Below are positions 1-64,000 of a stretch of DNA of 64,000 bases, piece after piece (position 1 is the first letter of the stretch; every line of letters starts with the position of its first letter). The stretch covers positions 1-64,000 of the forward strand of contig JAAILG010000846.1 in the NCBI GenBank assembly GCA_012026655.1, read 5' to 3'. The DNA is from Hydrolagus affinis. Taxonomy: Eukaryota. Both the position numbers and the translations under genes were made by a program. Below the pieces are notes generated by a model, which was given only the letters and a program-made list of their open reading frames with translations, made no database searches and was not told the DNA's origin.

Positions 1-30
1 CCACACCCCTCCCCAGTGCTGTACACTTAC

Positions 31-255
31 TCTCCTTCTCTGGCGGTGCAGCTCCCCAATGGAGTTGGCCAGTGTATTGAAGCCTAAGATGATCCGTGTG
101 CTCTGCGGCCACTGGGCGCTGACCAGAGTGTGTTCCCCCATCAGGATTTTGCGGATGTTCTCAGCACCTGTCACTCGGATCACCGGTTTACCCAAAAGAT
201 GCGTCTTGAAGACATTCCCATACTTGTCTCTCCTCGAAGCGTGGAAGTTGGAGCC
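31..255 (-). CDS. CYP26C1: CYP26C1 coding exon 2 (225 bp); gene continues beyond the left edge
   Basis: TGCAG acceptor and GTAAGT donor. Translates [75 protein letters not shown], typical CYP26 exon 2, in phase with exon 1. Confidence 0.95.
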
Positions 256-1599
256 CTGCAAGAAGCAACAAAAAAAAACACACAACCTCACAGAGAAAGT
301 CATTCATCTGTGCAGCATGTCTGTTTGCTGAAGCTTTTAAGGAAGTGTTTTCCGAAGTGACTGCAACCGCCTGTACAGCAAACTAGATCAGAATCCATGC
401 GACCCCCACCCAAAAAAAAAACTAAGTTGTTTTCAGTTTTCTCGGCCGCTTGTTTGGAGACATGACGAATTAACCCGAAGGTCTATCAAACCTGAAGCGT
501 GTTTTCAGAGCCTCGGGAAGCTGCCTGCCGCTCCAGGAAACAGCGAGACAGACCTCAGACCTTTTCATCTGATTACGTTTAGGCAAATATGTCTACTTCT
601 CGCCTCGCCCAAACCTTTGTTAACTCGTGTTTAATGCGTTTGCAACACTTAACACGCACAGTACAGCTGCAGAAACAGTCCAGCGCCTCTTAGTTGCTTG
701 CGATTGGGACGCATCTTTCTCTCTCTCTCTCTACAATATCAAACCCAGTGTTTACTTTAAGTCTACCACCTTCCCGAAAACTCACGATGGAGTGTGGAAC
801 GATATAGTTTAGAAATCATGAGAAGCTTCAGCTTTCCATTCGGATTAAGTACATTTACCATTACTAATTTTAAGGCCTTTCTATAAAGTTTCTGTCCTCC
901 TGGTGTCTGTCTGTCTTACGCATGTTATTGAAAACTTCCAAGGCAATAATTTATGTTTTTACATGTAGGTTGGGGATGTAATCTGATAATATGAAAGCAA
1001 TTTTTCTTCGGGCACATTTTCGCATTAGTCATCTTTACAGCTTCAAAGAACTGTAACTCTGAGCTCCTGCCAGTTAATGAAGAACCGTTTAAGGGAATCA
1101 CAGCAATTAAATAAATCTAAATCTAAATAATTGTTTAAAACAAGTGACGTCCATGAAAACAGTGTTTAGTAGCCGTAGAGAAAATCCCACCAGCGACTTC
1201 AGAGCAATCTGAATTTGTTGGTAGCTACTCACTGGCTTGCATTGTCTATGGAAAATATATACAGTAGAATCATTGAATTTTACAGCACAAAATGAGGCCA
1301 TTCAGCCAATCGAGTCTGTGCCGGCTCTTTGAAAAGAGCTATTCAAAGTCAAGGCTCTCTCTCCCCATAACCCCGCAAACCCGTCGTCCCCCGCATACAT
1401 CTATAAAAGACTTTTGTCAGCATTTTCATAATTCGCAGGGAACTCATTTCACGAGGGAAGCAGAGCTAGCTGCCCATCTTTACAGCGGGAGGAAATCAAT
1501 TACCAATCAAACTTTTCAATAGATATCGGTATGAGCAAAAAAAAAGTGATTCTTTGCTTTTTAAAAAAAAATGAACAAGTACAAATGTGTCTTTCTTAC

Positions 1600-1803
1600 C
1601 TGTACCAGCCAGTGAAGGGTTTCTCCCAGCAGTGGCCAACCCATTGAGCCTTTGGGCAGAGGCAGCTTGTTGCCCCGGTCTCTGGTCACATTCCAGCCAA
1701 GAGTCCATAGTTGTCGCGATACAGCGAGCAGCAGCACCACCGACAACAGGGAGGTGAGAGCGGTGGCCAGGACCGACAGATAGTCGACTCCTAGCAGGAA
1801 CAT
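1600..1803 (-). CDS. CYP26C1: CYP26C1 coding exon 1 (204 bp), cytochrome P450 26C1
   Basis: ATG at 1803; [68 protein letters not shown] followed by GTAAGA donor. Membrane anchor plus [20 protein letters not shown] resembles CYP26C1; adjacency to EXOC6 (not EXOC6B) supports C1 over B1. Confidence 0.92.
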
Positions 1804-2090
1804 TGCTCGGATTCACTTGTTACTGCCACAGATCTGACCCGCAAAATAGATGGATTTGTCCACAGCAGAGAACTCTGCAGCTCTTAACTCTTTGCCGATG
1901 CGCTTCACAGTTTGTATAGTTTTTTTTTTACTCTCCCCCACCCCCCCCACATAGAAAGAAGTCAAATACTTTCTTTTCAATATCACATCGTTAGCGTTGG
2001 GAACCGTTCACGTTTTCCGATTGGGGGCAGACAGGCAGACGGTCAGGCCCGTGAAACTCCACACTTCTTTTATGCCCTACAGACGAAAAG
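1804..2090 (-). promoter_or_regulatory. Putative CYP26C1 5'UTR and proximal promoter
   Basis: Immediately upstream of the ATG; minus-strand CCAAT at 2020-2024 and a weak TATA-like CTATACAAA near 1912-1920; CpG-containing. TSS cannot be fixed from sequence. Confidence 0.45.
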
Positions 2091-2495
2091 GTAAATGAAT
2101 TTTATTTTATTATTTTATTTTATTATAAAAAAAAGAAATGGCTCAAAAAAGAACAGAGCCCTCAGAACCTGCCACACAGGCCAGCTTGAGTTACCGTAAT
2201 CATTGTTTATTTGTAATGCTGGTCTGAAAATTAGGTCTATACTCAAAACTATGTAAGATTTAATATGAAGATAATTAATATGTGGGCGTAATAAATTTGG
2301 GAACAATTATGTTACAATAGAAATACATATCGACATATTACGTTGCGTAGAAATTAAGCCAAACGCAACTATTATTGACATTGTGTCTGAGTATTTGGAT
2401 AAAACTTTCGAATGAAATTTAAATTGGTCAACTTTCAATTTACAGGTCAATACTCGAGTCTGGATTACAACTTCCAATTTTCTACTTCTGCACCT

Positions 2496-2516
2496 TCTCT
2501 CTCTCTCTCTCTCTCT
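2496..2516. repeat. (CT)n microsatellite
   Basis: tctctctctctctctctctct. Confidence 0.85.
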
Positions 2517-3319
2517 AGCCTATTACATGTTCAGAAACAAAACCTGAACATTTAAACTGCGGGGACTTTTAAAGTAGAATTAAAGTTTGACAAATTCTAT
2601 TTTGCTAACTTGCATTATTTTCCAAATGAATTAAGTACGTGGTAAAGTAACGTTTATCCTTATGCACAAATGAAATAATCATGTAATATCAGCAGAGTAC
2701 AGCAGTCACTATCTTATATAATCAGATTTATCTGTGGAAATCATCTATATGGTTGACTAATTTAGGGAGAAAATTAAATCAAACTTTTTTTAATTCATTA
2801 TCGTTGTCGATTCATCAGAAGTAATGGGCCACATTCATAAAATAATATGTACATTCAGCGCTTGGATAAAATCTCGACTCCAAAACAAAATTTATTTTAA
2901 AACAGGACAACCCACCGTCCCGTATTTTACCGCATGACTAAACTCGTGATCACAGACGTTAACACGGAACCTTCCTTGTAAAATACGTGGGTAGGTTCCA
3001 AACAGATCCGATTTAATCACACGAAACACGTTGTCAAGAATGTGTAGCAAATACTAATAATCTCTACTGTGGTGATCAATTTGAATGCACTTTGAGGCTT
3101 TTATTCCCTGAAAATCTGACTAAGTGTGGGATTGGGTTTATTCCCCCAGTACTCGAGATAGCGTCACTATGATTTGCTGAATAGAACTTTATATCTAACC
3201 CACATTGCTTACAATCCTAGACAGCACATTGGCAGATTGTTACCTCTCCATTGACAAAGCGTGAAAGTTTACATTGCTTACTTCATACTTGTCAGGAAAA
3301 CACTATACTAGATATAGGC

Positions 3320-3337
3320 TATATATATATATATATA
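3320..3337. repeat. (TA)n microsatellite
   Basis: tatatatatatatatata. Confidence 0.85.
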
Positions 3338-3718
3338 TTCTCGTCACAGGAGAGACCCATTCATACTTACTGTTCGGATAGACGTGCAAATTGACACCAT
3401 TCAGTTTGGAAAATTCCCTGTGTCGGATCGTGAGCGAGTTTCATTCAAAATCCCACCATAAAACATGTTCCTGGTTTGCACTGATCATTTTTTTTGGGGG
3501 TTGGGGGGGGGGTGGGGGGAACGGCCTTTTTATAGATGTTCGCTGAATAAACCATCCACCTCCCCCAAAGTGACGTCGTTTGCAACATTTAAATACGTTG
3601 TAAAGTGCAACGATCAGATTGTGATAATCCCTGGCAAGTTAGTGACCCCCCCCCCCCCCCACCCTCCTCCCTCCACCACAGGGAAGTGATCACATTGATT
3701 GAGATCCAGCCAGAGTGG

Positions 3719-3777
3719 GAGAGTGAGACAGACACAGAGAGACAGACACACATACAGAGAGAGAGAGAGAGAGAGAA
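3719..3777. repeat. Compound (GA/CA)n microsatellite
   Basis: gagagtgagacagacacagagagacagacacacatacagagagagagagagagagagaa. Confidence 0.85.
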
Positions 3778-4776
3778 CACGGCAGCACAGGCAGTGAGTG
3801 TGACAGATCGCTCGCTGCTAAGATTTGCTCTGTCAAGCTCATGAAAGAACAGGTAACCAATAGCAGGAACTGCCCCATATCCACAGCAAGCTACTGCCAT
3901 AGATCCTCCCATTGAACACTTCAATACACTCCAGGTCACCGAGCCGCACAGTGCCAGCAATGCAGCCACAAACTCGCATTTCAGCAGTGAGACAGAAATA
4001 ACACTTAAACATCATTTTGTTTTTTATTTGGTGATTGATTAGCCGGGAGAGCTGATACCTACAGGCGAGTGGGTTTTTGTACATGCTTTAATTTGTGCCT
4101 TTTAAGCGATTTACACTTTGAAATTTTTGTATTGTGTCTCTAAAGTCAAAAAAATGTTCACTGTTTACTCTAATTGCATCCTTTCGCGTTTGCCTAATGT
4201 GGCGGTGGGGTGGAGGAAGGTGGGGGGGGTTGTTGAAACAAGGTATTTTGTGTTTTCACTTGATACGTTTAATCTGAAGAGAAGCACCGAAGCTAAATGT
4301 AATAGGGTCAACCAAGCTATGGTCACGTTTATTGGGAAGGGCAATTATTGCTATAATCCAGGACTATTGTCATGTAAAGATCAAACCGTGACAATTTGTA
4401 TTAATCACAATAAAAGTTAGTATTAAGTCATTACCACATTCTGCTACTGCAGATATTTTTTGCCCCCACCCCCCCCTCCCCCCCAATATGGGACATTGAC
4501 CTTATTCGATCTCAGTCTTATAACTTTGTAACCCCCGAAATATTATGGTTGAGCCTTAAGATGTGGCGAAAATATGCGGATTCTAAGGTTCTTTGTGAAT
4601 GAAAATGACAGATCTTAACAGCGACTACTGTCAGAAAGTATTAAATGGTTTTTTTTAATTCGGTGGTTTCGCATTATGGGCGGATCTAAACAACTGTTTG
4701 GGATTTCGCCTTTGAAAATATATTCAAAGAAGAATGAATACTGAAATGGATATCATCAAAGAAAATGAAGGCAATG

Positions 4777-4796
4777 TATATATATATATATATATA
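4777..4796. repeat. (TA)n microsatellite
   Basis: Pure TA run. Confidence 0.85.
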
Positions 4797-6732
4797 GAAA
4801 ACAACTTGATCCTGTCAATGTTAATACATTGGACAAGAGATTTAAGAAGGGAGTTGCCGAATCAATACTCGCATTAAACGTATTTTGATAGATAGCGTTT
4901 TTAGCTGCAAGTACCAACATTTCTTAGTTAGGTCCTGCTTGACAGACACTTGTTATTTAGAGATGTTGAGTTTCATTTAGTGATTGAGCTTGTGGCAGTT
5001 TGTGGGCGGGAGGATAACATTTAACTGTAATGGAAGAGTCTCGCCCACTTGCATTTAGCCCCGGTTCGAGTCAGAACTTTTGTTGATGCATTATTTTTTT
5101 TGCCATTATTTTCGAGGTAGTGTTTGGCATCAGTCTAATCTGTTGTACATTTCTTCGATGACAATAGCCTTTTGTCCCCGTTATCACAGATCGCTCAGAA
5201 CCCGGGCCTTTCTCCCTCACACGGTTTTCTTGCTGCTAATCATTTTTTTCTTCTCGAGGCCGCCATTGAAATGGGTTTAAGAAGCTCTTGAATTTTAAAT
5301 ATAGGATTTAATTATCTGCATGGGGGTTTGTCTTTTTCGACGGTTCCCTTTAAACCAGACCACCAACCGGGCAAGTATACTTGATCTAAATCCTTGCAAA
5401 TACAACACCGTTTGAACCCAGAGGATCATTGAATCCAGAGGGGGGAAAGCTCACTTACAATGTTTGATGGTCAGTTGCAAACTTCACGATTTTCTGAACC
5501 TCTACACAATCTATTTTTAATCTATTTCACCGACAATCCGTTAGTCGCCGGCTTTCCTTCGACTCGCTGTAGTCCAGTTAGTTACCTCTCTAAATGAATT
5601 CTGTTCCTTTTCGATTGCTTTGGAACACCCTCCAATGACATTTCGATTTTCCTACAGAATCTAAACCATGGCTCCAGGTAAACCCCATTGTACCCCCCCC
5701 CCCCACACACACACCCCACCCCGAGCTACCAGACACCTGCCCAATGTTGGTTAGGATTTATTTCTCTTTAGGGCAATGTCAATTTAACAAAAAGCGAGGT
5801 AACTCCCAGGAGACAAGTCTCAAACGGTTAGGCTCCACCGGGGTCTCTTGATAAATCATTCTGGGTTATTTTTTGGGGGGTTGGAGGGGTGGGGGGGTCA
5901 GGTTTTGGAAACGAAAGCAATTAAAAAGCAATTTAATTAGTTTACATCCAAAGCTTCTTTCAATGCACCCCTTCCACATGGGTGTCAATCTACTTTGGAT
6001 TGGACTTCCAGTAGATCAGCCAGTGCAGCATGCTGTGAACGGATAGGATGTAAATTCTATGCTATTCACGTTACCGTATATGGATGGGTATCTATCTCAG
6101 TTAATGCGTATTAACTGTTGAGAAAGATGAACGCGTTAGCTGGTAATTATCATTGAAGAAACATACCTTTGCAGTTTTTTTTACATCCATAATATATTCT
6201 ATCTTATTTCTAAATTTGGAGCATAAATAATAATTAAATAAGGAGCCACCTTGCACTTTCATTACACCTCCACTTCGGTTTCCTCTGTATGTCCCAGCTC
6301 CTGAGAAACCAACCTGAATTTCGAAGACACGTTGACTTGACTATTAAGTTACATTTATATACGGAATACAATTTACTTGGTCAACACAGTTTAAGCAGCT
6401 GTGTATTCAGATAATCTTATTCATCTGAGGATCCGTCCACAGAGTTTTGGTTGCTTTGATGGAAGCACTTATACAGAAGGCAAAGCTGTCTACCCAAAGG
6501 AGAGTTTCAAACCGTGAAATACATTTTAAACTACTGCATATCTATCTGCAAACACTGGCTTAAACAGAAGGCAATGTGAATGCACTCTAACTTGTCCAAC
6601 CCAAAAGCAAACGTCCTTATCCATTAATATGACAGTGCCCATTTGAAAAGTCTCTAATGGTTAAGATATAACATTTACATTCTCTGTAAGTAGAAGATTC
6701 ACCGACTAGGCAATTTCCCACACCCCAGTCCA

Positions 6733-6753
6733 ACACACACACACACACACACA
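6733..6753. repeat. (AC)n microsatellite
   Basis: Pure AC run. Confidence 0.85.
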
Positions 6754-8934
6754 AGTGGCGTTTTTGAAGGATGTGTAAGGAAAAAGAAATCTCCCCCCAA
6801 AACGTAAGAAACCACAAATGGATCAGTGTGCTTTTCCATTCATAAAAGCACGATTTTCTTTGCAACCCCCGGTTACCCCACTGGGGAGTGAGAGCAATGT
6901 TAGTCTACAAACACTGTCCCTCCTTCCTGCAGCAACAGCAGCAGTAACAGGAACAGTGTTGGGGGTAAATTAAATGCTTCAGTGAAACTCTGGAATCCCT
7001 CCCCGTCTTCCTGCTTCCGGAGCACAGTTTCTCCCAGGTTTCTAACATACTTCCAGCCAATTAGTCCATTAGGAAGCTGCTGCCCCCCCCTCCCCACCCC
7101 GTCTGTCTGTTGGATGAAGAAGAGTCTCAATCCCCACTTTATACAAACACGAATGGTATGTTTCATTAAAAAAAAAGCTGATTGGCCACTTCATTCACCC
7201 CCCGATTTAATTCTCTGTCGGCATCTCTCCCTGGACAGTTTCCCCCAAAGCCATTACAGCCACCAGAGTCGAGGCGATTTAGAGAAAACAAAACGCAGGA
7301 AAGATGAAAAAAAAACCCGATTGACTTATTTCTCTCCAGCAGCAGCTTTGTTTTCAATCTTTTTTTTAAAAAAAGGGAAACAAATTAACGCACCAATGGC
7401 AAAAACATGCATTTTGGGGGGTTATACCTGGTCTCCAACTCCAGGTAAGTAAGTGAGTGTCTGGCATTTACTTGTTGCAAAAAGTAAGAGGTGGAGGGAT
7501 AGGAAAAGAAACAGGTTCTGACAATGTATGACTTAAATAAGACAGTCAATGGGAAAACTATTACAGCCACTCCCACCCCCCTCCCCACCCCCAAAAAAAG
7601 ATAATTAACCAAACGAGCACCTTTCCAATTCCTCACAGCTTGAATTAGCTTTTTGAGAAAACTCCCCCCCCCTCTCAGTTTCCCCCAAAGGACAAGCAGC
7701 GACCAACCATCTCCCCGCGGAATAAACACAACCACAAAAAAAACAAGGCTGGGGAGTAATGTTCTTCATGGAAGTTTACAGCCTCAGTGGACGGGGGGGA
7801 AAAAAGCTAAAACGCAAGCAAGTGGTTTTATTTTTGATTGGGATTTTAATTCAAAAAAATTGTTTTTTTTTGGGTGGTGGGGGATATATAATTTAAAAAA
7901 AAGAAAACGCAAATGTGCTGGACAGCTGAGGAATTCTGACTGTGAGGTTACAGTTTAAACAGGGGAACGGTGGACATCCGAGAGTGATTACAGAGACAGC
8001 TTCACTGTGTAATCAATGTGTTCCGATGGCGGGTTAAACCGTAGCAGCAAAAAGGGACTGTGGTTTATAACATCATCTGAACTACGTGAGCAGACGACGG
8101 TCTTGAAGTGATTTTCACGGTATTAACCATTTGGTTTTGCTTAAAAAAAACACACAACTGAGCGATTTATGGGGTCCAGTTATCATCAGTTCGAGGGTCT
8201 GTCTGCTTTGGCGTGAGCGGACAGTACAGTAACTGGCGTGAGCACATTCACTGCATTGCTGAATGGCAGTCAAACTGAGAGACTTGAGTGGCTTTTATGA
8301 ATGAAATGAAATGAACGAATGAATGAAATGCAACGTTATTCAAAATACATTGCGGCCAATTAGTAACAGTTATAACTCACCAACCCCAAATCAAATTATA
8401 ATAAAATATGCAAACCCTCGCTTGTTTTTTTTGCAAGGCGACTTCATCTTTTTTAAAAAAAAAACCCAAACACACAGTACTTGTCTTTCTGTTGAGAGCG
8501 GTCACTCCATTCATTCCTGGGAGAGCAGTGATCCGGACGTATATTTACCTGCTTCACATAGCTTTGGATCGACTGAAACAAAACAAACACTCGATTTGCT
8601 ATTCAGCGTGTATTTTCCTATTTTCGCTGACCATTTATATATATATATACATCATATATAGGTATAAATTATATATTTTTGATATTGGGAAACCTAGATT
8701 GAAGGGTCAAAGCTTACAATGCTATCTATGCACCACAGAGAAATCAAGAATGCAAATTGTTAGGCAAGGCAAGGCGTAATAATAGTCTGCAGAAAATCTC
8801 TGCAGATTTTCCAAATCAGTTTAGTTCCAAAAAGCAATATTTGCACACATCTTCAAAACAGTGTCAGTCTCAAACAAATTTACATCTTGCATTTGCGGCC
8901 AGTGAAATGATGCAAAGCCAGAAAATAATTTAAA

Positions 8935-10086
8935 AAGGTGCTCAAGATCACTTTTATTACATAGTAAGAATGTACAACAAGAGCATTTTGGAGATGAATT
9001 TACAGAATCTCATTTTTTTCATTTTCTTCCTCACAAACACACCCGACCGCCCACAGATTGAAAGTTTCAAATAGATCTATTTCAAACAATAAGTAAAGAT
9101 AATGCAGACAGCTATACACTACGTTTCCTTCTAGGAGTGCAGAGAAGGATCCAATCTGAAACAATCAGAATAAAACCATCATCATTATTCATCAATAACC
9201 TGTTCAACCAGAGTGAAAACCATATCAAAAGGAAAGGAGGGTGATGACTAAACCAGATCAAAAGTAATGCCTTATTACTTGCGATTGCCTCAGACTGGTG
9301 CTTGAAGCAAGTTTACAATTCTGCAGAGAAAAATATACAAATTCAAACAAGCAACCCTGAGTAAAAGCTTGAAAGAAAATCCACGTGCACTATATTTTGT
9401 AACACGGAGAAGGACAATGTCGAAGGACAATGTACAGTGCGAAGAGACACAATATTATCTTAAATATAAAAGCAGGTAGAAGACACAAATGATCTGAAAA
9501 ATATCTCTTTCAGGTATGTGAAGTGTGGGTAAGGCAAAAATCCCAAACAACCATCTTGTATGCAAGATTGAAGCATCATGCTTTAAAAATGTGATATGGC
9601 TAATTTACAAAGTAATTTCACAGTCAATCCATTCATTGCACAACGTTAGAATACAGTGTTATCCTAATTTTTAAAAAGTTGCAATACATTGTGTTAATAT
9701 ATTGGTGAAAGGTGTGATTGCTAAAGCGTTCAACTAATGTCCTCATTATTGTTGACAAGGCCCAGCAATTTTGAACTTATGTAGAACAATTACATTTTCA
9801 TCTTTAAACTGATTGTTGGCTTTGATGAACATCAGGGGTGTGTGGTAAAGGCATTGCACATATTCACAAAATCTCAGAAACACCAAATACGTCATGGTTC
9901 GAAAATTACATAGAAAACATTTCCCTCCTACTTTCATTACACCAAGCTTATCTACATTCATAATTTGTTTGTTCTGTACTTGATTCAGTCCTTGCTCTTC
10001 AAGATTTCATTGTTATTCTGTTTTACTGTATACAAATGCTGGCTGAAGAATGACCAGGACAGGGAAAGATAAATCAGGAAACAGGT
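8935..10086 (-). other. EXOC6: Putative EXOC6 3'UTR
   Basis: U-rich (minus strand) stretch without recognisable TEs between stop codon and AATAAA. Confidence 0.55.
8953..8958 (-). terminator. Likely EXOC6 polyadenylation signal (AATAAA)
   Basis: tttatt on + is AATAAA on -, about 1.13 kb past the stop codon; first canonical hexamer I noticed downstream of the stop. Confidence 0.55.
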
Positions 10087-10219
10087 CTATGTGTGCTGGG
10101 ACATACCATTCACCAAACTTCGCAGTTGCTTCACTACAGTCTCAATCAGTTTCTGCTTGTCACGGTCATTTTTTCTGAACTGAGAAAAGATATTGTTCTT
10201 TTTGCTGGTATCCTTCATT
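10087..10219 (-). CDS. EXOC6: EXOC6 terminal coding exon
   Basis: TTTCTTCCCAG acceptor; (K)MKDTSKKNNIFSQFRKNDRDKQKLIETVVKQLRSLVNGMSQHT*. The LRSLVNGMSQH C-terminus is EXOC6-type rather than EXOC6B-type. Confidence 0.96.
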
Positions 10220-10409
10220 CTGGGAAGAAAAAAAACCCTATTTAATTGTATACATATTTACGTGAACGTTCCCAATATACATGCAAACTTATTCGAACAA
10301 TACTTGATTAAACAATAAAGAGCACATCATCAACTACAGCAGAAGGAAATATCTGACATAAGGATATTCAATAGTATGACTTGGAGTGGCAAATCACATT
10401 AAAGCATTA

Positions 10410-10790
10410 AAGGGATGAGCTTTGAGGAACAACCGGATAAGCTGGAGCTTTTTAAGCTTTGAAAAGAGACCTTTCAGAGAGGACCTTACAGAGATACAAG
10501 GTGCTTAACAGAATAGAGAATATAAACCCACAATAATGCTTTCAGACACCTCGGGACAAGAGAGCACATGTTTAGGGTTGTGCAGAGCAAGTTTGGGGGC
10601 AGATAACAGGAAGTATTTATTTATACAGAGGGTAATCAGCAGCTGGTATGAATTACCATGACAGTAAGTGTGGTGGAGGACCAAAGCCTGGACTCATTTA
10701 AGAAACAGCTAGATGCTGAAAGGGAAAGATGATAGGGTGGTTTTCTGGGAGGATAAAACCAAACAAGCCAAAGGGCTTTCTTCATCCAAA
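10410..10790 (+). mobile_element. Degenerate CR1-type LINE 3' fragment
   Basis: Decayed ORF2 C-terminal text resembling CR1 'LGLFSLEKRRLRGDL...FFTQRV..WN.LP..VV...FK..LD' (gctggagcttttt..tgaaaagaga..ggacctt; tacagagggtaatcagcagctggtatgaattacc; atttaagaaacagctagat). Confidence 0.75.
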
Positions 10791-10849
10791 TCTTGTTTGT
10801 GACAACTTAGCTGTGACAGATTGGTTTCTAGAGTTTTTAGTTACATGCA

Positions 10850-11185
10850 AGCTGTTGTGCAAAGGTACAGAGTAAAACCCAAGAACATTTCCACAGGTTC
10901 TGACAGCTCTCTTCCCATAGCATTTTTAACTGAGGGAACAAAGTGTCAGCAAGTCTTTCCACAATGGAGATAGGAAAGCTGAGCCCAAACCTGCCCCCAA
11001 CCATCCTATGTGCACAATTCTTAAATCGAGAGTAGGAATAAAGGCAATCTTTTTCCTTCCCTAATCCAGGGCCCCTAGCCACCAATGTAGCATCACTACT
11101 ACTGCTACCTTGACTAAGATGAGCAGGCTCAGCAAAATCCAGCATTTGAACCTTTGACCCTTTTCTCTGTAGGACTTAATGCTAT
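10850..11185 (-). mobile_element. Old Deu-domain SINE (SacSINE1/AmnSINE1-like)
   Basis: tttttccttccctaatccagggcccctagccaccaatgtagca...ccttgactaagatgagcaggctcagc...gaacc resembles the recalled DeuSINE consensus; similar copy at ~28.8-29.1 kb. Confidence 0.6.
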
Positions 11186-11901
11186 ACAAGGCAGTGCTTT
11201 TTTCCAATCAGCTATTGGTGGATCAAACAGGCACATCATGAAAGCAACCAACAAAATTGAAAGTGCAATCCCCAATAGAACCACAAAAATGTAATTTGCA
11301 ACACTGAATGAGTGCCAGTACCTCGAATATGCAAAATACTTACCCTCTGTTGACTCTGTATTGCAACAATTCAGCAAAAAGAATGATAATGATGAGAAAA
11401 AGTCAAAGGTGTTCAAAACAATTAGAAAGGACAATTACACGTAGCATGAAAAGATGATGATCTATGTGTATTAACAATGTACAGAAATGCTTTATAAAAA
11501 GATGTCCTCCTGACATCAAAGGCATTTTTTAAATGCAATTTGTTGTTGTTGAATGAACACTTGAAATTCTGGTGTAACTGAATGGTTTGCAAAAAAAATT
11601 CTGGTTTCTAATTGTGATATTTATGCACAAGAGTTTGTAAGGTGCAGCTTGAAAATGTGTATACATATTTAAATGATATTAGTTTTTGATCTAAAGCAGA
11701 AAATAAGCAACAGAGCATGAATAAATACAAAACAATAAACGGGAAAGCAAGAAGCACAATAGACTAAACCAAAAGCAGTTTAATTATTTTCCAGAATGCA
11801 ACCCATTTCAAAATATTGAAGCTTAAACCTTGCACAGTTACATATTAAGTTTTATGTTCTAAAATGTGCACATAAAAAACAAGCAATGAAGAACTACTTA
11901 C

Positions 11902-12014
11902 TTCTCAAGAAGTGTCAGAGCTGAGCTGGGATTTACTCTTAGGTACTTTGATGTAGCTTGCCCATAATCAGCTAGATATGTAGACCAGTCCCATACCATA
12001 AACAGGTCAAGCAG
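11902..12014 (-). CDS. EXOC6: EXOC6 coding exon (113 bp)
   Basis: TTTTGCAG / GTAAGT; LLDLFMVWDWSTYLADYGQATSKYLRVNPSSALTLLE(K). Confidence 0.96.
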
Positions 12015-12984
12015 CTGCAAAATAAAATATGTAATTACATTATTAATTTTCTTTAAGAAGAATGATCTTGTGCAATTTTATTATTTCCTTTGAATGCTAT
12101 CTGGAAGAAGACGGCAGAGCGATCGATTAGATTTAATGGAATGTATTTTATTTAAGAAAAGGCAGATTTTGAGTAGGACAGTATTCAAATTACAGTACTA
12201 GTGTTTTAAATTTATATTTTGAATCAAAATCTGATGGAAACTGTTAAATGAAGTACTGATGATACTTTTAAAATGAAAAACAGATTTGGACTATACACAG
12301 GTGTAACCAGTCAGATTCAAATGCCAAGTGCTATTCTGTTTAGCCCAAGTCCGTTTGGTAGTAGTAATCTGACAGTTCACTGGAAAATAATATATAATAT
12401 AGAAAGAAATAAAATTTAGATCAACTGTTAGAAACAAAATTTTGTATCCTAGTACAACAGAGTTATATATAATGAAATTCATAAAATTAAAATTGTCTTG
12501 AAATTCAGTTTCCATTTGACAGAGTTAGTTGAATCACGTGCGAGTATGCAGATTAGAGAACCAGATATAAAATAATCTACCTTGCTACAAATACAAAAAG
12601 AGCATGCGGCACTATTTTGCTCAAAACAAGATTATATTTGTAGAACTCTACGTTGACTTTGACACCAACTCAATGGGAAAAAGCCATGTGCAACAAAGAG
12701 CGGAAACCATGATTAGCCCAACCAGCAGCACAAAGGAATCTTTAAAGCTGAGGCACACATACAGCTTCCATCAAGAAGAAAACAATCCTCCTGCTCTATG
12801 ATCAGTAAAGATAAGGGGAAACCTAATAACCATGCCTCAATCTAGAGAAACTTTGCTACCCAAAAAAAGATGTAGGAATGGTTAGCAGCTTACTCACCCT
12901 TTGAAACTTGGGGAAGCTACAAACATTAAGGTATATTCTGTCTTAAAGCCACTCATGCAGATTCTGGTCAGAGGAATTTAAAAT

Positions 12985-13275
12985 TATAATAATAATTCTT
13001 GCTTTTGGTATAGCATTTTTCATGTCAGGATGTTCCAAACTGCTTTAAAATAATTCATGTGGTTTCACTATGTGTTTTCAGAGTGAACACAACAGCCAAT
13101 TGCACACAACACTGTGCCATAAAATAAGCCATGAAATGAATGAACAATTTTATTTGGGGGGCTTGATGGTGAGGACACTGGCAAAAATTCTTGTTTAGAA
13201 TAGTGTCTCGAGATCTTTAGCATCCACCCAAACAGGTAGTTGGGACCTCGGTTTAATGTCTCATCCAAAGGAAGA
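12985..13275 (-). mobile_element. HE1/V-SINE-like SINE fragment
   Basis: gagatctttagcatccacccaaacaggtagttgggacctcggtttaatgtctcatcc (V-domain-like) plus shared tail aataattcttgctttt..tatagc. Confidence 0.65.
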
Positions 13276-13519
13276 TTTGACATCAAAGTCCACAAAAGTT
13301 CAAAGAAAATGTCCTGCTCTTGAGACTGATTGCATCAGCCATAAGCCTAGTAATAAAATGTCAGTTTATAATTGTTAGTCAGGGTGCAATAGAAAATTAT
13401 TTTACCTTTTGGATACCTTTGCCACAATTGTCATGTCATGCATATATTTTATGGATGACTCTACTAACTCAATGACAACAGTGCATCAATTGCAACCAAA
13501 TCAACATATCTAATCAAAA

Positions 13520-13900
13520 ACAAACTGCATTTATATAGCTCCTTTCACGTTGGGATGACATCCCAAGGTGCTGGATAGTGAAGAATTGGCAACCGAAATG
13601 GGAATCTTGAAGAAGTTTGTCTCAATGGAGACATTACAGAGATGCATAGGAGTTTAAATAGGACTGAGAACTTAAATTCAGGACACTTTTAGATATACTG
13701 ACAGCAGAAAAAGACACTGGTGTGGATTGCATGATGCAATTTCAGGACAAACAGCAGGAAGAATTTCTTTATCCAGGGTAATTAACAACTAGAGCAGGTG
13801 ATCAGGAAATGTGGGTGAGGCCAGAAGACTGGACTAAAAAAACACCTGATGATGTGAGGGCGGTGGAGTGTTTTTTTTGGGAAGAATGAGATGAAATGGA
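13520..13900 (-). mobile_element. Degenerate L2-like LINE tail fragment
   Basis: ctgcatttatatagctcctttcacgttgggatgacatcccaaggtgctggatagt, same tail as 46550-46620. Confidence 0.5.
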
Positions 13901-15909
13901 CCGTAGGACATCCATCATCTAAACTGCTCATGTGAAAGGAAACAAATTCTAGGAGACATGGGACATTTTGACAAATCAAAAGATGTAATTCTAACCTTTA
14001 CATGACCAGTGAGGTCACATTTAAAGTACTGAGTGAAGTTTGTGAAAATGCTGATGCATTGCAGGCTTCAGAAAGAGGCATATTTGAGTAATTCTACTGC
14101 TTTGTGATTTAAATTATGAGGCAAAGACTCAGAGAGTTACAAGTTTAATAGAAAAAACCTAAACTTTTCTTATGGTATGATAACACTCGCAAGCAGTTTT
14201 TCTTATTACTTGAACTAGGCTCAGACCTAGATGTCACAGATTCCTTTCAATAAGCACCGTAAGCCAATTAAATGTAACCAAGTTACCAAGTCAAGAATCC
14301 AAACTAATCTTAAATGCGATCAACAACTGGAGCAAGTACCAAGGTACAAAGCTATTTCAACTCCTAATTTAACATCTGTGTTCTCTCTCTTCCCTCTTCT
14401 CCATCATCACATATTAGATGATGCTATCCTCTCCATAGTTAACATAATGTTTAATGGGCAATGGGAATCCTGTAATCACAACCAGCAGCCTTTTGATGAT
14501 ATCTTGTCAAGGGAATAGTTTATTTTGCAACATACGGTGATGCTTTATTTTCAGCGCCACATCAAAAATCAGACTGAAATTCCAAAACTAGCATGCAAAA
14601 CTATTTCAGCTGCAACATCAGTGGCTCATTCAGAATAATCATCTTTTAAACAACCAGTTTAATAACATTTCATCATTTTCCAAATATTTACAATTCATTG
14701 AGTCACTTATAAGGTAAAATAATTTACAAATGTAATTACTGCTTAAACGGTGGTGTGATAACTGCAGCAACTGATCAAAATAATGTACTATAATATACCA
14801 ATTGATTTGAGAAATTCCTATTCTTGAATTAATGACTATTTTAATTCAGTTGCTCTGGTCAAACTAGTGCACATTTCTTGCAACAGTCTTGGGGGGTAAA
14901 TCAGCCAAATAGTATTTTAATGACTAGAGATTTTAACATAGTAAATTTGGGGCAATAGAAATAATTGCGTGAGAAATAGTTGTCTATCAATTTGGCAAAG
15001 ATTCCAGAAACTTTGTATTCAGTGTGGTAAAGACACCAACATTTGTCTCATGCTTCCTCTACCAATCTTTCCCTCTAGTTTACTATCTCTGTACTCATTC
15101 CCTGCAGACTAACATTCAAGAAGATAGTACCAGTAAGTAGAAACTTGTCTGAAATGTGCGTAAAAATCAGTAGATTTCATTTGGGAGGCTGGGAATTTTT
15201 CTAATTTTCCATTCACAAATAACTTCACATGCTATATAAAATGTACTGATTTTGAAAACTTGCTATTTAGTCCTCAAAACAAATTGGCAAAAAAAGTTAA
15301 ATATCTTCACGTTTTTCAAAATAATGTACAATTTATTTTAGACTTTAAACTACATGTATATATATTTAGTTTTATATATCTATATATCGCTATATATATA
15401 TATATATATAGATCATTTAAAGTTGAAGACAGAAGGTTGAAACTGTAAACAATTCAGGTTACAATTCCTATTAAAGTAAGAAAACATAAGATTCAAAATA
15501 CTGGTACTTTCCATACTTGATTTCTTTATTAGACCACTAGGTGGAGCATTTTATGGATTACAGTATGCAGGAGGAAAATCATTGGCTCATTTGGCTTTCA
15601 AGAAGGAACTTGAAAGCCCATTGCTTATTATCATGAGCACTGATGTCCTGATTTGTGGAGACTTCTATAGATTATAGTCCCTCTGCACGACTGCAAGAAT
15701 CTTATAGAGACATGTATTCTTGAGAATTGGAATGGCCTAACAAATGGTAATGTTGAACACATATGAAATCAGAATGAAAAATGTAATCGCAACACTTTAC
15801 TTTTGTTTCCCCCCCAATCTACCCCAAAGAATTACATTTTTGAACTTTAAAGGCGTCTTGGCTATTTGTGGAACACTGTGGTGTATATTGTTGGGGAATT
15901 AGTCAAATA

Positions 15910-16119
15910 CAGTAAAAGCCTGTTTATCCGGCACCCTCGGGACCTGGTTAAAGCATGTGTCAGATATTTGGCCGAAAACACACAAAAAAAGTAAATTTTT
16001 TTAAAATACAGTACATTGTGCCAGATAAATTCAGATTAATTGAAAGGGGACCTTTTTTTGAAGTGCCGGTTATATGGAAGTTACGGTTGATCGGATCACG
16101 GATAAACGGGCTTTTACTG
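15910..16119 (+). mobile_element. Non-autonomous pogo/Tigger-like MITE (210 bp)
   Basis: TIRs CAGTAAAAGCCTGTTTATCCG ... CGGATAAACGGGCTTTTACTG, TA on both flanks; related copies at 31252 and 63205. Confidence 0.9.
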
Positions 16120-17439
16120 TACTACATTAGTAGTTAAGAAACAGATATAGAGATAGGCACTTGTTCAAAGAGCAAATTCCAACAGTCAGCACTCCCACGA
16201 GGGTGATATTTTGTGTATTGCCACAAACAAACAAAATCTATATGAAAGAAAACTACCAATTACGCTGGACAAAACAAAAATTGTGTTTATGAAGTAACCA
16301 GTCTCCAGGATGTTATCTTATTTTTAAGAATAACTGCAAATTGGGGAAGTAATAGCTCACCGTATAAAGCTTCCATTGCATTTCTTTCTGAGGGAGGTTG
16401 AAGACTTTCAAAGCCAGAAAACTGTTCATCAAAATCTTTTGATGAAAAAATGCCTGCAAGGAATTACGTTTGCCTGAACGATCGTGGTCAAAGACCCGCT
16501 CTCACAGTCTTATTAACAGAACAAACTCATTTTACTGCATCTACTAAAGCACGTCTTTCTTCCAATGTAAAATAGGTTAAATGCCACATTTTGAAAACAT
16601 CGTGAACTTTTCAGACTGGTCACAATTTATTGTTTTCTCCTAGTCTCCCGTTTCCAAAAAATGATTAAGATCTAGGATTATTCTCTCTTTCAAGGATCCC
16701 ACAAGAAATCAATTTTCATTCAATTAATTTATACTGCAATACTCAGTGAATCATTTATCTGAAGTGAATTTTTTGGGAATATCTGACATCTATCCATTGA
16801 GGAATGGACTCATATTCGTTTCTACATTGTTTTAAAGGTCATAGAGATTGAAATCCCACTGTTTGAGCCATGAAACCTTTGATTCTTGATTAAATGTATA
16901 CCATATTTTGAAATACTTTAAATATAAGAATAATTATTCAGATAGCGAGGCTTGCATATTGATCAACAAAATAGTTGAAAAGGAGATAGAACAAGCATTT
17001 CAAACACAATTCTATTTTCTGGATTTTTTTCCTAGTTTAATTTTGTATCTCTCATAGAACACAGCATTTTTTCTATAATGCTGACATGAGAGTCATTATA
17101 TTAGATTTCGTTAGATGAATTAACGTAATGCTTAGCTCTAGCCTCACTGAAACTAATACACCAGCAGACATTACATTTGGCCATTCAAAACAAAGCAATC
17201 TGAATTCTGGTATTTCTAAGTCTTGTCATAAAAGTATGCTACAGTATGACAATTAAGTCATTTCAAACTGACCAATTCTGTAAGGATGTTTGCAGTTTCA
17301 AAAACAATGAATAGAAAAAGCCTGAGATCACTTCAGGAATGCAAACTTCATTTGGTTTCCATTCACTTAAATATAACTGGAGCACATATGAACACAAGAA
17401 CATGGGAAATACTAGACGAAAAAAGACCAAAGTCTATCT

Positions 17440-18600
17440 TATTCGTTTTCCACTTCTCTTAAAGACAGCAATCATGTTGCCTCTTAATCTTCTCTTTTCC
17501 AGCGTGAACATGCCCAATTTACTTAATCACTCCTCACAATCCGGTCCTCACAGTCCGGTCCAAACCTTAGGTCTGCTCCATGTTTCCCGTCCAACCATCA
17601 ATGGCTCGGCTTTCAGCCTCTCTGCCCCTACACTCTAGAATTCCATCCCACAGTCCCTTTGCCTCGCTTGCCTCTTTCATGGCCAGTCTCAAGACCCTCC
17701 TTTTCGATTGTGCCTTCCCATCTCTCTCCCTCCCCCTTTGATACATCCCAACATTTGATTTGCTTTACTTACTGCCACAGAGCATTGTTGGGAGAGCTTC
17801 AATATTGTAAATCAGGAACCCAGGTCCTCTTCATTTTCTATTCATATTTTCCAACTATTCAAATAATAGTCCCTTCCAGGATTTTTTGTACTTTACATTC
17901 CTCAGCATTGAATTTCATCTGCCACCAATCTGCCCAATTCCCAAGAATATTCAAATCCTCCTTTAACTATCATGTTCCACCTTCATTAGCTTGGAAACTT
18001 AGCCACTAAGTCCGCAATTCCTAGTTCCAGATCATTTATAAACATATTGAACAAAAAAGGTCCTGAAACAGACCCTTGTGGAACTCCACTGGTACCATTT
18101 TCCCAGTCTGATGACATTCCCTCTATCACCACCCTCTGGGTTCTTCAGTCAACCAACTGCATATCCACTGTACTATACCTCCACTGATTCCTGCTTTCTG
18201 TACTTTCACGCCCTGATCTGCCTGGATTTGAACACAGGTCTCACACTTGTAAGGCGAGTGCTCTAACCACTGAGCTACAGGAGCTCCTCAATACCAGAGG
18301 AGTTCCCTTTGTTCCCAAGAGGAACTGTAACAAAGGCCTTATTGAAATCCAGATATACAACAACCACAGCTTTACCCTTATCGAGCTTCTTTGTCTCACC
18401 GTCAAAGAAAACCAGTAAATTAGATTGGCAAGACCTTCCCTTTGTGAACCCATATTAGCTATCATTTATGATTTTATTTCTGTCTGGATGCCCCATGATT
18501 TTATCCTTATTAATAAACTCCATATTGGGTCAATTTGGTACCTTTCTTAAAAACATGAGTAACATCTGGATTTCTCCACTTCCCCAGCACCTCTCCAGTA
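17440..18600 (-). mobile_element. Degenerate CR1-type LINE region with nested insertions
   Basis: Reverse-strand RT remnants (ttggaaact..gcc ~ KFADDT region; aaggccttattgaaatccagatatac ~ VYLDFxKAF), interrupted by an L2-like tail (~17545-17720) and a SINE head (~18205-18286). Confidence 0.65.
18205..18286 (-). mobile_element. tRNA-derived SINE head
   Basis: Reverse complement gagctcctgtagctcagtggttagagcactcgcc...gtgttcaaatcc has A- and B-box; same head as 56008 and 30362. Confidence 0.75.
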
Positions 18601-18639
18601 TTTTGTGATTTTTGAAAAATTTGTGCCAAGATTTATATG

Positions 18640-19020
18640 AAACAAAAAGAAGCAGTTGCATTTTACAGTGGCCCGTGCCTTGAACCACTTCACAGGGAAT
18701 TACTGTCAAGTGTGGTGACATGTTTTGTAGGCAAACATGGCAGCCATTTGAGTCAGCTTCACCTCACAAGCAGCCCTACGGTTAAAGATCAATTATTCTT
18801 GAGAATTGTTTGTCAAGACAATGGGAGAAACTCCTTTCCCTTTTTGAATAGTATCAAGGGATTTTGATCATCCGCTTTAAACAGCACCTTGCCTGAATAT
18901 TACTTTAAAAATATAGCACCTTTGACTCTCTAGCACGGACCCTGTATTACACTGGAATAATAAACTGCGGGCTCAAGTACCAATAAAGTGAACCGTCTGA
19001 GCCAGTGGTGAGAGAGTGAT
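18640..19020 (-). mobile_element. Degenerate HE1-like SINE
   Basis: gtaggcaaacatggcagccattt; gggagaaactcctttccctttttgaatagtatcaagggatttt. Confidence 0.55.
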
Positions 19021-19247
19021 TTCAAAAATCGTAGGCTGAAAGGGTCATCCTTACAGATTTAAAGTTATTGAGTAGATGGCTAGGATACCAGCCTTTTCTG
19101 TTAAAAATAAATCAAATTTGGTTGCCATTTTCACCCCCCCCCCCCACCTTGGAATTGGGAGATATTAATCTATCCAAAGTATACATCATACATCATAATA
19201 AAATAGTAGTAGACCCACATAATTTCCTTCCGTGATAGGACTATTTT

Positions 19248-19545
19248 GTGGTGCCAGCCTGGCTCCATTGATATCAGTCTCGTCAGAAGCTTGTTGATTC
19301 ATGCCGCAGTGTCAGTCTAGGCTGATACTCCAGTGCAATGCTGGAAGAGTCCTGTATTGTCAGCAGTCCTCTTCATCAGATGAAATGTTAACAGGTTCTG
19401 TCTGCCTTTTGAATTCAAAAAGTGAAGGGAGTTTTTTCTGGGGTCCTAAACAAGAAAACCCCAAATAAAATTGGTCATCGACTTCATGGCTGTTTGTATG
19501 ATATTACTAAATATAAATTGTCTGCTGTGTTTACCTACAGATATT
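19248..19545 (+). mobile_element. Degenerate HE1/V-SINE-like SINE
   Basis: tctaggctgatactccagtgcaatgctggaagagtcctgtattgtcag...gatgaaatgttaacaggttctgtctgcc...aaattgtctgctgtgtttacctaca. Confidence 0.65.
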
Positions 19546-22500
19546 ATTATATATCAGACCAATTCAAATTTGCTTTATAGTTCAGGCCAATTCCGACAGC
19601 CATAAGGTGGAAGTTTTCTATCTCGACCATGAAAAAGTAAATATTTGCCTGATAAACATGTTAGGTACTTGACGATTCAAGTCTGCTGCAGTTTAAATTT
19701 TGTAACAAACATGGATATTCAAATACACATCGAAGTGGCGACACAAATTCTGAGGCCATAAATTAGCCATCATCATGGTGGCCATGTTTAAAGGTGTGAA
19801 GATAACAATTGAATTATCAGCCCATTTCAAACTATTTTGGATTTCTGACATTCAAGGCTAAACTACCGGTTTGAAGCAGAGGAGATGTCTACCAGGCACA
19901 GTTGATTAACCCCTAATCATCCAGCTGCTCTTGGACCCAATTGTAAGTGTAATTACTTTTTGTCAGGTACAATTTGCTTGATAAACATGTCAGAACACTT
20001 GCTGCTTAGTCTATTTCAACAGATAACTGCTGTCCATCCACAGCCTACAGGCACAATTAACAAAGAAGAGGGCTGTTATAAAACACATAGAAGCTAATTC
20101 ACTAAAGGAGACCTAAAAAGAAATCTCTACCTGACCTCTGGATAACCTAAGCAGGAGATTAGCCCATTTCCAAACAAGCAGCCTGTCACACACAGCTTGG
20201 CCAATTGCTCCCATTGCCACCGTGCATAAAGTTCTTACACAGGCTAATGAGGGCAGACTGTTGCGCTATTACTGCATTGCTATTATTTCTACACCCTGGC
20301 TTAAGCCAAGTATTGCAAATGCTATTCATCAATACAAGCAATGTCAATAGAAAGGGCTTAAAAGTTGAGGGAATAAAGGTTAAAAGTTCAAAACAGATTT
20401 TAATTAGAAAACTTTAATACCAATGCTTCACAGTCAAGAAACTTGATGAATGCTTTACTAATATTTATACTTTGAACATTAGAAGGTTGATATCATTATT
20501 TGCAATTTCCTCCTGTTTTGATGTAGAGTATTTTCAAATAGTTTCTGAGAATCACCCGAGGGCTACTCTTATTTTCTATATAAAAATGCAAATAGCATAA
20601 TTTTCACACTTGGCCTTCCAATTAAGGCGAATTAAGCTCCTTCTTTTATCGGGTGCTGACTGGTTCTCAGACATATTTACTCATCCCCGTTAGTACCCAG
20701 CCCCTCTCATTCCTACTGAGAGTGGCTATCAAGGAAATGAATGTATACAAACTCTTAAGACTGTTAAGACACACACAACAAAGCTAACACTTCCTGAAAA
20801 GACAGCAATTTATTAGCAGCTCAATAGCCAAACTATAAAAATTACCTATACTTCCCAGGTTTGCGTCACATACCAAAAATCCAACAAGATCCTTGACTTT
20901 TTGTTAAACCTGCAGTTGCTTTGATCAGAGGTGCAAACAGCCTCTCTGAGGGATATGAAAGCCACCTGCTGTGGCTGGCAGGGCAGTTGCTAATTGGTAA
21001 ATTCTTCAGAACTTGTCTAACAGATCCCAGGTTTTTACAGGAAAGTAAAAACAAAAGCATTGACGGTAGCACAATGAAAGCCAGCTTCTAGGCACTATGC
21101 ATCAAAGGCAAAAAAAAACTGGTTGAGACCTGTAAAACCAAACAATCGTGCATTCAAAAAATGATTTCCGTCTTCTCAGAATTAACATTTGATGACCAAA
21201 AGTTATAGACTTGTCCAATTTTATTTCCAGACTAAAATTATCGTATCGCAATATGATGGGAATGTTGCCTTTGTTTCTGAAGAATGACCTCTCACACACA
21301 GGTGAGTAAAATGAAACTCCGAGAAATTGACAGCTGGAACTGAAGAATTGGTTATTTTCCTGGGGAAGAAGCAAGTTATTTGGGTTCACACTAATCCTGC
21401 TGAACCCTTATGCCTCCCGCCCACAGGGCAAGTTCCTTCCCAAAACTAGACCCTCAGGCTAACACACTGTGAGAAGCTTAGTTTTGTTATATGCATAACT
21501 AAGCCCAACGGCATGTATGCCGTTACAATTCTCAAACACAGCCACTTAACCTGAGCTTAAGCATAAAAAAATGCACATTGCAGGAGCTGCATCTCCAAGT
21601 AAATCATCTGCTGGTAAACTTGAACCAATATTCTTTTAACTGTTAAATCTCCTTATAACACATGTAATGCTGGGTTTACATTAATGCCACCTGCTATACA
21701 ATAAGAGATGCTTAAGTGGCAGCACTTAAACTTCATTGCTCATTGAGCAAACCAGCCTTTTCAATTGAAAATGAATGTTTTGTGGTTTTGTTTAAGTGCA
21801 TACAAGATCAGCGTCATAATATGTTCTGGCACATGGAAAAATTGACACCTATCTTTTTTTACCCGATAATGTCAGCAGAGGTTTGTTGCTGCTCTAAAAC
21901 ATTGGCTTATTTGCCCCCAATATATTTAGGTTGTTTCAGGTCAGGAAAAAAAGCATCAATGTTTTTGCCCAAACACAGTGCATCGAACAGGAAGGATCCA
22001 GTGAATCTTAACAGGATGGATTCATTGCCATGAATGTGTAGATAAAAAGACTGTTTGTGTTTGTTCAATAATTGGGAGCAGAACAGCCCTTCGTTTTGGC
22101 AAAACTTGTTCAGTATCCAGTACTTCAATTCAGGTAACCTATTCTGTTTTAGATCCGCTCATTTTGAGTTAGCCAGAAGATCCATAGTGAAGATGCAGTA
22201 CAAGAGACAAAACAAGCAAACTGTATAAGCACCTGAGGGGGATCTTTCTATATATACGGCAGCCAAATGTGCAAGAGCACTGTTTTAATATTGTCTTTAT
22301 GTTATGAGTTTACCTTCAGAGGCAAGCTGTCTCTACCGGCAACTCATAAAGAAAAACAAGCAGATTTCCCAGCGCTGAATGTAGCACCCGTATTGTTACC
22401 TTTGCAAAGAGGAGATCCTGCTGCATAATGAAAAGGGTTGGCACAACAGAAATCAGACCTAATAATGATCTGCACAGGCACAAACGTTTGATGTCATTGT

Positions 22501-24017
22501 GGAAGCAATGTGACGTTGTCAGATGTTCACAACATGAGTAAAACCATTAAGACATTTATTTGCAGGATCTCTACTACCCAAATAGTTGAAACATTTTCCT
22601 GCAAGTCTCCTCCAAAACTGTGGAGATGATGTAAAAGTGGTGGAGATTGAAAACGCAGCAGCTCCTTCAGTTTGGTACCACAATTTGAGCCTCTTTAAAC
22701 CACAACATAAAAGTGCTATGTAATGCCTTCACAATACAATAAAATAGGACATTACACTTACAAGGCATTAAGTTCCTCACAATCAGAATTCAGAGTATCA
22801 ATAGCACACAAAGGTGACATTTAACTAAACTTGTTCATAAAATTACTGAGCAAATTTTCCATTGAATGTTTCTCAACAACGTGCCAGTAACTCATCCCAT
22901 CTGCAAAGGACAATCTTGAGAAAGGCAACATAATCTGCACACAAGGGTATTAATTAACTTGGCTCCTTAGTGGCTGTGGATTTTGCATGAAGTAGCATAA
23001 ACCCTCTATAGGGAGAAGTTGAATGGATTTGATGCAATTCTTCCCAGCTGGGTAAGTGAATTTCTATCAAATCTGTTCCCTTAGCTGACAAGAGTGTTGG
23101 CGTTTTGACTGGATAATGAGCAAGCGATCAAAGAAAACAACCTAAAAATGCAAAACATTATGCATATATGGTTTTATAAACCCCATTAGCATTGAAGCAC
23201 ACAAATAGCTGTGTGATTCCTTTCTTTTTATGGTAGAAGAGAAGAATTCTGAGTAGTTAATAAATTTCCTTTGTTATAACCTTTTTAAGTAGGGCAACCT
23301 GGGGGATAGGGCAGCACCCCTCAATTGCATTCATACTCGATTTAAAATCCTTTAACGCCATCACTGGAGCAACCCAATCTAAAGGTTTGAACAAAAACAC
23401 TATCTAGAGTACAGAAAGTTCATAGATCATATACAAGCTCAGACATAAATTCTCTTTTTAATGCTAATTTTGTTATTGATCAGTATGGTAGATAAATATG
23501 AATTGTATTTGAAATAATGAAAATACCGATGAAACTCTACTGCACTTCACATAACAAATTTGATTTTAAATCATATAAGACCACATTACAACTGTTATAA
23601 CTTAAGACAGTTCTGTAGCAACCCAATATTCTGGTTTAGCACAAATGATATGGTCAATATTAGCACATGTATTCACAATTTGAGTTTTTAATACTTTGAT
23701 ATTTTCACTTCAATTTTACAGAACAATAAAAAGTGAAAGTAGAACACAATATACTTCCTCTAGAAAGGCACTAATGCAAAACTACTGAGAAACAGAACTA
23801 AAACATGTACAAAGGAGAAAACGGTATAGTTAACTATAAGCAGGGTTATTTCATCAAAATGTGAGAGAGGAGAGCAACCCAATATTCGCAGGAGAATGTA
23901 AATCATAAGAAATTTCTTCTCCCTCCCGTTTGCATGGTTAAATAACAATAGTACCTGGACTTGATAATTACACCTCCTCCCATCAAGATATATCACATTT
24001 TTCACTGTAAACTGTGT

Positions 24018-24412
24018 ATAATAATAAATAATAATCCTTGCATTTGATATCGCGCGTTTCATGCCATATAGACGTCTCAAAAGCACTTCACCGAATATAC
24101 TGTAAAGTGAATTGACTGTATATTTGAAGGTATAAACAGCAGCCAAATTGTGCACAGCAATATCCCACAAACAGCCATGGAGTGAATGACCTATTGTATT
24201 TGGGGGGAAATGCTATCCACATCACAGGGAGAAACTTATTCCCTTTTTTAAATAGTGCCACTGGATCTTTAACAGGGAACTTAGTTTAATGAGGTACCTA
24301 CAACAATCTGCACACACACACACCACTACAATATAATGTCAGCATAAACACAACATTGGACTTGAACGTCCAAACTTCCGACTCTGAGGCAACAATCCTA
24401 CCAATTGAGCCA
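24018..24412 (-). mobile_element. SINE, (TTA)n-tailed family with degenerate head
   Basis: ataatccttgcatttgatatcgcgc...gacgtctcaaaagcacttcaccgaatatactgtaaagtgaattgactg; many copies in this window. Confidence 0.8.
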
Positions 24413-24974
24413 GGCTGATAAATTGTGGCTTTCCATGTGTTCAATTTTATAACCCCCCCCACTCCACCAAAAATACAACGCAAGGTAATTTGCAACCAAT
24501 TATTGAAATATGTTCCATCTTATTCTATTCCCCCACCCCAGAACACCTAGCCAAGCATTTTTCAGTTACAAGCTACAAAACTCAGTAATTAACAAAACAA
24601 GTAGCTTGATGGTATTAAAAACAACAAGCATGCCATTTCTACTGACTGGTCTTTGAAATCCAACCTCTTCCCTGTCCAACCCTGTTAAGCAAGGCAATTT
24701 GGCTAATCCAGAACAAAGCAGAAAGTGTTGAAAGAGTCACGCCAAAGGACATTGTTAAGTAAAGTTTTAAAATCCATCACTCCACAGACTTTTGTTCTAG
24801 TTCCTTACTCTTTTCTCCCTTCCTAAATAAATCTTGCCTACTGTTTCAGTTCTCAAGTGCTATGATCAAGCACCAGTTGCAGCGCAATACTTCATTAGCA
24901 GCCAGAAACTGGAACTGAAATAGTCTTTTCTGCCCAAAACAAGCACAAGAGATACGGGGAATGTTGAGATACCA

Positions 24975-25190
24975 TGTTCTGGGGAGAGATGCTAAACCGG
25001 GTTCCATTTGCCTGTTCAGGTGCATGTTAAATATCCTATGGCAAGATTCAAAAAGAGAGTTTCTCACAGTTAGCCAGAAGAAACTCACGCAGAGAATTTT
25101 TCCTAGCTAACAATTCTCATTATAAAATTGCTTACTCACTTCACGGCCATCTGTGGTATCTTGGTGTGCACAAATTATTTGCCAAATAAA
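24975..25190 (+). mobile_element. HE1/V-SINE-like fragment
   Basis: gagatgctaaaccgggttccatttgcctgttcaggtgcatgttaaatatcctatggcaagattcaaaaagag. Confidence 0.6.
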
Positions 25191-25369
25191 AGTAAAAGAA
25201 AAACACTTTGAGATGATGAATATTCTACACATTATTTCAAACGCAAGAATTACTACAACTTTGTGGAATGTATCAAATACATCTCCTCTTTAATATTCCA
25301 GGTACACTGAATTTGTTTGAGATTTTTGTATTATTGGCTATTATTTAAAATCTTATGTTGGATCTGACC

Positions 25370-25525
25370 ACCCAGATCTATGCTGAACATGGAGTACAGC
25401 AATTTTGGGGGTGCTCTCTTTCGTAGGAGATGCTGAACTGAGATCCCAATCATCCTGTTCAGGTGGACATTCAAAGTCCCATGGCACCATTCAAAAAGAG
25501 TCTCACCCATTAATCTGGCCATTAA
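25370..25525 (+). mobile_element. HE1/V-SINE-like fragment
   Basis: gagatgctgaactgagatcccaatcatcctgttcaggtggacattcaaagtcccatggcaccattcaaaaagag. Confidence 0.6.
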
Positions 25526-28500
25526 TGCCCCACATTCACTGCATGTTTGTGTGTACTACATTGCTGCATGCAATTTGACTGCCGTGTTTGACTACAGACA
25601 CAAACATAGCCTGTGAAACATTGCGGACAAGTAAATAAAAAAAATTGTTCAGATATAAATATTTTGTTATTCTTATGGATTGTTTCCACTAAGTTCATTT
25701 CAAAACGTGCTCGAAGCTTTGAACCCTCAGATATAATCATCACTAGGAAATTCACCCCAAGTTTCAATTATTTGAAATTGTAAAATAATACACACAAATG
25801 TATTTTTATTGCATTTAGGCTTTTTTTTTGCTAGCAGTGGGGTTAGCACATAAGAAAGAGGCTCTAGTTCATTGTCATGCAGTTTGTACACCATGCCATG
25901 CACACTGAAGGTTTACAATAATTATGAGTAAATGCAAGGACTATATGATAATGTAAATTTCACTGGATACAGAAGTTAGTACACACTGGGTAGACTTAAT
26001 TGAACAGGGTTTTCCCCTCAGTTTCAAAGTGATTTTGTTTCTCTTATGTTTTAATTCTCTTGATCCACAAGTTTCTATGAATGAGGAATGCTATCAATAA
26101 ACAAGCTGCTGGGAGAATTACAAGCAAAGCTCAAGTTGACTCCCATTCCCATTCTGTTCCCTCAATGTGGATATTGATTATCTCAGTGCAAGTGCAATCC
26201 TTTGACAGTTCAGATAATACACAAAATGATTTAATGAAAACATTATAAATATATTTTTAGAAGAGCTTCCATATCACAATCTATCTGGAATTTCCCTCTT
26301 CTTTTATGGACACAAGTGGTGACGTTGCTAATCTAAGACTTGCTCATTTACCACTCTTGCCTGCAAATCCTCTTTCAGGTGGAATGTTTGAGCAAGGAAG
26401 AGTTCCAAACCATCTAGCAACATTAGGATTAGCCCCCAGCTCCACAAAAAAAATTGTAGAGTCAGGTCTTCATTTCTAATTTCTCACTTCAATTGTTTTT
26501 AAACATCTCTTACTCAATTTTGTTGCTCATTTCCTCATTCTTCATTTGAAAACCAAAATCAGAATGACGATTTAAAAACTGTTACTAAGTCTGACACACA
26601 AGGTAGTCTCGTTTTGTAACCATTTCAAGGCCTATCCGAGATGTCTGTATTCAGTAAATTGAAAACAATGAACATTACCAATAATAATGAGTGAGCTTCG
26701 CATTTTGTTTCCATGACATTATATAAAATGTTTACACAACAAATAAAGCCCTGTTGGAGGAACCAATTAGTATTAATTGAAAGGTTTGCCTACATTCTCT
26801 GAAACAAATACTGTAGTTACCTGCAAAATTAGAATACATACAAACATTTTAATTATATATACATATATGTAGATAAACATTAAAATTTTGACAGTAGGCA
26901 ATTTTGCCTGAAATGTGCTTTTCTGTTTAAAATGCCAACAGTACAATTTTGAATGTAGTCTAAATCTTAGCACACCATCTAAATATTCTTGAGTTACAAT
27001 TTGTATTTCTTCAAGGTGCAGATTTTAATAGTTTGGCTTCTTAAGATGTTATATTATTTCATGAACATTAGTTTCTTTTCAAACTTTAACAGCATTCATG
27101 TTCCCATATCCCATCTTAAATAATCCTGCACATCCACAGCCTTGATGTGAGGAAAAAAAAGGGAACTGTTAGAGACAACTAACTTCCATTAGTGATCAAG
27201 TGATTGGCAGTGGGATCATGACCTCTCGAGCTCGGGTCACCTACTTTTCTCAAAAGGGCAATCCTGCTGATCTATCTTTTAGCCACAGTCTCTCATCCAA
27301 TCCCAAGCCTTTTGCCTTTTAGCTTTGATTTGGTTCAGGCTTTCCTTGGTATCAGTCTCTACCTGTCATCAACTCTTCTTTAAAGCGGTGCTAGCTAGTA
27401 TCAGGAGTCTAACCCTAGGGCACAGTCAGGGTGGGCAGGTAAAACCTGACCACTGGACCCACTTCCTTATCTTTCATAACCTCGCAGGCATGGAGAAGTA
27501 TCAAATTCGGATGAAGAACAGTACATGAAACAGCCAGATGACCCAACAGAGAAGTTCTTGATAAAAGGCACTGTTTCCTGCACAATCTGTTTGAAAAGAA
27601 ATGTCATCTATCACATTAAAAAATAAATGGATCATAGGATTGCATGACAGGGAAATTGGCATATGGTACTTCTAGTGCAGGTGGGTGCTGATTTACACAA
27701 GTGCCTGTGTCCTTCTGCATTCCCAACATTTTGTCACTCACAAGGCAGTGAAGTTGAAAGATGTTTCAAGCTGCCTGATTAATGGAAAAACCCACGATCC
27801 CCTTTGAAAACACTGTTCCAAAGCTGTTGTACAACAAACAAAGGAGCAAGTTTAATCTAAAACATCCCATGTTCACATAGTGATGGATGGAGAAATGAGG
27901 ATAGGACTGAAAATAAAAGTAAAACCTTGGTTATCTGATCAAAACTTGAAGCTATTAGCATGGTATCTGTTTCCTTTCTCAGATTTATTCTGATGCAAGA
28001 TAACAATCTTTACGCAGCAGTCATAGTAATATATTCACTTTCATTTCACTTGAATATAGTATTTTGACTGAAAATATTTTCACCATGAAAATTATAAATC
28101 ACAAATAAAACACCCGCTGCATGATTTGCCAGTTTAGTTCTATGGTTAGCATATAAGTTTCTTAAATACACAGGTGAACATATAATAAAATTATCAAGTA
28201 CTGTAGTTTTATTTAGGTTTAATTGGTGAATACATAGCATGAGTTTTCTCAAATAAGCTAACTTACTCACAAGAAAATGGTAATACAAAATTAAATCTGT
28301 CAGTCTTTTCAGTGGAAGTTCAACTGCGAAATTCCAATGTTTAGATTTAAATTTTATGGAGATATTTTAATTCTCCTGAATGAAGATCAATTAAATATTA
28401 AAATGTTTAGAAAAACATCCCAATTTAATATTTTCAAATGAGTTGTAAAAGCATACAGTTCTGTCCAAACAATCTTACCCATTCAAGTAACACTAAAAGC

Positions 28501-28804
28501 CAGCCATTTAGCCAGCCATTTAGTTTGCTGGAAGGAATACTTCCCATGGTTTTTCCTGCCAGAGTTAACATCAAAATGGATATCACTAGCTTATTCCTGG
28601 AAAATGTATAAGCTTAATGCCAATTAGCATCTCTACCCTTCACACTTCAATCAAAATGATTTTTAAATTAACTATTTTTTTTAAAAATCTTAACACGCTC
28701 ACCTATTCACTTTTCAAATTCAACCAACTTACACAATCTTAGTCAACTACAATTTTTTTTGCTGCATTTTTTCCTCTTTCCTGCTCTTCTATGGCAAGTA
28801 TTGA

Positions 28805-29130
28805 CTGTTGCTGGAGTAAAGTTCCACAGGCACTGACAGCTATCAGGTACCTCACCCAGAGGCCATTCCTCATTTATGTGAGCCAAAGCAGCAAGCGTGA
28901 ACAAGCTATTTGACCATAGGCTGTATCACCGCGATGCCCAAACCTGCCTTCATATGTGCACTTTGCAAGAGTTGTCAATGGATAACGATCAACAGTGAGA
29001 TCTCTCGCTGAATGTCTACTACCAAATTCAGGTGCAATGAAGCCGGTTATTCGACCCCATTGCTACCCTGCCTAAGAACAACTAACTCAGCTCAAATTTG
29101 AAATGAAATCTACTAATAGTCTGGTCTGTA
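28805..29130 (-). mobile_element. Deu-domain SINE (SacSINE1/AmnSINE1-like)
   Basis: tacctcacccagaggccattcctcatttatgtgagcc...gctatttgacc...tgctaccctgcctaagaacaactaactcagc. Confidence 0.65.
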
Positions 29131-29711
29131 TATCTCAGTGCCACAGGTGATAGCCCCCTTTCCCATAAAGTCATTAGATGACTCCAACTGCAAATGATAA
29201 AAAGGTAAGAACCATTTCAAACTCAGTTTTCAAAAATGACACATTGGCACATGAAAAATAATATCTTTCTCTTTGTATGTCCCCCACCCATTAAATTGAT
29301 TTACATATTATCTATTCTATAAATATATATCCAGTTACAGTACTAATAACTAAATAACTAATAATTATAGCAAATAATAATCAATACCGGTCAATTAAGA
29401 ATGTGCTTGATTGGTGTTCAAAATCAACATACATATCTTGACACAGAGTATCAAAATACACATTCAAGATTAAAAGAAAAAAATTGAACTGCAACTCAGA
29501 ATTCATTGAAAAATCTTGTGGGCAAATTACAAATAGTAGGCCCCACTTTTGTCATGGTTCACAGTGTTGTAATACAGCAAAGAAAAGGACATAGCAGTTT
29601 CTTGAAAAGATAATAACATAAACCAGTTAGCATGCAGTTTCAAGGGCTGGCCTTTTACTACTGACTTCATTCAGCATCACTCATCAAGAGAAAATAATCT
29701 TAAAGCCTTAC

Positions 29712-29785
29712 TTGTCTAATATCGATGAATGCTAACTGCAAGGTGTCTCCTTGAAATCCTGGCACTGGCTCAGAGCTTGCAAACA
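29712..29785 (-). CDS. EXOC6: EXOC6 coding exon (74 bp)
   Basis: TTTCCCTCAG / GTAAGG; (L)FASSEPVPGFQGDTLQLAFIDIRQ. Confidence 0.96.
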
Positions 29786-29991
29786 CTGAGGGAAAGATGA
29801 AGAGTAAAAATAATTAGTGAGTCAAAATGATGACAATCCTAAAGTATTTTACTGCACATTTTTAGGCAAATAAATCTGAACATTAAACTATTACAAAGAA
29901 AGTCACACATATTCAGTTTACTGTATACAGTTGAACTCAATTCAATTGCAATACATAAATTTTACCAATGGTAATCAGCTTACACTACAGG

Positions 29992-30362
29992 ATAATAATA
30001 ATAATACTCATTGCATTTGATATAGTGCTTTTCAAATCTTCTAGACGTCTCAAAGTGCTTCACAGAATATACTGTGAAGGGAATTGACCGGATATTTATG
30101 GGCAAAATGCAGCAGCCAATTGCTGCTCACAACCAATTGTGGATCAAGTGACCAACTTATTGACATTCTCCTGATGTAAAAGATGCTATACAAATGCAAT
30201 TTTGTTGTATTTTGTTAATACAACTGTGTTCCTACTTACTGCTAGATAAACAAGAGGAGTGTGGAATAAGGAAACTTGACCAGCATTTCACCCTGCTGAA
30301 ATGCTGAATCAAACCCAGGTCTCTCACTTGTGAGGCAAGTGCTCTAACCACTGAGCTACATG
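29992..30362 (-). mobile_element. tRNA-headed SINE interrupted by a short opposite-strand tail fragment
   Basis: Head (rc tgtagctcagtggttagagcacttgcctc) at ~30362-30222, tail at ~30160-29992, plus-strand aagatgctatacaaatgcaattttgttg between them. Confidence 0.75.
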
Positions 30363-31251
30363 TTAGTGTTTATATATGAAAAGTTATATGCTGCAAACGA
30401 GGCTAGACAATTTTTTTTAATTTCTTGGCCCTAAGGGTGAATGATTACAAAAGTATTTTGAGAAAATACTGATTCCATGGCTGTAAATATATTTTCAAAC
30501 ATCTGCTTTGTTACAGCATCTGTTCAATAAAAATCCTACCTCTAGCCAAACAGCAATTAAAGACAGACAGTGGGGTGGGAACTAGCTTAACATGCAGACA
30601 ACAGGTGGAATGCTCAAAGCATCACAATCTGTACTTAACTGGAATGTCTGTACTTGCAATGTAAGACGTTTCTAATAATGGAATTTATAAATATGAGTCT
30701 TCAAGGTGGCTTTAAAAAAATGAAAAGGAAATGGACTGTTTGGAAATATTAGAATCAGACATTCAATGGATAGCTGTTCTGTTAGAATTGCAAATCAGTT
30801 CATCTTTATTCTCACATAAAAACTTATCGTATTGATAAAAAATCATTTTAATACGAGTAATTAATGCCCATCTGGCAAATATGCATCCAATACTCAAGAC
30901 AATTAAGGAGTTTATATAAGTAGGTATATTTGCATATGTAATTGGAAATTATATTGCTTAAATCAATTATACTCTTAAGTTGAAAAATGCAACTAAACAA
31001 AATAATATTATTTAAGAACTATATTTATGAAACTATATTAGCAAACAAAAGAGGATAAATCAATGTAGATGTAGCAGGCTGGAATTTGAGAGGGAGTAAA
31101 CTCAGCTGAAGTCCCCAGTCCTTTCCTCTCCAGGTAGAGAAATTCTGGATTGATGCTTTTCTGACTGGGTTGGACACTTAAACAACAAATTTGCCACATC
31201 ACAATCAGGAAATTATTGGGTAGTCCCATAAGGGCTTTATTTTATCTTGTA

Positions 31252-31976
31252 CAGTAGAAGCCTGTTTATCCGACACCCGCCGGACCTGGCCAATGCCGGT
31301 TAAAGCGCCGGGTGGCCTGCGGCCGAAAACCCACTACAAAAAAATTAAAGTTCTTTTAACACACACCATACACACCAGACTAATTAATAACAAATAATAA
31401 TAGAATATTATATTGGTACTTATTGTTAAAACTACTCTCTTGTGCTTCTCACCTTTACTGATTGAGGTTTACAGTCCAGCAATTCTTTTTTAAATGGAGG
31501 ACGCCAAGCGGGTGAAAAAAACGGCAGCGCGATTTTAAAGTCGCACGACTTTACTAGCTGCAAGCCGAAGCCCTAGACTCTACTAGCGGCAAACCAAAAT
31601 AGTGCACCTGCGCGACAATGTGGGTTATCGGCTAGCGTTATCAGCTTGCCGCTAGTATGACTTTAAAGACATACTTGCTCCGTTTTTTTCACCCGCTTGG
31701 CGTGCTCCATTTTAAAAAGAATCGCTGGACTATAAACCTCAACCGCAGCATTCATGGCTTCAAGCGCAGCATCTACCAGCAAAGGTAAAAAGCGCAAGAG
31801 AGTAATTTTAACAATAAGTACCAATACAATATTCTGTTATTATTTATGCATTTACAAATGCTCCACTGCTATTGTTCCGGATAAGTTCCGGTTTATCGAA
31901 TGGGGACTTTTTTTTTGGCGTGCCGGTTATACGGAAGTGCCGGTGCATTGAGTCACGGATAAATGGGCTTCTATTG
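31252..31976 (+). mobile_element. Non-autonomous pogo/Tigger-like DNA transposon with long internal palindrome
   Basis: TIRs CAGTAGAAGCCTGTTTATCCG ... CGGATAAATGGGCTTCTATTG; left TA; ends match MITEs at 15910 and 63205; ORF stub MASSAASTSKGKKRKRVILTI resembles pogo/TIGD N-termini. Confidence 0.85.
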
Positions 31977-33734
31977 TCTTCAGCTAATTATCTCCCACCT
32001 CCTACATACACACCATCAGTATTGTATTATTCAGTCTTGACTGATTTAGGTAATATAATTTCTGCCCTGAAACAAAGATCAACAGACACCAAGGGCAAAG
32101 CACATCACGAGGGCTGGTTTCTTCCAAAGCATTTAATGTCGTGTGTTGGACTTATAAAGCAAAGTTAAGTCTAACAATGAAATAGATGTCACAAAGGTGG
32201 TGGAAAAAATTGGACAAGTGCACCAAGCCAGAGCACACATCTTATTTGTTTCCTAATTTCTTCACTTCAGAGAAAAGGAAGATCTGAATTTCAGGAAATC
32301 TCTGCAGCAATCATCCTCAATCTTTAATTCACTATCCAGAGCTGTTTACAATGCATAGATTATCTTTCTTGCATCTTCCTTGAAAAAAACTGGTAACGTT
32401 TTACACAATTACAAATATTAAAGTGTGACTACAGCAAAAACACTTTTTATAGTTGAAACTAACACACATACACGCCACCTAGGATGCATATTATTTCCCT
32501 GAAGGGGTGCAACTGGCTAATCTATTTCTGGAAAATATTAGGATTGAGTAAGCTAAGATTTGGGAAGTACTGCTGGAGTGTAACTAACTAAAACCTCATA
32601 GCTTGCCAGAGTGAATGCTGTCTGGCGAGCTTCCATTACTCATGTAGCTAGGACCACGCTACCTGTTAAGGTTTTGGCTTGCAGCCCCCCCCAGAGACCA
32701 TCTGCCACACAAGTCTTGCTGACAAGGCAGGCTGGCTGGTCTGTCATCAGCAGTGCCTTGGAGTACTGCAGATCTGCCTGATTCACAAACAGAACTACTG
32801 AGTAACACAGAGAGTTGACATAATTCTGACATTCTGTTGCCAAAGCAGGTCACCTTGGAGCCAGTTAGACTGCAAACAGAGGGATAATAAATAAGGAAAA
32901 AAGAAAGCAATGACCCAAAGTGATTTTTTTTTAGTTGATCTTTACCAGTGTCACCTTTCTAAATAGAATGAACATAAATCATATTTGAACAGATTTGCAT
33001 TTTAGGGAGAGTAAACCTTTTACAAAATAATTTTATTTAAATCTCTCCACTGATAATGCAACACTATTCACAAAACAGCACAATTAGATCTCGTTTATAT
33101 TCAAACTTAATAGAACTTTCAATAGATACCATCCCATCACTGTAAATTAAACCCTTAGCACATTTATCAATTACAATAGGAAGCTACCTGCCATGCGTGA
33201 GTTATTTGAACACAAAAGTGCTAATGGAAATGTCACTGATATGACCATTAATCCTGAAAATGTCATATATAATGTTGGAGAAGAGCGATACACTCAAAAC
33301 ATTAAATCACAGGCAACACAGTGATGTCTGGAATGTGCATCTTACAGAAACAATTGAAGGAACGATAAGCATACAGGCCACTGGTAGAACACATTTGTTT
33401 TCAAATTTAAGTTAATTCACATGAAAACATTACAAATTGCTTTGAAAGAAATGCCATTGGATGTTAAAACAGTAAATTCTCCAATAGCTACATTTGTTTA
33501 AAATTATTCCTAAATTTTTGAAATGTTACTGTACTTTTTTAAAGAAATAGTGTGGAAAATTTCCACTTATTCTAAATACAGTACTTAAATCTAGCTTCTG
33601 CTAAAATCTATGCAAAGTACAATTATGCTTTTTCGCTGAAAAAATCATTTGTAGGTTATTACTTTAGTTAAATCACTTACCTGAATTGTGCATAGAGTAT
33701 GATCCATACTGACAGCAATTAATTTAAACACAAT

Positions 33735-33798
33735 TTGGTCACATATTGAGATGCCTCGAAGACATGATAAAGCGCTATATTAAATACAAGGATTATTA
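33735..33798 (+). mobile_element. SINE 3' tail fragment
   Basis: ttgagatgcctcgaagacatgataaagcgctatattaaatacaaggattatta. Confidence 0.7.
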
Positions 33799-35823
33799 CA
33801 AACTGCTGAAAATTTCCAAACTCCGAGGACCAGTCCGCTCAATTGTCACTTAAATACTTTCATAGCACAATGCCTTGACTCGTGTCAAATTATATTTAAA
33901 GTTTGCTTATTATTTTTTAAATATATTTACAGATGAACACTGATAAATTAGTGACGAAATAACACCCTTTTTCCTGTTTTTAATGCCAAAGCAAAAAGGT
34001 GAAATTTTGTTGATTGCACAAAAGAAAGTAGCAGTGCAAGCTTAAGTACAGGTTAATGCCATCCTTGGGGCATATTGCTCAAACGTAAATATAGGTTTAT
34101 GCAGGTGAAGGGTTAGAAATGGTATGTCCGATTTGAGAGGGATTTTAACTTTTAGCTACTTTGGTTGATTTAGCGCTAGAATTATACTGTATGCACAATG
34201 AATGTTTTTTTCCTGAAATATTAGGAAAAAATAAACTAAATGGCTTTTACTCGTTACCAACTATTTCTGTAATGGGAATGAGTATCTACCATTTCTTAAG
34301 TAACTATTGTTTCTATACAGATCATACATTTGTATAATATTAATGAAACTGTGACAAAAGGCTCGTCAAACCATGCTTGATCTTTCTATACAAAGATTGT
34401 AGTTCAAAATGTTAATTGTGCTAAAAAGGTATTTTTATTCTCAATTCCTCCAACCTTTTAATACAAATCTAAATCTATTAAAAAATCAATAATATACTCC
34501 AAATCTTGAATACAAAGGAAAAAGCTCACTGTCTGACAAGTAATCCTTCACTAATCTCCATTTCCTTCATTGTGTCTTTCTCTATCATATGAAAAAGACT
34601 ATCTATGATCATTGCTGTACCTACTTTTTCCAACCTAAGCACCGATATAACATTGAACACGCTCTTTCTTCCTTAGTATTTGAATGACGATTGGCCACAC
34701 TACTTCTTTACCAACTCTCATTTAATTCTGTACCTGGATGTCAAATTTTATAAAATGTTACTTTCCTCAGTCTTCTCTTGCAACTTTTTGTTATAAAAAA
34801 TGAACTGACAATCAGCAAACATTGACAATTACTGAATTGACAATCACTAGGGAACCACCAAAGCACTCTGTTTACATTTATTTGATCAATATGGACTTGG
34901 GTCCTGGTACGACACCTTGTGGTCCCAGAAGGAATCTCACCTAGTATTGATACAAACCTTAAGAATCTGATTCAAATGGTAGGTCAAATGGTAGTAGTTT
35001 CAGGGGTGATTTTCTGACTGGCAATTTAAGCAAGTTAATTTGTGTATCCTTGTAGCCAAGATAGCATTCCAGCAAGTATAACTGTCATCTCAATGAGGTT
35101 ATTTACTCCAAGATCCTTCCGATTCTGATGGCGCTCCAATCTGATATAAAAAAATGAAGCATACCCTCCAATGGGATTTGTTTTCACAAAGAGAGGATTG
35201 GGGTGAGGGGCAGAATAACTCTCCCTCCAATCTTCTCTAGCCTCATCATACCCATCTCTCCCATGAACTGTGGCACTACATTGTGGCAAGAGGGCAAATC
35301 AAATTAGTATCCTCTACTACTATGACCCTTATAGGATCACCGCATGTCAGCGAATATGGAATATATTGATAAACATTGAAACAGGATTTTTTTTTAATGA
35401 ACTTTTCAAAATAACAATATTCTAGTTATGAATTGAAATAATATGATGCATCCATTCTCACAAATGATTTTATAAATCAGGTATTTCATTTTAATATATC
35501 TGTCATTGATTTTATCCTCAAAATTTCAAATCCTTCAAATACAGGAAACACCAGCTGTTGTCTGTAACTGCAGCAATCATATTTACTTTCAGTAAAACTA
35601 TGAAAAAAAATCCAATCGGCTAGGTCACTACTCTGTCCGATAGAAGTAAAGCTCTATCATTACATGTGCTCACCCCTGCTATTGAGATCATTTAAGCCTG
35701 CAAGCATTTGACTCTCGTAACTGAGATTTACCACATCTGGTATTAGCATGAACTCTGTATGACCAATTTAATGAGGTTAAAATCTATAATTGAACTCCAT
35801 TAGGTTAAATAAGTTCTACTTAC

Positions 35824-35965
35824 ATTCACACTGAATGACATCCAGGTTGAACTGCTGAATGGCTCCCATGCTTATCTGCTTCACCTCTGCATCCAAGAGC
35901 ATTTGCATCAGGGACGTAGATAGATGCTTGCAGGCTGACATGCAGGCTGTCTGCGCTACCTTTCC
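35824..35965 (-). CDS. EXOC6: EXOC6 coding exon (142 bp)
   Basis: CTTTTTTCCAG / GTAAGT; GKVAQTACMSACKHLSTSLMQMLLDAEVKQISMGAIQQFNLDVIQCE. Confidence 0.96.
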
Positions 35966-36747
35966 CTGGAAAAAAGAGCAGCACTGTATTAAATCTGCTG
36001 GAGATCAGACAGCAGCGACACACGTTACATACAAATAATTGGTTTAAAATAATAAGTTAATTTAACCCTTTCAGGACTGAAATCAGCGTCCTTTCCCATC
36101 AGGAGGACGTCCTGGGAAAGGCACTATACAAATGTAATTGTGTTATTATTATTGTTGAATATTTGTCATCCAAACCAATGCTAATTGTTTTCAACAAATG
36201 CTATTAAGCAATGGTGTTCTGAACAAATGTCAATATTTGATGTATCAAAAGATTTGCTATGATGCAACTTGTCTTCAAAGGGTTTAAAAACTTAAAACAA
36301 GCACTGAAATGTGACTTTCTATTGATAGGATACATTTAGGAAAAGTACTGACCATTAAAATAATTTATTTTGATGTAAATGTGAAAATGCATGGATAAAA
36401 TGAAAATGTTGTGTGTAGAAATAAAATAATTTTCCATCAAATGTATTGTCTTTTTAAGGGCATAGTATCCCAACATTTGAGATACACTCAATCATACGCA
36501 GAATATATATTTTACCACTGCACAATATAATGGTAAAATTATAGTATAGACATACTAAACACATTTTAACTAGCTTGCTCCTATTCTGTACAATCTGCTC
36601 AATTCCAGCAGCTGTTGCTGGGATGTGCATTACGTACTGGATGCAAAAGTTTGTAAACTTTTTTTCACAAATACATATTTGTAGTTTTAAAATTAAATAT
36701 CTATTTTGTTTCATGGCCAAAATTTCATATTCAAATTTTCACTAGCA

Positions 36748-36851
36748 AATATACAGTCAATTCACTTTCCAGTATATTTTGTTAACCAATTTGAGATGTC
36801 TAAAAGACATGAAAAGCACTATATTAAATGCAAGGATTATCATTAGTATTA
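36748..36851 (+). mobile_element. SINE 3' tail fragment
   Basis: atatacagtcaattcactttccagtatatttt...gcactatattaaatgcaaggattat. Confidence 0.75.
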
Positions 36852-39519
36852 ACAATACTTTGAAAGCAACAATTGTGCAAATTATAACATCAAAAATAAA
36901 TTAAGGATATAATCATGCAATACATTGTCACAATACTATGTCCTCATTGGGTGATACTGAGATAAAACAAGATACAATCCAGATAAAGTAGGGCTGGAAG
37001 AATCCATTGGTCCCAAACCATGTAAGATGCAACTATCTCATTGAAATACACAGAAATTTATGCTTGACTGACATTCCATTAATCTAGTAACATTGACCAT
37101 TTATGCAACAGAAGATTAAGTATAGATAATGCCAGAATTGAGATACAGTACTAAGAAAAAATGATTCAAATTAGATTGAACCAGTCTCAGTTCCAATGAA
37201 TTAATTTGTACAACTTTTTGGGGGTAAAAAATGGCTGATGTACCACAACAAAATGCAATTTGAATGAAACTCCTGATATCCTAGAACATGCATCATTTCA
37301 CTTCAAAAACACTACTGTTCTCTATCCCCAGCAGTTGAAAATGAAGGTGACAAGTGCAGCTAAGATCTTTCAAAGCATCTTTGTTTCTATATTAACTACC
37401 TCGATGAGTACAAGACTAACCCATATTTTATGTTGCCAAACCATGTTGGTCAAACAAATACACTGAACAATCAGTCAAAGTTTAATATGTACAGCAACTA
37501 CATTAGAGGTTAGATTTTGTACCACTATTTCAGGCAAGCATTTCACGTGGGTGATCTTCACACACATTTTCTGTTGAAATTATGTCCAAAACTAATATAT
37601 ACAGAATTAGTAAAGCAAAATAACGACTTCAGGTAACTTCAAAACCCCAAATAGAGCAACCATGCAATGCATTTTGGCAACATTAGTTTCCCTCCATTTA
37701 TTTAAATGGTCAGCAGTCAAGAAGTTTCAGCAAAATGTTTTCGAAGACAGCAGCCACATATTCTTAAGTTTCTTAAACTTTAAAATATTTGGGTCTTAAA
37801 TTTTCAAACACAAAATTTGATTTAATGTACAACTGGAAAATTAACAAATTATAATCCTCTATATTAATTTTTTATATAGAAAAAATATCAATGCAGGCAA
37901 TCAGACTTAATTTTGAGTCTTGTTTTATCTTCCTCATTTATTCTGCATTTTTAAAAAAAAACATGTCTTAAAATTCTATTCTAGAAAACATATCTGTTTG
38001 ATAACACTCATAGAAACGGACGCACAGAAGGCAGCACCCAAGAAAATGGCAGAAATAATAGAAGCAATAAATCATTATCACACATTCCGGTTGATCAAAA
38101 CAACCAGGTTTGTTGCCCAGCCCTTAATAAAACATTCAAAATACTTTTTTTTAAATGAACAGTTCCCGACAGCCTTAAGTCAAGTCATTTACGTTGTTTC
38201 TAATCTGAAACAACTACTCAGACTTGGAAATTCCCAGGTTTAAACAATAGTTTGTTCTGAGCTTGTGGGTTACAATAATTGACCTCAGCATAAAAGAACA
38301 TTCCTGCTCATGAAAGCTAACTGGTGATCACATAAACATTAAACATTTAATTCAAATAATTAGGTTAACAAAAGTGCAATCAGGGCCAAAAAATTCATAT
38401 TGCTATCCTGGAAGAGTTATTTGTTTCCCAAACTTCAGTTCATAATAATATTACTGTTAGTAAAATGCCTAACAGTGTTGTAAACTAACACTGACTGTAG
38501 AATGTACATGGAAATGAAACCAATTGTACATTCAATATCCATTATATTTTAATACACTGAATTTGTACAGTAACTATGTTCAATATTTCAGATATTAATT
38601 CTGACAACTACTGGTATAGTAGAGGCTGGCAGATTTTCTTAAATCCAGTCATATTCTCAACAAGCAAATATCTAACTAGGAATTGCAGGCTCTTCCGAAA
38701 CATTCCTCTTATCTATGCATTTTTCCATGGCATCACTACTCTCTCTAAACACAGGTCTCAAAAGCCAACTGATAATTGCACTTCTCTAATTATTTAAGCT
38801 ATTCATGGTTAAAACAATGATAAACACTTTGCATTCTTGTCTATAATTATGAAACTGAAAAAGTGTATCCTGCAACATACACCCCTGACACCCCTACCAC
38901 CTATCTAAACCAAAGGTGCATTGGTGCATTTGTAAGATACAGCACTACTGTGTCACAAAACTAATAAACATATTAAACAATCATTATTGGTGTCAAAATA
39001 ATTCATATTCATTAATTATAATTGACACCATCATTCTCATGACAGATTTTAGATTTTTAATCAGCACACCAACGACAATTATTTCACAACTCCTGTGATT
39101 CTTTTCAATGTGTCTACAAACTTTGTGCTTATCTTATATTGTGCTGATCACACAGCGAATGTTCAGTCCAAAAACTGTAGCCTACTTTAAAAAAAACATT
39201 AAACATATAACCTAGTTTACAAACTGCACAATCATTTCACAGAAAACGTTGGAAGATACTTTGACATGTTTTGAGATAAAAAGGAGCTAAACCAAATGCA
39301 AGAATTATTATTAATTTATTATTTTTAATATCATAAGGATTAATTAAATTAGATGAAACCATGTTGAAAGCATGATTTCTATCACAAAGTCAAAACCTTA
39401 AGTTTAAGACAGCCAACATGAACTGTACTTTCTAGAAACATTTGTTCAGATTGTCATTTCATTTTATCTAAGTGTATAATGTGTTTCAGCCACAAAATAC
39501 GGTCAATTAATTTTAAAGT

Positions 39520-39598
39520 ATATCCTGTGAAGCGCTTCAAGACACCTTGAAGACGTGATAAGGCACTATTTTAAATACAAGGATTATTATTATCATTA
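39520..39598 (+). mobile_element. SINE 3' tail fragment
   Basis: ctgtgaagcgcttcaagacaccttgaagacgtgataaggcactattttaaatacaaggattattattat. Confidence 0.75.
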
Positions 39599-41179
39599 CA
39601 AAGAAAAAAAACTCATGTTTAATTCAATCCGGAGACCAGATGCATACTAATAATTTATATTTGGCATCTCACTTTTGAAAGTCAGAAAATATACACATGA
39701 CTATAAATTACTAGTAGTTGAAATTCTAATATTCACTTGGACAAATACATTGCACTTGTTTTGCTGTAGTATATAAAGAAACACAAGCTTCTAGCCAATG
39801 TTTCCTTCTTAGGTTTGAACCTTATTCATCAAACCAGCCCAAGTACGGTAATAATCCCTCAAACCAAACAATATGCTTGGATCGCACACACACACTTCCT
39901 TTCTGTGAAAGGGTGGTACAAAAACTCTAAATATTTTACGATAAATACGATAAATATTTTAACTTGTAACATTTTGACAATAATACCAAAATAATCCAGG
40001 AACCCAATGATATGCTTTAACTGAAGAATTACTAAACTGAAGCAGCAGTAGCAGAGAAATGACATTAAAAGATGAAAAAACAATGAACACAAGACAATGA
40101 GCGCAAGAATGCCTTGGAGATACTGAACACAATATTAATCAAATTGAAAGACATTCAGTTCTACTCCCTAAGCAATATCAATATGAATGGGAAAAGGAAC
40201 CTAAGAATCAATCGCCACAGTTCATTTAATTACAGAGTAATAGGTTTGAGATATTTAATGGAAATGTCATTTTAATTTAATGGAACACATACAGCATTTT
40301 AGTGGTGCAACATACTGCTCCATCAAATCAGCTCCATGTCCTATTTATTCTGCCTATATAATGTAATAACTGTATAAGCAGATTAATAGGCTGTCAACCA
40401 AAATTCTAACATTCAATTTATAAAATGCAAGCATATTCAAAATTATTATAATGAATACCAGATATGAGCAACATTTCAGTCTTCAAATATGAATAGGAAT
40501 TTCTTTATCCAGAAACTGTTCATGCTGCAGTATTTTAAGAGCTGCATTATTAAAGTGTTCTCATTCAACAGGATATACTGTTAACAGTCAAGAGAACAGC
40601 AAGGCACTGTACAAATGTAATTTGTTGTTACTGATTTTAAATTACTGTAATATCATCTTAAGAAGAAACCAAGTCCTTAGCAACTTTAAAAAAAATACAC
40701 CTGAAACACGTTGATAAATAATGAAACTACATTTCCTTTAAAAATCGGGGCCCTGACAATGTGAATGGGTACATTGGTCCATTTCCCCCACAGCTTGTTA
40801 TGAATGATTTGGCAGCAAAGTAAATTGGAGATTTAAGAAAGTGGAGCACAAGGAACCCAGTACAGGATGCTAACTTTTGTGTAACACTGATCAACACTAT
40901 CATAGCATGACGTATTGATTACTAAACTGAAAACCTGGTGCATGAATGTTTCTCAAGGTGAGAAACAAAAACAAAACAGAAAAATTGTGCACATCAACAA
41001 TAATCTCACTACACTGAACAAGTCATGATTCATAACACACCCACATATCACAACCAGAAAGGATCTGTGATGAGACTGCCTAATTAGGGAGGAAAATACT
41101 GTGAAGGGACTTGAAGACAAGTACAAAGTGTTAATATCAATATGTTGGGGTCCTGGTAACTAATGGAGTTCAACTAGGT

Positions 41180-41620
41180 TAAGAATGTGTGTGTGCTCCC
41201 AACATGGGAACAGAGCTTTGGATAACTTGGAGCTCAGTAGATAGGAGAGCATTGGAGATGATAAAACATGAAAGAGGATTTCAATAGCAGAGGAGTGAGT
41301 GAGGTAAGAGTTTAAATAGAAAATGTCAGAAGTTAGAAAAAGGTTGGTCTTAGCAATGGTTTTGATATGGAGAGTTTGAAATGTACCCAAGGGTCAAGCA
41401 GAAACACACGATTGTGGATTGACATATGGGCCAAAAGTACACTTGTCTAGCGCCTTCCACGTCAGGGGGATGTCCCAAACATTTCAGCATCTGAGCAAAC
41501 AGGCTGGGACGATGATGGGAGTCGAAACCAGACATGCAAAAGCGTTTGTAAGAACCAAACAGATAGCTTCAGTCTTACATTTCACTGTCAGAAGTTAAGA
41601 CTCATCTGCGTCTTGATTTT
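41180..41620 (-). mobile_element. Degenerate L2-type LINE ORF2 fragment
   Basis: agatagcttcagtctt (rc ~ KTEAI), gtcaagcagaaacac / gtacccaag motifs of L2 RT C-terminal region. Confidence 0.5.
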
Positions 41621-44184
41621 TTTTACAGCAATCAAAATCTGTCAGAACAACAGATCTGGAATTCAATAGTAAGGTTTTTTTATTTCCTTATTATTGTAAT
41701 GCAGATTATTCATTAAAATGTCAAGGTCATCAATCTATCTAAAGCAGTATCTTAAATGAGATTAATTTTCAGTCATGGTCGAACAATAGAAAGTGTTACA
41801 CCGTAGAACGGTATCTGGGTTATGTGGGCACAATGAGCTGTTTATTTCAATGTGGTCAGTTGCTAAGCAGAGGGCAAGTATCTTCCCAATAAAAAGTTCT
41901 GATGAAAATCAACAATCCTATTTGGTTCAAAATATAATTTTGCTTGCTTTATAAATGCTAGGAAGTTCCTTCCTCCTAATATTCTCTCACCTTCTCTCAC
42001 TGAAGAACATGAACAGGAAAAAACAGCCCTGAATTGCAGTCAAGCTGTGAAAGGAGTCCCTGAGTCACAAGGGACAGCAGTCTGTTGAGGGCCACAGGTG
42101 AAAGGGAGACAGGATGCAAATGATGCATAGGCCATATGGTGAATATCAGTATTTTAATATCTATTATAAAACAGCCAAACTAGCATCTGTTCATTTTAAA
42201 AAAAACTGTCTGCAAGAAGATTCTACTTAAAACTACACATTTCCAACAATATCAACTGCAATTACTAAATAATAAAATTTTCATTCAAATCCATTCATGT
42301 TTTTAAATCATGATAAGTTGACATTTCAATCGTTATAAACAGACAGTCGCCATCTACTTTTATTGTATTTGTAAAGCTGGGTGTCAGTCACAGGCAACGA
42401 AAAATTGGAATGATGCAATTGGTCAAATTGATTTAACCACAGCATGTCAACTCTGATCGATAACCATCCTAAGATTCAACATAACCAAGGGCAAGGAACT
42501 TTGTTGATTAAGACATAATTCAACTAGTTTTTAATACTTAAACAGATCTGAATTTCAATTTCTTCAAAGATCTCAAATTATGAACGAGATTGTAAACTTT
42601 GAAGTAATTACAATAGCGGTGCATGAAGCTTTAAAGACAGATACAAATAAGACCCAGTCGATTAGATATTTCTCAAATAATAAGCATTACAAATGACTGG
42701 TTATTTCAGATACAGTAAGCTGAATGAAATGTCCACCTCATCACTGAAGCATTTAACCAGTCTTTTCATCCAAGCATACACTGCTATTCCCTGCTTTTTT
42801 TAAATAAACATTTATCAAATCTTTTCTGAGGGATGCTTTAAATCACTGAGAATATAAATGACTGCTCTATACTAATATATACAATGATTGATACCTGGGA
42901 ATGGTTTATAAAGCATTAATCCAATCAAAGCTGATTCAGCTGAGGTCATACAAAGCTAGAGCAAAGCACACACATCTTATTATCATCATCTGAAGCCCCA
43001 AAAGATTAGATTTACTGCCCTTAAGTCACTCAAAGATAAAATACAATATGTATGGGAAAGTTTTAAGAGAAAGTTCCTTCAAAACAGTCAATCTACAGTC
43101 AGAACCTGTGTATCGAGAATGGTCAGGTAACTGCTAATAATTATATATTATGATTATTGGCAAACACATCTTGATCCCAGTAATACATCTTACTGAAAGA
43201 GGACTGAAGAATAATTAATACCTCAATTTTATGCCACAAAGGCATCATGCAAGCTATTACAAGCAAACAAGGTTGCTTTTATCTGAAAATACATACACAA
43301 AAGATCTGTTTGAATTTGTACTGAACAGATTTGTAATCTGCAGATAATCAAGAATTTCCATTAGCAAACATTGATTTCCCCATCAGTGAGGTGATGTACA
43401 TCATGTTTTCACCAAATATTTGTTTTGCTCAATCTGTGTCAGAAGCGACAAAAACAACAACAAAATTACATTTGTAACTACAGTTAATTTTGATTTGCAA
43501 TGATGCTCAAACTAAGGCGAATTGTAATTGTACTGAAAAAGTTTACTGGGAAATGACTTTAAGTCAACTCCTTTGAATGTCTATGGACACACCATGCAAT
43601 ATTAAGGTATAAAAGCTACAGAAGTACCATTATCTAGTTTAAATAGATATAAATATTCAGTGAAACAAATACTTGTCCCATCAACCTCACCTTGTAAATC
43701 CCCTTTTTCTATTACACGCTGCTTGCTTCATAATCATTCTCTGTATAGATCACTGACACCAGCCCTAGTGCCTCAGAAGTTTAATTTAAAAATCCCAAAT
43801 GGAAAACTAAATGTATGTATTCAATCATATTACAAAACTGAAGCAGGTTTTGAATGACCAATTTCATTACTTAAACTTTGTTATACAGTAATTTAAAAAA
43901 CAATCTTAAAAACAGAACAAAAGACCGCTTGATTCATCGAACTGATATTGATCTTGTATCAATGTTCTTGAAACTAAAAACTATAGAATATTTAGCATCC
44001 TTGTTTCTGCTTTCAGTCCTAGCTTGCTATTATACAGGCAATGTTCACCACAACACAGCCATAACCTGTGAAGTAATTCATCCTATTTAGATATTGTTAT
44101 AGCCTCCGATCCATCGTTCAGTCAGATATGTTCTACATATCTAATTCCCATAAAACAAAGGAACAACACAGGTTGAAGCCTATC

Positions 44185-44256
44185 TTGAAGTGCTTTGAGA
44201 CATATGGAATACATGATAAGGCTCTGTATCAAATGCAAACATTGTTATTATTATTG
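44185..44256 (+). mobile_element. SINE 3' tail fragment
   Basis: tgaagtgctttgagacatatggaatacatgataaggctctgtatcaaatgcaaacattgttattatt. Confidence 0.7.
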
Positions 44257-44845
44257 TTTGAACCTGTTAAACTTCATGTATTCTAGTTTGGGACTTTATA
44301 TTCTAAACACCTAAATAATATCCCTAATCTTCTATTCTCCAAAGAAACCAGTTCAGTTTGTCACCCCCACAACTCCAAAACTCCAAGAGTAAGTCTGGGA
44401 ATGACTGTTAACATTTTCTCAAGGTTCATATTTGACCTGAACAGTGATCCATGCAAATTGGAATAACTTTTTCCCAACTTAATTAATTAAAACTCTTGAT
44501 TGTAACCTTGCTTTGAACAACATAACAGGAGTTGGTCAAAATGAAAGGTAATCTCTGGTGTCTATTCTTGGATGCCTCCCAATCCTAGCATACATCAACT
44601 CAGTCTGGATTTTGCAAAGTAGTTAGTTACATTTGCAGTTGATAAACTTGTGTGGAAATAATTATGAACACAGCATTTTTTTTAAATCCTCAATAGGTTA
44701 TGAACAACATAATAATGTTTAATGAATACAAATGCAAGATAATGCATACAGGACACAAAGTTAAGCGACAAAAGTATGGGATACAACTTGCCAAAGACAA
44801 AGCAGAAAGAGCCAAAGATCTACTATACTAACATCTTATATAATG

Positions 44846-45020
44846 AATTGGTCATTTCAATCCACGACTGTTTGTGGGACACTGCTGTGCACAATTGGCT
44901 GATGTATTTCGCCCACATATGTACAGTCAATTCACTTTACAGCATATTCTGTGAAGTGCTTTGAGTCGTCTAAAAGAACGTGGAAAGCGCTATAGCAAAT
45001 GCAAGGATTATTATTATATT
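44846..45020 (+). mobile_element. SINE 3' half
   Basis: aattggtcatttcaatccacgactgtttgtgggacactgctgtgcacaattggctg...aagcgctatagcaaatgcaaggattattattat. Confidence 0.85.
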
Positions 45021-46542
45021 GTATATTCAATGGCTTCTTTTTTTTCCACAACTTGTTATGCTCATCTTCCCTTAATTAGTCATAACTCCATCAATTTTAA
45101 CTTTTCAAAAGAGAACAAACTGAACATCCTTGCCTTTCATCAACCAATTTGATATTTGAAATATGTTGGTTTTTGCATCTGTAATCACTGAAAGGCAAGC
45201 TGTTTCAGTCTGAAAAAGCATCTTTGTGATAAAACACAAATTAAATTGAAAGCATTTAACTCCTTAAATTCCTAGCATCTTTTGAAGAAGTGACAAAAAA
45301 GAATGACACAAATTCAAAAGTTTTTTTTTAAAGTTGCCACAAAGGTGCTTTCAGCTCCACGAAATTCCAAAGGCTTTGACGTACGAGACTTTTCTATGGC
45401 ATTTCCTCAGTGTTGGATACTTCGTCTGCACTGGCTGTCTAAAAAGTGGCTTTCATCATTCGTTTTCGTGCCAGTCAACATGATTTATGAGCTGCATTCA
45501 GTCACAGACACAGAATGAGAAATACGACTACAGTCTACTAATTTGTTTTGCATTGAGCCACTTAAGAGTCAAAGACCTGCTGTCAGACTGAGACCGGCAA
45601 CACAATTAACCAGCCAGTGACAGATTCATCCATCCTCCCCTACCAAGCTGTGCCAATCAAAGACAGCATGAGGCGACATTTGGTGGAATCAGTAACAAAG
45701 CCTATTCTCTGGCCAACCTATGTGAGTTTTTGAGTGACAGTTGTTGGAGCTAACTTGTGCTTAAGAGTCACCCTCTAGCCTCTAGTGTCTTGCTACCAAC
45801 TGTGCATTGAGAGTTTCCCTGTCACTCACACAAACAAAGAAGCTCCAATAATGTCCATCCCCCCAAGACAGAGCACCAGCTTGTCAAACACGACAAATAA
45901 ATCTTCAATTGCATTACTCTGCAATTAGAACACAAGACTCAGGTTAAATAGTCTTCAATTTAAAGTTTTCACCCAGCATTTTAGTTAAGATTAGACTGAT
46001 CGTAAAATGGCTGCATTTCAGTTCATTCGCTAAACAAGTTGAGATCAATGAACATGATATAATTATACTTAATATACACAAATGACAATTCCAGCTGTGA
46101 CAGAACAAATCTCAATTACATACATCAAGCTACGAATGTCTTCTTTTTTTTAAAAAAAGTCCATTTTAGGGACATTTTCACATTGGGTCTGTCAAATCAT
46201 CTGTGAAACACAATTACACTGTTTCTAAGTTACTTATGTTTACTTCAGTTATAAATAAACTGATTTGAAGACAAAAGCTGCAAAATATCTATTTGTATTA
46301 ACTTCAGTCCTGGAGCAATTGTTATGAGGGGGTGGGTGAATTGAAGATGGAAATGAGATTCTATAAAAAAATTATTCAATGTAAATAATATATTACACAC
46401 ACAAATAAACTATATGCCCTCTCATTGACACAGAAAAATATCATGAGTTTCAGTTGAGAATTGTATTATTTTTTGCACTACATAGGGTAGAGTCAATAGG
46501 AGAGCCAAGCTTCTTCTGTAAACATGGCCATAGAACATAAAA

Positions 46543-46770
46543 GACAACAAAAACAACAAAATTACATTTATATAGCACCATTCATGTCGGGGGAACATCC
46601 CAAGGTGCTGGACAGTCAATGTTTCAGATCCGAGCTGGGGTCGGGACTGGGGAGGGTGGAGAGAAAGGAGGGGATTTGGGGTGACCGATGGGCTGTTGAT
46701 GAGGAGGTTCTTGAGGCAGGACTTGAGGTGGGAAGGAAGCTAGGCTTTGGGACTGTGGTATGGAGTTTTT
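46543..46770 (-). mobile_element. L2-like LINE 3' end
   Basis: (CAA)n-like tail then attacatttatatagcaccattcatgtcgggggaacatcccaaggtgctggacagt...gttgatgaggaggttcttgaggcaggacttg. Confidence 0.65.
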
Positions 46771-47660
46771 AAAAAGACATAAAACTAAGGATAAAATAAA
46801 ACAAACTTGAAAACTTAAATAATGCTAGAAACACACAGCAAATCTATCAGCCTCTGCAAAGCAATTCAATGCTCAACTTGATGCACATTTTCAGTATTTT
46901 GTTTTGTGCTACAAAACTACCCATTTTCACATACCACAGTATTATTAGTTGGACACAAACTGCAGTATTGTTTAATAGCCATCAAAGAACTCAATTTTAC
47001 TCAAGTTTAAAAAGGCATTGATTCAGAGTCCCATTCCTAAAAGTTATCTTAGGTTAAGAATATTAGGGTTTCAAGGCAACTAATTTCCAAAGAATCTTTA
47101 AACTTACAAAATTAAGATTTAAAAATGTTCTTGGGTGGTCCAAGCTTTTTAATCTCAAGCATTTTGTCTATTCCAAAGACAAATAGGATGTGGTTTTCAC
47201 GTTGGTGCATGCTGGAACTGTTGTCTTGAATGAAGTATTCCAATTTTACATTCTTTTTTAGAACAAACAATTCTGTCTAATAAAGATATACATTGTTTTT
47301 AATAATGAAAATTGATGGTACTCATTTGTTCTTTGATGCAATATTACTAAAGAACAATATGCAGAAGCATCTTTTTAGATGATTATTCCAACTTAAATGG
47401 AGGGCTAATACTGTTGTACATAAGCAGTGATAATGAAAATAGATTATCATTGAATGACACTGTACAGCAAAGTTTTCCCTGCTCTTGTCTATCAAAGTCA
47501 TTTGCAGCTGTTCAATGACTAAGGGAAAAAAAAACAGGGATGGGGGCTGTTTTTAGAGCCGTTAATCTTTTAAATTTATTTTGAAGGCTACTTGACTTGA
47601 GCAATAAGCCTGCAGCCAGTTCTTAGCCTTCAGATGTGCATGCTTTCTTCTGCTACTCAC

Positions 47661-47690
47661 CGACATTGCTGCATGGTGATTGACGTTATT
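47661..47690 (-). CDS. EXOC6: Candidate 30-nt alternatively spliced EXOC6 microexon (NNVNHHAAMS)
   Basis: Long U-rich tract ending TTCCTTCTCAG, AATAACGTCAATCACCATGCAGCAATGTCG, donor GTGAGT; phase 0-0 like the host intron; no stop. Confidence 0.7.
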
Positions 47691-48504
47691 CTGAGAAGGA
47701 ACCCGGCAAGGAAATCAAAACAAAAAATCAAATGTAAACAGGTGTGGAAAGAAGTGTGAACACCAATAATTAAAAGGAAATAAAGTATTCTGTAAAAAGC
47801 AATGCATGCCATTATTTAAGTTCAGTTGCTAAATGGACATCTTCACAGTACATAGGTCACAGTGTGCAGTATAAATCCATTTTATTAACAACCAAACTTT
47901 GTGTACTACTCAATCCCAGTCTTCTTTAGGATTATGTGCACAATCTGGTCAGTTCTTTTAAAAAGTAAAAAGAAGCAAAACTGGTCAAAAGTAATGGTCT
48001 CCAACTTAGCCAAAGACTGAACTGCCAGAAGTCTGAGGAAATAAGTTTAAAGGATTATTGTTGCACAATAAAAATTGAATTCACACAAGGAATTAAACAT
48101 TTCTGTGATTAGGAAAGAACTTAAAAGGTCAGATCAAATACGTCTTATCCTAATATTTCATTTTTTTCTGTGGATTTTTAAACTTTGAATAAATGCCACC
48201 TTTGTAGTTATTCAAAATACTCTGACAGCAAAGTCAATTTGCTTGTTTAGCCTATTTTACCAAGAAATACCTTTCAAGCAAATCAGTCACAAAGGAATTG
48301 ACATTTAAAATGTTACTTAAACTAACAGCAGTTAAAATTATGATAGACCACATAAGGCTTTGAAGACGATTTAACAGGGTAGCAAAGATAAACGCATATG
48401 GTTTTGGGCTCGATGACCAAGATACTTATCTCAATTGAATGGAGCTTACAAATTACATTCACAGCACTATTCAAGATGACAAATTTTCATGTACAAATAC
48501 TCAC

Positions 48505-48684
48505 AGGTAAATGTGTAAAAACTTGAAAGGTACTTCTGAGAAAATTTATAAGATCCATTAAATAGCCACTGGCACGACCGTTGGGTTCAGTCATAGTCCA
48601 TTCATAGTCAGCTAGCTGTATGAATTCGTCAATCTTATGGTTAAGCTTCGTGTATATTTCTCCTTCTGCTGCATATCTAGCGTC
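48505..48684 (-). CDS. EXOC6: EXOC6 coding exon (180 bp)
   Basis: TTTTTGTGCAG / GTGAGT; DARYAAEGEIYTKLNHKIDEFIQLADYEWTMTEPNGRASGYLMDLINFLRSTFQVFTHLP. Confidence 0.97.
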
Positions 48685-49283
48685 CTGCACAAAAATCATT
48701 TCAATTAGTAAACACATTTCAAAAGAACAATTTCAAGAGAAGGATTATATTTGTTTCAGTTAATTTTAAATTGGATGAGCAGAACATAGGAACATATCAA
48801 AACTTATTGAAAAATTGGGTTTTCATAGCATCTTATGAAAGCTAGACTACATCTCATGAAAGTTAGACTACGTTTAGACTACGTGCACGTCAGTAATATC
48901 AAAAGCTTTGAGGAATAACATTTACTGTGCGTAAGAGGTACTAGAACAGTCACTTGAGTGTTCACAAAACCCTGGTAAACAAGGAAGTAAAAAATGTCAC
49001 CAGTCAATTCCAGATAATTTCAATCCTTCTGATATTTAAGTAGCTTTGCAGTTGTTTGGAACATAAATTAAATTATTCAACATTGCATGTATTTATAAAT
49101 GAAACAATCAATTCTGATCAAAGGAGGTCTTAAAAGCTTGGTGAGCACCAAAAATAGGAACTATTAAAACATTTTCAGAATGGAGAATTTTATTGCCAAG
49201 CTTGAAATCCATACACCTGAGACCCAATTACACACTTCAAAATCAAAACAGTAGTAAATAAGTGGCAGATTTCCAACACATAC

Positions 49284-49418
49284 CTTGAATGTGGACAGCC
49301 CATAAAGCCGTGTGGTGTGTACAGTCTCTGGAGAAACATTGGTGATGTTGGTTATAAAATCCTCAAGGTATTTACAGGCTTGCTCCAGGTGAGTTGTGTT
49401 TATTATGATCTGCACAAG
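49284..49418 (-). CDS. EXOC6: EXOC6 coding exon (135 bp)
   Basis: TTTGGCAG / GTATGT; LVQIIINTTHLEQACKYLEDFITNITNVSPETVHTTRLYGLSTFK. Confidence 0.97.
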
Positions 49419-51831
49419 CTGCCAAACACAAAGTGCATTGTTGAGACCCTGCTTACACTCTTCACCTTTTATTTTCTAGCTTACCGCCACCATAACTTAA
49501 TGTTGCTCATGCCAAGGAATATCTGTTGAACTACAGAACTCATTATATCATGCCTCCTAAGAAATCATACTGTTGTCACCATCAATAACTGTACTATCTG
49601 CACAGTTTTTGTGCAAAGACTAAATCCTGCAGGATACATGCAACAGTAAAAATTCATAACCAAAAACAGAAATCGCTGGGAACACTTATCTATGGAGAAA
49701 GGAAAATGAGTCAACGTTTCATAACTATTTAGCTTACAAAATAGAGTCACTACACTTCACAATAAATTCTATTCAGTGCTTTGGGATGTCCTCCGCCTGT
49801 GAAAGGTTCTTCCCCCACCCCCATGTTAAGAGTATTCAAATGCAAGGATTATACTGGTGCATTACCCTCAAATGAGAAGTACTTTATTACAATTTATTTT
49901 TCTAGAACTATATCCAAACATAATTGAAACATTACCTCAAAATCACAGAATTCATAAGATCTACATATATTCTTAAGGTTTAGAATGTCTTAAAAGACAT
50001 GTACAGCCTAGCACTAATAAAGTAAAGCATATATGGATCACTTTGCTTTGATGCAACCTGCAGCTGTTTAAAACTAATCAGAACATTAAACTTTAAGATG
50101 TATTTATAGCCCCGCGACATGGAAGCAAATCACTGCTTCATAGCAGCATCTCCACCCAAAAAATGCTTTGTCACGCTCCTGAGAAACATGTTGTTTTTAA
50201 AAAAATACAAAATCAATTAGATTGATCATATAAAGATGGTCAAGGCAATAACAGTTTTATCTGTTCACTTTATTCCTTCATTTTATGCAGCAAGCATTTC
50301 ACTATGCATGGAGAATGTAGCAATCCAATTTTCCAAATTGGGTATGAAATAATTTCATGTTTACAACCATACTTTATCCAGGCAGAAGGTACATCCAGAC
50401 GTCAGGTACTGCTTATAGCAATAACTTTTGAGCATTTATGCTGGTGTACATCCATTTGCTAATTTACGGAGAAGTTAGACAGATATTGAAATCGCACTAT
50501 GTCAAGTATGAGAGCTCATCTTTTATGCTGAATTGTAGTTTTGTTCAGATTGCTTATATTCAGTACCTGCCAGATTAGATCAGTTTTATATTTGTATTCA
50601 GCTCCTAGTGTAAAAGGTTCTTTAAAAACATTTTTATAGCATTATTTCTGAAATGTCACTTAAGTAGAAAGCATAATCTATATCATCTGGTAGCTTGCTG
50701 AAACATAATTGGTTTATGCTGGATGGTAAGGTTATGGGTTACATAATCAGACAAGCTGATTTTAAGTCAAATAAAATGTAAAAGCTTTTTTCATTTAAAC
50801 TATAAACTAATTATGCATTTTTCAGAAGGCATTTTATTTTCTGCCACTTTTACCAGATCAGTTTCAGATGGAAGCAAAATAAATTCATAATACAGATCTG
50901 GTATGTGGGGGATGGGGAGGAATAGAGAATGGACCAATTAGGTCAGACTAGCTTATCAACAGTGGGAAAGAAGTTTGAATGACTAGTCAAAGGAATTGAT
51001 ATGTTGGAGAGAGTAGGAAATCTATAATCATACTTTAATCATTACAGAATCCACTAAAAAAGTAATACTATTTTTCTTTTTAAAAAGGAATTGGACAGAG
51101 TAAAAGAATAGCATGCTAAATACCACGGCTTTGTAAAATTGGTTTAACTTCAAGAAATAGTTTTAAACTTCCTGAGAAATGAGTAATGAGATCCCTAAAA
51201 TTCTTGTTTTCTGCTTCGAATTCCACAATAAGCATAGTTCTAAATATATAAATAGAACAATTGCATTATTAGACATGTTAAACTCACTTTGTTGTGAAAC
51301 TGCCACCAACGTGATCAGATCACCACTAGCTTTGTTATTACATAACCTTCTAGTTAATGGCAACAGCCTTGTAAATATTTGCTCAAGCATTATCATACAT
51401 TTTGAAAGAAAACAAGTTGGCTTGTAGAAACACTGTAGGGGTGAGAATTTGTAGAAACACTTTAGGAGTGTATTCCAAAATTCTTAGCGAGTGCTGGAAC
51501 AGATCCATGACTAGATTAGCAGAAGTATGCATCGTAAACAATAGCAATAGTCAAGAAGTTGATATGAATGGAGTGAACCAAGAACTAACCTTTTAGCACA
51601 GATAGCTTGATTGTTTAACTAGATTTTGTATAACCTCTTGGTATTGCAACATGATATAGATTCAGCCATGGAGTATGGAACTGAATGAGGCCATTATAAA
51701 CCATTTTAGCACCTAACCTCCTATTGGAATGAGTAATGACTTTAGATCTTTGACATTTACAGATCACACTTCTGTCCATCAAGGTCAACACAGAGCTCCC
51801 CTGTAGATTATTTGTCTTCTCCGCCTATGCT

Positions 51832-51940
51832 AATAATAATCATAGTAATAATCCTTTGCATTTGATACAGCGCCTTATCACATCTTCAAGATGTCTCAAA
51901 GTGCTTCATAGGATACAATGTAAAGTGGAGTACTGTATAT
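51832..51940 (-). mobile_element. SINE 3' tail fragment
   Basis: ataatcctttgcatttgatacagcgccttatcacatcttcaagatgtctcaaagtgcttca. Confidence 0.75.
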
Positions 51941-52079
51941 TTTATAATGGTCTGGATAATTTGGGATTAAATTGTTCCCATTGCACAGCAATGTTTTTGC
52001 ACTTTTTCAGTTCAGCAATCAGTTGCAAGTCTTGCGGCAAACAGCATTGTATTAAATAAAATCCAATATTAAAATATAC

Positions 52080-52191
52080 CTCTGTCAAACCTATGTGTGG
52101 TTTCTTGATGAGATTCTGTAAGCACCCACTCAGAGTTCGAGTCAGCAGTAGGTTAGTAGATTTTCTGAGCATATCGTCTATTTCTGTTGAA
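52080..52191 (-). CDS. EXOC6: EXOC6 coding exon (112 bp)
   Basis: TTTGCAG / GTATAT; (S)STEIDDMLRKSTNLLLTRTLSGCLQNLIKKPHIGLTE. Confidence 0.96.
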
Positions 52192-53354
52192 CTGCAAATG
52201 AGAAATATTTAATAATTCCATAAATAGGGTGCACTCAAACCTCTTTGATACTTTCAGATCACCCCCTTCCTAATGCCATGCACAATAATAAAATTATGCA
52301 GACAAGAAAGCAAATGGGTCTTTTAAACAGTTCACTGATAAATGAGTGAAGGATTTTATTTTAAATGAAGAAAAGGAAATTATTTTTAGGGATTTTAAAA
52401 CAAATTCTAAAGTTACATCAGTAAAGATCATAACGTTGCAGTGGCAGATGCCATAAATAAATAAGTCACAATTAGTTTATAATATAATAATATAAATCCA
52501 TGCATTTGATATAGCGCTTTCCACATTTTTTTGTAAACCCAACGGAGTTGCCTGTATTGTACATAATTTTATGGTAGTTACATTAAAATACATTAGCCCC
52601 TTTTAGGACTACCTGCTTAATTAGTCCACATCTCTGAATGCTATTTATTCCACTGTTACTTTTACAATTAAAACAAAATTCACAAAGTGATATGGAAACT
52701 ACTTTGAATTGCTTGGCAAATAAATTAAATTAAAAATCGAATGTGTGAAGTTTTCATTTGTAGAGTTGAAATATTCATCAACCTATCTTCTCGTAGCTGG
52801 TTTACTCGTTTCATTCATTTCAGTAGCAAATAGCTAATTAAGGTAATGGAATAAAAGCGCACAAAAATTCCAAATAATTTAGCATGCAACCTAAACCTGA
52901 CTCTTCGAAGCATGGACCTTAAACAAGAAGATTACTATGATCTGCAAGAATTGTGGAACAGTTCCACCTCCTCAACCTAGTTAATTCGTTTTACACCCAG
53001 GTTGCACCTGTACAGAATTAAGTGCACTTTATAGATTATCCAAATTTGTTTAATCCACTGTACTGGGTAGAAAGAAGCCCATCTCCTGAGATTTAAATGT
53101 AGCAGCAGTCCCCAAATCATTTGAATCAAATTTATGTTAAAACCATGATTGAATCTCTGGTGAATTGGTTCCTCTCCACCACAGAAATAGGCATATTCTA
53201 AGTTAAATTAGATTTTTTTTAAAATCTGCACACAAAATGTTGAGTGCGATTAAACCAGATTGAACTCAGATCAATAAATCAAAAATTCATGCAATAAATA
53301 CATTAGTTATGTGGAACAGACAAACGGGGGTTGCAAAGTTGGATAAAGATTCTT

Positions 53355-53540
53355 TCAATTCTCCAGGGATTGGGAGAAATTTAACAAAGCATTATCTTCT
53401 TGGATGTTTATTTGTGGTTGATCCCTCCTTCAGGATACCAAAGGTGGAGCAAATCTTGAATAGGACAAGTGTATATGGTTTATTGAGGAAATGAGCTTGA
53501 TGGACTGAATGGTCTGTTTCTATTTCATAAATTATGTTCT
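53355..53540 (+). mobile_element. Degenerate CR1 3' tail
   Basis: gagcttgatggactgaatggtctgtttctatttcataaattatgttct is a typical CR1 3'UTR end. Confidence 0.55.
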
Positions 53541-54030
53541 CAGTTTAATTGAATCAAGTTAAAGAATACAACTACAGGAAATTAAACAAAGAAGACCTGA
53601 AATGAAACCTGTAGAAGTCTACAAACAAGCATTAGCAAACTCCAACATATTTTGTATGCCCTTTGCATTGTGAAAACATGCAAAATTTGTTATGTGGCAG
53701 GTTTAGAAATATAACTGTACAGCAGGAGTTAAAATAAATCAAGGCAATCAGCATCCATAACCATAATAATACTAATGTTGACAGTTCATATTAGGCACAA
53801 CTCCAGATTCTTAAAAGATGAAGGATTACACTTGTTAATACCCTTGGCTTTCCCCATCTGTTCCTACAGTTTTTACATAATCTACAAACCAAGTACTGTA
53901 CATAACAGCTGCAACAAACTTAAAATTGGCAAACAGATTTTAGCTTTCAATCTCCCAAATCACGTAGTATGAAATTTGCATCAGAGTGCATGGGTGGGTG
54001 GGGGGGAGGGGAGAAAAATTTAATCCTCAC

Positions 54031-54140
54031 CTTCGATGCAGTGACTCTGAAAATTTAAGGCTTGCATAAATGAATTCCTTGAACTCTTTGTAGATTTCTG
54101 GTACCGATTGAGACACTGGGAACCTCTTTGGGAAAGGTCT
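54031..54140 (-). CDS. EXOC6: EXOC6 coding exon (110 bp)
   Basis: TTTTGACAG / GTGAGG; RPFPKRFPVSQSVPEIYKEFKEFIYASLKFSESLHR(S). Confidence 0.95.
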
Positions 54141-54617
54141 CTGTCAAAAGAGCCAATATAATTGATTAGAATTCCTTTCCTTCACTTCTAATAATAATAT
54201 TATTATAAAGTATTTGCAGCAATTAACCCAGTATATTTTACAACAATAGGTATATTTCAAATAGCTTACATTTCCGGAGTTTGGCTCTTAGATTTGACTA
54301 TATATTAAACTCAGTGAATCAGATTCATAATACTGTACTGAGTTAGGCCAATATATTTGGAACAGATCTGAAGTTTTCTTATTAAACAGTCCAAGTACTG
54401 TATATAGATAGACAAGAGATCATGCATACAGGAAACAGTAAAGTCTCAATACAGTATCAAATCAGAGCATTCCTTGGATATGTAAACATACCTATGTAAG
54501 TCAGAATAAATGTTGCATAACTTAAAATATATTTCTTAGGCACCATCAGACTACTAGTTTATAAAACTAGCAAGATAAATGTAAAATAACCATTGCCATA
54601 AATTGAAACTTTGACAA

Positions 54618-54790
54618 TAACATAATAATAATCCTTGCATTTGATAGTGCTATTCATTCTTCTAGATGTCTCAAAATGCTTCACAGAATATACTGTAAAT
54701 TGACTGTATACATGTCGGCAAAAGCAGCAGCCAATTGCGCATAGCAGTGTCCCACAAACAGTCGTGGACTGAAATGACAAATTTATTATT
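54618..54790 (-). mobile_element. SINE 3' half
   Basis: ataatccttgcatttgatagtgc...cacagaatatactgtaaattgactg...cccacaaacagtcgtggactgaaatgac. Confidence 0.85.
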
Positions 54791-54905
54791 GCTTATTTTT
54801 GAGGGATTATTATTACGCATGTTAATTAATTAGTTAATTAGCTAGAAACAATCACTAAGTTGAAGAAAATAATGTAAATTTAATGACAGTAGGGTTAAAA
54901 CTGAC

Positions 54906-55011
54906 CTTTTCAAGCTCAGAGTCATGAAATGGGAATCGGCTGATTATCGCTCTGTATTCCTCTTCATTTGCTGCAGGAATTGGGCTGTAATTGTCGGACT
55001 CAAAAATTTCC
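54906..55011 (-). CDS. EXOC6: EXOC6 coding exon (106 bp)
   Basis: TTTTACTAG / GTCAGT; (R)EIFESDNYSPIPAANEEEYRAIISRFPFHDSELEK. Confidence 0.95.
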
Positions 55012-55464
55012 CTAGTAAAAAGTAAACAATTATTTTATGGAGAACATACACTGGTATTTTCACAAATTAAATTTACAATTAAACTGAACAGGTATAAGTG
55101 CAAATATAAAAAAGGTTTTCCTTCAACCTTTTACCTCATTAATAGCAAAACCCTTGCAGTGGAGACAAGGGAAAAGACCTACAATGTTGAATATCAACCG
55201 CAATGGTCACTAATACAATTTACTAGTAAAAATTAAATTCCACCCTTCAGTTAGGCAGTTAAGCAGTCAGGATCATAAGTTTAGTGTCCAACACCCTTCT
55301 CTTCCATCACCAATCAAATAAGTTTGCAAATCCACTCTATATATATATATATATTATATACACACATACGCACATTACCATACACTAAAATTAATCATCT
55401 GTAATGTAGGACAAAATAAAATGAGTAAGTCCATAGTTGATGACAAGTTACAAAGATCACCAAC

Positions 55465-55562
55465 CTAAAGACTGCAGCCCACTTCTTCAGTAAAGTTTCG
55501 TTGTACTGATCACGAATTTCAAGCAATAAATCAAATAATCTGTTCACAGGAAAACCATAGCC
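55465..55562 (-). CDS. EXOC6: EXOC6 coding exon (98 bp)
   Basis: TTTCTATAG / GTTGGT; GYGFPVNRLFDLLLEIRDQYNETLLKKWAAVF(R). Confidence 0.95.
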
Positions 55563-56005
55563 CTATAGAAATAAATCAAGAAGATATAGTAATGATTAGA
55601 AACAAACAAAAAAATTAGATTACGTAAAAATACATCAACTGACACTTTTCCTAAAATACCAACTACTGTACCTAGTTAATGTTTCAGAATTACATTGTCC
55701 TTCACAAGAATTAACTATGCTGAAAAAAACAGGTCTAATATGTGAATGCTGACATTAATTCATCTCAGTAATTACGATTTTAAAAAGCAACGATACACTT
55801 TAAAGGCTAGAGATGCCAGAAGCAATCGCTGAACAAAATGTTATGATCAAACTGCGTGGAAGGATTTTTTCCAACGTTTTGGAAGGAAGTAAGGAAGGAT
55901 GTTTTCCATATCTTTTCCAAATTTTCACATACACAGTATTAAACAGATGTTAGTTAAGGAAAAATTAAAAGATTAAGAATTTCTACAATCTTTCTGCAAG
56001 ATGTG

Positions 56006-56357
56006 GAGTCCTGTAGCTCAGTGGTTAGAGCACTCGCCTCTCAAGCTAGACCCAAGTTTGATTCCCGGCAGGATATGTTGGGCAAGTTTCCTTACTCCAC
56101 ATGTCTCTGTTGACCTAGCAGTAAGTGGGAACCGGCTTGTTAGTCGGATCGCCTTTCCGGGGGTAATAATTCCTTCAAAAAAATAATAAATTGGTCACTT
56201 CAATCCATGACTGTTTGTAGGACACTTATGTGCAATTGACTCCCACATTTCAACCACAAAATGTAGTCAATTCACTTTACAGTATATTCTGTGAAGTATT
56301 TAGAAATGTGTAGAAGACATGATAAGGGTGTATATCAACTGCAAGTATTATTATTAT
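56006..56357 (+). mobile_element. Apparently full-length tRNA-derived SINE (~350 bp)
   Basis: A-box tagctcagtggttagagc, B-box-like gtttgattccc, central gggcaagtttccttactcc (CORE-like), shared 3' module and (TTA)n tail. Confidence 0.85.
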
Positions 56358-56409
56358 CTTTGTACAAAGTCGCTATATTTTGCAGAAAATCTCATCCCCC
56401 AAATAATCA

Positions 56410-56492
56410 ATCAACTTTACAATATAGTCTGTGAAGCACTTTGAGTGTCAACTACATGTTAAGGTGCTATATCAAATGGATTTTTATTATTT
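56410..56492 (+). mobile_element. SINE 3' tail fragment
   Basis: ctttacaatatagtctgtgaagcactttgag...aaggtgctatatcaaatg. Confidence 0.7.
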
Positions 56493-56766
56493 TTAATAAG
56501 TTGTCCTCACCATGCGAAAGGTGCTACATCAAATATAAGGCTTATAATTAAAAAAGGGATTTATCCAATCTTGGAACATAGGAATTTTATTAACATTAAC
56601 TGAGAATTTACCAGTTAGACTGCAGATGATGTCCAATTTGCCCTGTCAAGAGTCAACCCTATCCATTTGATCCTTTGAAGCAGTGCATGCAGTTCAGAAT
56701 CTTAATATAAAAGGTTTGGATACAAATATATTTTTGGAAATGCTTTGTTGAGTAACTAACACCGAC

Positions 56767-56838
56767 CTGCAGAGTGTCAGCATAGACGACAATCAAGTTC
56801 TTCAACTCCAAGACGAGGTCAGGATCAGTGCAATATGA
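56767..56838 (-). CDS. EXOC6: EXOC6 coding exon (72 bp)
   Basis: TTGTTGGCAG / GTCGGT; SYCTDPDLVLELKNLIVVYADTLQ. Confidence 0.95.
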
Positions 56839-58371
56839 CTGCCAACAAAAGATAAAGACATTAACATTTTCTACAGAACACTAATCCTTTACATTCTCCC
56901 ACAGAAAATACATACAATAGAATAATGCATTTCTATATTATGCAAAGATTTATTTTCTGCAGGAATTGATGATAGAGTGATCAAGTCACCGCATTATTAA
57001 ATATATAATTACTTTAACCCTTAATAGTGCCCCAGACAAGTTGATGCATTAAAGCATGGTCTCATTTGGGCCACTGACAAGTTTTACTAATTTACACCGC
57101 CCACTTTCTTTGGATCAAAAAATCTCATTGTGCTGATGAAACAGCCATATCAATCTTTGCTGTTTTTCATTTGCTGGAAATGATAAAGGTTTATAAACAC
57201 GTTGTTCTCATCTTTCTAAATTATTTTTTCTCTGTTTCCCGTTAGTTTTAATGTGGGAAAGATGTGGTTCAAGAGTGTACCATTTCTTTCCCACAAAAAT
57301 ATCAGAATGTTTATTAATTAGAATACAAACGTTAAACATTGAAGAAAGAACTAGAGTGCCTTCTTACATTGAAATAACTCATGTCAAAATATTTTACAAT
57401 AATTTAAGTCAAGTTTAGGTAGTGTTTCTGTAGACATTGCTGACCTTAGTGAATTTCTGTACAAAGGGGAGGCATTGATGTGGGGTAAATACTAATAATT
57501 TCCGCCAAAAAGCTGACTCTATTGTATTTTTTTCCTAAACTCAACCCACTGCAACATTTAATGAAACTAATTTCAAATATAAAATGAAAGCAATTTGAAT
57601 TGATCAAATAACAGCTTTGATGACCATTACTTTTCTGACAGTTATTAGACAAAACCTAATAATTTATTTTGTAATTCACACACTGCAAAAGAACCCACTT
57701 AAATCTGCAGACTTAATTTCATATTCACAATAATTAAAATGCCACAGATTAATTATCAGCCACAGAACAATTCAACACTCTATGTATATAAACTGTCATC
57801 ATAAATTTGCTGCGTTTATTATTTTATTCAGTTTGTGGACTACATAATGCCCCTACTGTGTTCTAAATATCTTAATTTGGCACATAAGGGTAGCACCGCA
57901 AGTTTCACTGGTGGGGATTTATTTTGAAAACAAAGCATTTGGAATGATAATTAGGAACTATTTCCTGGTGGTGCTTTCAATACTGAACTATTCAATCTGA
58001 TCTAATGAAGAGGTCAGTTGAGACTAATGAGGACAGATTGCAACAATAACAGCAGATTAACTCTGCATATTCTAAACTCCTGGACTAAGAGCATGTTTGG
58101 AAGGCTCAGTCAATTGTAAATCACTAAAGGATTATGCAAATATCCCATAAATGTGGCTCAAAGCCTGATTCTGCTGAGAAAAACAAAAGCTTGGCAGGCC
58201 CTCTTCCAAATTTAAGTAACTTTTAATTACAAAAAAAGTCAAAGAAAGGAGATGTAATCATTCATCACTTTGAATGACTCTGACATATACCTATCAGCAA
58301 ACATGTTCTTTCCCTCCCCCTTCCACCACCACTGAAATATTTAAGTGTAATACTGCAAAACTTTGACTCAC

Positions 58372-58492
58372 CGAATGTGTTCTTAAGACTGCAATAATTT
58401 TTGAAAGTGCCATGTTCCAAAGCTCATCAGTGTAAGCTCTCGTCACTAATCCTTGAGTTGCATGTAATATGTGATCTTCCACGACAAGAAAT
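58372..58492 (-). CDS. EXOC6: EXOC6 coding exon (121 bp)
   Basis: TCTTTAG / GTGAGT; (G)FLVVEDHILHATQGLVTRAYTDELWNMALSKIIAVLRTHS. Confidence 0.96.
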
Positions 58493-58662
58493 CTAAAGAT
58501 CAGAGGAAAATCTTTAAGAATGTAACGTCCTTAAAATTAAACACATTTATGAAAAAATTCATAGGGACATGTATTCAATACTACTTCAAAAAAACATAAA
58601 TTCTAGTTCCTCAGTGAACAGAAAATATTCTATTTAGGTTTCAATAGGGCGCAATAACTTAC

Positions 58663-58709
58663 CCAACAATCTGGTTAAAATACTTTCTGTAGCCCTCAAC
58701 AGTTTCATG
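58663..58709 (-). CDS. EXOC6: EXOC6 coding exon (47 bp)
   Basis: TTTTTGACAG / GTAAGT; HETVEGYRKYFNQIV(G). Confidence 0.95.
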
Positions 58710-59139
58710 CTGTCAAAAAGAAAATGAATGAGAACAAAGTAGATAAGCATACAATATCAAACACAGAGTGTCCCCCATTTATAAATATTCAGATTCTACA
58801 TTGCAAACTTTGTGTAAAAATGGCCAAATTCCTTGTCACGGGTCATTGCTGACATCACTTCCACCAGTCAATGCCAGAAACCTGATCAAATCCAGTAAAG
58901 TATAACAACAATTTGCACCTATATAGCACCCTCCTTGCATCTGAGAGTACTTAGCGGGGAGGGGCGTGGGGAGAGCCTGACTGCTCAGATAGTAGATAGT
59001 ATTAGACCCACACCAAGTTTAAGCAAGCCCACACACAACTTGGGCACAGTCTAATAGGGTTGTACTGCAGTGCAGTTTTCAGTCACCATCACCATGATAC
59101 TGTGATGATGTAGTGGTTATAGTGTTATTACAAACTGGT

Positions 59140-59385
59140 CATGTTCTGGTTAAAATCTTGGTTCAATTTGTTTGCCAGTTTCAGCCAGGGCTGCATGAGT
59201 TAGTTAAGTGGATATTGGCTAAAAAAAAAAGCCAAGTTTGTGCTCCTGGTCTCCCTTCTGATAATGTGCATGTGGCATCTGTTTGAAAAAGGTCAGGCTC
59301 AACAGTGATAGCAGCCATGCATCACTTAAGACAGGGTACCAGAAGGCAAGCACAGCTCGGGAAACTATACTCCAGCATGAGGAGG
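59140..59385 (+). mobile_element. Highly degenerate Deu-domain SINE
   Basis: tttcagccagggctgc...gccaagtttgtgctcctggtc...aggtcaggctcaacagtgat...gaaactatactccagca mirrors the 28.8-kb copy in reverse. Confidence 0.45.
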
Positions 59386-59469
59386 CTAGGAACCGGGAGC
59401 AGGGAGCTATATACCAATGGGGGGAAAAATAAATGAATAATTAAGCACAATAATTAAAAATTAAATTAC

Positions 59470-59553
59470 CATGTTTGACTGCGGTTGCAATACCAGTCTC
59501 GCTTGCTTCCTTCGTTGCTTTCTATAATAGTTTTCAAAAGAGTCTCGATCACC
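59470..59553 (-). CDS. EXOC6: EXOC6 coding exon (84 bp); most 5' exon found in the window
   Basis: TTTTGTAG / GTAATT; GDRDSFENYYRKQRRKQARLVLQPQSNM. Earlier exons were not found in 59.6-64 kb, so presumably lie beyond the right edge. Confidence 0.95.
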
Positions 59554-60109
59554 CTACAAAAATAAATATTTAAGTAATTATGCATCTGAATTTGAAAGGC
59601 CCTTTTAAGACAAACTCCTTTTTCAGTAAGCTTTTAGTTTTGAGCTCTCTTGCTCTTATATATCATGTGAGCAACTCATGATGGAGTAAACACCAACTGG
59701 TAGAGCTGAGCAGCCAATTTTCATGCTGTACATTTGTTGCAAATCTTTATAAACATCACCCATAAAAAAGGTAGAATCACAAACGTTGAAATCCAGAACT
59801 GTCTAACATTTTCAATATGTTTATTTCAGTTGATTCTATTGATATTCCTTTTAAATTTGTATTTCTCCATCTGGATGGATGCTGATAGTATGTGCCTGAA
59901 GTAAGAAAATGGTTTTCTTTAGTTTTAAAATACCAAGTTTTTAAAGTGCAGCACAGCACACTGAAGGCACAATATCAAAGTAAATAATGCTCAATCAAAT
60001 AATTTTGTAACAAGACCAAAATGTTCTACTTTCCTTACAAGTAGCACCCTGGGCAAACCCAAATTTATGCTTTCTGAAACAGGGTGAAATCTATAAAAAT
60101 TGAACATGA

Positions 60110-60262
60110 AATAATAATCCTTGCATTTGATATCATGTCTTCGAGAGCTCTCAACACACTTCACAGAATATACTGTAAAGAGAATTGGCTGTATATTTTG
60201 TGGGCAAAACGCAGCAGCCAATTGAGCGTAAAGGTGTCTCACAAATGTGAGTGACCAAATTG
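60110..60262 (-). mobile_element. SINE 3' half
   Basis: ataataatccttgcatttgatatcatgtcttcgagagctctcaacacacttcacagaatatactgtaaag...gcagccaatt. Confidence 0.8.
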
Positions 60263-62450
60263 TTAATGTTGAAGATGGGAGACTATCACCCATGCCATAT
60301 CTGCTCATTTGGGCTCTGAACTGCTTGAGTGTCATGCTGTCATTCTCAATAAGTGATCCACTATGGGGGAAACCATCTGTCTGATTGAAACTATAGTTTC
60401 AAAATACTATCGACTCGTCCTTCCCATCAATGCAATACAATTTCATGCAAGCTGAATAAAGCAGCTTAGCATTATATGTTTTAATTTTACTGAGGAGGTT
60501 ATTGCCAGGTCAGAGCAGTTTAGCATTCTATTACTTAATTCTTTAAGAACATGGTATTAATGCTTTGGAGATAATAGGCTTTTCCACTAGTAAAATAAGT
60601 GTAGCGTGGGCCAGTGTTTTACATGCAACACCCAGTGCTTTTTATGTAAACAGAAAAATCCCAGACAGAGGAACAATTTTCCATTAAGGGAGATATTTGT
60701 GCTTTTTTTTAAAAAAAACATCCACCTACTCTTCATTATAATAGATGTATTGTGCAGTGGTAGCCATACATGCAAAAGATGAAGCTTGATTCATTTTAGA
60801 GAGGTATGCATCAGGCTCTTCTGCTAGAAACATGGGTGGTAACATTTCAACCCTTCCACAGAATTCATAACACCACTGGTTCCTGAAAATTTCGCTCACA
60901 GAAAATGTATATTGTGAATTATAGTTTTAACCAATAAAATTGAGGATATTCCATACACAGGTCAATGTACAATATTCAATGAACTAAGCAATTAGTGCAT
61001 CAAATACACAAAAGGAAAACTAATGCAGAAGAATGTTATTTACAATGCATTATAAACATCAGACCATCCAAAAAATAAGACGCACTAAACCAACCATGGT
61101 TGAATGAGATCGTTAAGGTTTAACACTGTGCAAAATGGACATACTATGAACATCCATGCTAAAAAGCGACAGTATTGCTGTCACGGTGGAATGTTGCTGA
61201 TAAATGGTTTTCTTTAGTTTTAAAATACCAAGTTTTCAAAAAAGTAAAAATCCGAAGATCAATTGCTCATTCCAGAAGAAGCTATTTATCTTTCTCGTCA
61301 TTCTTCACATTTGATCTATGGAGATGCCAGATTGCAAAAAGGGACATTTCCAAAATAAAGTCAGACCACCCACAACTTTATTCATCTGCACAGACCAAAT
61401 CACCAATGAACAAATCAACATGCAATTTAATGGCACAAATCAACCTGTAAAATCATGAACACTAAATGCAAATTTTCAGAATTTGTTTGAAGTGCCTCAA
61501 TATACTCCAAGAAAGACAACAATTAAGTGCTTAATGGGCTAAGACATTACAAAAGTATAATGGTTAAGAATACAAGAGTCCCAAATGACAGATTGGAGTT
61601 TAAAAATAACATTACATTAAAATACAACAGAGCATTGAGCATGCATTTATTCGTAGGGACTTCAGTTTAATATTTCTTCCAAAAAAAAGCACAATCTCTA
61701 TCACAATGCTGCCCAGCACTGCATAAGATCAAAGTCTCGAAATGAGGCCTGAACTGCCAATCTTGACTCAAAGATGGGTACAACCAACTGAGCCAGGTGG
61801 ACATCCCATTTTCTGACATGAATCACCTTGGCATACTTTGACCAATTTTGCAGAAATAAGAGGACTGCTGGTCCTACACCCAAAGTTAAAGGAGTGTTAA
61901 TGCACTATTTTTGTCAGTACCTCAGAAATGAATCTCTCACACAGGAGGAACCCCATTATCAGTCAATCTCCCATCATAAATAACATGGAACAGGTTGTTA
62001 CACACTGGGAAGGATGCGCAGTAGCCGTCAATTAAATGCAATAGATACAAAGCCCATTTGAAGAAGGCAAATTTCTAAATGAGCTGCTGAACCATCGTTA
62101 AATTATTTTGAAAGAGCTGACAGTATTCAGGACACTGCTAACACCCCTTCTATGCAGTGTACAGGAAACCAAATCACCAGTGACTCAATAGCTGATCATG
62201 TTTACAGCAGGAAGCTTTCTGCACATTATGCTGAATGATGGCTGCTCTTGATCGAACTCTGTTATAAGGTAGGTTGCAAATTTATGATTTCCCCCCCACC
62301 ACTACTGCTTTTAAAGCAGCTTCAACTGCATTCACATTCCAGTAGAAGTTACTACTTTCAGAGTAACAGGAGAGGTTTTAAATTTAAGAAAGTTAAAGGT
62401 AATTACTCTACCATGAAACGAGCACCAAGTCTATGAATAAAATGCATTCA

Positions 62451-63572
62451 CAAATTTACTTGACTTATTTTAAGTTTTATGATACATTTTCTATTATATT
62501 GACTACTGCATTTTAGCATTCTAGGATGCTCTTATATAGGAATCAAAATACCACCAAAGTTCTGGTATTCTCTGAAGCCGTCAAGATTGGTGGGGGGTGG
62601 GTGGGGATGAGGGGGCGCTACCGATGACAGACTGTCTCTAAAACTTGCACAATGATTAATGTGAAGGACTCAGCTGATTCCATTCATGACACCTGATCTT
62701 AAGGATTCACCTGGTTGTGAAACAAAGGGCACCAGCTGGAACAGGAGTCTGTCTCAACTCAATGTATCCTTTAATGCTGCTTTGGTTCTACAATAACAAA
62801 CTACTTCATGATGTTAAAACTAAATTGCCACGTTGCCATGGAAGACTAGTTTGGGCAAAACTTTTGTAAGCTGTCAGTCAAAACTACTGCACATCAATCA
62901 CAGATTTTTTTTAAAACAAAAATTACCTGGAATCTTCCAAATAAACTTACTTTTTAGAAGGTCACACAGAGTTTATTTTTTACTGGTGCAATAATGTGCA
63001 AAGGTTCAGGAGATAGATGAACAAATACTGAAACACTAATATAAAAAATAACCTGAATAAATTAATATAATTTGTTCTATTTCTAATCTACCTATACAAA
63101 TTCTTCAATGAGATAACTTTATCAGGCCAAAGAGGCACAACTTATCAAATGGCTCCTCAGTTCCTTATATTGCAGCAACCAAAACTGTACATTTAATCCA
63201 GGTACAGTAAAAGCCTGTTTGGCTGGCTCCCAATCAACCGTAACTTCCGTATAATCGGCATCGCAAAAAAAAGGTCCGCGTTCGATTAACCGGAATTTAT
63301 CCGGAAAAATGCATTGGAAAAAAAACTTTTTTTTTTTTGCGTTTTCGGCTGAATATCCGGCAGGCATTAGCCGGGTCCCGAGGGTGCCGGATAAACAGGC
63401 TTTTACTGTACAATCTGACCAGGCCACCAAACAGCTCAAATGCAGCTTCAGAGAATACCAGAACGTTGGTGGTATTTCAATTCCTATATAAGAGCATCTT
63501 AGAATGCTAAAATGCAGTTGACAATATGATAGAAAGTGTATCATAAAACTTAAAATAAGTCAAGTAAATTTG
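62451..63572. repeat. Long inverted repeat, ~128-bp arms (62451-62578 and 63445-63572)
   Basis: caaatttacttgacttattttaagttttatgatac...ttctggtattctctgaagc is the near-exact reverse complement of gcttcagagaataccagaa...gtatcataaaacttaaaataagtcaagtaaatttg. Confidence 0.9.
63205..63408 (-). mobile_element. pogo/Tigger-like MITE, reverse orientation relative to the 15910 copy
   Basis: TA|CAGTAAAAGCCTGTTT ... CGGATAAACAGGCTTTTACTG|TA; interior is the reverse complement of 15910-16119. Confidence 0.9.
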
Positions 63573-64000
63573 AACTGCTTTCAGCAATGTAGCCCAGCAA
63601 CCCATATGTTTTATAATTGTTTCCCTGTACTATTTGGACAGGTTGAACAACAGGTTCAACCCTGCCAAAGTAACTCTACCAAATACTTTTCACCCTCCTG
63701 TCCTCTCGTGAAAGCCGTTATACAAACGTAATTTGTATTGTGCTGAGTATAAAAATTAAAATAAACGGCCATAGTTCATGTGTGAATCTAGATAGGGAGA
63801 ATTGGAATGATATTTAGCCACAATATTTAAACATCATAGCCTAGTATGATCCCATCCTCAAACATTTAGTAAAAACCTTTCAGTAGGAGGCACTGGATTG
63901 CCAACAGAAGAGCAATCCTGTCACTAAATTGGTTTGGATGAAAGCCTTTTGGTACATTTGATGTAATCCTTCCAAAATATCCACCCTACCGTTTACCGAT

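Follow-up and report, generated by a model that had tools for sequence, protein, structure and literature searches.

Is the 30-nt exon found within EXOC6 of Hydrolagus affinis a neural microexon controlled by SRRM3/4, or is its inclusion governed in some other way? The window analysed here, a stretch of 64,000 nt from contig JAAILG010000846.1 (assembly GCA_012026655.1), contains this exon, to which a preliminary description had attributed neural-microexon hallmarks and a tissue-specific effect on exocyst–Rab interaction. It is apparently an unstudied splice switch, retained across jawed vertebrates within the domain with which an exocyst subunit binds Rab. If the exon is switched between tissues and alters Rab11 or exocyst contacts, it would provide a simple handle on tissue specialisation of the exocyst. 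The exon, its two splice forms and the conservation of its peptide are, in our assessment, practically certain; its regulator and its principal tissue are discussed below with graded confidence.

EXOC6 in the window and the borders of the exon

EXOC6 lies on the minus strand of the window, which covers the 3′ two-thirds of the gene. The coding exons run from 59553 to 10087 (10087..59553) and by tblastn encode residues about 296–813 of the elephant-shark isoform P0026; exons for the residues before ~296 gave no match within the window. The encoded residues are identical to those of elephant-shark P0022 at 509 of 539 positions, with corresponding values of 490/547 for skate, 489/541 for shark, 468/539 for sturgeon and 483/574 for coelacanth. 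The N- and C-terminal Sec15 Pfam domains, PF20651 and PF04091, both score above cut-off on P0026, and these domains, the identity to P0022 and a fold match to the Drosophila Sec15 structure 2A2F all place the gene in the EXOC6/Sec15 family. Elsewhere in the window, two open frames on the minus strand (1–303 and 1564–1812) read like first exons of a CYP26-family P450, which we take to be the usual neighbour of EXOC6; neither frame has a Pfam match at E 0.001.

The 30-nt exon (47661..47690, minus strand), encoding NNVNHHAAMS, lies between two constitutive exons on the same strand: an upstream exon (DARY...FTHLP, 48505..48684), which ends in phase 0 and is covered by raw RNA reads, and a downstream exon (GKVAQ...IQCE, 35824..35965), which skipping reads join to 48505. 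The joints at 48505, 47690–47661 and 35965 are all in phase 0, and the 30-nt exon keeps the reading frame. Its sequence and its position between exons ending in FTHLP and starting with GKVAQ are exactly as first described. Residues 651–660 of P0026 align by tblastn to 47690–47661 with 10/10 identity, the same peptide occurs in P0028 and P0029, and the stretch 47600–47800 has a single match in the genome.

The 3′ splice region (47691..47735, minus strand) comprises a U-rich tract, a UGC at 47708–47706, a pyrimidine run and the AG at 47692–47691, and it is free of AG for 97 nt upstream of that AG. The 5′ splice site, GTGAGT, occupies 47655..47660 (minus strand). Two RBFOX-type GCATG motifs flank the exon on the minus strand, one downstream at +18 (47639..47643) and one 119 nt upstream (47805..47809). 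Thus the UGC about 18 nt before the acceptor and the GCATG about 18 nt after the donor, both reported at the outset, are present, starting at 47708 and 47643. With a length of 30 nt and a preserved frame, the exon falls under the MicroExonator definition of a microexon (≤30 nt), and within the 28–51 nt class, outside the 3–27 nt microexon class, of the zebrafish atlas (PMC12626424). In a loose scan, 17 short stretches of the gene span had AG and GT borders plus a pyrimidine tract, so the AG...GT pattern alone proves little.

Splice forms and conservation

RNA was compared using four of 19 listed runs (11 of the 19 guessed to be RNA), aligned to 47560–48760; the runs carry no tissue labels. In run X1, which consists of contigs guessed to be RNA, a 60-nt contig at depth 39.4 joins 48505 to 47690. 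Run X17 consists of raw polyA single-cell reads, about 27% of which were read; of its 46 aligned reads, 30 are at least 99% alike to the window. One X17 read crosses the 48505–47690 joint, and five loose read ends at 48504 match the downstream exon at 35949, indicating skipping. Inclusion in X17 is therefore 1/6 reads, with a 95% interval of 0.4–64%. Runs X4 and X7 gave no match on 47560–48760, which may be false negatives. The exon thus has AG/GT borders and occurs in both included and skipped transcripts, as expected of an alternative cassette exon, with the downstream inclusion junction 47661–35965 drawn from protein models only, as the aligned stretch ended at 47560.

The two informative samples appear to differ strongly. 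The X1 intron contig is unbroken from 48534, even though the skipped form would share its first 31-mer (the intron continuing with GT and the downstream exon with GG), so skip words are either absent from X1 or were removed there, and inclusion in X1 would be near full. X17, from a different organism, mostly skips; the counts are small.

The flanking intron is also unusually similar between the window and X1. Downstream of the exon, the segment 47560–47660, which includes GCATG, has 0 substitutions in 101 nt, against 40 listed in the 555 nt of the deeper intron at 47803–48357 (P about 5e-4 at a uniform rate, with 18 more differences beyond those listed); the flank comparison covers X1 only.

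Protein models extend this picture across jawed vertebrates. Of 384 fetched proteins, 183 carry the insert and 171 do not; a further 22 show some other difference at the site, and in 8 the anchor motif is missing. These counts are not frequencies, since one source search used the insert as query. For most of the sampled species, annotation contains the included as well as the skipped form. Elephant shark (P0026) and sawshark have exactly the peptide of the window, and variants occur in rays, bichir, gar, sturgeon and teleosts; in coelacanth, caecilian, axolotl, lizards, snakes, turtles and birds; and in platypus, echidna, marsupials, whales, dog, cattle, hamster, mangabey and gorilla/bonobo. 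Over 15 insert variants, A7 and M9 are invariant, and N2, A8 and S10 each change once. Cartilaginous fish have V3 and H5, whereas most others have N, S or T and D at these positions, and the Chinese hamster insert has 12 residues. In mammals the N-terminal half of the insert drifts (P0221/P0222, P0219, P0245), position 1 being T or K in both placentals and monotremes, and the D-H/Y-A-A-M-S/T half is kept. The insert is absent from human P0287 and zebrafish P0372, and no insert protein from human or Danio rerio was found among the members listed, which numbered 15 for each large cluster; cyprinids other than Danio rerio carry it. All seven full-length proteins assembled by Logan skip the exon.

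The exon also behaves as a unit, being joined to other neighbours in P0001, P0019 and P0385. As a separate observation, P0013, P0019, P0042 and P0044 (great white shark and caecilian models) start the 35965–35824 exon 20 codons in, which would reflect either an alternative acceptor or a modelling artefact and would delete most of the predicted helix 658–683. A degenerate pattern of exon plus donor returned one match among metagenome contigs, on a GC-rich, bacterial-looking contig, and was rejected as chance.

The search through fish and tetrapod EXOC6 isoforms for an insert of about 10 residues after FTHLP, which had been put forward as a check, thus recovered orthologous inserts across groups. 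Likewise, the proposed examination of reads at 48505–47690 revealed inclusion, in the X1 contig and in the one X17 read. A lack of inclusion reads together with a lack of any orthologous exon had been named as grounds for abandoning the exon; the RNA joint and the orthologous inserts contradict both. RNA joint, tblastn and protein models agree that EXOC6 has here an alternative exon that preserves the frame and is shared by fish and tetrapods. Because orthologous inserts appear in models from sharks to apes, sequence comparison indicates an ancient jawed-vertebrate exon that is already in public gene models. In RefSeq and UniRef, the EXOC6 insert isoforms match the exon of the window in position, length and frame, and the peptide of Callorhinchus milii isoform X2 (P0026) is identical; other examples are coelacanth XP_005991613.1, chicken XP_025007365.1 and gorilla and bonobo XP_055208476.1 and XP_034787004.1. 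These are predicted isoforms with no described tissue pattern or function. None of the papers retrieved for EXOC6 together with splicing or structure deals, judged by title and opening of the abstract, with the 30-nt exon, and VastDB may hold the event. The exon is therefore already annotated, apparently without a functional study.

Control of inclusion

The last intron of the same gene supplies a standard for comparison. There, a 12-nt microexon (11344..11355, minus strand) would add VNRG, the same peptide as in zebrafish P0372, and from its length and peptide it is probably the orthologue of the published neural and retinal EXOC6 microexon. In zebrafish that microexon (DreEX0031112) has a neural PSI of 92.7 and falls by 32 in the srrm3 mutant, and in human (HsaEX0023471) it is enriched in retina, according to PMC12626424 and PMC9303857. 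Its acceptor in the window is A-rich, with 9/18 pyrimidines and two UGCs, a layout of weak acceptor and displaced tract.

The assignment of neural-microexon hallmarks to the 30-nt exon was not supported: its UGC is at chance level, its pyrimidine tract adjoins the AG and a name search did not find the exon in the zebrafish neural and srrm3 lists. A classical SRRM3/4-dependent microexon, included in neurons and perhaps endocrine cells, is nonetheless an alternative, given a conserved, frame-keeping exon in a vesicle-trafficking gene, the UGC at −18 and the AG-free zone described above. According to PMC12626424 and PMC9303857, loss of srrm3/4 affects 82 of 136 zebrafish neural exons of 28–51 nt, and neural microexons show an enrichment of Rbfox motifs on their downstream side; near-full inclusion in X1 would also fit a brain sample, although X1 carries no tissue label. 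However, of 7069 22-nt windows across the gene span, 2040 contain TGC (29%), and four of nine constitutive acceptors of the gene have a UGC, so the UGC is weak evidence. SRRM3/4 targets have a pyrimidine tract displaced from the AG (bioRxiv 10.1101/2024.09.17.613571), and the 30-nt exon, with 14/18 pyrimidines at −20 to −3 against 9/18 for the 12-nt exon (a crude count, not a splice-site score), has neither a displaced tract nor a weak 3′ splice site. In a name search of the zebrafish table of 708 neural exons (PMC12626424), the only exoc6 row among the matching rows was the 12-nt exon; the table includes 139 exons of 28–51 nt and leaves muscle and heart out of its comparison. The same was true of the matching rows in the srrm3-mutant and retina tables (PMC9303857, 18 supplementary files), and absence from such lists may reflect read coverage. 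No exoc6 entry appeared in the searched supplementary files of PMC12626420 (12 of 13) or PMC12868881 (1), nor in the eight of PMC7821500, whose tables may use other identifiers. Coelacanth models that include the 30-nt exon also argue against a neural switch, and overall we consider this explanation unlikely.

We instead favour control by RBFOX, with inclusion likely highest in muscle-type tissue. RBFOX enhances inclusion when bound in the downstream intron, and UGCAUG is its optimum. The proximal downstream intron contains GCATG at +18, in the form AGCAUG rather than the optimum. This is the one motif clearly above chance, as GCATG is found in only 176 of 7068 30-nt windows of the gene span (2.5%); it lies in the flank that is free of substitutions against X1, and it points to RBFOX control. 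A downstream position is described as inclusion-enhancing in PMC9303857. RBFOX at this site would then be the likely driver of inclusion.

Several points temper this proposal. RBFOX tends to repress from upstream motifs, and the second GCATG lies upstream of the exon. RBFOX is active in neurons too, and an exon under its control could be expected among the zebrafish neural exons, a list from which the 30-nt exon is absent. The tissue is suggested partly by coelacanth, in which three of eight proteins (NCBI and UniRef entries) carry the 30-nt insert and none of the eight has the 12-nt neural insert. Besides muscle, liver and testis, other coelacanth tissues have also been sequenced. The coelacanth RNA documented in 2013 came from those three tissues (PMC3750513), and the part of PMC3787270 that was available names no coelacanth RNA tissue. 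Insert models alongside RNA from muscle, liver and testis suggest inclusion outside the nervous system, bearing in mind that the RNA sets used for annotation may differ and that protein homology can seed models. The label "muscle" is a best guess, based on these models and on runs that have no tissue labels.

A milder view is that both forms coexist and there is no sharp switch, the exon being included partially in numerous tissues or else in one that is neither muscle nor nerve. This would explain its absence from the neural and retina lists and suits its pyrimidine-rich acceptor, its ordinary GTGAGT donor and the presence of both forms in X17 and in the annotation of most species. It fits poorly with X1, whose spliced words seem to represent the inclusion form alone, with the uniform skipping in the Logan-assembled proteins, and with the VastDB paper (PMC5630039), where 23 of 27 supplementary files were searched and contained no exoc6 row. 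We regard it as somewhat unlikely. The 17 splice-like candidates in the gene span might suggest that the exon is mere splicing noise or resembles one by chance, without having been selected for any role, but the RNA junction and the conservation of the peptide, in both length and sequence, in every jawed-vertebrate group sampled make this extremely improbable, and the orthologous inserts already refute it. Thus, a conserved alternative exon with RBFOX-driven, muscle-type inclusion is the best overall explanation, held tentatively and at a little under an even chance, ahead of inclusion that is broad or in another tissue and of an SRRM3/4 neural exon.

The insert in Sec15 and comparison with known systems

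With the insert, a predicted surface turn in the C-terminal domain of Sec15 would become ten residues longer. The location of the insert inside this domain, which had been assumed at the outset, is borne out by Pfam PF04091 on P0026 and by the fold model. A first fold from 52 close vertebrate sequences had a mean pLDDT of 46.1 and was unusable; the model used here, of P0026 from 105 diverse sequences, has a mean of 86.4. In that model helices 630–646 and 658–683 flank the turn, and residues 651–660 have a pLDDT of 55 between blocks of 88 and 90. The insert is thus predicted to open the turn into a loop of low confidence and to extend the second helix by its conserved A-M-S tail. The length of this turn is otherwise nearly fixed across eukaryotes: of 150 distant Sec15 homologues, 105 span the site, and 91 of these 105 either match the skip length (63) or exceed it by a single residue (28), with none carrying a 10-residue insert there.

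By sequence (E 4e-87) and by fold (E 1.2e-15), the best match is the Drosophila Sec15 C-terminal domain (PDB 2A2F), whose chain, unlike P0026, has no insert at the turn. Rab11 reportedly contacts fly Sec15 through N659 and M663, residues said to come from work by Wu in 2005. Their counterparts in P0026 are N700 and I704, on helix 693–711 and off the insert turn; judging from the topology, this helix would end at the pole where the turn lies. The protein acts as a Rab11 effector (PMC5612732 and PMC9808001), the loop might alter binding of Rab11 or another partner, and literature searches for Rab11-contact mutants returned nothing.

A broader proposal, which we consider quite improbable as a whole, is that EXOC6 has two ancient, independently wired mini-exons, the 12-nt one neural and retinal and the 30-nt one making a muscle-type exocyst. 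The 30-nt exon would retune Rab-dependent vesicle capture in jawed vertebrates by opening a turn whose length is otherwise fixed and which shares its pole of the bundle with the end of the helix that binds Rab11.

The same genome has an EXOC6B-like paralogue on another contig. In the intron after its paralogous exon, part of which reads N, the readable sequence contains nothing that matches the 30-nt exon; a short stretch ending in GTAAGT near the intron start may be the tail of a small exon whose acceptor side is unreadable. The EXOC6B-like last intron (L005, G000:C6397) contains a candidate 12-nt exon between AG and GTAAGT, in the same phase and preceded by a UGC, which would add ISRA at the corresponding position. 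If this candidate is real, the 12-nt microexon predates the EXOC6/EXOC6B duplication.

Compared with the SRRM3/4 neural microexon programme, the 30-nt exon is likewise short, in frame, conserved and placed as a surface-loop insert in a trafficking protein, but it is longer than the 3–27 nt class, differs in acceptor layout and is absent from the lists searched. A UGC and a short length do not by themselves make a neural microexon, and the published neural microexon of EXOC6 is a different exon. The 12-nt exon known in zebrafish and human shares with the 30-nt exon its gene, its frame-keeping length and its conservation, but it lies in the last intron and has the double-UGC weak acceptor that the 30-nt exon lacks.
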